Shown: piece by piece, positions 1 to 40,763 of the stretch | How the letters are laid out: each line of letters starts with the position of its first letter | How positions within the stretch are numbered: position 1 is the first letter of the stretch | IMG/VR virus record: IMGVR_UViG_3300038431_000007 | Location: 1 to 40,763 of that record | Source: a virus | DNA: 40,763 nt | Direction: 5' to 3' (one strand) | Position numbers and translations under genes: made by a program | The notes under the pieces: generated by a model | The model's database searches: none | What the model saw: the letters and a program-made list of their open reading frames with translations, nothing else | What the model was told of the DNA's origin: nothing

Positions 1-127
1 TAAGTCCTTTGACTGGGCCATATACGCCATCAACTTTGGGATCTATTACTTTAATATCTAAAGAAAATTTTGATCCGCCTTGAGTTGCACCAATGACCGC
101 TTCTCCGGCCTCATTATAATTAACGTA
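1..127. repeat. 127-bp direct terminal repeat, left copy
   Basis: Bases 1-127 (taagtcctttgactgggcc...ataattaacgta) recur base for base as the last 127 bases (40637-40763). A minus-strand ORF reads in frame across the implied junction. Confidence 0.97.
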
Positions 128-193
128 TACAACACCTTCACCCAGCAAAATATCATTTGCATTCGGGACTATAGGAGTTACAACACCTGTCAT
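1..193 (-). CDS. Short tail-tube paralogue, N-terminal 64 codons (continues across the junction into 40636..40287)
   Basis: ATG at 193 with AGGA-type RBS upstream. Translation is MTGVVTPIVPNANDILLGEGVVYVNYNEAGEAVIGATQGGSKFSLDIKVIDPKVDGVYGPVKGL. It joins in frame (..K-R-I-E-K-MIPHLIV) to the ORF listed at 40287..40622. Confidence 0.8.
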   Translation of the reverse strand, partial: MTGVVTPIVPNANDILLGEGVVYVNYNEAGEAVIGATQGGSKFSLDIKVIDPKVDGVYGPVKGL

Positions 194-219
194 AATTTTT
201 CACATCCTTTAAATTGATA

Positions 220-1317
220 TTAAACATCATAGTCTCTGATTAAAATCGGAGTTGTCAATGGGCTATTTGCTGTGTAATGTCCTAAAAATTCAGTCCCGGA
301 TACAACTTCGGTTTTTTCTTTTAAGGCTCTTTCAATTTTTCCATCATTGGCAACATTTTTAACAATTACTATAAAACTTTTTCCATCATGTTTTTTACCA
401 ACAACGGCCACATTCTCATAATAATTATCCTCATTGGCATCAAGGTTTCCGACTATTTTTCTATAATTGCCCTCATCTGTCATGCTAAAGAAAGACATTC
501 CATTTAATGGCAAGATTGCAGATTTAGATTGATTTTGTAATAATGAAATTGCATCAACATAAAATGTAACCTCAGCACTTGGAGCGGCATTCAATTGAAA
601 ACTTATACCAGTAACGGCGGACCATGAAGCAGTTCCAGTCTGAGTAAATGAGGTTTTAGCAATTTTAAAAACATTCCATCCATTTACTAAAGCTGTATAA
701 GCAACATCATAATAATATAAATTAGTAACTGTTAATTCAGCATCTTTATGTATATTTAATCTTATTCCAGCGGTCCCCAAGTTAGTTATATTTGCTGTAG
801 TTATATAAATTGCAAAACAAATATAATCTGCAGTTGTTGAAACCTCTGCATTATCAAAAGCAGTCAAATCTTTGGAACTTGCAAAAACTTCATGAATTCC
901 ATATTGTGTAGTATCGGCCACACATTTAGCCGCCTGAACCCCAGCCAAAACAATAGTAGTTTCAGCAGTGTAAACTCCACCACCGCCGGCCCAATCTTTT
1001 GACTCCCATGTTCCGTCACTTTCACAATCTGAAATAATTTTATTGTTAAAATATCTTAAACAAAGAGTTTCAACTGCTAACCTAACAATAAATTCCCTAT
1101 ATCTTTTGAGTGGTACCCCATTGGCATCAAGTTGGCCACCATAAGCACCATCAAATTTTATATCTTCTATCTTTCTAACTATTTGACATTTTACGCCGCC
1201 CTGTAAGGCCCCTAAAGCTATTTGATTGGGTAATTCATAATTTCCATATAGACAGCATTCGCCTAAAACTATATCATTGGCCGCAGGTACGGTTGGCGTT
1301 ACAACACCAGTTGACAT
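220..1317 (-). CDS. Major tail (tube) protein, long paralogue with ~185-aa CBM-like insertion
   Basis: The N-terminus MSTGVVTPTVPAANDIVLGE aligns with MTGVVTPIVPNANDILLGE of the ~180-aa paralogue. The C-terminus VVGKKHDGKSFIVIVKNV...IRDYDV aligns with its FVGQKHDGKACKIIVKNS...VHEYDV. The gene sits between the neck genes and the tail chaperones. The central part (about 493..1050) is absent from the paralogue, is beta-rich and contains VNGWNVFKIAKTSF...VTFYVDAISL. Confidence 0.7.
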   Translation of the reverse strand: MSTGVVTPTVPAANDIVLGECCLYGNYELPNQIALGALQGGVKCQIVRKIEDIKFDGAYGGQLDANGVPLKRYREFIVRLAVETLCLRYFNNKIISDCESDGTWESKDWAGGGGVYTAETTIVLAGVQAAKCVADTTQYGIHEVFASSKDLTAFDNAEVSTTADYICFAIYITTANITNLGTAGIRLNIHKDAELTVTNLYYYDVAYTALVNGWNVFKIAKTSFTQTGTASWSAVTGISFQLNAAPSAEVTFYVDAISLLQNQSKSAILPLNGMSFFSMTDEGNYRKIVGNLDANEDNYYENVAVVGKKHDGKSFIVIVKNVANDGKIERALKEKTEVVSGTEFLGHYTANSPLTTPILIRDYDV

Positions 1318-1332
1318 AATAACAACTCCTTT

Positions 1333-1719
1333 CTATCTCAATTCTAAATAATATCTTTGGTGGAATCTATAAATTCCGGGTTGGTCGTCGGGGATTTCAT
1401 CAGCAAAATCCAAATAACATTTAAAAAATCCGTCGGTTTCAACTTGCCAGGCTCTATGCATGACCGCTTTTACAGCCTCAACCGCCGTTAAAACTGTAGT
1501 GCTGTCAATCTCATCTTCGTTGGAAGTTGCTTTATTCCAGTAATCAATTTCACATAGCCAAATTTCTTTAATTATATCCTCATTGCTTATATTTTTTAAT
1601 TTATAAACACAATAAGGGAATACAGCATCAGAAGGTGGCTTTGTGGCATAAACATTAATTGTTGTTGCCGCATCGATTTTTTCCCCGATATATTGTTTGA
1701 ACTTTGCAAATGTCATCAT
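1333..1719 (-). CDS. Tail terminator / tail-completion-like neck protein (putative)
   Basis: 128-aa ORF in the slot immediately upstream of the tube gene and downstream of the gp10-like gene. There is no diagnostic motif, so the call is by synteny and size. Confidence 0.45.
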   Translation of the reverse strand: MMTFAKFKQYIGEKIDAATTINVYATKPPSDAVFPYCVYKLKNISNEDIIKEIWLCEIDYWNKATSNEDEIDSTTVLTAVEAVKAVMHRAWQVETDGFFKCYLDFADEIPDDQPGIYRFHQRYYLELR

Positions 1720-1721
1720 AA

Positions 1722-2042
1722 TTATAAACCCTCTTTCATTGCCTCTCCTGCTATTCTTTCAATTTCTGATAAATGATTATAAACCGCCGGCCTAAAAAAT
1801 GGGTGGGCCGGCATTTTGCATGTTCCCATTTCCTGATAAATAGCATATAAAGCATCATTCATTAACCAAAGTTCATTTTGTTTTATTACATATGTACATC
1901 TTGACTGCATGTAACCAGTATCAACAGCCGCATAAAATTTCATCTTTTCAACACAAAACGCACCAATAGCATTTAAAGCCTTTTCTTGATTTCCTTTTAA
2001 CTGAGCCATAAATTTACCGGTCCTATTTACTAATCTAATCAT
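1722..2042 (-). CDS. HK97 gp10-family neck / tail-completion protein
   Basis: 106 aa. The C-terminal IYQEMGTCKMPAHPFFRPA matches the Y-x-E-x-G-T..M.A.PF..PA hallmark of the HK97 gp10 family. It lies in the neck-gene position. Confidence 0.6.
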   Translation of the reverse strand: MIRLVNRTGKFMAQLKGNQEKALNAIGAFCVEKMKFYAAVDTGYMQSRCTYVIKQNELWLMNDALYAIYQEMGTCKMPAHPFFRPAVYNHLSEIERIAGEAMKEGL

Positions 2043-2134
2043 AAAATCAACCCCTATATTTAACGGTCAATATTGGATTATTACCACTGTCTGCTTCCTT
2101 GCTTGCTAATTGGAGCCAAGTGATAACATTTAAA

Positions 2135-2395
2135 TCACACCCCTTGATATAATATTACTGTACCACTTGCAATAACTACACTTGTAAAACGGCCATATAT
2201 TACAGTTCCGGCATCAAATGATATTGAAGTTATACCGGTTGGGTTTCCTGTACAAGTTAAAACAGCAGTTGTAATAATTTGAATGGTCACAAAAACAAAA
2301 TTAGTTGATGGAGTTTTAGTAGCGGCCCCAGAATAAACCCCACCAAATTGCCCCATACTTGCACTAATTAAATCATTAGCTTGATTACTCATCAT
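2135..2395 (-). CDS. Hypothetical small virion-module protein
   Basis: 86-aa ORF with a GGTGG RBS. It is G/T/S/V-rich and looks beta-rich. It lies between the fibre gene and the neck genes. Confidence 0.6.
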   Translation of the reverse strand: MMSNQANDLISASMGQFGGVYSGAATKTPSTNFVFVTIQIITTAVLTCTGNPTGITSISFDAGTVIYGRFTSVVIASGTVILYQGV

Positions 2396-2412
2396 TTACA
2401 CCACCTTTATTA

Positions 2413-3546
2413 TTAAGCATCTGCCGTAACTCTTACATAATTTGTTCCATCACAGCGAACTATTGCAGTCTTGGTTGTTGCAACCTCAACTCCAGTTCCG
2501 GCCGCTGTTTTTATAGTACAAGCAGAAGCCGTCGCATTATATAAGATGTAAACTTTATTTGCAGTTGTCGGAGCAATAATATTAGTTGCACCGCTTGAAT
2601 TACTTGTTGATAAAAATATTGTTTTAATCTCAGCCGCAGACAAAGTCCAATCGGCCGCCGCTCCTGCATAGTCATGAGTAGAAATCGCAAATGTTAAATC
2701 TGGACTTGTAACAACCGGAGCAGTTAAAGTCTTATTTGTTAATGTCTGAGTTGCCGCATTTGCTGTCAATGTATCGCTTGCAGCATCTGGTAAAGTCATT
2801 AACTTAGTTTTTCCGGCATCCTGATAAATACTAGCAATAACCGGAGTTGTTAAGGTTTTATTTGTAAATGTCTGAGTTGCCGCTAAAGCCGCCAAAGTAT
2901 CAGAAGCAGTATTTGGAACTGTCATTAATTTTGTTTTACCGGCATCTTGGTATAGACTGGCAATAATTGGAGTTGTCAAAGTTTTTAATGTCAATGTTTG
3001 CTCTGTATCTTTCATAACAAAAGTATCTGCCGCATCCCCTATATCTGGGATTGTGACAGTTGCGGCCGCATTTGTTTGGTCCGCACTTGTTAAAGTAACT
3101 CCGGAATCTGTATCGTCTATGATTGGGGTTGTTAAAGTTTTATTTGTTAAAGTTTCGGCTCCTGTCTTACTTGCAAAACCGGCTATACTTGTTACAACTT
3201 CATTAATTGCAACAACAACATTTGATTTAGCAGTTGTTGTCAAGCTTGATAAAGTTCCAACTTTAGCACTTGCCGCACTAACATCAATTACAACTTCATT
3301 GATTGCATCAACAACGCTGTCTTTATCTGTAGTTGTAAGACTATTTAAACTTCCAACTTTTACATCAGTGGCCAATTCTGTATTACTAATTAAACCAGCA
3401 CCAACAGATCCAACACTAACAGCCTTTGAATTCGTACCGTCATGGTCATGCCCGGTTGAGGTTTCATATAGTAACATAAATAAATTTCTAAGATGAGGAT
3501 TTTTACAATATTGTTCTATTTGACTTTTTAAAGATGTTTCAGCCAT
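2413..3546 (-). CDS. Repeat-containing fibre protein (putative head fibre / decoration)
   Basis: 377 aa with a GGAG RBS. It has four TLT(T/A)P-initiated repeats ending in TLTNK. It also has two KVG(S/T)L(N/S)SLTTT..AINEVV units. The gene lies between the capsid and neck genes rather than in the tail module. Confidence 0.45.
   Translation of the reverse strand: MAETSLKSQIEQYCKNPHLRNLFMLLYETSTGHDHDGTNSKAVSVGSVGAGLISNTELATDVKVGSLNSLTTTDKDSVVDAINEVVIDVSAASAKVGTLSSLTTTAKSNVVVAINEVVTSIAGFASKTGAETLTNKTLTTPIIDDTDSGVTLTSADQTNAAATVTIPDIGDAADTFVMKDTEQTLTLKTLTTPIIASLYQDAGKTKLMTVPNTASDTLAALAATQTFTNKTLTTPVIASIYQDAGKTKLMTLPDAASDTLTANAATQTLTNKTLTAPVVTSPDLTFAISTHDYAGAAADWTLSAAEIKTIFLSTSNSSGATNIIAPTTANKVYILYNATASACTIKTAAGTGVEVATTKTAIVRCDGTNYVRVTADA
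2731..2982 (-). repeat. In-frame tandem duplication, 2 x 126 bp, inside the fibre gene
   Basis: Residues 189-230 are TLTTPIIASLYQDAGKTKLMTVPNTASDTLAALAATQTFTNK. Residues 231-272 are TLTTPVIASIYQDAGKTKLMTLPDAASDTLTANAATQTLTNK. The similarity is also visible at the nucleotide level. Confidence 0.85.
3184..3360 (-). repeat. In-frame 32-codon repeat pair inside the fibre gene
   Basis: KVGSLNSLTTTDKDSVVDAINEVVIDV (aa 63-89) pairs with KVGTLSSLTTTAKSNVVVAINEVVTSI (aa 95-121). Confidence 0.8.
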
Positions 3547-3706
3547 ATAAAAAAGCTCCTTTCAATTTTAAAATAAAAAATCTTTGGAACTTATTTTACA
3601 TTTTTTAGATTTCAAGAAATTTTCACTATATTATTTTCTAAATCTCAAGTAGTAAAATAAATTTTACATTTGTTCCTTAAGTTATAATTTAATATTACAT
3701 TATATT

Positions 3707-3931
3707 TTATTTTTTTACAACTGCCGCAGATGGTGCAATTGATGGAGATGGATTCGCTGTATCTTGTGGAGTCTTTTTTGCCTTTTTAGATTTCACAATA
3801 ACTTCTTCACCCTTGGAATTAACAACTATTTTATCAACCTCAATTGTTGTTGCCATTAATAATCCAGCAACACAAAGAGCCATTAAAATAATTATAACTT
3901 TGTTTAAATTTCTATTTATAATATAAATCAT
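3707..3931 (-). CDS. Small membrane-anchored protein (moron-like insertion after the capsid gene)
   Basis: 74 aa with a strong RBS AAAAGGAGGA. It has one N-terminal TM segment (VIIILMALCVAGLLMATT) and a K/P/S-rich tail. A hairpin lies upstream and 160 bp of non-coding DNA lies downstream. Confidence 0.6.
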   Translation of the reverse strand: MIYIINRNLNKVIIILMALCVAGLLMATTIEVDKIVVNSKGEEVIVKSKKAKKTPQDTANPSPSIAPSAAVVKK

Positions 3932-3953
3932 TATTTATCCTCCTTTTAAAATA

Positions 3954-3979
3954 GGCCCAGTCAAGTAATCAACTGAGCC
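3954..3979 (-). terminator. Hairpin directly after the capsid gene (leaky terminator / RNA stabiliser)
   Basis: The minus-strand RNA GGCUCAGUUG-AUUACU-UGACUGGGCC forms a 9-10 bp stem including G-U pairs, followed by UAUUUU. It lies 25 nt after the capsid stop codon. Confidence 0.5.
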
Positions 3980-4003
3980 ATTATATAAATTAATCGATTA
4001 AGC

Positions 4004-5002
4004 TTATGAATATAAAAGTCCGGTAATTTTTCCATGATATTCTTCTGGTCCATGGTCAATTGAAGCCTGCATATATACTTGTTTAGCAAATGATGCCCCA
4101 TCCGTTGGCTTATCTTCTATGATAATGTATTTTCCATTGACTGGGCAAATTGCTATTCTTATTACAGACATTTCAACAAAATAAACTTCTGAAACTGTAA
4201 CATTAGGATCATATAAAATTGTAAATTCGCAAAAATCAGTATAAACCTTTTGAATAGAACTTCCACCCTCAGTTCTGGACATTGGAACATATTCATATAA
4301 GGCTCCAACTTTTTGCCTATTAAAACTATTACATAGCATAACCAAGTTTTGTAATGGTGCTCCTGAATCAACCATTTTCTTAAGACAAGCATTAATAAGT
4401 GCTGTACTTAAATAAGCAGACCCAGCCGCAACTGCATTTGTTGAAATAGCTGTTTTAATACCTCTCATTTTTGCGGCTGTGCTAACAGTTGCCGCACCTT
4501 GATAAACTCCGGTAATTATACAAGTATCTAAATCACTAGCCATTTTTTTAAGATTTCCGACTAACTGAAAATCCAATTCATTCATAACAGGATTACCAGG
4601 TACATTTGTTGACATACCCATTGCAACACCATCTATATTATGGGCTCCTTCTGCTGGAGTTCCCATTGCCATAGTTCCAACGGTTGATAATTTTTTATAT
4701 GAAACCTCAGCCTTCTGCATAAAAATCTGACAAGTTTGTAAATCTTGACCCCTTGTAATTGTTGTTGCTGTAACACCAGTTACGGATTCTGTCTCATCAA
4801 TATCCGGAATAGCACCAGCCCCAGTATCATAAGGGACAGCAACCGGAAATTCAAAACTTGAAACAGTTTTAACAACTGCACTATTTACATTACCTGAATC
4901 ATCTATTGGGGAACCAATAGCATTTAAAAATGGTGTTATTCTATTTCCAACAGCGAATAATTGACCCAAATAATTAAGGTCTGTACTTCTTGTATAAGCC
5001 AT
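4004..5002 (-). CDS. Major capsid protein
   Basis: 332 aa with RBS AGGAGGG. It follows the scaffold gene immediately and is followed by a hairpin. The portal-scaffold-capsid synteny supports the call. Confidence 0.75.
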   Translation of the reverse strand: MAYTRSTDLNYLGQLFAVGNRITPFLNAIGSPIDDSGNVNSAVVKTVSSFEFPVAVPYDTGAGAIPDIDETESVTGVTATTITRGQDLQTCQIFMQKAEVSYKKLSTVGTMAMGTPAEGAHNIDGVAMGMSTNVPGNPVMNELDFQLVGNLKKMASDLDTCIITGVYQGAATVSTAAKMRGIKTAISTNAVAAGSAYLSTALINACLKKMVDSGAPLQNLVMLCNSFNRQKVGALYEYVPMSRTEGGSSIQKVYTDFCEFTILYDPNVTVSEVYFVEMSVIRIAICPVNGKYIIIEDKPTDGASFAKQVYMQASIDHGPEEYHGKITGLLYS

Positions 5003-5013
5003 CTAAATCCCTC

Positions 5014-5682
5014 CTATTTTTGATTTTGTTGAGCATCAAGGGCCTCTATTTGTCTTTGTATTTGTAAAAATGAAGGATTTCCAGCTGCTAAAGCCGCATC
5101 ATATTTTTTAACTAAATCTTCTCTATTATTGGCCGGGGTTGAAACGGTCCCCTTTGGTGGTGTTTGGCCTGTAACCATAGAAGGTTTAAATAACTCATTA
5201 TAAGTTGTCTTTAATGGTGTTACAACCTTTTCATGATTAACTATTGTATTATCAGCCACAACAACATCATCCAAGTTAATGGCTTTAATTAATAAGTCAA
5301 TATGTTTTGCTCCTTCATTAATCAAAAGATTAGTTAATAGAAACTCTTTGTTTTTTTGCTCAATTTGTTTATTGAAAATCATTTCTTGATTCTTAATTTC
5401 CAATCTAAATTTATTTTCTTGCTCTGCTAATTTTGTCTTCATGTCATTGTCAGTAATTAAACCGCCAACATTTTCTAATTGTTTCTTATAATCATTAATT
5501 TGTTGCTCTAAAAGTTTTACTTTTTCGTTTTTCTCATTGAATACATGTTTCGGAATTATTTTTGTTGGATCATTTGCTACATACTCGACATCCCCAATCG
5601 ATTCCTTAAGGACCGTCAACATGCCAGACTCCTCCAACTTTTTATATTTTTCCTCACCTAGTAACCTTTTTAACCATTCCAT
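5014..5682 (-). CDS. Scaffolding protein
   Basis: K/E/Q-rich protein predicted to form coiled coils, between the portal and capsid genes. I moved the start to MEWLKRLL because GGAGG lies 8 nt upstream; the track ORF extends to 5760. Confidence 0.65.
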   Translation of the reverse strand: MEWLKRLLGEEKYKKLEESGMLTVLKESIGDVEYVANDPTKIIPKHVFNEKNEKVKLLEQQINDYKKQLENVGGLITDNDMKTKLAEQENKFRLEIKNQEMIFNKQIEQKNKEFLLTNLLINEGAKHIDLLIKAINLDDVVVADNTIVNHEKVVTPLKTTYNELFKPSMVTGQTPPKGTVSTPANNREDLVKKYDAALAAGNPSFLQIQRQIEALDAQQNQK

Positions 5683-5768
5683 AATAACCTCCGTTTTATA
5701 GTCAATAGACTTTAAATTTATAGTGTTTCCACTCTGTTTTATTTTATAGTGTTTTATCACTTAAATAT

Positions 5769-7076
5769 TTATATAATGGTTCCAATTGGAACCTGTTTAT
5801 TAACTGGCTCTTCTGCTGTCTCATTTGTTATTTTTTCCATTTCTTCTTCTGGATCATCTATCAAAGGATTTAGTTTTAACAAAGTTTCTTTTGAAACCAT
5901 CCCAACCAACGAGATTAACATGTCAACTATCTCAGCTTCATTGATTATTTGAGATTTATTAAATTTTATATTAACTTTTGTTAAATCATCAGGAGGCAAT
6001 TGTTTAAATTCTTTAAATTTATTACTAAAATATAGCATATCCATAATATATCTTTTACATTCCTTGATAAACTTATTACATTTTTGGTCAAGGTTTGTAA
6101 AATAAGCCTTTATTGTAACATTAGTTAAATCCCCACCGGATAACTTTTCAGTATCAACACTATGAGAGAACATATATATATTTTTTCTTAAGATTTCTAA
6201 AAATTCCTTTCTGGCTTGAAAAGGGATTTCATTTGCTATAACTTCAAAGTCCCCACCATCTGAAACATTTATTATTTTATATTTTTTCAAATAATCTATT
6301 AACTCACTCAATGACTGCTCATCTTTTAAAGACTCAGCATAATTAACTAACTTATAAATTACTTCCTGAAAATCAATAAAATTATTTGCAAAATCACTAA
6401 TAGTATAATCATAGGCATCAATTAAACTTTTGATATTATCTAAGTCAGTCATGCCATATCTATTATTTAATAATCTTACAAATGGGATTTTTCCCCAACT
6501 TATACCATTGTCAAGGTGGGTTTCAATTGACTGCTCTATGTACTGAGACCCATTTTTTAAGTAAACATATTTAAAATCATTGTCCCAATATTCTGCATAC
6601 TCATCATCCCCAACCTTATAAGTCCTAATAAGACCGGTTAAGTTCTCTTCTATAGTTCCATCATACAAAGGGATAATTGTTTCAGATTCAACCAACTTTT
6701 GTTTAAATAAACCTTCTCTATCTATCCAAACGAAACACCATCCAACGGATTTCTGGGCTGATTCCTCAGCAACATAATCAATTTCGTCATTTACATCAAA
6801 AGGTAAATCTGCCACATTATCAATGATTACATCTTTAGCCAGGCAATAACTAACTTTTTGGTCAATTATAATTTTTAAAAAATCATTTGCAACTTTTACA
6901 TTTGACCTATAAGTATCTTCAACCTTATTGCCCATATTATAATAGTAAAATTTTCGATTAATTATGTCATTTTCACATTTATAATATCTTTGGCCATCTA
7001 ACATATTTTGATATAAATCAGAACTTATCCATTCGGTTACAATCTTGAATATTTCGTCACCTGTCAAAATATTCAC
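5769..7076 (-). CDS. Portal protein
   Basis: 435-aa ORF immediately downstream of TerL, with an acidic C-terminus. The size and position are typical of SPP1-type portals. The true start may be the TTG at 7067, 8 nt after GGGAGG. Confidence 0.7.
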   Translation of the reverse strand: MNILTGDEIFKIVTEWISSDLYQNMLDGQRYYKCENDIINRKFYYYNMGNKVEDTYRSNVKVANDFLKIIIDQKVSYCLAKDVIIDNVADLPFDVNDEIDYVAEESAQKSVGWCFVWIDREGLFKQKLVESETIIPLYDGTIEENLTGLIRTYKVGDDEYAEYWDNDFKYVYLKNGSQYIEQSIETHLDNGISWGKIPFVRLLNNRYGMTDLDNIKSLIDAYDYTISDFANNFIDFQEVIYKLVNYAESLKDEQSLSELIDYLKKYKIINVSDGGDFEVIANEIPFQARKEFLEILRKNIYMFSHSVDTEKLSGGDLTNVTIKAYFTNLDQKCNKFIKECKRYIMDMLYFSNKFKEFKQLPPDDLTKVNIKFNKSQIINEAEIVDMLISLVGMVSKETLLKLNPLIDDPEEEMEKITNETAEEPVNKQVPIGTII

Positions 7077-7091
7077 CTCCCTATATTTATA

Positions 7092-8372
7092 TTATACTTT
7101 CCTTTTTGGTAAACGCCAACCTTTTGCCATAATAATATCATCTAATGAATATCTAACGGCATCAATTGAGTCATCTTCTAAATCTGGGTACTCTTTTATA
7201 AATTCACCTTGTTTATTTTTTTTGTAAGCATAAAACTTAAATTGTCGATAAACGTCGGGACACCTTTTTTTATCAATATTAATTGCAGACAAATCTTGTA
7301 AATATTTAATACCCCAATGGACCGAATCCTTCCCTTTTTTACAAGCTGTTAAATTTACATCATAAGTATTTTTCAAAGCATCTATTGCCCTTGGTTCTTC
7401 ACAATCAGCCTTTGTAACTACAAAAAAGTTAGACCTTAAATTTATCTCCTCAGCTAGTTTAACATTTGAAATTCCAACTCCAAATATTTGGTCAAAAATA
7501 TCAATTGATTGCCTGGCATTATTATAATTTAATTTAATCCAGGCCGCTGGATGTAAACTAAACCCAAAGTCAAGACCCTGTCTTACTTTCTCAAAATACA
7601 TTGTCTGCTCATCACTAAAAGAGACATTATTAACATTTTTAAAAATGGACCCACCAACACCAGTAACAAGACCCCTATATTCATTATCATATGCAATCGG
7701 GTTAACTGTTTTTAAATACTCAGCTTCCTTTAAAAATTTTGGACCTAACCATTTAATATCAACATCCGTAAAATCTGAGTGGTGGCGAAGTCTTCCGGGT
7801 TTATTTGCATCGGCCTCGATATTGGCCCAATGTTCAAATTCAGGCGGAGGGTTAAATACAAAAAATACAATTGCTTCTCCACCTCTAGCCAAAGATTGAA
7901 CAACATTTCTAATTTCTTTCATTCCTGAAAATTGGTCAAATTCCTCAAATACAATATATTTAATAAAACCTTTTGGAAGTTTAGTTGATTTAATTTTTAA
8001 TGGATCATCACAACCAAAATATAATATTTTTTGCCCACTTGGTTTAAATACCATTTCCATTGGTGAAACTGTGCATTTATAATCTAATGAGAGGCCCAGT
8101 TTATCAATCCCCCATTCAAATTGGTTATAAACTGAGCCTCTTAATGTATTTGCCACTTTTCTAATTACAGCAGTATGCGTGATTTGGCCTCTTTCTTTCC
8201 AATCTTCTAGCATACCAAATGGGATAATTTCTGAATAAAAACTTGATTTGGTGCTTCCTCTGCCACCTGTTAGAATTATTTCGTCAACTTGCCCATCTAA
8301 TACCGGATTTATTAATTTTGTGAATGATGGTGCTATTATATCTTCTAAACAAACATTAGGCATTTTCATCAC
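7092..8372 (-). CDS. terL: Terminase large subunit
   Basis: 426 aa. Walker A-like ILTGGRGSTKSS lies near the N-terminus, with an acidic nuclease half at the C-terminus (..DDSIDAVRY). The gene is adjacent to the portal gene. Confidence 0.85.
   Translation of the reverse strand: MMKMPNVCLEDIIAPSFTKLINPVLDGQVDEIILTGGRGSTKSSFYSEIIPFGMLEDWKERGQITHTAVIRKVANTLRGSVYNQFEWGIDKLGLSLDYKCTVSPMEMVFKPSGQKILYFGCDDPLKIKSTKLPKGFIKYIVFEEFDQFSGMKEIRNVVQSLARGGEAIVFFVFNPPPEFEHWANIEADANKPGRLRHHSDFTDVDIKWLGPKFLKEAEYLKTVNPIAYDNEYRGLVTGVGGSIFKNVNNVSFSDEQTMYFEKVRQGLDFGFSLHPAAWIKLNYNNARQSIDIFDQIFGVGISNVKLAEEINLRSNFFVVTKADCEEPRAIDALKNTYDVNLTACKKGKDSVHWGIKYLQDLSAINIDKKRCPDVYRQFKFYAYKKNKQGEFIKEYPDLEDDSIDAVRYSLDDIIMAKGWRLPKRKV
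7719..7728 (-). repeat. Polar motif copy (plus-strand text CTCAGCTTCC)
   Basis: Minus strand AAAGGAAGCTGAGTA, inside terL, read as K-E-A-E. Confidence 0.9.
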
Positions 8373-8376
8373 CTTT

Positions 8377-8475
8377 TTTAATTATAGTTACTATTTTTCG
8401 CCTTTTCTTTTTTCTTTGCTCTGTCTCTGTTTTTACAGTTCCAAGAATGAGACTTTTTAAAAATTTATTGCTCAT
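8377..8475 (-). CDS. Possible 32-aa ORF in the MuF-TerL gap
   Basis: MSNKFLKSLILGTVKTETEQRKKEKAKNSNYN. Its ATG overlaps the MuF stop as TAATG. It fills an otherwise non-coding 100 bp. There is no independent support. Confidence 0.3.
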
Positions 8476-9077
8476 TAACTCACCTCTAAAATTGTATGTC
8501 TGCAGTTGGGATGAAATAAACCGTTTGCCCTGGCATTTTCTACTTCTGAGCGGTCCATTATTTTACCTTCATAATTTTTACACAAATCGCATAATGTATG
8601 ATGTGAAGATATTTGGACCTTATCAGCTTTTATCCCATCTAAAGCCCCCAACCTTACCATTTCATTATTCAAATGTGTATAATACATGTTTGTATAGGTT
8701 TCAATGTTCCAATTGGCTCCGTTTTTAGCTTTAAAACCTCTAAATCCCCGGTCAGCCAAATCATATAAAATCTTTTGCTTATCTTCTATTGACTGGGCCG
8801 CTTTTAACTTTCTTAAGGTTTCGTTATAATCTTTTACAGCCAATTTATTCATGCCTTTAACGGCCTCTTTATAGCCATTTATTAAGTTCTCAGCTTCCTT
8901 TGTCAAAGGTTTACCGCCGGAGGCTTGTTTAAACTTTTTAATTAGCTCATCTTCTGACTGCATCAACATTACAGGATTATTAAGTTTAGATTTGAATCTA
9001 AATTGTTTTTCCTGAGCCAAATTTTTTAAAGCTAGGTCCGTTACCTTCTCATAGTAGTTAATTATATTTGCCTGCAT
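8475..9077 (-). CDS. Head morphogenesis protein, SPP1 gp7 / Mu F-like
   Basis: 200 aa. The C-terminal CDLCKNYEGKIM...GLFHPNCRHTI matches the C-x2-C ... HPNCRC signature of Mu F / SPP1 gp7 domains. Confidence 0.7.
   Translation of the reverse strand: MQANIINYYEKVTDLALKNLAQEKQFRFKSKLNNPVMLMQSEDELIKKFKQASGGKPLTKEAENLINGYKEAVKGMNKLAVKDYNETLRKLKAAQSIEDKQKILYDLADRGFRGFKAKNGANWNIETYTNMYYTHLNNEMVRLGALDGIKADKVQISSHHTLCDLCKNYEGKIMDRSEVENARANGLFHPNCRHTILEVS
8883..8903 (-). repeat. Polar motif copy, 21-mer identical to 39919-39939
   Basis: Plus-strand text TAAGTTCTCAGCTTCCTTTGT, inside the MuF-like gene, read as T-K-E-A-E-N-L. Confidence 0.95.
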
Positions 9078-9087
9078 TTTAATACCT

Positions 9088-9780
9088 CTAAACTTTAAAC
9101 TTATTTATTAAACCCCAAACATTTATTCCTTTTGCCTGTATTGCATCAAATTCCCTGATATAATCTTCGGCCCATTTGGACACCTGACAAATCATTTTAA
9201 TGGCCTTTTCTCTTTCAGTTGTGACAGGAGCATATTCTATCTTATATTCTACACCAAAGTAACTATATAATGATTTTGCAATTGCTAGGGCTATAGCATC
9301 AATCTTTGTTAAATAATCTGCGACATCCGTATAATTATCATGAAACATAATTTCAATCAAACATGCAATTGCAGTTGTTTCTCTAGTTTCAGCCAAGCCA
9401 TTTGAATATAATGTAAAATCAGATTTGCATCCCCTATCTGAGTTAATTGTTAAAGGTGCAACAGCATTATAAACAAGATTAGCCAATCTTTTGCCATCTT
9501 GTGAATTCCCATAATAATAACACTCTGTACCTTTACCACCGCCAGCGTTACTATGCAATGCTACATGAATATCAGGATTTTTACTGTTTGAATCGGCTAT
9601 TATTTGACTTAAACTCATACTTCCATTATTTCGATAAATAACAAAATCCCCTTTTCCTTTTTCCAGATAATATTTAACCTTATCGGCTAAAGCTTGCATT
9701 CTGGCTTCTTCTGTCCCATAAGGGCCAACTCCTGTATTATTCTCCTGAGTTGAGCCACTAATATAAATTATTTTACTCAT
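9088..9780 (-). CDS. N-acetylmuramoyl-L-alanine amidase (Amidase_3-type endolysin)
   Basis: Motifs IYISGSTQENN, HVALHSNAGGGKGTECYY and CLIEIMFHDN match the MurNAc-LAA zinc amidase pattern. I set the start at MSKIIY because AAGGAGGA lies 7 nt upstream. Confidence 0.85.
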   Translation of the reverse strand: MSKIIYISGSTQENNTGVGPYGTEEARMQALADKVKYYLEKGKGDFVIYRNNGSMSLSQIIADSNSKNPDIHVALHSNAGGGKGTECYYYGNSQDGKRLANLVYNAVAPLTINSDRGCKSDFTLYSNGLAETRETTAIACLIEIMFHDNYTDVADYLTKIDAIALAIAKSLYSYFGVEYKIEYAPVTTEREKAIKMICQVSKWAEDYIREFDAIQAKGINVWGLINKFKV

Positions 9781-9961
9781 GATTATCCTCCTTTTTAAAC
9801 ATATCATCTAAAATTTTTGCCTGACATTTATTACATATTTCTTGATTTATTTTGCCGCAGTCATGGTGAAAATGGCCATTACATAACGTACATTTACCAA
9901 TTTTATTATCATCATTTATTATTGATTCTGGTATATCATCTTCACAAACTACACAAACCAT
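9773..9961 (-). CDS. 62-aa C4HC3 (PHD/RING-like) zinc-finger protein
   Basis: The ligand pattern is C3-x2-C6-x17-C24-x2-C27-x4-H32-x2-C35-x7-C43-x2-C46. The gene lies between the XhlA-like gene and the amidase gene and overlaps the amidase start. Confidence 0.6.
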   Translation of the reverse strand: MVCVVCEDDIPESIINDDNKIGKCTLCNGHFHHDCGKINQEICNKCQAKILDDMFKKEDNHE

Positions 9962-9977
9962 ATTAACCGCCTTACTT

Positions 9978-10148
9978 TTACTTTTTATTAATTAAGTAAA
10001 TAAAAAAGATACTAAAAAATTCAATCAATACCCCTGAAACTGTAGTTATAGTAATTTTAAGTAGCATATTTTGTATTTTTTGTATATTGTCTAAATTAGC
10101 TTCTATTCGTGAAATTTTTTCCACCTGGTTACATGTATGATTTGACAT
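9978..10148 (-). CDS. XhlA-like / holin-accessory small membrane protein (putative)
   Basis: This 56-aa ORF is not in the supplied track: MSNHTCNQVEKISRIEANLDNIQKIQNMLLKITITTVSGVLIEFFSIFFIYLINKK. It has RBS AAGGTGGA, a coiled N-terminal half and a single C-terminal TM segment. Confidence 0.4.
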   Translation of the reverse strand: MSNHTCNQVEKISRIEANLDNIQKIQNMLLKITITTVSGVLIEFFSIFFIYLINKK

Positions 10149-10150
10149 TA

Positions 10151-10609
10151 TTATCCACCTTCCCTAAATCTTGAAAAAACATATTTTTCATTATCATAAT
10201 TTTTAGAACTTGCAAATTCGGGATATCTTTTTATCATTGTTTCAATTGCTCTAATGGCTGCATTTGCCAACGGAACATTATTTAAATTTTCTCTGGAATT
10301 CCTAACAACAGTGGATAAGTATTGCAATAATTCATCAAGGCCAGCAATAGCATATTTTTTGGCGTGTTCCTCTGCTAGTTGTGAGATTCTTTTTTTAACA
10401 TTTGCTTTTTTTAGTGCTGTTTTTCCCATCTTATTTAAATCTTTATATTCCTGACTGGTTAAATCCTCAATAGATTTTTCCGCCTTAAGATTTAAAAGCA
10501 TACCCGACCAATAAGCCGAATCAGTCGCTGACCCTGTTTGAATGAAATATTGACAAAATATTTCCTCCTGGGCCGTAACATCAAAAATAGTTACAACCTT
10601 ATCCCCCAT
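10151..10609 (-). CDS. terS: Terminase small subunit
   Basis: EEIFCQYFIQTGSATDSAYWSGM resembles the helix-turn-helix start of Terminase_2-type TerS, followed by a helical oligomerisation region. I set the start at MGDKVV because GGAAGGTGG lies upstream. Confidence 0.6.
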   Translation of the reverse strand: MGDKVVTIFDVTAQEEIFCQYFIQTGSATDSAYWSGMLLNLKAEKSIEDLTSQEYKDLNKMGKTALKKANVKKRISQLAEEHAKKYAIAGLDELLQYLSTVVRNSRENLNNVPLANAAIRAIETMIKRYPEFASSKNYDNEKYVFSRFREGG

Positions 10610-10805
10610 TAATACCACCTTCCGAATTATCAGGACTAGTAACAATGCCTATTTGAACCAATGTTAAAATTACAAGTCCAACAATTTTGGTTACTAAATC
10701 GGCTTTAACTGTATCAATAACACCAAGTAAAGATAAAATAGTTATAATGTTTCCTATAGTTGCAGTTAAGATGAATTTGTTTTGAAACCTTTTTAAAATT
10801 TTCAC
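10599..10805 (-). CDS. Holin, SPP1-type
   Basis: 68 aa: MKILKRFQNKFILTATIGNIITILSLLGV...LVQIGIVTSPDNSEGG. It has two TM segments. The N-terminal K-R-F-x-N-K motif and the C-terminal GIV-x-(S/D)P tail are typical of SPP1-family holins. Confidence 0.65.
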   Translation of the reverse strand: MKILKRFQNKFILTATIGNIITILSLLGVIDTVKADLVTKIVGLVILTLVQIGIVTSPDNSEGGINGG

Positions 10806-11147
10806 TTAAATCCCTCCTAATACATTTATATTTGTATCTTTAATTTTAACTCCTGCCATTGCGGCAACTGATATTAAAATGGCTTTATATGCTATTTTTT
10901 TAGAGTTAAAAAATGATAAACTTGTCTTTCTTGCATTTCTTGTAATAGCCGCCCTATACTTATCCCTGCCTTCATCATAAACAATTTCAGTATAAAAAGG
11001 CTCATCATTAATCATTATTGTTGATTCTCTAACTTCATCATCTTTCAAAGTTATTTCTTCTGAAATCTGTAAAGGTCCCAAGTTAATTTTATTAATTGGG
11101 TTTTTCTTTTCCTTGATTGGTTCTTTAATCTCAGCCAAATTAAACAC
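10806..11147 (-). CDS. Hypothetical protein
   Basis: 113-aa ORF tightly packed in the operon, with no recognisable motif. Confidence 0.6.
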   Translation of the reverse strand: MFNLAEIKEPIKEKKNPINKINLGPLQISEEITLKDDEVRESTIMINDEPFYTEIVYDEGRDKYRAAITRNARKTSLSFFNSKKIAYKAILISVAAMAGVKIKDTNINVLGGI

Positions 11148-11150
11148 CTC

Positions 11151-11399
11151 CTAATAATTTTTAGTTATAAAGTCAATAAGCTCAAACTTTTTTAATAATT
11201 GATTCCTATGTTCTTCTATACATTTTTTACTTTGGTTGCATTCTTCAATAATATATTTAAGACTTTTATTTTCTTCTATAAGTTGAGCATTTATATTTTT
11301 TAATTTATGAACCTCTTCAATAGGATCAATAACCTCTTTGGGATCAATACTTTCATCATCAATAATAAGTGAATCGTCTTTTTGTAAATATTTTCTCAT
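11151..11399 (-). CDS. Hypothetical coiled-coil protein
   Basis: 82 aa, E/K/I-rich with a heptad-like pattern (NAQLIEENKSLKYIIEE). Confidence 0.6.
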   Translation of the reverse strand: MRKYLQKDDSLIIDDESIDPKEVIDPIEEVHKLKNINAQLIEENKSLKYIIEECNQSKKCIEEHRNQLLKKFELIDFITKNY

Positions 11400-11409
11400 A
11401 TCAAACTCC

Positions 11410-11937
11410 TTAATTTTTAATAACGCTAATTGTTGGGCTTAAAATTATAGTTGAGTCATTAACAATTCCAACATCAGTCAAGAATTCAATGTCTGCGGCT
11501 GAAAATCTATATTTAACAATTTCATCAGTCTTAAGAGTAAAATTATTATTAGTTGTGTAAGTATGCTCCATAAAGGCACATGCATCCTTATGAGTACTTA
11601 AATAAGTATTATATTGCAACTCAATTGTATAATTTTCATCTTTTCCGGTTATAGGTATAAATATAATTTCTTTTCCACCATCTTTAAAAGTCTGATTTCT
11701 TACATACTCAATATTAAAAGGGTGTTTTATCATTTGGCCATCTTTACCCTTAAGAGCATATTTTAAATAAAACCCATTAGATACAACTGCTATATCTTCC
11801 ATTTGGGTAACTAATTCCCTCATAAACTTAATTAAAGATAGTTTCTTTTCAGGATCTAAACCTCTGTCATTATAAAGTAAATTTAACTTGCTTATTACTG
11901 GGCTGATATGTTCAAATTTCAATGTCATTTTCATCAT
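11410..11937 (-). CDS. Hypothetical protein
   Basis: 175-aa ORF with no recognisable motif. Confidence 0.6.
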   Translation of the reverse strand: MMKMTLKFEHISPVISKLNLLYNDRGLDPEKKLSLIKFMRELVTQMEDIAVVSNGFYLKYALKGKDGQMIKHPFNIEYVRNQTFKDGGKEIIFIPITGKDENYTIELQYNTYLSTHKDACAFMEHTYTTNNNFTLKTDEIVKYRFSAADIEFLTDVGIVNDSTIILSPTISVIKN

Positions 11938-12130
11938 TTCCTTTCAACTTTTTATAAATTTCTAAAAGGTCCAAAGCTATATTTAGTAAATAAATTATAA
12001 CGTCGGACCTATGTTTAAAACCTTTTTCATTTTTTAATTCGTCTAATCTGTTTGAAAAATCAGAAGTTAAAAACATACTATATCTTTTTTTATCTTCTAA
12101 ATTTTCAATCTCAGCTTCCTTTTTTTTCAT
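11912..12130 (-). CDS. Ribbon-helix-helix (CopG/Arc-like) DNA-binding protein (putative)
   Basis: KRYSMFLTSDFSNRLDELKNEKGFKHRSDVIIYLLNIAL fits a beta-strand / helix / helix RHH layout. I set the start at MKKKEAE because GAGGTG lies 6 nt upstream. It is the first gene after the promoter at 12162-12190. Confidence 0.5.
   Translation of the reverse strand: MKKKEAEIENLEDKKRYSMFLTSDFSNRLDELKNEKGFKHRSDVIIYLLNIALDLLEIYKKLKGNDENDIEI
12110..12119 (-). repeat. Polar motif copy
   Basis: Minus strand AAAAGGAAGCTGAGAT at the start of the RHH gene (M-K-K-K-E-A-E). Confidence 0.9.
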
Positions 12131-12161
12131 GTTACACCTCATTAAATAACATCTTAATTCG

Positions 12162-12190
12162 ATTATATGTTAACAAGGCATACATGTAAA
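12162..12190 (-). promoter_or_regulatory. Sigma-A/sigma-70-type promoter TTTACA-17-TATAAT
   Basis: Minus strand TTTACAtgtatgccttgttaacaTATAAT lies in the 49-bp gap between the methylase gene and the RHH gene. Confidence 0.6.
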
Positions 12191-12191
12191 G

Positions 12192-13460
12192 TTAAACCAC
12201 AGAATTTATTCGACCTTTTATTAAATTAATGTATTCTTCGTTTTTTTCTACCAAAATACAACTTCGTTCTAATTCTTTACAAATTACCCCAGTGGTACCA
12301 GACCCAGCAAAACAATCTAAAACCTTATCCCCTTTTTTGGACCCACTAGAAATAATTCTTCTATAAAGTTCTAAAGGTTTTTGACAAGGATGATACTTAC
12401 CTTCGTTAAAATTAGATTGAGGGACAGCAACCTCCCAAACCGCCGATTGTATTGTTGAATATTCAGTAAAATTAAGGGGCTCTGCTTCTGGACCATATAA
12501 ATAAAATATTGGCTCATATGTTATCCTGTATCTTTTACGGTCAAAAGGTTTCACATTATTTTTAAAATTCCAAATGATTTCATTTCCAAAAGTAAATCCA
12601 AAGAAATTATTTTTTCTGAAAATTTCATAAATATCAAATTTAAAATCATGAGCAAATGAAATATAAATTCTTCCGGTTGGTTTTACTAAAGTTGTTACTA
12701 GGCCCAGCCAGTCATTAATAAAAGTTAAGTATGAATTCATATCTTTAAATTGGTCCCATTCTTGATCCTTTAAAATAAAATATGGTGGATCTGTACAAAG
12801 CAAATCAATTGATTGGACCTCAATTTTATTAAGGGCTTCCATAATATCATCATTAATAATTTCAATTGAGGCATCAACTTCAAGGGCCGCCGCTTCTTCA
12901 ATCTTTTTAGTATTATTTTGAATTCTGGTTTCTTGTTTTACTTGCCTTTTTGTAGTTTCCCCAGTAATAACTTTCTCAGCTTCCTCCGGATGGTCTTTTA
13001 CAAATTTTGCATCTCTTTCAATGGTGGCCTTACTTACACCAAAATCCCTGCCTATTTTCTCAGCAGTTGACAACTTTTCATCATTTTGATTAGAAGTTTC
13101 TTCTGTTAAATCGGTCCTTTTGCCTTGATGTTTGTATAATAAATATAATCTACCTCGAATTATACTCATTTGGTCCGGATTAAGATTTCGGCGGCCCAAT
13201 TGATTTTTAAGAATAAATTCAACAACATCTTCACGACTTTTTAATAACTCACTTACATCCTCAGCCTTAAATAAATGACTTAAATTGTTTTTAGTCAAAA
13301 TATCAAACCTGTTATGCCCATCAACAATAATATTATTCCAGGTTATAATTGGACTTAACAATCCATTCTCAATAATATTTTGTTCTAATAATGTGTATTC
13401 TTCCCCAGTCAATGGAGGTATAAGTTTTTTAAATTCCTCATCAATTTTAATGTTTTTCAT
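12192..13460 (-). CDS. ParB-like domain fused to a DNA methyltransferase (N6-A/N4-C type)
   Basis: The N-terminal ParB-nuclease-like motif is IIVDGHNRF. The MTase motif IV is LLCTDPPYF and the AdoMet motif is DCFAGSGTTG. Confidence 0.85.
   Translation of the reverse strand: MKNIKIDEEFKKLIPPLTGEEYTLLEQNIIENGLLSPIITWNNIIVDGHNRFDILTKNNLSHLFKAEDVSELLKSREDVVEFILKNQLGRRNLNPDQMSIIRGRLYLLYKHQGKRTDLTEETSNQNDEKLSTAEKIGRDFGVSKATIERDAKFVKDHPEEAEKVITGETTKRQVKQETRIQNNTKKIEEAAALEVDASIEIINDDIMEALNKIEVQSIDLLCTDPPYFILKDQEWDQFKDMNSYLTFINDWLGLVTTLVKPTGRIYISFAHDFKFDIYEIFRKNNFFGFTFGNEIIWNFKNNVKPFDRKRYRITYEPIFYLYGPEAEPLNFTEYSTIQSAVWEVAVPQSNFNEGKYHPCQKPLELYRRIISSGSKKGDKVLDCFAGSGTTGVICKELERSCILVEKNEEYINLIKGRINSVV
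12975..12984 (-). repeat. Polar motif copy
   Basis: Minus strand GGAGGAAGCTGAGAAA in the ParB-methylase gene (P-E-E-A-E-K). Confidence 0.9.
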
Positions 13461-13471
13461 AGTTCCACTCC

Positions 13472-13672
13472 TTAAATATTTATTTTTTTATATTCTGAAA
13501 TATTTCTAAAATTAACATTTTTAACTTGCTTTAATTCATCAATATAAAAGGAAATAGACTTTAATAAATCATTAAAAGCCATTTCCTTACTTGATCCAAT
13601 ACCTTTAATTTCTTTTAGTTGATTTAATATCATAATATGATTTTGTCCTATTATCTCGTATTTTATAAACAT
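13472..13672 (-). CDS. Hypothetical protein
   Basis: 66-aa ORF with RBS AAAGGATAAGG. Confidence 0.55.
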   Translation of the reverse strand: MFIKYEIIGQNHIMILNQLKEIKGIGSSKEMAFNDLLKSISFYIDELKQVKNVNFRNISEYKKINI

Positions 13673-13702
13673 AACCGCCTTATCCTTTCTATTTTGAATA
13701 AA

Positions 13703-13751
13703 TCTTAGCTTCCTTGATTTGGTCCAACCTTACACCACAAGGAAGCTAAGA
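13703..13751 (-). terminator. 14-bp perfect inverted repeat hairpin (TCTTAGCTTCCTTG / CAAGGAAGCTAAGA), terminator-like
   Basis: The arms are 13703-13716 and 13738-13751 with a 21-nt loop. On the minus strand the hairpin is followed by TTTATT. The arms are built from the relaxed polar motif. It lies between the ERCC4 gene and the next gene. Confidence 0.5.
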
Positions 13752-13776
13752 ACCCACCCACCCCTTACCTCACTAT

Positions 13777-14328
13777 TTAATTAGTTAATTCATAACTTTT
13801 CATCAATTTAGTTAATTCTTCGTTTTTTTGTAACGCTTTTTTTGTACTAAGATAATAATAATAAAATAATTTAGCAATGTAAAATGCAGTATAATTTTTA
13901 TTGATGAAATGAACATTTATATTATATCTATATTCAAAACTTAATAAACTGGCCAAAAATGAATTCCGGCTTATCTGACTTGTATATTTTCCAGCAATTA
14001 AATCATTTAAAGTATTATTTTCAATTAGCAAATGGCATTTATTATCAGCCGTTAACTTTTGAAATTCCTTGTTAAATCGTTCCCTATTTGCCGTAAAATT
14101 TTGACTCAGTTCATCAAGTGAATTTTTTCTCTCAATGATACATTTTGAAATTTCTTTTTCATCATAATATTCATAACTAAATGAATAATCTCCTATATCC
14201 AATTTTTGGACTTTATATTTAATATTCATTTGGTCAAAAACATTAGTTATGTGTTTAATGCTTTTCTCTCTACTATCAATTATGATAGTAACTTTTTTCA
14301 ACCAATCTTCAAACTTATGTATAACCAT
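13777..14328 (-). CDS. ERCC4 (XPF/Mus81/Hef)-type structure-specific nuclease
   Basis: IIIDSREKS ... DIGDYSF ... IIERKNSLDELSQNF reproduces the D-x-R-E / G-D-Y / E-R-K-x3-D active-site pattern of ERCC4 nucleases. Confidence 0.6.
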   Translation of the reverse strand: MVIHKFEDWLKKVTIIIDSREKSIKHITNVFDQMNIKYKVQKLDIGDYSFSYEYYDEKEISKCIIERKNSLDELSQNFTANRERFNKEFQKLTADNKCHLLIENNTLNDLIAGKYTSQISRNSFLASLLSFEYRYNINVHFINKNYTAFYIAKLFYYYYLSTKKALQKNEELTKLMKSYELTN

Positions 14329-14351
14329 GATTTTATCCCCCTTTGTGATGA

Positions 14352-14507
14352 TTAAAAAAATATACTTATCCAGTCAAGGACCGTTATAAAACTTATTAAA
14401 ATTAATAACATTGTGTATAGCCGCCAAAATCTTTGAGATAGATTAAAATATAATTCTAAGATTATCCCGGCCACTACATAGGCCACAAGTATTAAAAAAA
14501 TTATCAT
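14352..14507 (-). CDS. 51-aa two-TM membrane peptide
   Basis: This ORF is not in the track: MIIFLILVAYVVAGIILELYFNLSQRFWRLYTMLLILISFITVLDWISIFF. Its RBS is the GGGGGAAGCTGAGA motif copy at 14509. Confidence 0.45.
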   Translation of the reverse strand: MIIFLILVAYVVAGIILELYFNLSQRFWRLYTMLLILISFITVLDWISIFF

Positions 14508-14508
14508 T

Positions 14509-14518
14509 CTCAGCTTCC
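14509..14518 (-). repeat. Polar motif copy spanning a stop codon and acting as an RBS
   Basis: Minus strand GGGGGAAGCTGAGAATG. The TGA stop of the 95-aa gene lies inside the motif, and the ATG of the 51-aa membrane ORF follows. Confidence 0.9.
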
Positions 14519-14797
14519 CCCTTTATTTACTAAACCAATTTTATTTAACTCTCTCAACAACTGGACCCGGAAGTCATATAATTTTAAGTCGCCTTTTGCT
14601 GAGTAAATTATTTTTGAGCTATTAACATCATTTTGAAAAATATCCATTGTCACAAACATATCCTCATTATTTAAATAAATCATTCTTGAAACACCAACAA
14701 TATTATTTTCATCTGTTAACAAACCATTTATTATTTTAACTTCCTCAGAGGCTAGAAACTTTTTGGCTTCTGCCTCTGATATATCAATTGTTATCAT
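14510..14797 (-). CDS. Hypothetical protein
   Basis: 95-aa ORF whose start overlaps the ERF stop (ATGA). Confidence 0.6.
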   Translation of the reverse strand: MITIDISEAEAKKFLASEEVKIINGLLTDENNIVGVSRMIYLNNEDMFVTMDIFQNDVNSSKIIYSAKGDLKLYDFRVQLLRELNKIGLVNKGGS

Positions 14798-15465
14798 TTC
14801 TTAATATCCGGGTACTTTTCAAGGGCTTTAACTAAAGTATTGTACATATCAACATTTAATTCTTTATTTGATTTTATAGGCCATTTTTTAGCTTTTATGT
14901 ACTTGTTAATATCTTCTTCAGTTTTACCCTTGTTATTCATGATAGCGAACAAACGTTTTAATTGTGGTTCACTAACAACTGCAGGGTTTTTTGGCTCTGG
15001 TTTGTTTTGATTTGTTGGTTGGGTTTTTTGTTGTTGGTTTTGGTTTCTCTGGTTATTTTGATTACTTGGTGTATTTTCTATTAAGTCAGTTGCATTGAGG
15101 TTTAAACAATTTGTAATAGCATAACGCCTGTAATATGTGAGAACTGCCCCTTCACTTTGAATAATATTTTGCATGGCTGCCAATCTCTCAATTTCATCAA
15201 TTGGCTTTAACTCTATTGGTACAACTCTAGTTGATTCACTTAAACAATCAACCCATATACAACTAATTATTTTGCCTGAAACAATAACATCTAAATCAAT
15301 ATCATATTTATTCATTGCAATATTTAAATGTGTTATTATAGTTTTTATACTGTAATATCCGCTTCTTGCATTTCCGGCTTTGTCTAAATCCTCAGACTGC
15401 ACTGCTGTAAAAACTTCTTGCTTAACTAAACTAATTCTTTTATTAAAACTTAACTTTGTATCCAT
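14794..15465 (-). CDS. ERF-family single-strand annealing protein
   Basis: QSEGAVLTYYRRYAITNCL matches the Q..G..(T/S)Y.RRY.(L/I) core of the ERF superfamily. A Q/N-rich linker and a C-terminal tail follow. Confidence 0.6.
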   Translation of the reverse strand: MDTKLSFNKRISLVKQEVFTAVQSEDLDKAGNARSGYYSIKTIITHLNIAMNKYDIDLDVIVSGKIISCIWVDCLSESTRVVPIELKPIDEIERLAAMQNIIQSEGAVLTYYRRYAITNCLNLNATDLIENTPSNQNNQRNQNQQQKTQPTNQNKPEPKNPAVVSEPQLKRLFAIMNNKGKTEEDINKYIKAKKWPIKSNKELNVDMYNTLVKALEKYPDIKK

Positions 15466-15503
15466 TAATGATTCCCCCTAAAAATAATAATTTAACTATC
15501 TCT

Positions 15504-15532
15504 ATTATATAACTTATAATCTAAGTTGTCAA
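15504..15532 (-). promoter_or_regulatory. Consensus promoter TTGACA-17-TATAAT (upstream of the ERF gene)
   Basis: Minus strand AATAGGTTGACAacttagattataagttaTATAAT overlaps the 3' end of the HIRAN gene. It shares the upstream AATAGGTTGACA box with the promoter at 17120-17148. Confidence 0.65.
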
Positions 15533-15877
15533 CCTATTTTTTAAGTTATATATAAACTTTGAAATTGGATTTAATTTTTCATAATCGGGGTTTTCCAGTT
15601 CAACAATAATTATTGAGTTACTTTTATAAACTAACATTATTTGATATAAATGCTTATGTATATCTTTAACGCCATCTGCTTCACCTTTTGAAATATAACC
15701 AATCTGAGTTAATCCGCCATTCTCATCCTTCCACCAAACAGAAACTGCATTTTTATCATAAATATTTTCAGGCTCATATTTTAAAACTAACATTTCACCT
15801 TCAATAATTTTTTCTTTTAATATGTCATATGCATAATGCTTAAGTCCAACAACTGTAAAACATCTAGCAAGTTTCAT
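15521..15877 (-). CDS. Stand-alone HIRAN-domain protein
   Basis: VVGLKHYAYD...GEMLVLKYEPENIYDKNAVSVWW...IGYISKGEA matches the HIRAN pattern (G..yY, EP.N.yD.nAI.V, iG.l....A). Confidence 0.65.
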   Translation of the reverse strand: MKLARCFTVVGLKHYAYDILKEKIIEGEMLVLKYEPENIYDKNAVSVWWKDENGGLTQIGYISKGEADGVKDIHKHLYQIMLVYKSNSIIIVELENPDYEKLNPISKFIYNLKNRLTT

Positions 15878-16109
15878 TTAAAACACCCCCAACCAAAGAA
15901 CTAACATAAAACATTTGGTCATGATTAACATTAAAATATTTGCATATCCTTGATCTTACTTGATATTTAGGATAATATCCTGCCTCAATTTTTCTATAGT
16001 AAGCAATAGATATTTTTAAATCTTTTGCCAGGTCCGACTGCCTAATTCCCTTCCAAACTCTATATTTTTTAACATTGTTATTTATTTCCTCAACCGCTTT
16101 ATTATTCAT
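15864..16109 (-). CDS. XRE-family helix-turn-helix regulator
   Basis: KKYRVWKGIRQSDLAKDLKISIAYYRKIEAG is a typical XRE HTH. Confidence 0.7.
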   Translation of the reverse strand: MNNKAVEEINNNVKKYRVWKGIRQSDLAKDLKISIAYYRKIEAGYYPKYQVRSRICKYFNVNHDQMFYVSSLVGGVLNETC

Positions 16110-16136
16110 AATTTAATATCCTCCTTAAAAAATTGA

Positions 16137-16322
16137 TTATTGAAATATCTTTTCAAATTCCATTTCAAAAATTTTTATTACTTTCTTTATATCTCTGAGA
16201 GTAAAACTGCCCTTTAATATTTTATAGTTCATTTGGGAGCGACTGACTCCCAATTCCTTACCCAATAATTCAGGTGTAAAGCCTTTTTTGCCCATTATAT
16301 ACCTGAAATATTCGCTATCCAT
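16137..16322 (-). CDS. Small HTH DNA-binding protein (putative)
   Basis: The 61-aa GKKGFTPELLGKELGVSRSQMNYKIL reads as a helix-turn-helix. Confidence 0.5.
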   Translation of the reverse strand: MDSEYFRYIMGKKGFTPELLGKELGVSRSQMNYKILKGSFTLRDIKKVIKIFEMEFEKIFQ

Positions 16323-16343
16323 TTTTTACCACCTCCAAAGTTA

Positions 16344-16514
16344 TTATTTTTTCTGATTCTCAGCTTCCTTTTTTAATTTCCATTCTTTTGATGTTTGATA
16401 CCAAGGTATTCCTTCCATTTGGTTCACCTCTGGAAATGTGAAGTCTAGGTCCTTAATTTCTGGACATTCAATAGACAAATCTTTATTTTTATTGATTTCT
16501 TTTTTATTTTCCAT
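16344..16514 (-). CDS. 56-aa early small protein
   Basis: This ORF is not in the track: MENKKEINKNKDLSIECPEIKDLDFTFPEVNQMEGIPWYQTSKEWKLKKEAENQKK. It has RBS GGAGGA and contains a polar-motif copy. Confidence 0.45.
   Translation of the reverse strand: MENKKEINKNKDLSIECPEIKDLDFTFPEVNQMEGIPWYQTSKEWKLKKEAENQKK
16359..16368 (-). repeat. Polar motif copy
   Basis: Minus strand AAAAGGAAGCTGAGAAT near the end of the 56-aa early ORF (K-K-E-A-E-N). Confidence 0.9.
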
Positions 16515-16546
16515 AATCTCATATCCTCCAAGTTTTGAATTTAATT

Positions 16547-16566
16547 GAGAGGCCCGAAGGCCCCTC
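16547..16566 (-). other. UUCG-tetraloop hairpin in the early transcript
   Basis: The minus-strand RNA GAGGGGCC-UUCG-GGCCUCUC forms 8 bp including one G-U pair. On the plus strand the same position would be an A-C mismatch, which favours a minus-strand role. Confidence 0.5.
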
Positions 16567-16575
16567 CCTTTGTGA

Positions 16576-16719
16576 TTAACACCATTTTGATTTTTTTGGT
16601 GGTGGTGTGTTATCTTGTTTATCTGATAACTTACCGGTTTTTTTTGTGTCAGAAACTTTTTTGTTTACGTCTTTTGTTCCCTCAACATCTGGTTTTGGTG
16701 TATTCCATGGAAAACTCAT
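16576..16719 (-). CDS. 47-aa lysine/proline-rich early small protein
   Basis: This ORF is not in the track: MSFPWNTPKPDVEGTKDVNKKVSDTKKTGKLSDKQDNTPPPKKSKWC. It has RBS AAAGGGGA. Confidence 0.4.
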   Translation of the reverse strand: MSFPWNTPKPDVEGTKDVNKKVSDTKKTGKLSDKQDNTPPPKKSKWC

Positions 16720-16776
16720 AATTTTATATCCCCTTTCTTTGATGATATCTATGTCAAGGCCAAAAGGCCGGGTTTT

Positions 16777-17070
16777 CTATGAAACTTTTTTACTATATTG
16801 TCTTAACCATTCAACTGCTTGTGTAAATGAAATAGTCCATCTTTCAAGTTTTGGCTTTCTTCCAGCTATAGCAGTCAATTGATTGTATTGTTTAACTGTA
16901 CATTGTCCATCATCCATAATTCCCCAAAACATGTCATTATTTAAACCAATTAATTTATAAGCTTCTTGACTTGTATAAAATTTCTTTTTTCCTATTGTTC
17001 CATAATCAAACTCAGTATCTAACACTTCGAACATATCCTGTAATCTTTCTTCTTGTTTTGCAGTTGCCAT
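16777..17070 (-). CDS. Hypothetical first early-operon protein
   Basis: 97-aa ORF with RBS AAGGGGGA. It is the first gene after the palindrome-flanked consensus promoter. Confidence 0.65.
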   Translation of the reverse strand: MATAKQEERLQDMFEVLDTEFDYGTIGKKKFYTSQEAYKLIGLNNDMFWGIMDDGQCTVKQYNQLTAIAGRKPKLERWTISFTQAVEWLRQYSKKVS

Positions 17071-17118
17071 ATTAAAATCCCCCTTAAAAATTATTGTTTA
17101 TGTCCTTGACTATGTATT

Positions 17119-17177
17119 AATTATATCACTTAATTTATAAGCTGTCAACCTATTTTTTAAAATTAAGTGATATAATT
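17119..17177. promoter_or_regulatory. 17-bp perfect inverted repeat bracketing the -35 box (operator candidate)
   Basis: aattatatcacttaatt (17119-17135) pairs with aattaagtgatataatt (17161-17177), separated by a 25-bp spacer containing TTGACA. The left arm contains the -10 box. Confidence 0.55.
17120..17148 (-). promoter_or_regulatory. Consensus promoter TTGACA-17-TATAAT (early leftward)
   Basis: Minus strand AATAGGTTGACAgcttataaattaagtgaTATAAT is embedded between the arms of the 17-bp inverted repeat at 17119-17135 / 17161-17177. Confidence 0.7.
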
Positions 17178-17185
17178 TTTATTTA

Positions 17186-17656
17186 TTAACGATAATTAAT
17201 TTTTTTTATTTCATATTTATAATTCTTATCAATTGAATAACTACAAAATTTATTTGAACATATTTTTGTATTATTATCACCTTTTAGAAAATTTACTATA
17301 GATGTATCATTAACATATAATTTACTATTGCAAATAGGACAAATATTATTATCATAATCACCAACTAAATTATATCCCTTTTTATCCATGAAATTATATT
17401 CTGGTTTATAAATTTCTATATATTTTAATTCAATATTAATCAATCTGCCTATTTTCTTAGTTCTATGTATAACTTCAAATTTAAAGTTATCTTCACCATA
17501 TTTATTGAATGCGTTTTGTAAATATTTACTATGATGTTTATTATTTTTAAGAGAATTAAAATGGCTATACTCTCTCTTACTAAAATCTTTAGTACTACCA
17601 ATATAAATATGATTATTTACAATATTTCTTATAATATAAATTCCTGATTCAATCAT
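17186..17656 (-). CDS. GIY-YIG homing endonuclease (free-standing)
   Basis: SGIYIIRNIVNNHIYIGSTKDFSKREYSHF...NAFNKYGEDNFKFEVI is a classic GIY-(10)-YIG ... R ... N module. The C-terminal CPICNSKLY...CSNKFCSY is a zinc-ribbon DNA-binding part. I set the start at MIESG because GTGAGGA lies upstream. Confidence 0.85.
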   Translation of the reverse strand: MIESGIYIIRNIVNNHIYIGSTKDFSKREYSHFNSLKNNKHHSKYLQNAFNKYGEDNFKFEVIHRTKKIGRLINIELKYIEIYKPEYNFMDKKGYNLVGDYDNNICPICNSKLYVNDTSIVNFLKGDNNTKICSNKFCSYSIDKNYKYEIKKINYR

Positions 17657-17792
17657 TTTTATCCTCACTTTTTTTAATATATTCTTTCATTAGTTTTATT
17701 AATACATTTGTCATTGTTCTCCCATCACAAGCAATATTAAATTTTTCTTTTAATTCAGATTCAACTTTAAATCTTATATAATCATCTTTCAT
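17649..17792 (-). CDS. Ribbon-helix-helix small regulator (putative)
   Basis: MKDDYIRFKVESELKEKFNIACDGRTMTNVLIKLMKEYI fits an RHH fold pattern. RBS AAGGGGTGA is present. The track ORF begins further upstream at 17843. Confidence 0.5.
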   Translation of the reverse strand: MKDDYIRFKVESELKEKFNIACDGRTMTNVLIKLMKEYIKKSEDKND

Positions 17793-17811
17793 ATTATCAC
17801 CCCTTGACAAT

Positions 17812-17840
17812 ATATTATCACATTTTATAACATATTGCAA
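17812..17840 (-). promoter_or_regulatory. Promoter TTGCAA-17-TAATAT (leftward), interleaved with a rightward TTGACA-16-TATAAC at 17804-17831
   Basis: Both hexamer pairs are readable in the same 37 bp on opposite strands. Confidence 0.5.
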
Positions 17841-17903
17841 CAAAATTAAAAACTCAAAAAAATTAATCTATTTTTATCTCAATTTTCCGTTAAAATATAA
17901 AGT

Positions 17904-17960
17904 CAGTCATAATGCGGCTTTCAGACATGGCTTAAAACCAGTGATAATGCGGCTTTCAAA
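17904..17960. repeat. Two 22-nt direct repeats (cagtSataatgcggctttcaRa), 35-bp period
   Basis: 17904-17925 is cagtcataatgcggctttcaga and 17939-17960 is cagtgataatgcggctttcaaa. They lie in the 360-bp non-coding stretch between the divergent promoters and the gene at 18201. Confidence 0.85.
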
Positions 17961-18200
17961 ATAAGACTATTTTAAATTAATTTTATTGGTGTTTGGCCAA
18001 CAAATGGCCGTTAGAAATTTTTCTATTGTCTAGAAATGAGTGTTATTTTTTAGCCCTGTTATATCAATACTTTCAGGATTTGACATATTTAGGGTAATAT
18101 GACAGCATATGTAAATGATAATATAAACATTGGGGATAATCTGATTTTTTGGCCGACTGGCTATATAATAAGATTATACCATAACAAAGGAGGTAATTAT

Positions 18201-18341
18201 ATGCCACTCAAAAAAGGTAAATCTAAAAAAACAATCTCATCAAACATCAAAAGAGAAATAAAAGCCGGTAAACCTAAAAAACAAGCAATTGCAATTGCCT
18301 TGTCAAAAGCTGGCAAATCTAAAAAGAAAAAAAAGAAATAA
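18201..18341 (+). CDS. 46-aa highly basic protein with [12 protein letters not shown] motif
   Basis: [57 protein letters not shown] lies 7 nt upstream and a terminator follows immediately. The longer track ORF from 18099 lacks an RBS. Confidence 0.65.
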
Positions 18342-18342
18342 T

Positions 18343-18378
18343 AAAAGGGCCGTTACTCATCACTATAACGGCCCTTTT
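18343..18378. terminator. Bidirectional intrinsic terminator
   Basis: A 13-bp perfect stem aaaagggccgtta / taacggccctttt has A- and T-runs on either side. It lies between convergent genes. Confidence 0.8.
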
Positions 18379-18482
18379 CCCGAACATTTACTGCAACATA
18401 CCAAAACAATTTAATTTTTAAGGATACAAAATCATAAATTTATCAATCAACATTAATCACATATGCAAGTATAGCACACAAA

Positions 18483-18689
18483 TTATTCCAATACAATACT
18501 TTTAACGGCCCACATAAGAGAATTTTCTAATTCTGTTAAAGCGATTGACAATTCTCTTGAATCATTGCAGTTATACTCTAAAGAAGTAACAACACCCTTA
18601 TATGAAGATCTAATATTTTCAATTTTTTGAATTTGTGACTCAGAAGGTGTAATATTTGTCATACTTTTAAAAATCTTATCTTTATCCAT
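18483..18689 (-). CDS. Small helical protein, Acb2/Tad1-hairpin-like (candidate signal-nucleotide sponge)
   Basis: The 68-aa TPSESQIQKIENIRSSY...SRELSIALTELENSLMWAVKSIV fits the R-E-x-S-x-A-x-T-x-L-E-x-x-x-M-W-A-x-K pattern I recall for that helical-hairpin family. It has its own promoter and terminator. I set the start at MDKDK because GTGAGGAA lies upstream. Confidence 0.35.
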   Translation of the reverse strand: MDKDKIFKSMTNITPSESQIQKIENIRSSYKGVVTSLEYNCNDSRELSIALTELENSLMWAVKSIVLE

Positions 18690-18746
18690 TTTAAATTCCT
18701 CACTTCTCATCAATTTGATTAAAAGTATATCATACTAGATAAAAAA

Positions 18747-18774
18747 ATTATACTTGATAATATGGCCCGGTCAA
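18747..18774 (-). promoter_or_regulatory. Promoter TTGACC-16-TATAAT
   Basis: Minus strand TTGACCgggccatattatcaagTATAAT lies upstream of the 18689 gene. Confidence 0.6.
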
Positions 18775-18940
18775 AAGAAAAACTATATCTGAAAATTTGT
18801 AATTCCTTCTTTGGTTGGGAATGTTTTAAAAATTGGAAATTAAATATAAACATATGTTAACATTTCATAAGAAAACCCCCTCAATAAGTGGAATAATCTT
18901 TTTTTTTACTGGATATTATTTATTTATAATTGTAAATATT

Positions 18941-19006
18941 TGAGAGTGCTATTTAGGAGTTCCCCATAAGTATATGGGATTCCCTAAATAGCACTCTCAT
19001 TTTTTA
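18941..19006. terminator. Long interrupted hairpin (17 bp + 6 bp) with T-run on the plus strand
   Basis: The outer arms are tgagagtgctatttagg / cctaaatagcactctca and the inner stem is cccata-agta-tatggg, followed by ttttt. It lies 17 nt below the stop of the minus-strand 133-aa gene, but the U-run is on the plus strand. Confidence 0.6.
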
Positions 19007-19016
19007 CCAATTAATA

Positions 19017-19418
19017 TTATTTAGATAATTTTTTATTTAACATATTAGTCCATATATCCAACATATTAAAATATTCAGCAACAACAAAATAAATTCTATC
19101 AACTTGATATGCAACATTTTCGTATTTTTTATTTAAAGCAATATTTTTTGATAAAAAAGAAAGTAAATCATCTTTTAAACTTTTCTTTTTACTAAAAGTA
19201 TTTAAGTATTCAATTGAAAGATTGCTAATATAAATAATTAAATCTGATAAAATAAATTCACATTTATTAATATCTATGATTTCTATATTTTCACTATTAA
19301 AATTTAATCTCTCAGTTATAGGAAATTTATTTTCAATAAAAACATCTGAAATATATTTTAATATATCAATAGTACTAAGTAACTGTTTAAAAACTTTATT
19401 TAAATCATTATTATTCAT
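19017..19418 (-). CDS. Hypothetical helical protein, last gene of the DinG-like operon
   Basis: 133-aa ORF that is very AT-rich, with no recognisable motif. Confidence 0.6.
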   Translation of the reverse strand: MNNNDLNKVFKQLLSTIDILKYISDVFIENKFPITERLNFNSENIEIIDINKCEFILSDLIIYISNLSIEYLNTFSKKKSLKDDLLSFLSKNIALNKKYENVAYQVDRIYFVVAEYFNMLDIWTNMLNKKLSK

Positions 19419-19420
19419 GG

Positions 19421-21592
19421 CTATAATCCCCTTCTAATTAATTTATTTAATTCAGCTCTAGCAATTTCAAATTTATACATAGTTTGTTTTTTAGCTTCCT
19501 TTTCTGTAACATCATTTGATAATAAATTAAAGAAATATTTTAATATCTTAGTTGGGTTAAATTTAATCCTATTATCAGTATTATAATTATCTGATAATTG
19601 TAATTGTTCAAAGTCAGCATTGATATTTGATTTTACATAATTTATCATTTTAGTTAATTTATTTTTTATATTTTTTTCACCTAATTTAATAATTTTATCT
19701 TCCATGAAATTATATTTGATACCATTTCCATTTTTTGACTCAATGTATTTTTGAACAATTGATTCATCTTCACCAACCAAGATTAATGATTTGTATTTTT
19801 GGTTTGTTCCTCTCTCAATTCTTCCGCCTGATTGTATAACATTTCTAAAACTTGCAACTTCAATATCTGTAAACCAAAAATTATTATTATGTATAACAAC
19901 CCGGCCTTTTGCGTTTATTTCTGGCCTAGTATTAATAATACATAAATTAGATTCCTTGTAATTTTTCCCGGTGGCCTCTGGACCATTTAAATAAGAAATA
20001 TGTGTAAAATCTTTTACAAAATCATAATTTTCATTCGATCCAAGATTTCCAGAAATTGAAAGCATATCAATTCCACCATCATTAATTCCAGTCTTAACCT
20101 TTACACCGGCAAATTTTTTATCTTTATATTTATATCTTAATTTTTTGTCAGTTAAAAGAATTTCAACATTTCGTTTTTCAGCACAAAAGGCCAAACAATT
20201 AATATCATCTTTATAATCAACCATCATATCAATTGAAATATTTGTAATTAATTTATCAATTGCTTTATCTCTTTGAATAAAAAATACGTCAATTATTTCT
20301 ATTGGATTTACTTTTTTTGTTTCTCCATTTTCAATAAAATAATCAATTTCTTCTAAATTGTAGGGTGTAGCTGTTAAAAAATATTTTTCACATTTAATAG
20401 TATCAAGTATACTTTTTCTTCTAATAATCAGATATCTTTTATATAAATCCCTAGATTCATTAGTAAGTTGGGTTAAAAGTTTGTCGTATTGGTCAACTGA
20501 CATATTATCCATACACCATTTTATAAAATCTTCCCTAGTATCAAATTCAAATATTGGCTCATCTGTAATCGGATCTAATAGTTTAATGATTTGCTCAACT
20601 CTGACAACCCCATGACTAGTCATAATTAATTTGAATAAATCTTCTGACTCAACGTTAAAATGACTTATATTGTTTGGCATTAATAACTCACCCTTATAAA
20701 CTCTCAATAATCTAAATTTATTTTTTAAGGCTGAAAATGTAAAGCCAATTCTTCTCCCAGTATCTTCAATTGTTTTACTGGTAAAATAAAATTCATTAAT
20801 TATATTATCAATATTTAAAATTCCGTCTCTATCTAATACATATGTGGGAGTTTCATAATCACCCTCTTTACTAAATCTGATTTGTGAGTTTTCTAGTGGT
20901 AATTCATACCGACATGTATTTATATTTTCAGAATAATATCTTTTATCCCTTGATGAAAAACAATTATTTGATACTCTTAACATTTCACCATTTGAAATTT
21001 TAACCTTTTTGTAATAGTTATTCATTGAAATATTTATATAAGCCCTAGCTTCGTATTCGTCGGCCTCATCAATAATAATTACATCATCTGGCTTTATTAT
21101 CTCAGCCAACTTTTTTATATTATTAAAATATATTGGACTATCACCATTATTATAAAAATAACTATGATTTGTAATAATTATCCTAGCTTCCTGGAATGAT
21201 TCTTTTGATATTTTGTTGTAACTAACCATTTTATTAATATTTATCTTTTTTAAAAAAACTTTTCCAACATTTTTATCAATATCAGGACCTAAAAACGGCA
21301 TTAAATTTTCGGTCATGGTTGTAAACTTTTTTAAATTTGAAACAATCTCAAATAATAAATCCTCAACATTATCATTTTTTGTTGTTGCAATTACAACTTT
21401 TTTATCTGTATAGAAAAGATAATATAAGGCAAGATAAGCAGAATTATATGTTTTACCTTCACCAGTGTTATATTGCATAGCTTTTTTATTATTAATTATT
21501 TTACCCTGGAAAAAAGAAATATTATTTTCTAACCTAATGTTATTTTTTACCTCTTCAAACCAATTAATTTGACTTTTATCAATATTTGACAT
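19421..21592 (-). CDS. SF2 helicase, DinG/XPD-like motif order (no Fe-S cysteines)
   Basis: The motifs are Walker A NTGEGKTY, IIITNHSYF, DEAD box VIIIDEADEYE, motif III FLTATP and motif VI QSGGRIERG. I set the start at MSNIDKS because GGAGG lies 8 nt upstream. About 230 aa with no recognisable motif lie between motifs II and III. Confidence 0.6.
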   Translation of the reverse strand: MSNIDKSQINWFEEVKNNIRLENNISFFQGKIINNKKAMQYNTGEGKTYNSAYLALYYLFYTDKKVVIATTKNDNVEDLLFEIVSNLKKFTTMTENLMPFLGPDIDKNVGKVFLKKININKMVSYNKISKESFQEARIIITNHSYFYNNGDSPIYFNNIKKLAEIIKPDDVIIIDEADEYEARAYINISMNNYYKKVKISNGEMLRVSNNCFSSRDKRYYSENINTCRYELPLENSQIRFSKEGDYETPTYVLDRDGILNIDNIINEFYFTSKTIEDTGRRIGFTFSALKNKFRLLRVYKGELLMPNNISHFNVESEDLFKLIMTSHGVVRVEQIIKLLDPITDEPIFEFDTREDFIKWCMDNMSVDQYDKLLTQLTNESRDLYKRYLIIRRKSILDTIKCEKYFLTATPYNLEEIDYFIENGETKKVNPIEIIDVFFIQRDKAIDKLITNISIDMMVDYKDDINCLAFCAEKRNVEILLTDKKLRYKYKDKKFAGVKVKTGINDGGIDMLSISGNLGSNENYDFVKDFTHISYLNGPEATGKNYKESNLCIINTRPEINAKGRVVIHNNNFWFTDIEVASFRNVIQSGGRIERGTNQKYKSLILVGEDESIVQKYIESKNGNGIKYNFMEDKIIKLGEKNIKNKLTKMINYVKSNINADFEQLQLSDNYNTDNRIKFNPTKILKYFFNLLSNDVTEKEAKKQTMYKFEIARAELNKLIRRGL

Positions 21593-21663
21593 AAAATAAC
21601 CTCCATAGTTTAAATTGAGTATTTTTAAATTTTTCGAGTATCTCAATTATAAACTTTTTCTTT

Positions 21664-21831
21664 TTACACAGATTCCACAACTTTATCCACAACCTTAACA
21701 ATTACTATTTTGTTATTTTCTAATGTAATTCCCAACTTATCATTATTAGTTATACCCAGCATTTTTAAAACTCCTGAATCAATAATAACACCTTTAGAAT
21801 TACCAATTCTTTGTAATTTAACTTCTTTCAT
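21664..21831 (-). CDS. AbrB/MazE (SpoVT-AbrB) fold small DNA-binding protein
   Basis: This ORF is not in the track: MKEVKLQRIGNSKGVIIDSGVLKMLGITNNDKLGITLENNKIVIVKVVDKVVESV. RBS AAGGAG is present. The (R/K)-x-G-N-S-x-G-V-x-I motif is typical of the swapped-hairpin fold. Confidence 0.55.
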   Translation of the reverse strand: MKEVKLQRIGNSKGVIIDSGVLKMLGITNNDKLGITLENNKIVIVKVVDKVVESV

Positions 21832-21863
21832 TTAAAATTCACTCCTTTTATTTATTTTTTTAC

Positions 21864-21892
21864 TTGACGTTAATAACATTATATTATACAAT
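21864..21892 (+). promoter_or_regulatory. Promoter TTGACG-17-TACAAT (rightward, RecD-like operon)
   Basis: Plus strand TTGACGttaataacattatattaTACAAT is interleaved with the leftward promoter. The palindrome TATACA-a-TGTATA at 21885-21897 overlaps it. Confidence 0.6.
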
Positions 21893-21906
21893 GTATACAT
21901 AGTCAA
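21878..21906 (-). promoter_or_regulatory. Consensus promoter TTGACT-17-TATAAT (leftward, AbrB/DinG-like operon)
   Basis: Minus strand TTGACTatgtatacattgtataaTATAAT. Confidence 0.65.
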
Positions 21907-21937
21907 TAAAAAATATAAATTTTACGGGGAGGCCGTT

Positions 21938-24217
21938 ATGAAAAATAATAATGAAATGAAAATCAAAGTTGATATCAACAAAGAAATTTATAACAAAGAT
22001 GATTTCTATACTTATGTTGGTTGGGTTGAAGGAAGTTATAAAGGTTTATACAGCAATCAAGAATTATCAATTACAACTAATGGCTTTGAATTACGTCCAG
22101 GGGTAACCACTTTAGTTGGAACATTAGGCAATTACAGAGGTAAACCATCTTTTAAATGTTCATATGAGGAATTTGATAGTTCATCATATGAAAGTAAATA
22201 TAATTTATTATGTTCAATCAAGGGAATCAAGGACAATACAGCAAAAAAGATTTTGGACAACATACCAAATAATGACATTGAAATTTTTTATAATAAAGAA
22301 GTTCCAAAGATTAAAGGTATAGGACCTTCAACAATTAAAAAAATACATGAGGGCCTAAACTTTTTGAGAGATAATCAAAATTTAAAAAATCTCATTGCTT
22401 TGATTGGGAATAGTATTTCAAATAAAAAAATACATCTTTTAAATATGACATTGTCAAATCAAAATATTTCAATTGAGGAGTTCAAATCTGATCCATACGA
22501 AATATTAATTGAGGATATAGAAATGAACTTTAAAAAGGTTGATTATTTGGCCCAGGAAAAATTTAAATGTTCAAAAAATTTAAGGTCCAGATTAATATAT
22601 TTGTCTGAGCAAATAGTTAATACAATTACAGGTTTTGGCAATACTTACATTGACATTGATTTATTTACTGAAAAATTAGACAGTTACAATTTACAATATG
22701 ATAATTTAAATGAATTTATTGATTGCGACGATTCGAAAATTATAAATGATAATGGCCGGATACAAACTAAATTAATGGCCCAGTCAGAAAAGCAAATACC
22801 TTTTTACCTTGATGAGTTAAACGAAAACTCAGTATCAAAACATGAATTGATAAATTTAGATTTGTTAATTAGAGAATACGAAGCTAAGAACGGAATAATT
22901 TTACATGATGTTCAAAAAAAGGCTATTAAATCAGCAATTGAAAATAATACAAGTATGATTTGTGGTGGTGCTGGAACTGGTAAAACTACAATAATCAAAT
23001 GTATCATTTATGTATTTAAAAAGTTAAATTATATGACTCTTTGCACTGCCCCAACTGGTAAAGCCAGCCGCAGGATGTCAGAGGCCACCGGTCAAAGTGC
23101 TTTTACATGTCATAGATTTTATTTTGCTGAAGAATCGGCTTCCTTGTTAGGTGAAACACCATGGCATAATAATAAAAATAATGTAATGATAATTGATGAG
23201 TTCTCAATGGTTGACAGTATATTATTTTATAAGATTTTAAAAAATATGTCTGAGTCAAAAACAAACTATACTAAATTAATATTAGTTGGGGACCCTGGAC
23301 AACTTCCAAGCGTGGGAGCAGGTAATGTTATGGCTGATATTATAGAATCTAAAGTAATTAACATAGTAACCTTAACTAATACTTTTAGACAAGCCGAAGG
23401 ATCGAAAATAATTGAAATAGCCAACAAAGTAAGAAATAATCAAACTTTTGAACTTATTAAAACATCTGACTTTTTCGGAACTATTCAAAATGATATTAAC
23501 AGTTATATTTTAAGATGTTGGATTTCAAAATATGGCAAGATTTCAGATTTAGACACATTATATAATGATTTTCAAATTTGCACATCTAGCCGCAGAAGAT
23601 GTAATGAAATTAATAACATAATCAGAAATGAAATGAAAAATCAACCAATTTTAATGTTTAATAAAGATTGTGGATTTAGTCTCAATGATAAAGTTATGAA
23701 TACAAAAAATGACTATACAAATGATATTTATAATGGTGAATTTGGAAGAATTGAAAAAATAACCTATAAACTTGGTGAAATAGATTTTGAAATAAAAACA
23801 AATGAAGAATTAAAAAAATATTATGATAATAAAACATTTGGTAAAAATTTAAATTTTGTTGTTTACTACTCAGGTTTAAATAAAAGTGTAAGTTATGAAT
23901 TGGCTAATGATGAGTTAGAAAATTTTCAACTGGCTTATTGTTGTACTATACACAAATTACAAGGGAGTGAATTTCAAACTGTTTTATGTGATGTTTCAGA
24001 ATTTAACATGATTACAGACAGCAGACTCCTTTATACAGCAATAACCAGGGCCAAAAATTTATTTGTATTAGTAAGCAATGAAAAAACAACTATTGATAAA
24101 ATTATTAAAAATAAACTCAGTTCCAAAAGAAAAACTTTACTTGTTGAGAGATTAGCCCCAACCAAAGAAACCAAAGAAATTGATAACATTTCAAATAATG
24201 GCTTTATTATAAATTAG
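21938..24217 (+). CDS. RecD-like SF1 DNA helicase
   Basis: HhH IKGIGPSTIKKI, Walker A GGAGTGKTT, Walker B MIIDEFSMVD, LVGDPGQLPSVGAGN, CTIHKLQGSEF and LLYTAITRAK give the full RecD2/Dda-type motif set. Confidence 0.85.
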   Translation: MKNNNEMKIKVDINKEIYNKDDFYTYVGWVEGSYKGLYSNQELSITTNGFELRPGVTTLVGTLGNYRGKPSFKCSYEEFDSSSYESKYNLLCSIKGIKDNTAKKILDNIPNNDIEIFYNKEVPKIKGIGPSTIKKIHEGLNFLRDNQNLKNLIALIGNSISNKKIHLLNMTLSNQNISIEEFKSDPYEILIEDIEMNFKKVDYLAQEKFKCSKNLRSRLIYLSEQIVNTITGFGNTYIDIDLFTEKLDSYNLQYDNLNEFIDCDDSKIINDNGRIQTKLMAQSEKQIPFYLDELNENSVSKHELINLDLLIREYEAKNGIILHDVQKKAIKSAIENNTSMICGGAGTGKTTIIKCIIYVFKKLNYMTLCTAPTGKASRRMSEATGQSAFTCHRFYFAEESASLLGETPWHNNKNNVMIIDEFSMVDSILFYKILKNMSESKTNYTKLILVGDPGQLPSVGAGNVMADIIESKVINIVTLTNTFRQAEGSKIIEIANKVRNNQTFELIKTSDFFGTIQNDINSYILRCWISKYGKISDLDTLYNDFQICTSSRRRCNEINNIIRNEMKNQPILMFNKDCGFSLNDKVMNTKNDYTNDIYNGEFGRIEKITYKLGEIDFEIKTNEELKKYYDNKTFGKNLNFVVYYSGLNKSVSYELANDELENFQLAYCCTIHKLQGSEFQTVLCDVSEFNMITDSRLLYTAITRAKNLFVLVSNEKTTIDKIIKNKLSSKRKTLLVERLAPTKETKEIDNISNNGFIIN

Positions 24218-24218
24218 G

Positions 24219-24247
24219 TTGACAGCTTAAGAAATAAGTTATATAAT
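24219..24247 (+). promoter_or_regulatory. Consensus promoter TTGACA-17-TATAAT
   Basis: AAATTAGGTTGACAgcttaagaaataagttaTATAAT is followed by the hairpin tacagagg..cctctgta (24251-24278). It shares the GGTTGACAGCTTA box with the promoter at 17120. Confidence 0.65.
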
Positions 24248-24307
24248 TAATACAGAGGTCAAAATTATGGCCTCTGTATCACTGATATCCTTAAAAGGAG
24301 GTTAGCT

Positions 24308-24826
24308 ATGAAAAAAATAATAAATTATGACAAAAACGAAATAAAACATATACATCTAACTAGTATTATATCAGATTATATTGTAAATGATAAAAAAATG
24401 AGGGTTGATATAGGTTATATTTATGAATATTGCCCCTTTTGCACTCATAAAAATCATTTTCAAATAAATACTAAAGAAAATCTTTATAACTCTTTTAATG
24501 GTTGTTGTAAAGGTGGAGACATAATAAGTTTTGTTATGGAGGTTGAGGGCCTAAACTTTAAACAAGCAATTGAAAATTTAGGAGATAGATTTAATATTAA
24601 TAAAACCTCAACAAATTTGGAATCATCATCAAAGAGAGAGAGAGAAATTTTAAAAATATTATCTGAGTATGAAGAGGACCGATTAAAAAAAGAGGAAAAC
24701 AGATTCTTTGATTTTCTAAAATTTATGGAATATGAAGATATATTTTTTAAGGCATTACCTCTGGTTGGAACTGATAAATTGATACACTATATTTATAATT
24801 TGAAAGGAATGGGGATCTATGAATAA
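24308..24826 (+). CDS. CHC2 (DnaG-type) zinc-finger protein without TOPRIM domain
   Basis: CPFCTHKNHFQINTKENLYNSFNGCCKGGDIISFVMEVEGLNFKQAIENL matches the primase CHC2 zinc finger. The remaining ~90 aa are helical, with no catalytic motifs. Confidence 0.65.
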   Translation: MKKIINYDKNEIKHIHLTSIISDYIVNDKKMRVDIGYIYEYCPFCTHKNHFQINTKENLYNSFNGCCKGGDIISFVMEVEGLNFKQAIENLGDRFNINKTSTNLESSSKREREILKILSEYEEDRLKKEENRFFDFLKFMEYEDIFFKALPLVGTDKLIHYIYNLKGMGIYE

Positions 24827-25208
24827 GAGAGAAGATTTAAATAAAATATTAAATGGTTTTTATAAAGATATTAATAGACATGAGCGAAGTATTAAGTGCG
24901 AATGCGGCGGCTTAACATTTGGGGTTATTTACAATCATAAGGAAGCTAAGATTGATTTATATTGTACAAGTTGCGACAAATTAGCCCATACTAGGAATGT
25001 TTTATGGTCCCCACTTGAAAATATACAGGGTGACATAATAGATTTATTAAAATTAGTTTACAAAGATAATAAAAAGCATATGATTGGTTTTGTTGGGACA
25101 TATTTAAAAGCTAAAAAGGTCCAGGAGTGCAATGACATGGATTTATTAGATAAAGCATTTGAGGCCCTATATGAAACTTTTGAAAAGGATTATATAATTA
25201 AAAAGTAA
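24819..25208 (+). CDS. Hypothetical zinc-ribbon protein
   Basis: 129 aa with C-x-C ... C-x2-C (CECGG...CTSCDK). Its start overlaps the preceding stop. Confidence 0.6.
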   Translation: MNKREDLNKILNGFYKDINRHERSIKCECGGLTFGVIYNHKEAKIDLYCTSCDKLAHTRNVLWSPLENIQGDIIDLLKLVYKDNKKHMIGFVGTYLKAKKVQECNDMDLLDKAFEALYETFEKDYIIKK

Positions 25209-25256
25209 TGTTAGTTTGAGCAGCTAATATTTCATATCGAATTCTATAATGGGATT

Positions 25257-25295
25257 GAAAAAGGGACATTGTCAACCAACAATGCTCCCTTTTTC
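25257..25295. terminator. Bidirectional terminator between convergent operons
   Basis: The stem gaaaaagggacattg / caatgctccctttttc has one bulge and flanking A/T runs. It overlaps the last codons of the minus-strand 88-aa gene. Confidence 0.7.
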
Positions 25296-25538
25296 GCCTA
25301 CATGGGCCAAAAATTTAATAAATACTATAAATATAATTAGGTCCTTCCAATCAGCATAACAACCATGCGTTATTTTAAATCTACCATACCATATCATTAT
25401 TATAATCATAATTATAATAATATCTAATACGCATTTAATGGGATGGGTTATTACATGAAATAACCCCAATAAACTATAACCCAATGGCTTTAATACTAAA
25501 TTACACATTAAAAACCCAATATTATCATCATCTTTCAT
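25272..25538 (-). CDS. Small multi-TM membrane protein
   Basis: 88 aa with hydrophobic segments LVLKPLGYSLLGLF, IIIIMIIIMIWY and LIIFIVFIKFL. It has an ATGA overlap with the upstream gene. Confidence 0.6.
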   Translation of the reverse strand: MKDDDNIGFLMCNLVLKPLGYSLLGLFHVITHPIKCVLDIIIIMIIIMIWYGRFKITHGCYADWKDLIIFIVFIKFLAHVGEKGSIVG

Positions 25539-25720
25539 AAAAGCCCCTTTCTATCAATTGAATCCCATTTCTTTATATTTTCAATTGCAATTTCAACATC
25601 TTTCAATTCCTCTAATAATTTAGATTGCCTTTTTGTCCCTCTCAGCCATTTAATTAATTCTTTTGATAACTCAGCCATTTCCTCGATATTATGGACCATA
25701 TCAACTTCAAACTTATTCAT
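25535..25720 (-). CDS. Hypothetical 61-aa helical protein
   Basis: IEEMAELSKELIKWLRG...LEELKDVEIAIENI faintly resembles an all-alpha NTP-pyrophosphohydrolase (MazG-like) helix pair. That is too weak to call. Confidence 0.5.
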   Translation of the reverse strand: MNKFEVDMVHNIEEMAELSKELIKWLRGTKRQSKLLEELKDVEIAIENIKKWDSIDRKGLL

Positions 25721-25723
25721 AAA

Positions 25724-26134
25724 CTAAGACCTCCATATTCTTAAAATAATTTTGTAAGGGAAAAAATATCTTAAACCGGCCGGAGTTGTCATATCAAGTA
25801 AATGATGCCCCAAGATACCTAGGCCCATGCCTAAAACAAATGAGACCTTATAAAATATTGCAAATGGTATTAAGGTTAAAATGCTATGAAATAAAGCTCC
25901 TCTATGGCTTGTAATTGGGTTATCTGGTAATATTTTTTGTATGATTTTAAATATCTTTGGTATGATTGGGCATTTTTTATTAAATGTTGAATACTCTGCA
26001 TCTATATCTGGAACAAATGACCCAATTACAACTCCTGATATAGTTATTAATTCTGTTAATAAATCATCTTTCATATAATAAATTGTTAAGGCTGAGACAA
26101 TAGCCGCCCCAACACTATGACCCTTTTTATTCAT
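25724..26134 (-). CDS. YdjM/DUF457-family membrane-bound metal-dependent hydrolase
   Basis: KGHSVGAAIV, VPDIDAEYS, SHRGALFHSILT and GHHLLDMTTPAGLRYFFP line up with the conserved H / PDID / HRG..HS / H..(A/L)D..TP.G blocks of E. coli YdjM as I remember it. Confidence 0.75.
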   Translation of the reverse strand: MNKKGHSVGAAIVSALTIYYMKDDLLTELITISGVVIGSFVPDIDAEYSTFNKKCPIIPKIFKIIQKILPDNPITSHRGALFHSILTLIPFAIFYKVSFVLGMGLGILGHHLLDMTTPAGLRYFFPYKIILRIWRS

Positions 26135-26223
26135 TACAAACCCTCCAATTCACCTAATATTTTAATTGTTCCATCTTCGAAAAATTCTCTGTGAAAATAG
26201 ATTTTAGTTTTAAATGATTTCAT
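26134..26223 (-). CDS. Possible 29-aa coupled ORF
   Basis: MKSFKTKIYFHREFFEDGTIKILGELEGL has an ATGA overlap upstream and a TAATG overlap downstream. There is no other support. Confidence 0.3.
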   Translation of the reverse strand: MKSFKTKIYFHREFFEDGTIKILGELEGL

Positions 26224-26441
26224 TTCAGATCCTCCCTTTTATAAAAATATGGTTTTGATTCTACACAATAACACACTTCAGAATTAGGACATTCCATTAT
26301 TTTAAATTTTTTACATTGTAAACAACTGGGCTTACTTTTAGTAAATTCATTATGGAATTTTCTTGTTACAATCTCAATTTCATTTTCATCATATCCAAAC
26401 ATTTCAAACAATTGTTTTAATGAATCATTTATTATTGACAT
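26220..26441 (-). CDS. 73-aa cysteine-rich protein
   Basis: MSIINDS...CLQCKKFKIMECPNSEVCYCV is a putative zinc ribbon. The track ORF extends to 26495, but this start overlaps the upstream AbrB-like gene in operon fashion. Confidence 0.5.
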   Translation of the reverse strand: MSIINDSLKQLFEMFGYDENEIEIVTRKFHNEFTKSKPSCLQCKKFKIMECPNSEVCYCVESKPYFYKREDLK

Positions 26442-26601
26442 AATTTGCCTCCTCTTCCGGTGTTGCCGCCTCAATAATGTATTTGCCGTTTTCAATAGTT
26501 ATCTTTACTATTTTACCTAATTTTAAAAGTTCTCTTTCATATTTCGCCAGTATTACACACTTACTGCTTCCATGTTTTTGTAATCTTTTAAATATTTCCA
26601 T
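26425..26601 (-). CDS. Second AbrB/SpoVT-like small protein
   Basis: This ORF is not in the track: MEIFKRLQKHGSSKCVILAKYERELLKLGKIVKITIENGKYIIEAATPEEEANYVNNK. An RBS of the GGGAAGGGA type is present. It is the first gene of the leftward operon. Confidence 0.45.
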   Translation of the reverse strand: MEIFKRLQKHGSSKCVILAKYERELLKLGKIVKITIENGKYIIEAATPEEEANYVNNK

Positions 26602-26622
26602 AATATCCCTTCCCTTACTCTA

Positions 26623-26651
26623 TTGACATATACTTATAGTATTAGTATAAT
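26623..26651 (+). promoter_or_regulatory. Consensus promoter TTGACA-17-TATAAT (rightward, FtsK-like operon)
   Basis: Plus strand TTGACAtatacttatagtattagTATAAT, with RBS AAGGAGG before the ATG at 26695. Confidence 0.7.
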
Positions 26652-26672
26652 ATAAGTACGCTTAAAAAGCAA
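26644..26672 (-). promoter_or_regulatory. Promoter TTGCTT-17-TATACT (leftward)
   Basis: Minus strand TTGCTTtttaagcgtacttatatTATACT. Its -10 box (26644-26649) overlaps the -10 box of the rightward promoter. Confidence 0.55.
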
Positions 26673-26694
26673 CATAAATTAAGGAGGTTAGAGG

Positions 26695-28452
26695 ATGTTA
26701 ATAACTAAATTTGAAATAATTACAAGTGTTATAAGTGCCGGAGTATTACAATATTTTGGATTTAATCCTCTATATGGTTTTATTTTTATTCCAATGGTTA
26801 AGGTTTTAAAATTTTCCATGGAAAAGCAAAAAAAAAGAAATAAGATTTTTTCATTTTTAAGACTTACAAAACAATATTTTTATTCAAAGGATTTCAGGGG
26901 TGTAATAGGTTTCTTTTTGTTCTTTGAGTCTTTGGCCGGGATTGGGTTTTATTATAAAATTGTTGGCTTATCAACTTTTTTGATTCCTTTTGGCCTCTGT
27001 TATCCTGCAGATTTGTTAAGGAATAATTTATGGGAAATTAAAAAGACTAATAAAATGACAGAAAATTTAATTGATTTTTATAAAGATGAAATTTTAATTA
27101 TAGAAAACGTCGGGGGGATCTTGACAGTAAATTCAAAAATCCCCCTAGATGATAAAAATAAAGCGGTTTTTGCTATTTGCTGTAACTCAACAATTACCAG
27201 TATAACACAGGATATCAAAAGAAAATATATTTACTATGTAAAACATAGGCCCGGTCAAGAAGACAGATACAACAAACTAGAAAAAGGAAGTCGGGAGAGA
27301 CTTGAACAAATATTAACGGACCTAAGGGGAAAACCAAATTTTGTAAATTCATTAACCGATAAATTTCAAGATACATATATTTATAATTCCAGATTGAAAT
27401 TAAAGTTTATGAATAGGGAATTAGCAGATATAACCCATAAATTAGGACTTAAAAAGGGCCGTTTAGAAATTATAACAAATGAGGGACATTATGAGTTTAA
27501 AATTAAAAAATGCCTCAATATTATGTATTATTTGGATGATGTAATAGAAAATACAAAAAAGCCAAAAGATATGATTTTACCTTTTATTGTTGGATGTGAA
27601 AATGCCACTGGTAAAGTTATTATAATGGACCTTACAAAATTAACACATATTTTACTTGGTGGAATGACTAACACCGGTAAAAGTTGCACAATTAACACCT
27701 GGTTAGATACTTTATTATATTGGAACTATGACAAGATTCTTTTATTTATAACTGACTTTAAACATTCGGCTTTAATGAAATATAAGAAAATTAAAAATTG
27801 TTGTTTGATAGATGATTCAGAGCAGGCACAAATGGAATTTTACGGCAACTTATTTAATGAGTTAATCAGAAGAAGGAATTTATTTGAAAGAGTGGCCGAA
27901 GAATTAGATGTTGAATGTAGAGATATACACGACTATAACAGATTATATCCAAATAATCCATTACCTTATATCATAGTAACCACCGACGAAATAAACACAG
28001 CTTGTCAAATGAATTACACAAACAAATATACAATCGGCGGCATGGATGTAACATATGAGGATATACGGGCCTATTTCTTTACTAAATCAAGGTCATTGGG
28101 TATTCACTTGATAGATGTAATTCAAAAGGCAACTGCCGGCCAATATTTTAAAACTTGGAGGGCCTCAATTGATACCAGAGGAGCCCATAAAATGGCAGAA
28201 GAGTCTGAGTTAAAATATGTTTTGGAACTTGCCAAGGAGTTTTATGAATTTGCAATGGGACAGGACCAAGGGGAATTTTTATTTAAGGACCATTTGAGCC
28301 AAATATATAAATTAAAGGGGTGTTTTATAGATGAAAAACATAATAAAGTATTTGAGGCAATTAAAGAAATTGGCTTCAGAAAAACTGCAAGAAAAACCAT
28401 TAAACAACCAGTTGAAATTGAATCCCCTATATCCAATAAAACCACCTTATAA
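26695..28452 (+). CDS. Membrane-anchored FtsK/SpoIIIE-like P-loop DNA translocase
   Basis: The N-terminal ~110 aa carry 3-4 TM segments. Walker A is HILLGGMTNTGKSCT, Walker B is YIIVTTDEINT, and RSLGIHLIDVIQKAT follows. This is the order and spacing of FtsK/TraB-type ATPases. Confidence 0.7.
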   Translation: MLITKFEIITSVISAGVLQYFGFNPLYGFIFIPMVKVLKFSMEKQKKRNKIFSFLRLTKQYFYSKDFRGVIGFFLFFESLAGIGFYYKIVGLSTFLIPFGLCYPADLLRNNLWEIKKTNKMTENLIDFYKDEILIIENVGGILTVNSKIPLDDKNKAVFAICCNSTITSITQDIKRKYIYYVKHRPGQEDRYNKLEKGSRERLEQILTDLRGKPNFVNSLTDKFQDTYIYNSRLKLKFMNRELADITHKLGLKKGRLEIITNEGHYEFKIKKCLNIMYYLDDVIENTKKPKDMILPFIVGCENATGKVIIMDLTKLTHILLGGMTNTGKSCTINTWLDTLLYWNYDKILLFITDFKHSALMKYKKIKNCCLIDDSEQAQMEFYGNLFNELIRRRNLFERVAEELDVECRDIHDYNRLYPNNPLPYIIVTTDEINTACQMNYTNKYTIGGMDVTYEDIRAYFFTKSRSLGIHLIDVIQKATAGQYFKTWRASIDTRGAHKMAEESELKYVLELAKEFYEFAMGQDQGEFLFKDHLSQIYKLKGCFIDEKHNKVFEAIKEIGFRKTARKTIKQPVEIESPISNKTTL

Positions 28453-28831
28453 TTCTGGCTTTAGTGAAAAACACCTTGACAATTTTTTGAATCAAAAGTC
28501 AACTATTATATATGTTGAAAATGGCGGCGGCGGCGAATGTGATGTTATTTCTCCGGAAAATATAGAAAATTACACAGACGAAAACCGCCAAGACTTTAAA
28601 AATAAATCAAAACAAACACAGTTTGAAATGCTTTACCAGTACATGAGAAACAAGGCGGACCCAGATAACATTTATACTAAGGAAGGCAATAGAGAAATAG
28701 GCAACTATTTCAATGTTGGAAAAGATTTAATAAGTCAAAGATTTAGGGAATTACTAGAATTAAATTGGATTTCAGAGGTAACCGAACTAAACCGCAAATA
28801 TAAATTACTAAGGGAGGATAATCATGAATAA
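28331..28831 (+). CDS. Hypothetical protein with C-terminal winged-helix-like region
   Basis: 166 aa with RBS AAAGGGGTG 9 nt before the ATG. It overlaps the FtsK-like gene by 122 nt. GNREIGNYFNVGKDLISQRFRELLELNWI looks like an HTH/wHTH. Confidence 0.5.
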   Translation: MKNIIKYLRQLKKLASEKLQEKPLNNQLKLNPLYPIKPPYNSGFSEKHLDNFLNQKSTIIYVENGGGGECDVISPENIENYTDENRQDFKNKSKQTQFEMLYQYMRNKADPDNIYTKEGNREIGNYFNVGKDLISQRFRELLELNWISEVTELNRKYKLLREDNHE

Positions 28832-29822
28832 TATTGATAAATTAAAGGCAAAAATTAAAAAAGTAAAAGTTGATAATGAATTAATCACAGTTAGAAGACA
28901 TATGAAAAAATTACAAAATGAAAATAGACTTGATTTAAATGTTAAATTATGGGGATGGGTATTTGGTTTAATAGGGTTTTTGGGCTTTTTAGCCTCAACA
29001 AGTATGTCGATTGCCGGGGGACTAAAAAGCCACAAGAATTTAGCTTTGATTGCTTTTGTGATTGGGGTTGTTTTCATTCAACTAGTAGTTTATGTGTTTT
29101 GTATTAAAGAATCAATCATAAAATATAGATTTCCAAGATATTATTTAATTGCTAAAGCAGTCCAATTGGGCCTTCTTGCAATCTCAATAAATTACAATTA
29201 TGAATTTTATGATAAAAAAAACTTTTGGAATTTCTTATTATCTGTATTGTTAGAAGTGGCAATAATTGTAATTACAACAATTGGGGGAGATTTCAGATCC
29301 TTAAATTATCAGGACCAAAAAATTATCGAAGATGGCGGATTATTTTCAATAATTGCAATGTGGTGGTTTAATAAATTGCATAAACTAAAAGTTAAGATTT
29401 TAGACGAATATAACCAAAATATTATAAACTTAACCCAACCAATAGAGTTAAGAAAAAACTTAACTATTTCTCCGGACAACTTAACCAGTGAAAAAATACA
29501 AATTGAGGATTTCCAAGGGTTAGGGCTGGTTAAGTCGGAGTTAAGTTCACCGGTTAAGTTAGAGTTAGGAAAAGTTAAGTCGGAGTTAAGTCCTGAGTTA
29601 AGAAAAGATAAGACAATAATTCTATTAAAAGAAAAGAATTTAGAAGAGTTAAGATTTGAAATTGAAACTTATCTAAAAGAAAACTTCAAGGAAGGGGAAA
29701 TTATAACAACTGGTAAAATTAGGGAAATATTTGATTTAACAGAATCTCAATGGAAAAAAATTAAAAATGATTTGAATTGTGTTGAGACAATAGGGACAAA
29801 ATTAAAGTATAAAGTGTTATAA
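28824..29822 (+). CDS. Polytopic membrane protein with repeat-bearing cytoplasmic tail
   Basis: 332 aa with RBS GGGAGGA and about four TM segments (aa 45-170). VKSELS repeats follow, then a C-terminal wHTH-like end (KIREIFDLTESQWKKIKNDL). Confidence 0.65.
   Translation: MNNIDKLKAKIKKVKVDNELITVRRHMKKLQNENRLDLNVKLWGWVFGLIGFLGFLASTSMSIAGGLKSHKNLALIAFVIGVVFIQLVVYVFCIKESIIKYRFPRYYLIAKAVQLGLLAISINYNYEFYDKKNFWNFLLSVLLEVAIIVITTIGGDFRSLNYQDQKIIEDGGLFSIIAMWWFNKLHKLKVKILDEYNQNIINLTQPIELRKNLTISPDNLTSEKIQIEDFQGLGLVKSELSSPVKLELGKVKSELSPELRKDKTIILLKEKNLEELRFEIETYLKENFKEGEIITTGKIREIFDLTESQWKKIKNDLNCVETIGTKLKYKVL
29427..29653. repeat. GTTAAG / CTTAAC iteron-like cluster (candidate origin) inside the 332-aa gene
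   Basis: At least 10 GTTAAG or CTTAAC hexamers lie within ~225 bp. They include the 18-mer GTTAAGTCGGAGTTAAGT twice (29530-29547 and 29575-29592) and the palindrome agttaag-aaaaaa-cttaact (29447-29466). Confidence 0.6.
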
Positions 29823-29863
29823 TAAAATCAAATTTAATACTTGCCTATGTTTAAAGATATATT

Positions 29864-29902
29864 AAAAAAATAGCCTATTAATTTTAATAAGGCTATTTTT
29901 TT
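29864..29902. terminator. Bidirectional intrinsic terminator
   Basis: The stem aaaaaaatagcctatta / taataaggctattttttt has one bulge. It lies between the convergent 332-aa (+) and 148-aa (-) genes. Confidence 0.75.
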
Positions 29903-29969
29903 ATTAAATTTTCCCTAGGGGGAGAAAACTAAATAAATTTTTTCTTTTTCACTATTTAAATTTTACTTG

Positions 29970-30407
29970 CTACTTAATTTTATTAAATTGGTCTGACTCT
30001 AAATTATTTCTTTTTGGATCATTATCTGTAAATAATATTTTACCAGTGTTATAAATCAATATTGTATAACCGCCTCCGGTCCCATCATCATAATTATATT
30101 TTAATACTTTTGAATCATTACCTATTGATTCGGTACAATTATCAAAAACGCCATTTTCTGGACCGTCTGCTTCTAAATATAATTTGGCTTGATTTCCTTT
30201 GATTTCCCATATTGCACCAAATTTATTTTTATATTTACCATCAAAATTATAAGGAGTTTTAGTTGGTTTTATTTCAATTGCTGTAATCTTTTCAACTTCC
30301 ACTTTTTTATTTGCCTCCTTAAAAACTTTGTTTGATAACCCGGCCGATATTACAAATAATATCATTACTGTTATAGTTGTAGTTAAAATAAACTTTCTCA
30401 TATCCAT
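29970..30407 (-). CDS. Membrane-anchored / secreted 145-aa protein (moron)
   Basis: MDMRKFILTTTITVMILFVISAGLS is a signal-anchor, followed by a beta-rich G/N/D/K domain. The gene has its own consensus promoter and terminator. Confidence 0.65.
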   Translation of the reverse strand: MDMRKFILTTTITVMILFVISAGLSNKVFKEANKKVEVEKITAIEIKPTKTPYNFDGKYKNKFGAIWEIKGNQAKLYLEADGPENGVFDNCTESIGNDSKVLKYNYDDGTGGGYTILIYNTGKILFTDNDPKRNNLESDQFNKIK

Positions 30408-30440
30408 ATTTAACACCTTAAACCCATATTTTTTAAATAC

Positions 30441-30469
30441 ATATTACAATTAAATTACTAGTATGTCAA
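30441..30469 (-). promoter_or_regulatory. Consensus promoter TTGACA-17-TAATAT
   Basis: Minus strand TTGACAtactagtaatttaattgTAATAT lies upstream of the 145-aa gene. Confidence 0.65.
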
Positions 30470-30478
30470 TATAACATA

Positions 30479-30607
30479 TTATGGCCTAACTGTATTAGTT
30501 GGATATTCATTGTTTTTATGGGCCTCTTCTTTTCTCTTTTTCCTAGCTTCCTTTATTTCCTCTTCGGACATTTCAGATTCATTTTTATTTTTATTTTCCT
30601 CAGCCAT
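30479..30607 (-). CDS. 42-aa acidic/basic tail-operon terminal ORF
   Basis: This ORF is not in the track: MAEENKNKNESEMSEEEIKEARKKRKEEAHKNNEYPTNTVRP. It has a TAATG overlap with the preceding gene. Confidence 0.4.
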   Translation of the reverse strand: MAEENKNKNESEMSEEEIKEARKKRKEEAHKNNEYPTNTVRP

Positions 30608-30840
30608 TATGCAGGCACCTCCCCAATTACAGCAATCACAATAAATTGACTTCCAATTTTCATAACTATAACATTAGATCCAACTTTTAACCCGGTCAAA
30701 TGTGTTGTAGATTTACACAAAATAGCATCATCTCCGGGGTAAATTTTCACAGATAGAGGAGTTAATGCTGAAACAATACCAGTAACAAATTGGTTAGTAT
30801 ATTTTTGATTTATAATATATTTGAAAAATTTATTATTCAT
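30607..30840 (-). CDS. Small tail-tip / baseplate accessory protein (putative)
   Basis: 77 aa: FVTGIVSALTPLSVKIYPGDDAILCKS...GLKVGSNVIVMKIGSQFIVIAVIG. It looks like a beta-barrel and is the last structural gene. Confidence 0.4.
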   Translation of the reverse strand: MNNKFFKYIINQKYTNQFVTGIVSALTPLSVKIYPGDDAILCKSTTHLTGLKVGSNVIVMKIGSQFIVIAVIGEVPA

Positions 30841-30841
30841 G

Positions 30842-32965
30842 TCAATATGTACTCCTTATCCGTTTAATTCTTGAGCTTATAAGCCCTCCGGCCGTCAATG
30901 GTATATTTAGACTTTCTATTTTATAAATGCTATCAACGTCCAAAAGAACGTTTTTAAAGCGGTATCCATCACCTTGCCATGGCAGGCCATCTTCAATTCT
31001 GGAACTTACAAAAACATGGTTATAATTTATACTTTCCTCGATTTCCAGCATTTTTAACATTTCACGCCTGGCCCTTAAATCAACATAACTTTGACTAACC
31101 GCTTCACTATTAAATATTTTTGTAACATATCTGCCTATTGATGTATAACTAAATGGATGAGAACTTAACCCCTCGTTTTCAAAGGTCCAAACTTTATAAA
31201 GTGGAGCAGTATCCTCATTAAGTTGATTATTTATTATTACAACTCTGTTATATATTTGGGTATAATCTAAGTCTAATTCTATTCCAGATTCATAAAGTGA
31301 AAATTCATTATCAATAAATTCATGGGTAATATTTGCGGTTTCGGTCCATGGGATCCCTCTATAAACACCGGAACCATCACACCACAAAGGATAATAATTT
31401 ATCATATTAAGTAAACTATTGATTATAAATAATTTACTTTTTCCAAGTTCATAATTAATATCCTCAGCCAAAACTTCGGAACTATCAACAATGTTATATT
31501 TTGCCCAGGTTCCAACACTTGCAATTAATGCCTCTATTAAATCAACAACATTTGATCCAGCAGTATAAGCGGTTGAAACTAAAGTTTTATCTTGCTCAAG
31601 TGCTAATAATAAATCATAGCATTGTATAGGTCTATCAACCAAAATACCATTACTATGCTTTTTAGGTGACATTAACATAAATACACCCATTGGAAATTCA
31701 TAAGTATCATTAATTACATACCAAGGTTTTATTAAATCTGTCAAATAATTAATACTTGTATTATTTCTAATATTTATATTTGCTGTGCTTATAATATCCC
31801 TTGTAAAATCAATTGATACATTAGCACTCTCAACATAATTATCAATAAAACCGGCAGACTTATAAAATCCACCTTGTAAGGTTAAAAGTTCATATTTAAA
31901 TGTCTCAACCCTGGACCTATATAAATAATCATTATCAATTGTTACAGGTGGAACATATACAGGCGGATAATAATTAGCCTCAACATTTGGCGGCCATGCT
32001 CTAAATCTTACATCAATTACACTAAAATCCTGGACCTTATCACTAATATAACCCTGTAAACCAACATTTATTAAAGGCATAGTGATATTTGAATCTAGCA
32101 CTAAACTAGGATTTAAACCTAGCAAATTAATATTAGCAACTTGACCAACATCAACAATTCTTTTTATTCCACCTAGCAATGCTTCAACATTAACATTAGC
32201 AACTTGACCAACTGAAATATTGCTATCCCCAATTATAGTAGGTGTTGGGCATGCAATGTTTATATTAGCAACTTGACCAACAACAATATTACTATCTAAT
32301 GACAAAGCCGGAGTTTTAACTTCTATGTTTGCGTTGGCTGGGCCTGCAACAATTGGCTTACTGCTTGCCGTAACAGTTGGGACCTTTGCGGTTGTTGTAA
32401 TATTTATGTCATCTGGTTGGGTTGTTGTTTGGTCTACATGATAAGTTATATATAGCCATGTATCATCATTTCCAGAATCAAATTGACTCCCTAGACATGT
32501 TAAACCATCAGCCCTCCACTTAATTAACAATTGTATTGCATTTCCACTTGCCCAATTGGGCCGGTCAATAATTTCTTGAATAATATCTGTTATTTCCGGC
32601 CCATCTTGCCAATCATAATCTATAGGGCATGTAATATCCCAATCAGAATAAGCAGTTGTAACTGTTTTTGATGTATAATTTGACCTTGATGTTACAGCGG
32701 CGGAATTATCTTCGTCACAACCATAAACCCTAAGTCTAGAAGTCCCAGTCTCAGAACTATAAAGTAAATAATCAAAATAGGCATAGTCAATTGTTGCACC
32801 TTTGGGAATAGTTACATTAACATATCTATTAAATGCCTCATGAATCCTAACGGCTGCCGTACCACCCATATAATTATATGTTTCATTATTGTAAAAAGTA
32901 TCTGGGTTATTAAATGTATACCCATCATCAGCAGAAGCACCTGGTAAAAAATGCACATCAGCCAT
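30842..32965 (-). CDS. Tail-tip protein (Tal-like) with N-terminal glycan-binding-like domain
   Basis: 707 aa. The N-terminal ~175 aa are paralogous to the N-terminus of the 804-aa protein (V-x-(I/V)PKGA-x-I-x-YA, TTAY-x-D, EIT-x-IIQE-x-ID). VGQVAN repeats follow, then a large C-terminal domain. The position after the Dit-like gene supports the call. Confidence 0.5.
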   Translation of the reverse strand: MADVHFLPGASADDGYTFNNPDTFYNNETYNYMGGTAAVRIHEAFNRYVNVTIPKGATIDYAYFDYLLYSSETGTSRLRVYGCDEDNSAAVTSRSNYTSKTVTTAYSDWDITCPIDYDWQDGPEITDIIQEIIDRPNWASGNAIQLLIKWRADGLTCLGSQFDSGNDDTWLYITYHVDQTTTQPDDINITTTAKVPTVTASSKPIVAGPANANIEVKTPALSLDSNIVVGQVANINIACPTPTIIGDSNISVGQVANVNVEALLGGIKRIVDVGQVANINLLGLNPSLVLDSNITMPLINVGLQGYISDKVQDFSVIDVRFRAWPPNVEANYYPPVYVPPVTIDNDYLYRSRVETFKYELLTLQGGFYKSAGFIDNYVESANVSIDFTRDIISTANINIRNNTSINYLTDLIKPWYVINDTYEFPMGVFMLMSPKKHSNGILVDRPIQCYDLLLALEQDKTLVSTAYTAGSNVVDLIEALIASVGTWAKYNIVDSSEVLAEDINYELGKSKLFIINSLLNMINYYPLWCDGSGVYRGIPWTETANITHEFIDNEFSLYESGIELDLDYTQIYNRVVIINNQLNEDTAPLYKVWTFENEGLSSHPFSYTSIGRYVTKIFNSEAVSQSYVDLRARREMLKMLEIEESINYNHVFVSSRIEDGLPWQGDGYRFKNVLLDVDSIYKIESLNIPLTAGGLISSRIKRIRSTY
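32132..32281 (-). repeat. Three dispersed copies of the 18-mer ATTAGCAACTTGACCAAC (63- and 69-nt spacing)
   Basis: The copies lie at 32132-32149, 32195-32212 and 32264-32281. They encode the VGQVAN(I/V)N units of the 707-aa protein. Confidence 0.9.
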
Positions 32966-32978
32966 TTAAAACACCACC

Positions 32979-33416
32979 TTATGCCACTGTAAAGGTAATA
33001 ATTCCATCAGTGTTAAATTGTATTACAAAATCCCCATTAGTTGTTGATACATCTGCCCCAAAATCAATATAGGCTATAACTGGACTTGTTGAGTCAACAC
33101 CAGTTGACGCATCATATATTACCGCATAACGTGCTGTAATCGTAGAACTTGCCCAAGTTACATCCGCCGCATCAAGTTTTGCTATATTTGTTCCAGCTGT
33201 ATAAGTTATTGTTTTACTTGCTAAAGTAGCACCGCCGGCAGTGTATCCGGTCCCGGTAACCTCATTTGTAACATCATCTTTGTAATCGTGAGTATCTTGA
33301 TCTGGCGTATATGACGAAGTACAAAGCATAATTTTAATAGTATCACTATCCCAGTCAATTTCCTTATTAAGAGCCTTTAAAATCATATTTCCGTATAATT
33401 TAGCAGTAACAGCCAT
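32979..33416 (-). CDS. Hypothetical tail-module protein
   Basis: 145 aa, T/A/G/D-rich and apparently beta-rich. It lies between the Dit-like and Tal-like genes. Confidence 0.6.
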   Translation of the reverse strand: MAVTAKLYGNMILKALNKEIDWDSDTIKIMLCTSSYTPDQDTHDYKDDVTNEVTGTGYTAGGATLASKTITYTAGTNIAKLDAADVTWASSTITARYAVIYDASTGVDSTSPVIAYIDFGADVSTTNGDFVIQFNTDGIITFTVA

Positions 33417-33435
33417 TTAAAATCATCTCCCTTTT

Positions 33436-35850
33436 TTATTCTTCTATTTTCTCAATTATACAACTAAATTGATATGCATCGTTGTCTTTTTGTTCAAATG
33501 TGCAATCTGACAAAGAACATAAAAACCATCTGCCCTTCCAATCTCTATAAAAAACGTCTTCAGTGCTTTCAATAATATCAATTAGACTGTCATAATTTGT
33601 AAATGGTAAATCACAACTAAAATTGATAATATCTTTTAACTCATCACCTTGATATTTTACTTTGTAATTTCTACCTTCAAACTTTCTTAATACCTCATTT
33701 CTGCCCCTTTTTTCTGTGTATGAGGTATCCCCAACAATTCTAACACTAGTCGAAAATGATGTTTCACCATTAATAAAAAATATCCCAGTCAAGGCATTAA
33801 CAAGCGTATGAACATAAGAAGTTTTTGTCGTTGGGTTAGTACTAACAGCAACTGCATAATAATAAGTTGTCCCATTTAGCAAAGGTAAATAGTCGGTTAC
33901 TGTAGTATTTTCAACTATATTATCTAATAATAATTCATAATTTACCCCATCAATAGACTTATATAATTGATTATAAGAGGCCCCAATTTCTCCTCCGGTT
34001 GGTGCTGGGCTAGTAATTAATATGTTTGCTGTCCCAACATCATCATTATAAGTTATTGTCAAATCTGGTTGAGGTGGTAATAAAAAACTAGTTGTAAAAT
34101 CACTTTCAGCTTCAACAGACCATAAACCAGCACTATCCAAAGATTGCATTTTTACTTTATAACTTGCACTATTCTCCAAATAAGTGCTAAATGTAGTTGT
34201 CAAAGCGGTACCATATACTGTTTTTGTTTCTAGCAATTGATCCAAACTATTATATAATTTTATAATTGCCTGGATTTGGGTGTCACTCTCAGCATCTGCA
34301 AATGTCCAATTAACAACTAATACACTATAACCATAACTAGAACCATTTCCAGGGCTTGTAATTGCAATTGTTGGTTTTGTGCTTGTTGTAAATGTTGCAG
34401 TACTTGACCAAGCAGAACCGGTGACATTTCCGCCCCATGTTTTAACTTGCCATTCATAAGTAAAATCAGGATCAAAAGTGCTAAGCGGAAAAGTGTAAAA
34501 TTCATCTGTTAAAGCATATTCCTCTAATTGTGGATTAGCTGGCCATGCATCGCCTGATTTTCTATATTGTAAACTAATTTTTGTTTGGGCCGAAGTGTCA
34601 GTTGGGTTATGTTGCCAAGTAAATAATTTAGCTAAAGCAGTATCAATCAATAATCCACTATCAGGAGTTAGGCTTGTTGGTGTCGAAGGTGGCGAACTTG
34701 CCGGAATTTCATTACTGTAAGCATAAGCACTTGATAATGTATTAGTTGTAACATAAGACCAAACACGATATTTACTCAATGTTGCATATGGAGAACTATC
34801 AACTTTTGCAGTTGAAACGCCGGATAATGTATAATCAACTTCAACCCAAGTACTGTAAGGAGTTTCGGACCTTTCAATTTTAATATTATCAGCATTCGGA
34901 CTGTTATTTGTCCAGGAAATATTTACGCTAGAAATATCCCTAACAGCCACAACATTAGTAACAGGAGAAGGAGTTGTCTTTATATATGTTGGTGTACTTG
35001 TTGCATAAGTAGAATTTCCAGCATAATTATAAGCTCTGACCCTGTAATAATATTTTCCATTTGCTGAAGTTGTTGTATCTGTATAACTTGTTGAGGTTGG
35101 GGACAAATCTCCTTTTATTTGACTCCAATTTGTTCCATCGGATGACCTTTCAATTTTTAAATAAACATAAGGTTTTCCAGCGGCGGAGTGATTGGTCCAT
35201 GCCAATGATTGGCTAGTATCGCCCACCCTTGTAACTGTTAAACTAGTTGGAGGATCTGGGACTGTATAAGTCCATTCTATCCATAAATGTTGGTAATATG
35301 AAACCGCATCATCTGTAAACATATATATCCGGCCATTTCCGCCAGCCTGAGCCTTAATTAAACATTGCATATCATATCCAGTTGTTAAAGTAGCCGCCCA
35401 ACCTGATTGGTCAATTAATTCCTGGATTATTGTTGTAACCTCAATATCATTTTTATATTTAAATGGTGCATCTGCATTTGTAAATGTTAAATCAGTATAA
35501 GCAGTTGTTAATGACTTTGCATTAAAATCACTAACAGAACTAACTGCCACCGGTGAAGTTGATTTCTCAAAATAAAATTTAACTGGGCATGATGTTGCAC
35601 CATCAGGGTAAAAAGTACTAACATATAAATCTAAACATGCATATGTTATTATTGCCCCTTTTGGTACTTTTACATCTCTAAACCTAATAAATGAGTGGCC
35701 TTCATATGTTCCATAATCTCCAAATTCTAAAAACGACCATGGGTTAGGCTCGTAACCGCCTTGATTGTAGAATGTCCAAGTCGTACCATTACCGGTATAT
35801 ATACAACCGGTATCCGCATCATTTTCTGGGTGGTGACAATGTGTACTCAT
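33436..35850 (-). CDS. Distal tail protein (Dit-like) extended by a glycan-binding-like N-domain and multiple FN3 modules
   Basis: 804 aa. FN3-like units include PPTSLTVTRVGDTSQSLAWTN...YYYRVRAYN and PSPVTNVVAVRDISSVNISWTN...KYRVWSY. The C-terminal ~120 aa (RGRNEVLRKFEGRNYKVKYQG...YRDWKGRWF) resemble siphovirus Dit. The gene follows the TMP gene directly. Confidence 0.55.
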   Translation of the reverse strand: MSTHCHHPENDADTGCIYTGNGTTWTFYNQGGYEPNPWSFLEFGDYGTYEGHSFIRFRDVKVPKGAIITYACLDLYVSTFYPDGATSCPVKFYFEKSTSPVAVSSVSDFNAKSLTTAYTDLTFTNADAPFKYKNDIEVTTIIQELIDQSGWAATLTTGYDMQCLIKAQAGGNGRIYMFTDDAVSYYQHLWIEWTYTVPDPPTSLTVTRVGDTSQSLAWTNHSAAGKPYVYLKIERSSDGTNWSQIKGDLSPTSTSYTDTTTSANGKYYYRVRAYNYAGNSTYATSTPTYIKTTPSPVTNVVAVRDISSVNISWTNNSPNADNIKIERSETPYSTWVEVDYTLSGVSTAKVDSSPYATLSKYRVWSYVTTNTLSSAYAYSNEIPASSPPSTPTSLTPDSGLLIDTALAKLFTWQHNPTDTSAQTKISLQYRKSGDAWPANPQLEEYALTDEFYTFPLSTFDPDFTYEWQVKTWGGNVTGSAWSSTATFTTSTKPTIAITSPGNGSSYGYSVLVVNWTFADAESDTQIQAIIKLYNSLDQLLETKTVYGTALTTTFSTYLENSASYKVKMQSLDSAGLWSVEAESDFTTSFLLPPQPDLTITYNDDVGTANILITSPAPTGGEIGASYNQLYKSIDGVNYELLLDNIVENTTVTDYLPLLNGTTYYYAVAVSTNPTTKTSYVHTLVNALTGIFFINGETSFSTSVRIVGDTSYTEKRGRNEVLRKFEGRNYKVKYQGDELKDIINFSCDLPFTNYDSLIDIIESTEDVFYRDWKGRWFLCSLSDCTFEQKDNDAYQFSCIIEKIEE

Positions 35851-38423
35851 TAAGCCTCCCCTCCTCTTGTAACGCTTTCAACCTGTAATTGATTGAAAAA
35901 GTTTTTTAATTTTAAAACATCATTTATATCATCAAAATCAATTTTTACACTAAAGTTATTTGTTGTTGATGATTGAGTTGTAATATTTTTTGATAATCCA
36001 GTCAAACCGCTTGTTGTTGCTGCCCCAACTGGACTAATTGCCTTCGCTACCCCTAAACTAGCCTTTTTAACTTTATCAACGCCCTTTTCTAAATCATCAG
36101 TTATCATATTAATCATTGTAGGCATCCATTTAGGAATACTTTGTAAAGGTCCTTCTTTGGCCGGGGAACTTGGGAAAAATGATTTTATTGCACTTGCAAT
36201 ATTACCGGCCGCATTTTTAACTTTGCCTACCATTGACATAATACCATTTATGACACTTTGAATAATATTTGCCCCGGCGTTATACATTGAACTTGCAATT
36301 CCAGAAATAGCACTTTGAATTCCACTTGCTACATTCCGGGCCGCATTTGCCGCACTACCTATATAATTACTAATTGCATTTACAAGTCCAGACATAGCAT
36401 TTGCGGCTATACTATAAAGAGTATTTAAAATGCTTGATACCCCATTAACTAAAGATTGTATTAAACTTCTTCCTTGACCTACTAGGTTACTAAAATAATT
36501 TATAATTGTGTTAACCATACCAGAGATTAGATTTTTAGCATTCCCAGCCAAAGAACTAAAGAAGTTTACAACACTTGAAACTAAATTACTAACAAAATTT
36601 ATTACACTATTTACTAAATTCATGAACCAATTTATTATTCCATTGACCATATCAGGGATAATTGAGTGGCCCACAAGTGTATTATACAAACTAGTAAACC
36701 AGGTAACTATTCCATTTACAAAACCACTAACAAGGCCAACAATTGCATTAAATGCACCAATGAAAACATTTTTAACATTTTCCCATAGGTCCAAAGTTGA
36801 TTTTTTAACCATGTCCCAATCGCCGGTAATAATTCCAATTAACATCCCTAATATACTGGTTACTGTTCCAACTAAACCAGTAATCAAAGTTACAACGCCT
36901 GGAATCATTGATAATAGGCCATTGTATAAACCAATAAAAACACCCATAACAGTGGCCCACACTCCAGCAATAACAATTCCTAAACCTTTTAATAATTCAA
37001 TCAAAGGACCTAAAGAATTTTTAAGGTCATTAAATGCAGTTTTAGCTGGTCCAAAGTCCATAGATGTAAATGTTTTTACAAACATGTCTTTTAATGGGGT
37101 TATTACCTCTATAACTTTTTTAGCAAAACCCATAATTGCATCCCGAACATTTATAACAGTTTCTTTGAACTCTCTAAATTTAATTACTATTTCCCCAATG
37201 TCAACGGCCCTATTTGGGAACATATTTAACATTGCTTTTGCGAACTTTTCAAAATTATCTGTTTTTATACCTTCATAAAATCCAGTAATAGCATTTTTGA
37301 TATCTGAGATATGATTTTTAATAAACATGGCCGCTTCTTTTATCTTATCAACAGCACCGCCAAAGGTTTCCTTTATTTTGTCCCTTACACTTCCAGAGGA
37401 CAACATTAAAGCCCCAAAAATACCAATCAAAGCAGTTACAGCAACAACAACAGCCGGAATAACAAAACCAACAGCACTAATAACAGAACCTATAACACCG
37501 GCCGCCGTTATGACTCCGCCTATAATTGTTATTAAAGCACCAAAAGCAACTATTAAAACAGGTATAACAGCCGCCACTCCTGCAAAAATTAATATCATAC
37601 TTTTGACCGGGGTACTTAAATTATTAAAATAACCGGCCAAATTTGTTAAAGCTGGAACTAATGTATTACTTAAGAATTCAGATATTGGCTTTACAGCAGA
37701 ACCCAAAAACTCATTAAAATTATCTCTTAAAGTTGATAATTTACCGCTTAAAGTTTGGGACCCTTTATCCATACCGCCGTAAAATCTACCTCCGGCACTT
37801 GTTGCATCTGTTAATGCTTGCTCAACCTCTTTATAGGTAACTTTCCCATCTTTCATCCTAGCCCTTACCTGTTCGGTTGTTTCGCCTGTCCGTTTTGTAA
37901 TTTCATTTAAAGGATTCCAACCTCTATTTATTAATTGGTTAAGGTCCCCAGCTTGTAGCCTTCCTAAACTGTTAACCTGTCCCATAACTAAAGCTAGGCC
38001 CTGGAATCTTTCATTGTTTCCAAGTGATACATCCCCCAGCCTTGACATTATGGGTAAAACATTTTCTTGAGTATAACCATAATTTAATAAAGTTTTTGTT
38101 GCCTGAGCTAAACCAACAACTTCAAAGGGTGTTTTTGCCCCCATCTCTTTTAATTTTGCGGTCATATTAACGGCCGCTTCTTCAGAGCCAAGCATAACTT
38201 CAAAAGATGATTGCAAATCTTCAATAGTACTATTATATTTAACACCCTGCTCAATTAATCCGACTATTGGTTTAGTTATTCCATTAATTAAAGTTTGGCC
38301 AAATTGAGTAATAGCACCGCCGACATTACTTAAGCCACTGCCTAAGTTTGTTAACTGGCCCATTACCTCATTCATTCCTTCAAATCTTATATCCCCAAAT
38401 AAATCAAAAATTTGAAATGACAT
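35850..38423 (-). CDS. Tape measure protein
   Basis: 857 aa, the longest helical ORF in the tail module. It has a central hydrophobic block (MILIFAGVAAVIPVLIVAFGALITIIGGVITAAG...) and G/A/S/N/I-rich repeats. Confidence 0.85.
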   Translation of the reverse strand: MSFQIFDLFGDIRFEGMNEVMGQLTNLGSGLSNVGGAITQFGQTLINGITKPIVGLIEQGVKYNSTIEDLQSSFEVMLGSEEAAVNMTAKLKEMGAKTPFEVVGLAQATKTLLNYGYTQENVLPIMSRLGDVSLGNNERFQGLALVMGQVNSLGRLQAGDLNQLINRGWNPLNEITKRTGETTEQVRARMKDGKVTYKEVEQALTDATSAGGRFYGGMDKGSQTLSGKLSTLRDNFNEFLGSAVKPISEFLSNTLVPALTNLAGYFNNLSTPVKSMILIFAGVAAVIPVLIVAFGALITIIGGVITAAGVIGSVISAVGFVIPAVVVAVTALIGIFGALMLSSGSVRDKIKETFGGAVDKIKEAAMFIKNHISDIKNAITGFYEGIKTDNFEKFAKAMLNMFPNRAVDIGEIVIKFREFKETVINVRDAIMGFAKKVIEVITPLKDMFVKTFTSMDFGPAKTAFNDLKNSLGPLIELLKGLGIVIAGVWATVMGVFIGLYNGLLSMIPGVVTLITGLVGTVTSILGMLIGIITGDWDMVKKSTLDLWENVKNVFIGAFNAIVGLVSGFVNGIVTWFTSLYNTLVGHSIIPDMVNGIINWFMNLVNSVINFVSNLVSSVVNFFSSLAGNAKNLISGMVNTIINYFSNLVGQGRSLIQSLVNGVSSILNTLYSIAANAMSGLVNAISNYIGSAANAARNVASGIQSAISGIASSMYNAGANIIQSVINGIMSMVGKVKNAAGNIASAIKSFFPSSPAKEGPLQSIPKWMPTMINMITDDLEKGVDKVKKASLGVAKAISPVGAATTSGLTGLSKNITTQSSTTNNFSVKIDFDDINDVLKLKNFFNQLQVESVTRGGEA

Positions 38424-38439
38424 TGATTATTCACCTCCT

Positions 38440-38763
38440 TTAATTAATATTTTCTATATGTTCAACAGATACCTTAATATGATGGTCTAAATGGACCGTA
38501 TTTTGGGGGACACTTATAACCCTATATGTTGACCCCTCATATTCTATTATGTCACCATATGCCAAATTAAAGTCATCACAATAGAAGTTAAATTGTGCTT
38601 TGATTGTGTACTTTTCCCCAAACTTTTGCTCCATTGAAGACCTTGATCCTAAATAACCATTTATTGTGGTGCTTGCATAAGTTGTTGTATATTCATACTT
38701 ATTATTTTTCGAAGAAGCGGCCGGCCTTTTCCTTGTACATGATACATAAAAATCCTCAATCAT
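38440..38763 (-). CDS. Head-closure / head-tail adaptor-like protein (displaced)
   Basis: 107 aa. The size and the C-terminal GDIIEYEGSTYRVISV pattern resemble SPP1 gp16 / HK97 gp9-type head-closure proteins. The gene lies between the chaperones and the TMP, which is atypical. Confidence 0.4.
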   Translation of the reverse strand: MIEDFYVSCTRKRPAASSKNNKYEYTTTYASTTINGYLGSRSSMEQKFGEKYTIKAQFNFYCDDFNLAYGDIIEYEGSTYRVISVPQNTVHLDHHIKVSVEHIENIN

Positions 38764-38778
38764 CTACATAATCCCCCT

Positions 38779-39405
38779 TTATGATAAATATAAGGGCATA
38801 GTTGGGACCGACTTTCTAATTAAACATCTAAAAGTATTACATGATTGCATCAAACTTTTTGGAAAACCATGTGTAAATTCATCAATATTGACATAACTAT
38901 AATCATCTATTGATTCGCTTTTTACAGCAGGATTAATTTTCTTATTTATTTTAAATTTGACCATATCAGCAACAACACTTTTTAAAGTTTTTGGCCATAA
39001 TAAACGGGCCATTAATATACTGGACCCAGCCGTCTCATCTTTAACAGTATCAACATCCTCAAAAACAATAGACCCGGCCGCAACTGTTTTAATTGTGTAA
39101 ATCTGGTCATTATGAATTGAATTATAAACTCTGACAGAATCGCCTGCTTTAAAGTTTAGCCCAGCCAAAGAACTACCAGAATCATTAATTGAATTTGTAC
39201 TGGCCACAAATGACAAAGTCGCTTTATAAGTATAAACTGCTAAAATATATCCCCTCTTATAACTACTAACAACATCTAAAAAATCATTATTACAATAGTC
39301 ACAAATTGCCTGCTCTATAATTGGGATATTTGCTTTGATTTGTGTATCATAAGTTGAAACAGTTATCCCTAATAGGGCCTTAATTTCTGTTAAGGTTGCA
39401 ATCAC
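38779..39405 (-). CDS. Head-tail connector-like protein (gp6-like N-terminus, displaced)
   Basis: The 208-aa N-terminus LTEIKALLGITVSTYDTQIKANIPIIEQAICDYCNNDF resembles the phage gp6-like head-tail connector helix bundle. The C-terminal half is extra. Confidence 0.4.
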   Translation of the reverse strand: MIATLTEIKALLGITVSTYDTQIKANIPIIEQAICDYCNNDFLDVVSSYKRGYILAVYTYKATLSFVASTNSINDSGSSLAGLNFKAGDSVRVYNSIHNDQIYTIKTVAAGSIVFEDVDTVKDETAGSSILMARLLWPKTLKSVVADMVKFKINKKINPAVKSESIDDYSYVNIDEFTHGFPKSLMQSCNTFRCLIRKSVPTMPLYLS

Positions 39406-39409
39406 ATTA

Positions 39410-39793
39410 TCACCCCTCTACAATTTGATTAGTTATCCCATTTAATTGCCTTTGTTTATCCTTTTCCTCTATTATTCGCCTAATATCAACGACATTTTTC
39501 TTTATTCTTGATTCCTCAATTATTTTTTCCTCATTGGTCATTGAATTTTTACTTTTCTTGGTTTCTCTGGTTGGGTTGTTTAACCTGTCATAATAACCAA
39601 TTTCATTTTTATAATCGTCGAATGTTTGATTCTCTTTTCCTTGTTGCATGAAGGCTTGCCATAATCTATCATCATCAATTTTCAATTGCTCATTATTTAT
39701 TCTTTCAATACACTTATAATAAAATAACAAGCCCTCATTCATATCCAAGTTTAAAATATAATTTACATAACCAAAATCCTTGTAAACATACAT
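39410..39793 (-). CDS. Tail assembly chaperone, -1 frame extension (T part of G/GT)
   Basis: This ORF is in the -1 frame relative to 39793..40254 and stays open back through the slippery site. It also has its own ATG in a TAATG overlap. Confidence 0.6.
   Translation of the reverse strand: MYVYKDFGYVNYILNLDMNEGLLFYYKCIERINNEQLKIDDDRLWQAFMQQGKENQTFDDYKNEIGYYDRLNNPTRETKKSKNSMTNEEKIIEESRIKKNVVDIRRIIEEKDKQRQLNGITNQIVEG

Positions 39794-40763: not shown

Follow-up and report, generated by a model that had tools for sequence, protein, structure and literature searches.

We found that a siphovirus genome carries, in a single three-gene operon, a membrane-anchored ATPase of the FtsK/SpoIIIE family, a small protein translated from inside the ATPase gene, and a four-helix membrane protein with a C-terminal winged helix. 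The gene of this last protein contains an array of short direct repeats that is under selection at the DNA level, as indicated by synonymous-codon resampling, and comparison of related loci showed, at the level of sequence, that the repeat motif changes with the winged-helix protein and not with the ATPase. We propose that the operon encodes a membrane system, similar to TraB/clt/SpdB2, by which the phage tethers and pumps its own double-stranded DNA, and give this reading a probability of about 0.38. The carriers of the operon are a small group of uncultured tailed phages.

Genomic context and the FtsK-like ATPase

The window, that is, the whole stretch of 40,763 nucleotides analysed here, holds a complete 40.6-kb siphovirus genome, assembled as a circular contig with a 127-bp assembly overlap. 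It encodes portal, major capsid and tape-measure proteins as well as TerL (7092-8372); of the TerS/TerL pair named in the initial annotation, TerL was recovered, and the TerS assignment (10151-10645) is weak. In agreement with the initial annotation, no integrase was matched among the window ORFs screened, and the phage therefore looks virulent. The promoter and the three ORFs of the operon were likewise found as initially described (Table 1). The operon adjoins tail genes as its own transcription unit. All related contigs recovered carry it in synteny, and integrase was not found in this clade. Its promoter is one of just two 12/12 matches across 21-31 kb and is kept as TTGAC(A/T)-17-TATAAT in six of seven related loci. 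The inverted repeat beyond the operon has 23-nt arms that are 87% complementary, and lies where the region is richest in AT.

Table 1. Positions of the operon features in the window
Feature	Position	Strand	Basis or remark
Promoter, sigma-70 type, TTGACA-17-TATAAT	26623-26651	+	Exact 12/12 match
Ribosome-binding site AAGGAGG of the FtsK-like gene	26681-26687	+	Read from sequence; conserved in relatives
Gene of 585-aa membrane-anchored FtsK/SpoIIIE-family ATPase	26695-28452	+	Pfam, PHROG and PDB matches
Internal ribosome-binding site AAAGGGGTG of the middle gene	28314-28322	+	Lys-Gly codons of the FtsK-like gene
Gene of 166-aa protein	28331-28831	+	Overlaps the FtsK-like gene by 122 nt, +1 frame
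Gene of 332-aa membrane protein	28824-29822	+	Hydropathy, AlphaFold2, winged-helix profile
Core array, eight direct GTTA(A/G)G repeats	29519-29602	+	Candidate cis site of the third protein's winged helix
Terminator-like inverted repeat I19 (AAAAAAATAGCCT / AGGCTATTTTTTT)	29854-29912	none	Between the operon and convergent minus-strand genes

The 585-aa protein indeed proved to be the FtsK/SpoIIIE-type membrane ATPase initially recognised, as it matched Pfam FtsK_SpoIIIE (PF01580) at 1e-9 (38.6 bits, cut-off 24), FtsK in the PDB at 8e-8 and, as its best PHROG match, PHROG 1358 at 1.9e-25 over aa 169-559. Since true members of PHROG 1358 score 1e-106 to 1e-136, the protein is, by these profile scores, only a distant relative of that family. 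In the PDB FtsK alignment, GGMTNTGKS and DE were aligned, with RS.GIH falling on KARAAGIH and IQKAT on TQRPS. Furthermore, Walker A (GGMTNTGKS, K329), Walker B (DE, 431-432), R466, Q477 and R495 are invariant across seven homologues, R466 being aligned to the arginine within KARAAGIHL of FtsK. Judged from these alignments, the catalytic residues are intact, and the protein combines a RecA-like domain, Walker A and B motifs, an arginine finger and a polar residue after strand 4, as do members of the FtsK/SpoIIIE ATPases. The ATPase domain covers about aa 290-560 and is followed by only ~25 residues. Pfam gave PF01580 alone, with no match to the gamma domain (PF09397, Ftsk_gamma), FtsK_4TM or FtsK_alpha, and the gamma-domain-like winged helix that the initial annotation had proposed to look for in this protein was thus not found. 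Matches to cellular FtsK proteins in the database, which carry PF17854, PF13491 and PF09397, reached merely ~1e-6. At the N-terminus, just two membrane segments (aa 69-87 and 89-107) exceeded the hydropathy threshold and aa 8-34 form a weaker hydrophobic stretch, so that the three to four segments counted earlier are plausible but uncertain.

FtsK-like genes are nothing new in tailed phages that encode TerL, where they are common and have long been annotated, and in this respect the initial interpretation did not hold. With the 585-aa protein as query, tblastn gave matches in 184 phage records, and 105 records of Bacillus, Geobacillus and Staphylococcus phages contain a cassette in which a PHROG 1358 gene is overlapped by a Replic_Relax gene annotated as "replication initiation protein", for example Wbeta/Gamma wp22-wp23, Pony gp26-27, Geobacillus PK3.6 gp25-26 and Bacillus phage 1. 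The possibility, also raised at the outset, that the trio is a routine replication module of well-studied phages is in part borne out by this cassette. The statement that the operon is unexplained by the canonical phage life cycle stands, as a membrane ATPase with such partners has no assigned role there.

A strong and conserved promoter, of the type read by host sigma-70, together with the membrane location of both the motor and the putative DNA binder, would also suit a motor for DNA entry, in which an early operon on the first-entering DNA pulls in the remaining genome and the array serves as an oriented loading site. DNA entry has been raised as a role for the FtsK-like gene of phage Pony (PMC3853050). 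However, Wbeta, a linear record, has its homologous cassette in the middle of the genome, and we consider this explanation very unlikely.

The overlapping gene and the membrane winged-helix protein

The middle gene is conserved in reading frame, ATG and protein in all related loci. Its internal ribosome-binding site is kept as AA(A/G)GGGG in 7/7 loci, all of which use the rare Gly codon GGG, and reads AAAGGGG in the window. Gene callers missed or shortened this gene in related loci. The 166-aa product has the conserved N-terminal motif INPLYPIKPP.NS.FSE.HL.NFL...GGGG, and searches of Pfam, PHROG and PDB gave no family or structural match. As for the winged-helix-like C-terminus assigned to it initially, AlphaFold2 predicted only a three-helix HTH-like region (aa 94-143) with low confidence, and the family and PDB searches lent it no support.

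The 332-aa protein has the architecture initially described, with four transmembrane segments, VKSELS repeats and a winged-helix-like end. Hydropathy and AlphaFold2 placed four membrane helices at aa ~40-159, behind a basic N-terminal helix; a repeat linker follows at aa ~200-270, and the C-terminal domain is a winged helix (aa 273-329, nt 29640-29810). The winged helix was modelled in the order H-S-H-H-S-S with pLDDT of 70-81, and its profile matched the GntR/FadR/MarR winged helices in the PDB at 1.8e-4; on the basis of this profile and model, we regard the domain as genuine. The linker (aa 202-270) is predicted to be disordered, with pLDDT below 50, and the models of both partner proteins are of low confidence outside the winged helix. 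With four membrane helices behind a basic N-terminus, the protein is predicted to expose its C-terminus, and with it the winged helix, to the cytoplasm. A set of 1.84 billion representative proteins contained 83 clusters of this family. Relatives of the third protein adjoin FtsK-like genes in four lineages, with varying gene order.

The repeat array in the third gene

The eight core repeats are spaced by 10, 11, 13, 11, 10, 11 and 12 nt, alternate between two reading frames and directly precede the part of the gene coding for the winged helix. Further copies are found outside the core at 29391, 29447 and 29648, and three in inverted orientation were read from the sequence of the gene at 29429, 29460 and 29478; in total, 11 of the 23 plus-strand copies of the whole genome fall in the third gene. 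When synonymous codons were resampled with the peptide unchanged, the count observed in the window was never reached (0/5000), and the same held in each of five lineages (0/3000). The peptide sequence alone thus does not explain the array. Rare codons are over-represented in it (GAG, Fisher 1.6e-7; AAG, 5e-6). A tandem duplication of recent date might exaggerate this signal, but is disfavoured, since the same phenomenon occurs in several independent lineages. Indeed, arrays of this kind but with other motifs occupy the corresponding position in four other lineages, giving five motifs in five lineages, and in L008 and L030 all plus-strand motif copies of the locus fall in the third-gene linker. 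The covariation is seen in L001, where the ATPase and middle protein share 74% identity with those of the window, whereas the third protein shares only 29% and the repeat motif has changed. We infer that the third protein probably binds the repeat array within its own gene.

The repeats might instead be a by-product of a low-complexity linker, generated by slippage or duplication and devoid of cis function, in which case the third protein would be a generic membrane-tethered regulator. The encoded linker is disordered as described above, the L001 copies all lie in a single frame at 21-nt spacing, and no arrays were found in three more distant relatives of the third protein (L025, L026 and L028). 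However, the 7-8-mer is spread over two or three reading frames in 4/5 lineages, the 10-13 nt spacing in the window is no multiple of three, the rare GAG and AAG codons serve to keep the motif, and the motif is retained in orthologues just ~55% identical. We therefore hold a by-product to be a highly doubtful explanation.

The main rival to tethering and pumping is a membrane-attached replication origin, with the third protein as the initiator and the heptamer array as an iteron origin inside its gene; the ATPase and the small protein would help to open, load or organise the replicating DNA at the membrane. This explanation seems to us unlikely, though less so than the other rivals. It is a classical layout for a sequence-specific DNA-binding protein to have an iteron-like array within its own gene, as in SPP1, where gene 38 (gp38) contains the oriL repeats in its own linker-coding part (PMC6316719). 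Among 30 family members of the third protein, three gave HTH_36 matches and one a Phage_rep_O match, all weak, while the protein itself matched no initiator family, Phage_rep_O and gp38 included. The other replication-type genes in the window encode a RecD-like helicase, a DnaG-type primase and Erf only, with no recognisable initiator apart from the operon among the ORFs screened. Moreover, the third-protein relative in L026, which has no FtsK-like gene nearby, follows int-xis, the usual place for a rep gene, and "replication initiation protein" is also the annotation given to the analogous partner in Bacillus phages. On the other hand, the temperate relative L028 has a complete and separate module of replisome organizer and DnaC-like protein beside its FtsK cassette, so that the pair of ATPase and third protein is not its main replication initiator, and Wbeta similarly has DnaD-like and DnaC-like loaders alongside the cassette. 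The array is also GC-richer than its flanks, with the nearest strongly AT-rich DNA ~200-300 nt away and 60-mers downstream reaching only the 89th AT percentile. To our knowledge, there is no polytopic membrane initiator and no FtsK-family motor with a role in initiation.

The initial annotation had looked for the orienting signal of the translocase in a genome-wide polar motif, AAAGGAAGCTGAGA (coding sense), which occurs in 12 copies against 0.38 expected. We rejected this candidate, as the copies lie mostly inside ORFs and simply follow the direction of transcription; the heptamer array is a far better candidate cis site.

Proposed function and comparison with known systems

In the tether-and-pump reading, the 332-aa protein would reside in the membrane with its C-terminus in the cytoplasm, and its GntR-like winged helix would bind the helically phased GTTA(A/G)G heptamers in its own gene, thereby fixing the phage DNA to the membrane. 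The membrane-anchored ATPase, which lacks a gamma domain of its own, may oligomerise as a motor on the tethered DNA and pump it, in whichever direction, using ATP, and the 166-aa protein, which would be supplied by translational coupling from inside the ATPase gene, may act as a motor adaptor or regulator. Such a mechanism would resemble the TraB motor with its clt repeats and SpdB2 partner, and also FtsK-KOPS or SpoIIIE-SRS loading. The most likely purpose would be to move the phage genome across a membrane or septum, or to retain it there, be it into a forespore or daughter cell or between cells. The need for segregation is less evident, since the phage looks virulent. The missing arrays in L025, L026 and L028, and the third-protein relative of L026 that stands without an FtsK-like gene nearby, also speak against this reading. 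A bolder reading, which we regard as improbable, is that the trio is a new apparatus for phage genome delivery in low-GC bacteria, in which a sequence-specific membrane tether and an FtsK-type pump would pass naked phage DNA across septa or between cells, such as into forespores or neighbouring cells, without virions. It would be the phage equivalent of TraB/Spd spreading in Streptomyces, and its tether-and-site specificity would form a swappable cassette.

FtsK/SpoIIIE-like genes have been annotated for about twenty years in hundreds of tailed-phage genomes, including that of the diagnostic anthrax Gamma phage, and have long gone unexplained. The present clade adds what the known cassettes lack, namely a candidate cis-acting site and a candidate binder in the same operon, whose putative binding specificity swaps naturally between lineages, and thus offers a testable handle on these genes. 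If tethering and pumping are correct, FtsK-type motors serve phages in positioning or moving their genomes at membranes; under the origin explanation, the operon would encode a membrane-embedded replication initiator.

A cassette for superinfection exclusion or defence, in which the membrane ATPase and its DNA-binding partners intercept foreign DNA, would agree with the filing of PHROG 1358 under "moron, auxiliary metabolic gene and host takeover", with the location of the cassette as its own transcription unit between lysis genes and integrase in temperate relatives and Bacillus phages, and with the FtsK-type domains of SspH and MADS defence proteins. However, PADLOC matched the ATPase domain alone (SspH, 4e-18; mads8) and neither partner protein, which argues against a known PADLOC defence system; the covariation of a specific array in the phage genome with its candidate binder speaks for the phage's own DNA as the target, and the operon is syntenic throughout a clade without a detected integrase. 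A defence role thus appears quite improbable. A Gram-positive T4SS coupling protein of the TcpA/Orf21 type was also considered and rejected, with no VirB4/DUF87 ATPase or relaxase match among the ORFs screened; the 585-aa protein matched a "DNA translocase coupling protein" in the PDB weakly (3e-5), and its best plasmid match (26% identity) lies inside a T4SS-type gene cluster.

The cellular FtsK/SpoIIIE proteins share with the phage ATPase the family, the Walker motifs, the arginine finger and the membrane anchoring, but differ in having the gamma, FtsK_4TM and FtsK_alpha domains. KOPS/SRS guidance uses dispersed polar motifs, in contrast to the one clustered site here, and no genome-wide skewed 8-mer exceeding coding bias was found in the window. 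The lambda O gene contains its own origin (ori), and the layout of the third gene, with direct repeats in the linker-coding part of a gene for a (candidate) binding protein, is the same as in lambda O/ori and SPP1 gp38/oriL. However, the third protein is polytopic in the membrane, and the iterons of SPP1 and lambda are roughly 20 bp, as against 6-7 nt units one helical turn apart here.

The Streptomyces TraB/clt/SpdB2 system (pSVH1, pIJ101) also combines a membrane FtsK-like motor with translationally coupled genes (PMC4447253). Its clt consists of direct 8-bp repeats bound by TraB, and SpdB2, which interacts with TraB, has four transmembrane segments, an N-terminal coiled coil and a C-terminal dsDNA-binding domain (PMC4447253). 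Short direct repeats, here as a candidate cis site for a winged helix, and a partner of this same build occur in both. In contrast, recognition would reside here on separate proteins and is not fused to the motor, the genome is that of a low-GC tailed phage in which plasmid functions were not seen, and SpdB2 binds DNA non-specifically. The Tra/Spd comparison made initially accordingly fits in architecture but not in sequence, as hhalign gave 0.2% probability against pIJ101 SpdB and 21% (E 1e-3, ATPase core only) for the 585-aa protein against pIJ101 Tra, and detected no homology to SpdB or to the TraB winged helix.

Finally, descent is best explained by regarding the operon as a divergent relative of the Bacillota FtsK-like/Replic_Relax cassette. 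This cassette gives the best family match of the 585-aa protein, over nearly all of its soluble part (hhalign, 94% probability), and likewise has an ATPase with an N-terminal membrane anchor and no gamma domain, a downstream gene overlapping the ATPase gene (62-95 nt in Bacillota phages, 122 nt here), and its own transcription unit beside late genes (lysis in Bacillota phages, tail here). It differs in that the partner here is not Replic_Relax (PF13814, PHROG 2190), with hhalign giving 0.1% each for the middle and third proteins against a 7-sequence Replic_Relax alignment and the partner proteins having no detectable homologues in the Bacillota cassette, and in that the ATPase here is ~150 aa longer, with 2-4 membrane segments. 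The extra four-helix winged-helix protein with its repeat array occurs only here, no such arrays being found in the Bacillus cassettes examined, and it is this array, together with the partner proteins, that is new with respect to the known phage FtsK-like cassettes.

Genome context and transcription unit

The first and last 127 bases of the window (1-127 and 40637-40763) form an exact direct repeat, and the phage genome is therefore complete and circularly assembled, with 40,636 bp and a GC content of about 30%. In addition to TerL, it encodes a portal, a major capsid protein, a tape-measure protein and an Amidase_3 endolysin, as well as the DNA-handling proteins RecD/Dda-like helicase, small DnaG-type primase, Erf, ERCC4-type nuclease and ParB-methyltransferase; among the window ORFs screened, no integrase or partition ATPase was recognised. 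No close DNA relative emerged when the operon and 25 kb of the window were compared by megablast with 50,697 phage records, and the portal matched proteins in Clostridia MAGs at only 22-23%. The minus strand also carries a GIY-YIG homing-endonuclease gene and a 741-aa protein, kept in relatives at 720-722 aa, which had no PHROG or NCBIfam match and only weak ResIII and DinG-like matches, and could represent a helicase or replication protein that has diverged. The segment between these two genes, with few long ORFs, very AT-rich stretches and two 26-nt direct repeats, is a further candidate regulatory or origin region.

All three genes of the operon were found where the initial annotation had placed them, behind the exact TTGACA-17-TATAAT promoter that it had reported. 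Perfect matches to this promoter number two in 10 kb, and the second lies just 5' of a primase-like gene within a plus-strand helicase-primase block. The form TTGAC(A/T)-17-TATAAT is kept in six of the seven related loci, along with an AAGGAGG ribosome-binding site, and a terminator-like inverted repeat ends the unit. The genes divergent to the promoter include those for a 58-aa protein, AbrB/MazE-like by eye (its sole Pfam match, Arg_repressor, is sub-threshold), and a YdjM-family membrane protein, the positions of both genes being conserved in relatives. The related locus L006 has an inserted GIY-YIG gene, different from that of the window, right after the third gene.

The "polar motif" previously suggested to orient the translocase is probably the 14-mer TCTCAGCTTCCTTT (AAAGGAAGCTGAGA in the coding sense), present in 12 copies with up to two mismatches against 0.38 expected. 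As the copies lie mostly within ORFs, where they appear to encode K-E-A-E-like stretches, and have the same orientation relative to transcription at all sites, AAAGGAAGCTGAGA is not convincing as an orienting signal. A genome-wide search for KOPS-like skewed 7-10-mers detected coding-strand bias only, with no 8-mer standing out beyond it. Two of the 14-mer copies form an intergenic inverted pair, which could be a terminator or regulatory hairpin.

Table. Positions of features in the window and in the loci compared with it
Locus	Feature	Position (strand)	Remarks
Window	14-mer sites	5930, 7718, 8888, 12109, 12974, 13703, 13738(-), 16358, 19489, 24938(-), 30541, 39924	
Window	TerL	7092-8372	
Window	Inverted 14-mer pair	13703-13751	14-nt arms, 21-nt loop; in intergenic 13461-13776
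Window	GIY-YIG gene	17186-17668 (-)	
Window	AT-rich region	17669-19016	26-nt repeats at 17898-17923 and 17933-17958
Window	741-aa protein	19421-21646 (-)	
Window	Second perfect promoter	24219-24247	
Window	Primase-like gene	24308-24826	
Window	YdjM-family protein	25724-26134 (-)	
Window	58-aa protein	26425-26601 (-)	
Window	Operon promoter	26623-26651	TTGACA-17-TATAAT, exact
Window	Gene 1, 585 aa	26695-28452 (+)	
Window	Gene 2, 166 aa	28331-28831 (+)	
Window	Gene 3, 332 aa	28824-29822 (+)	
Window	Repeat array	29519-29602	eight direct GTTA(A/G)G copies, just 5' of the winged-helix coding part of gene 3
Window	Terminator-like repeat	29854-29912	
L008	Motif at array position		GGTTC(A/G)AA, three frames
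L006	Motif at array position		ATGTAAT, two frames
L030	Motif at array position		ACTAACTC, two frames
L001	Motif at array position		AAGTCT(A/G), one frame, 21-nt spacing
L006	GIY-YIG gene	6943-7644	
L025	Gene 3 relative beside FtsK-like gene		70-kb viral contig
L025	419-aa ORF	7089-8348	
L028/29	Gene 3/FtsK-like pair		temperate phage; between lysis genes and integrase
L030/31	Gene order		third, ATPase, overlapping small gene
L012 (Wbeta)	Replic_Relax gene wp23	3137-3769	

The FtsK-like motor and the overlapping middle gene

The 585-aa protein indeed carries the FtsK-type ATPase ascribed to it, with matches to Pfam FtsK_SpoIIIE (1e-9), PHROG 1358 "FtsK/SpoIIIE-like" (1.9e-25, aa 169-559), and, in the PDB, FtsK (8e-8) and, less strongly, a "DNA translocase coupling protein" (3e-5). 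NCBIfam and PADLOC yielded domain-level matches only, to EssC, FtsK and SspH, and we consider a defence or exclusion cassette an improbable reading of the operon. Walker A GGMTNTGKS, the Walker B DE, R466 (aligned with an Arg in KARAAGIHL of FtsK), Q477 and R495 are invariant in the seven homologues, from which the protein is predicted to be an active oligomeric ATPase. Two of the three to four proposed membrane segments are clear (aa 69-107), whereas aa 8-34 form a third, less pronounced hydrophobic stretch. A gamma-domain-like winged helix, sought in this protein, is absent, the chain ending about 25 residues past the ATPase fold.

Gene 2 lies in the +1 frame relative to gene 1 and shares 122 nt with it. 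Its frame is open and conserved in all related loci, even though gene callers missed or truncated the gene in several contigs, the source record of the window among them. Its start codon is an ATG inside the F-I-D-E/D codons of gene 1 (GTG in the divergent locus L008), preceded by AA(A/G)GGGG, which is made of Lys-Gly codons with the rare GGG codon in every locus. We also considered a programmed +1 frameshift that would join the middle ORF to the ATPase and so supply a "gamma domain" in trans, and rejected it, since the conserved start and ribosome-binding site account for the frame. For the 166-aa product, neither family nor PDB searches gave a match.

The third protein and the repeats within its gene

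Hydropathy and AlphaFold2 agree on the layout of the 332-aa protein, with a basic N-terminal helix, the four membrane helices noted earlier, a disordered linker that holds the repeats and, at the C-terminus, an H-S-H-H-S-S winged helix. Since the number of membrane helices is even and the N-terminus positive, the winged helix is expected to lie in the cytoplasm. Winged-helix ends had been proposed for both partner proteins: that of the 332-aa protein holds, its C-terminal profile matching GntR/FadR/MarR winged helices in the PDB (1.8e-4), whereas the poor model of the 166-aa protein displays only an HTH-like three-helix core. The AlphaFold2 models were of low quality (pLDDT 60 and 52), and Foldseek against the PDB returned no significant match for them, winged-helix or HTH similarities being local only. 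Remote-homology comparisons of the third protein with the middle protein, SpdB and the small protein of L025 were all negative.

The gene 3 array is spaced at 10, 11, 13, 11, 10, 11 and 12 nt, roughly a turn of the helix, and its copies alternate between two reading frames, ...GTT AAG... (V-K) and ...gaG TTA AGt... (E-L-S). Gene 3 holds 11 of the 23 plus-strand GTTA(A/G)G copies in the genome. A search beside the array for an AT-rich unwinding element showed 60-mers on its downstream side reaching only the 89th AT percentile, with strongly AT-rich DNA 200-300 nt away. When synonymous codons were resampled with the peptide kept, the observed repeat count was never reached (0/5000 and 0/3000), and the arrays of four orthologues show a strong excess of two rare codons, GAG and AAG (Fisher 1.6e-7 and 5e-6). 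That the repeats are a by-product of the linker and nothing else seems to us quite unlikely. A tandem duplication, if recent, could mimic part of this codon signal, but arrays recur in independent lineages and persist across orthologues of about 55% identity. The different motifs at the same position in four related loci each exceed their own resampling control. Because identity between L001 and the window is 74% for genes 1 and 2 and only 29% for gene 3, with a changed motif, the motif by this comparison tracks the third protein, not the motor. The array is most probably a cis-acting DNA element bound by the gene 3 winged helix, and we conclude that gene 3 and its candidate site would form a swappable specificity cassette.

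Relatives, proposed mechanism and known cassettes

Only seven close homologues of the ATPase were detected among 5.8 billion proteins, all on metagenomic phage contigs of 12-44 kb with the synteny of the window, except for L008. In a search for prophage copies, 185,579 species/reference genomes gave no relative of the ATPase, and further viral and metagenome scans yielded no contigs beyond those already recovered. The gene 3 family is wider, with 83 clusters among 1.84 billion representatives; the ten looked up were unnamed or "hypothetical protein", and further scans for relatives found nothing. Its members adjoin FtsK-like genes in three further lineages with different gene order, and in L026 a relative follows int-xis without an FtsK-like gene. 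Near the FtsK-like gene of L025, a 419-aa ORF has a Cys-rich end (...AYTSQTCSHCGH...CQSC...), which we take to resemble TnpB/IS200-605 OrfB-type proteins.

We tentatively favor, at a probability of about 0.38, a tether-and-pump system working on the phage's own DNA. The gene 3 winged helix would hold the array at the membrane, the FtsK-type motor, which lacks a gamma domain, would be loaded at this membrane-fixed array, and the translationally coupled small protein would serve as an adaptor or regulator of the motor. The main rival, a membrane-attached replication origin, is somewhat unlikely; it is weakened by the separate replication modules in Wbeta and in the L028/29 phage, which has its own replisome-organizer and DnaC-like module. 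The initial observation of a membrane FtsK-like operon was confirmed, and its interpretation is supported in part.

FtsK-like genes in TerL phages are already known, and tblastn with the ATPase matched 184 phage records. PHROG 1358 comprises the ATPases of Wbeta/Gamma, Pony, Finn, Geobacillus PK3.6 and Bacillus phage 1, mostly with one N-terminal membrane segment, and an overlapping Replic_Relax gene (PF13814, PHROG 2190) lies 3' of them, in 105 phage records. In Wbeta and four other Bacillus/Geobacillus phage loci (L013, L015, L016, L018), this overlap is 62-95 nt, and by eye the Replic_Relax proteins display a (P)D...E(I/V)D.QQK pattern that recalls PD-(D/E)xK nucleases. The operon is a distant relative of this cassette, with partners other than Replic_Relax; remote-homology comparison of the middle and third proteins with Replic_Relax was negative, and no repeat arrays were found in the Bacillus cassettes. 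The role of phage FtsK-like genes in the literature is speculation only, on DNA translocation, sporulation or injection (PMC4113786, PMC3853050, PMC11526630), and we give a DNA-entry motor a low probability here.

The operon represents a new version of a phage cassette that is known but lacks a functional explanation. What is new is the DNA repeat array inside gene 3, which opens the cassette to experiment. In architecture the operon comes closest to Streptomyces TraB/clt/SpdB2 (PMC4447253), although no homology to TraB/SpdB-type proteins was detectable. The layout of repeats within the gene of their binder, in the window a candidate binder, is reminiscent of SPP1 gp38/oriL (PMC6316719).
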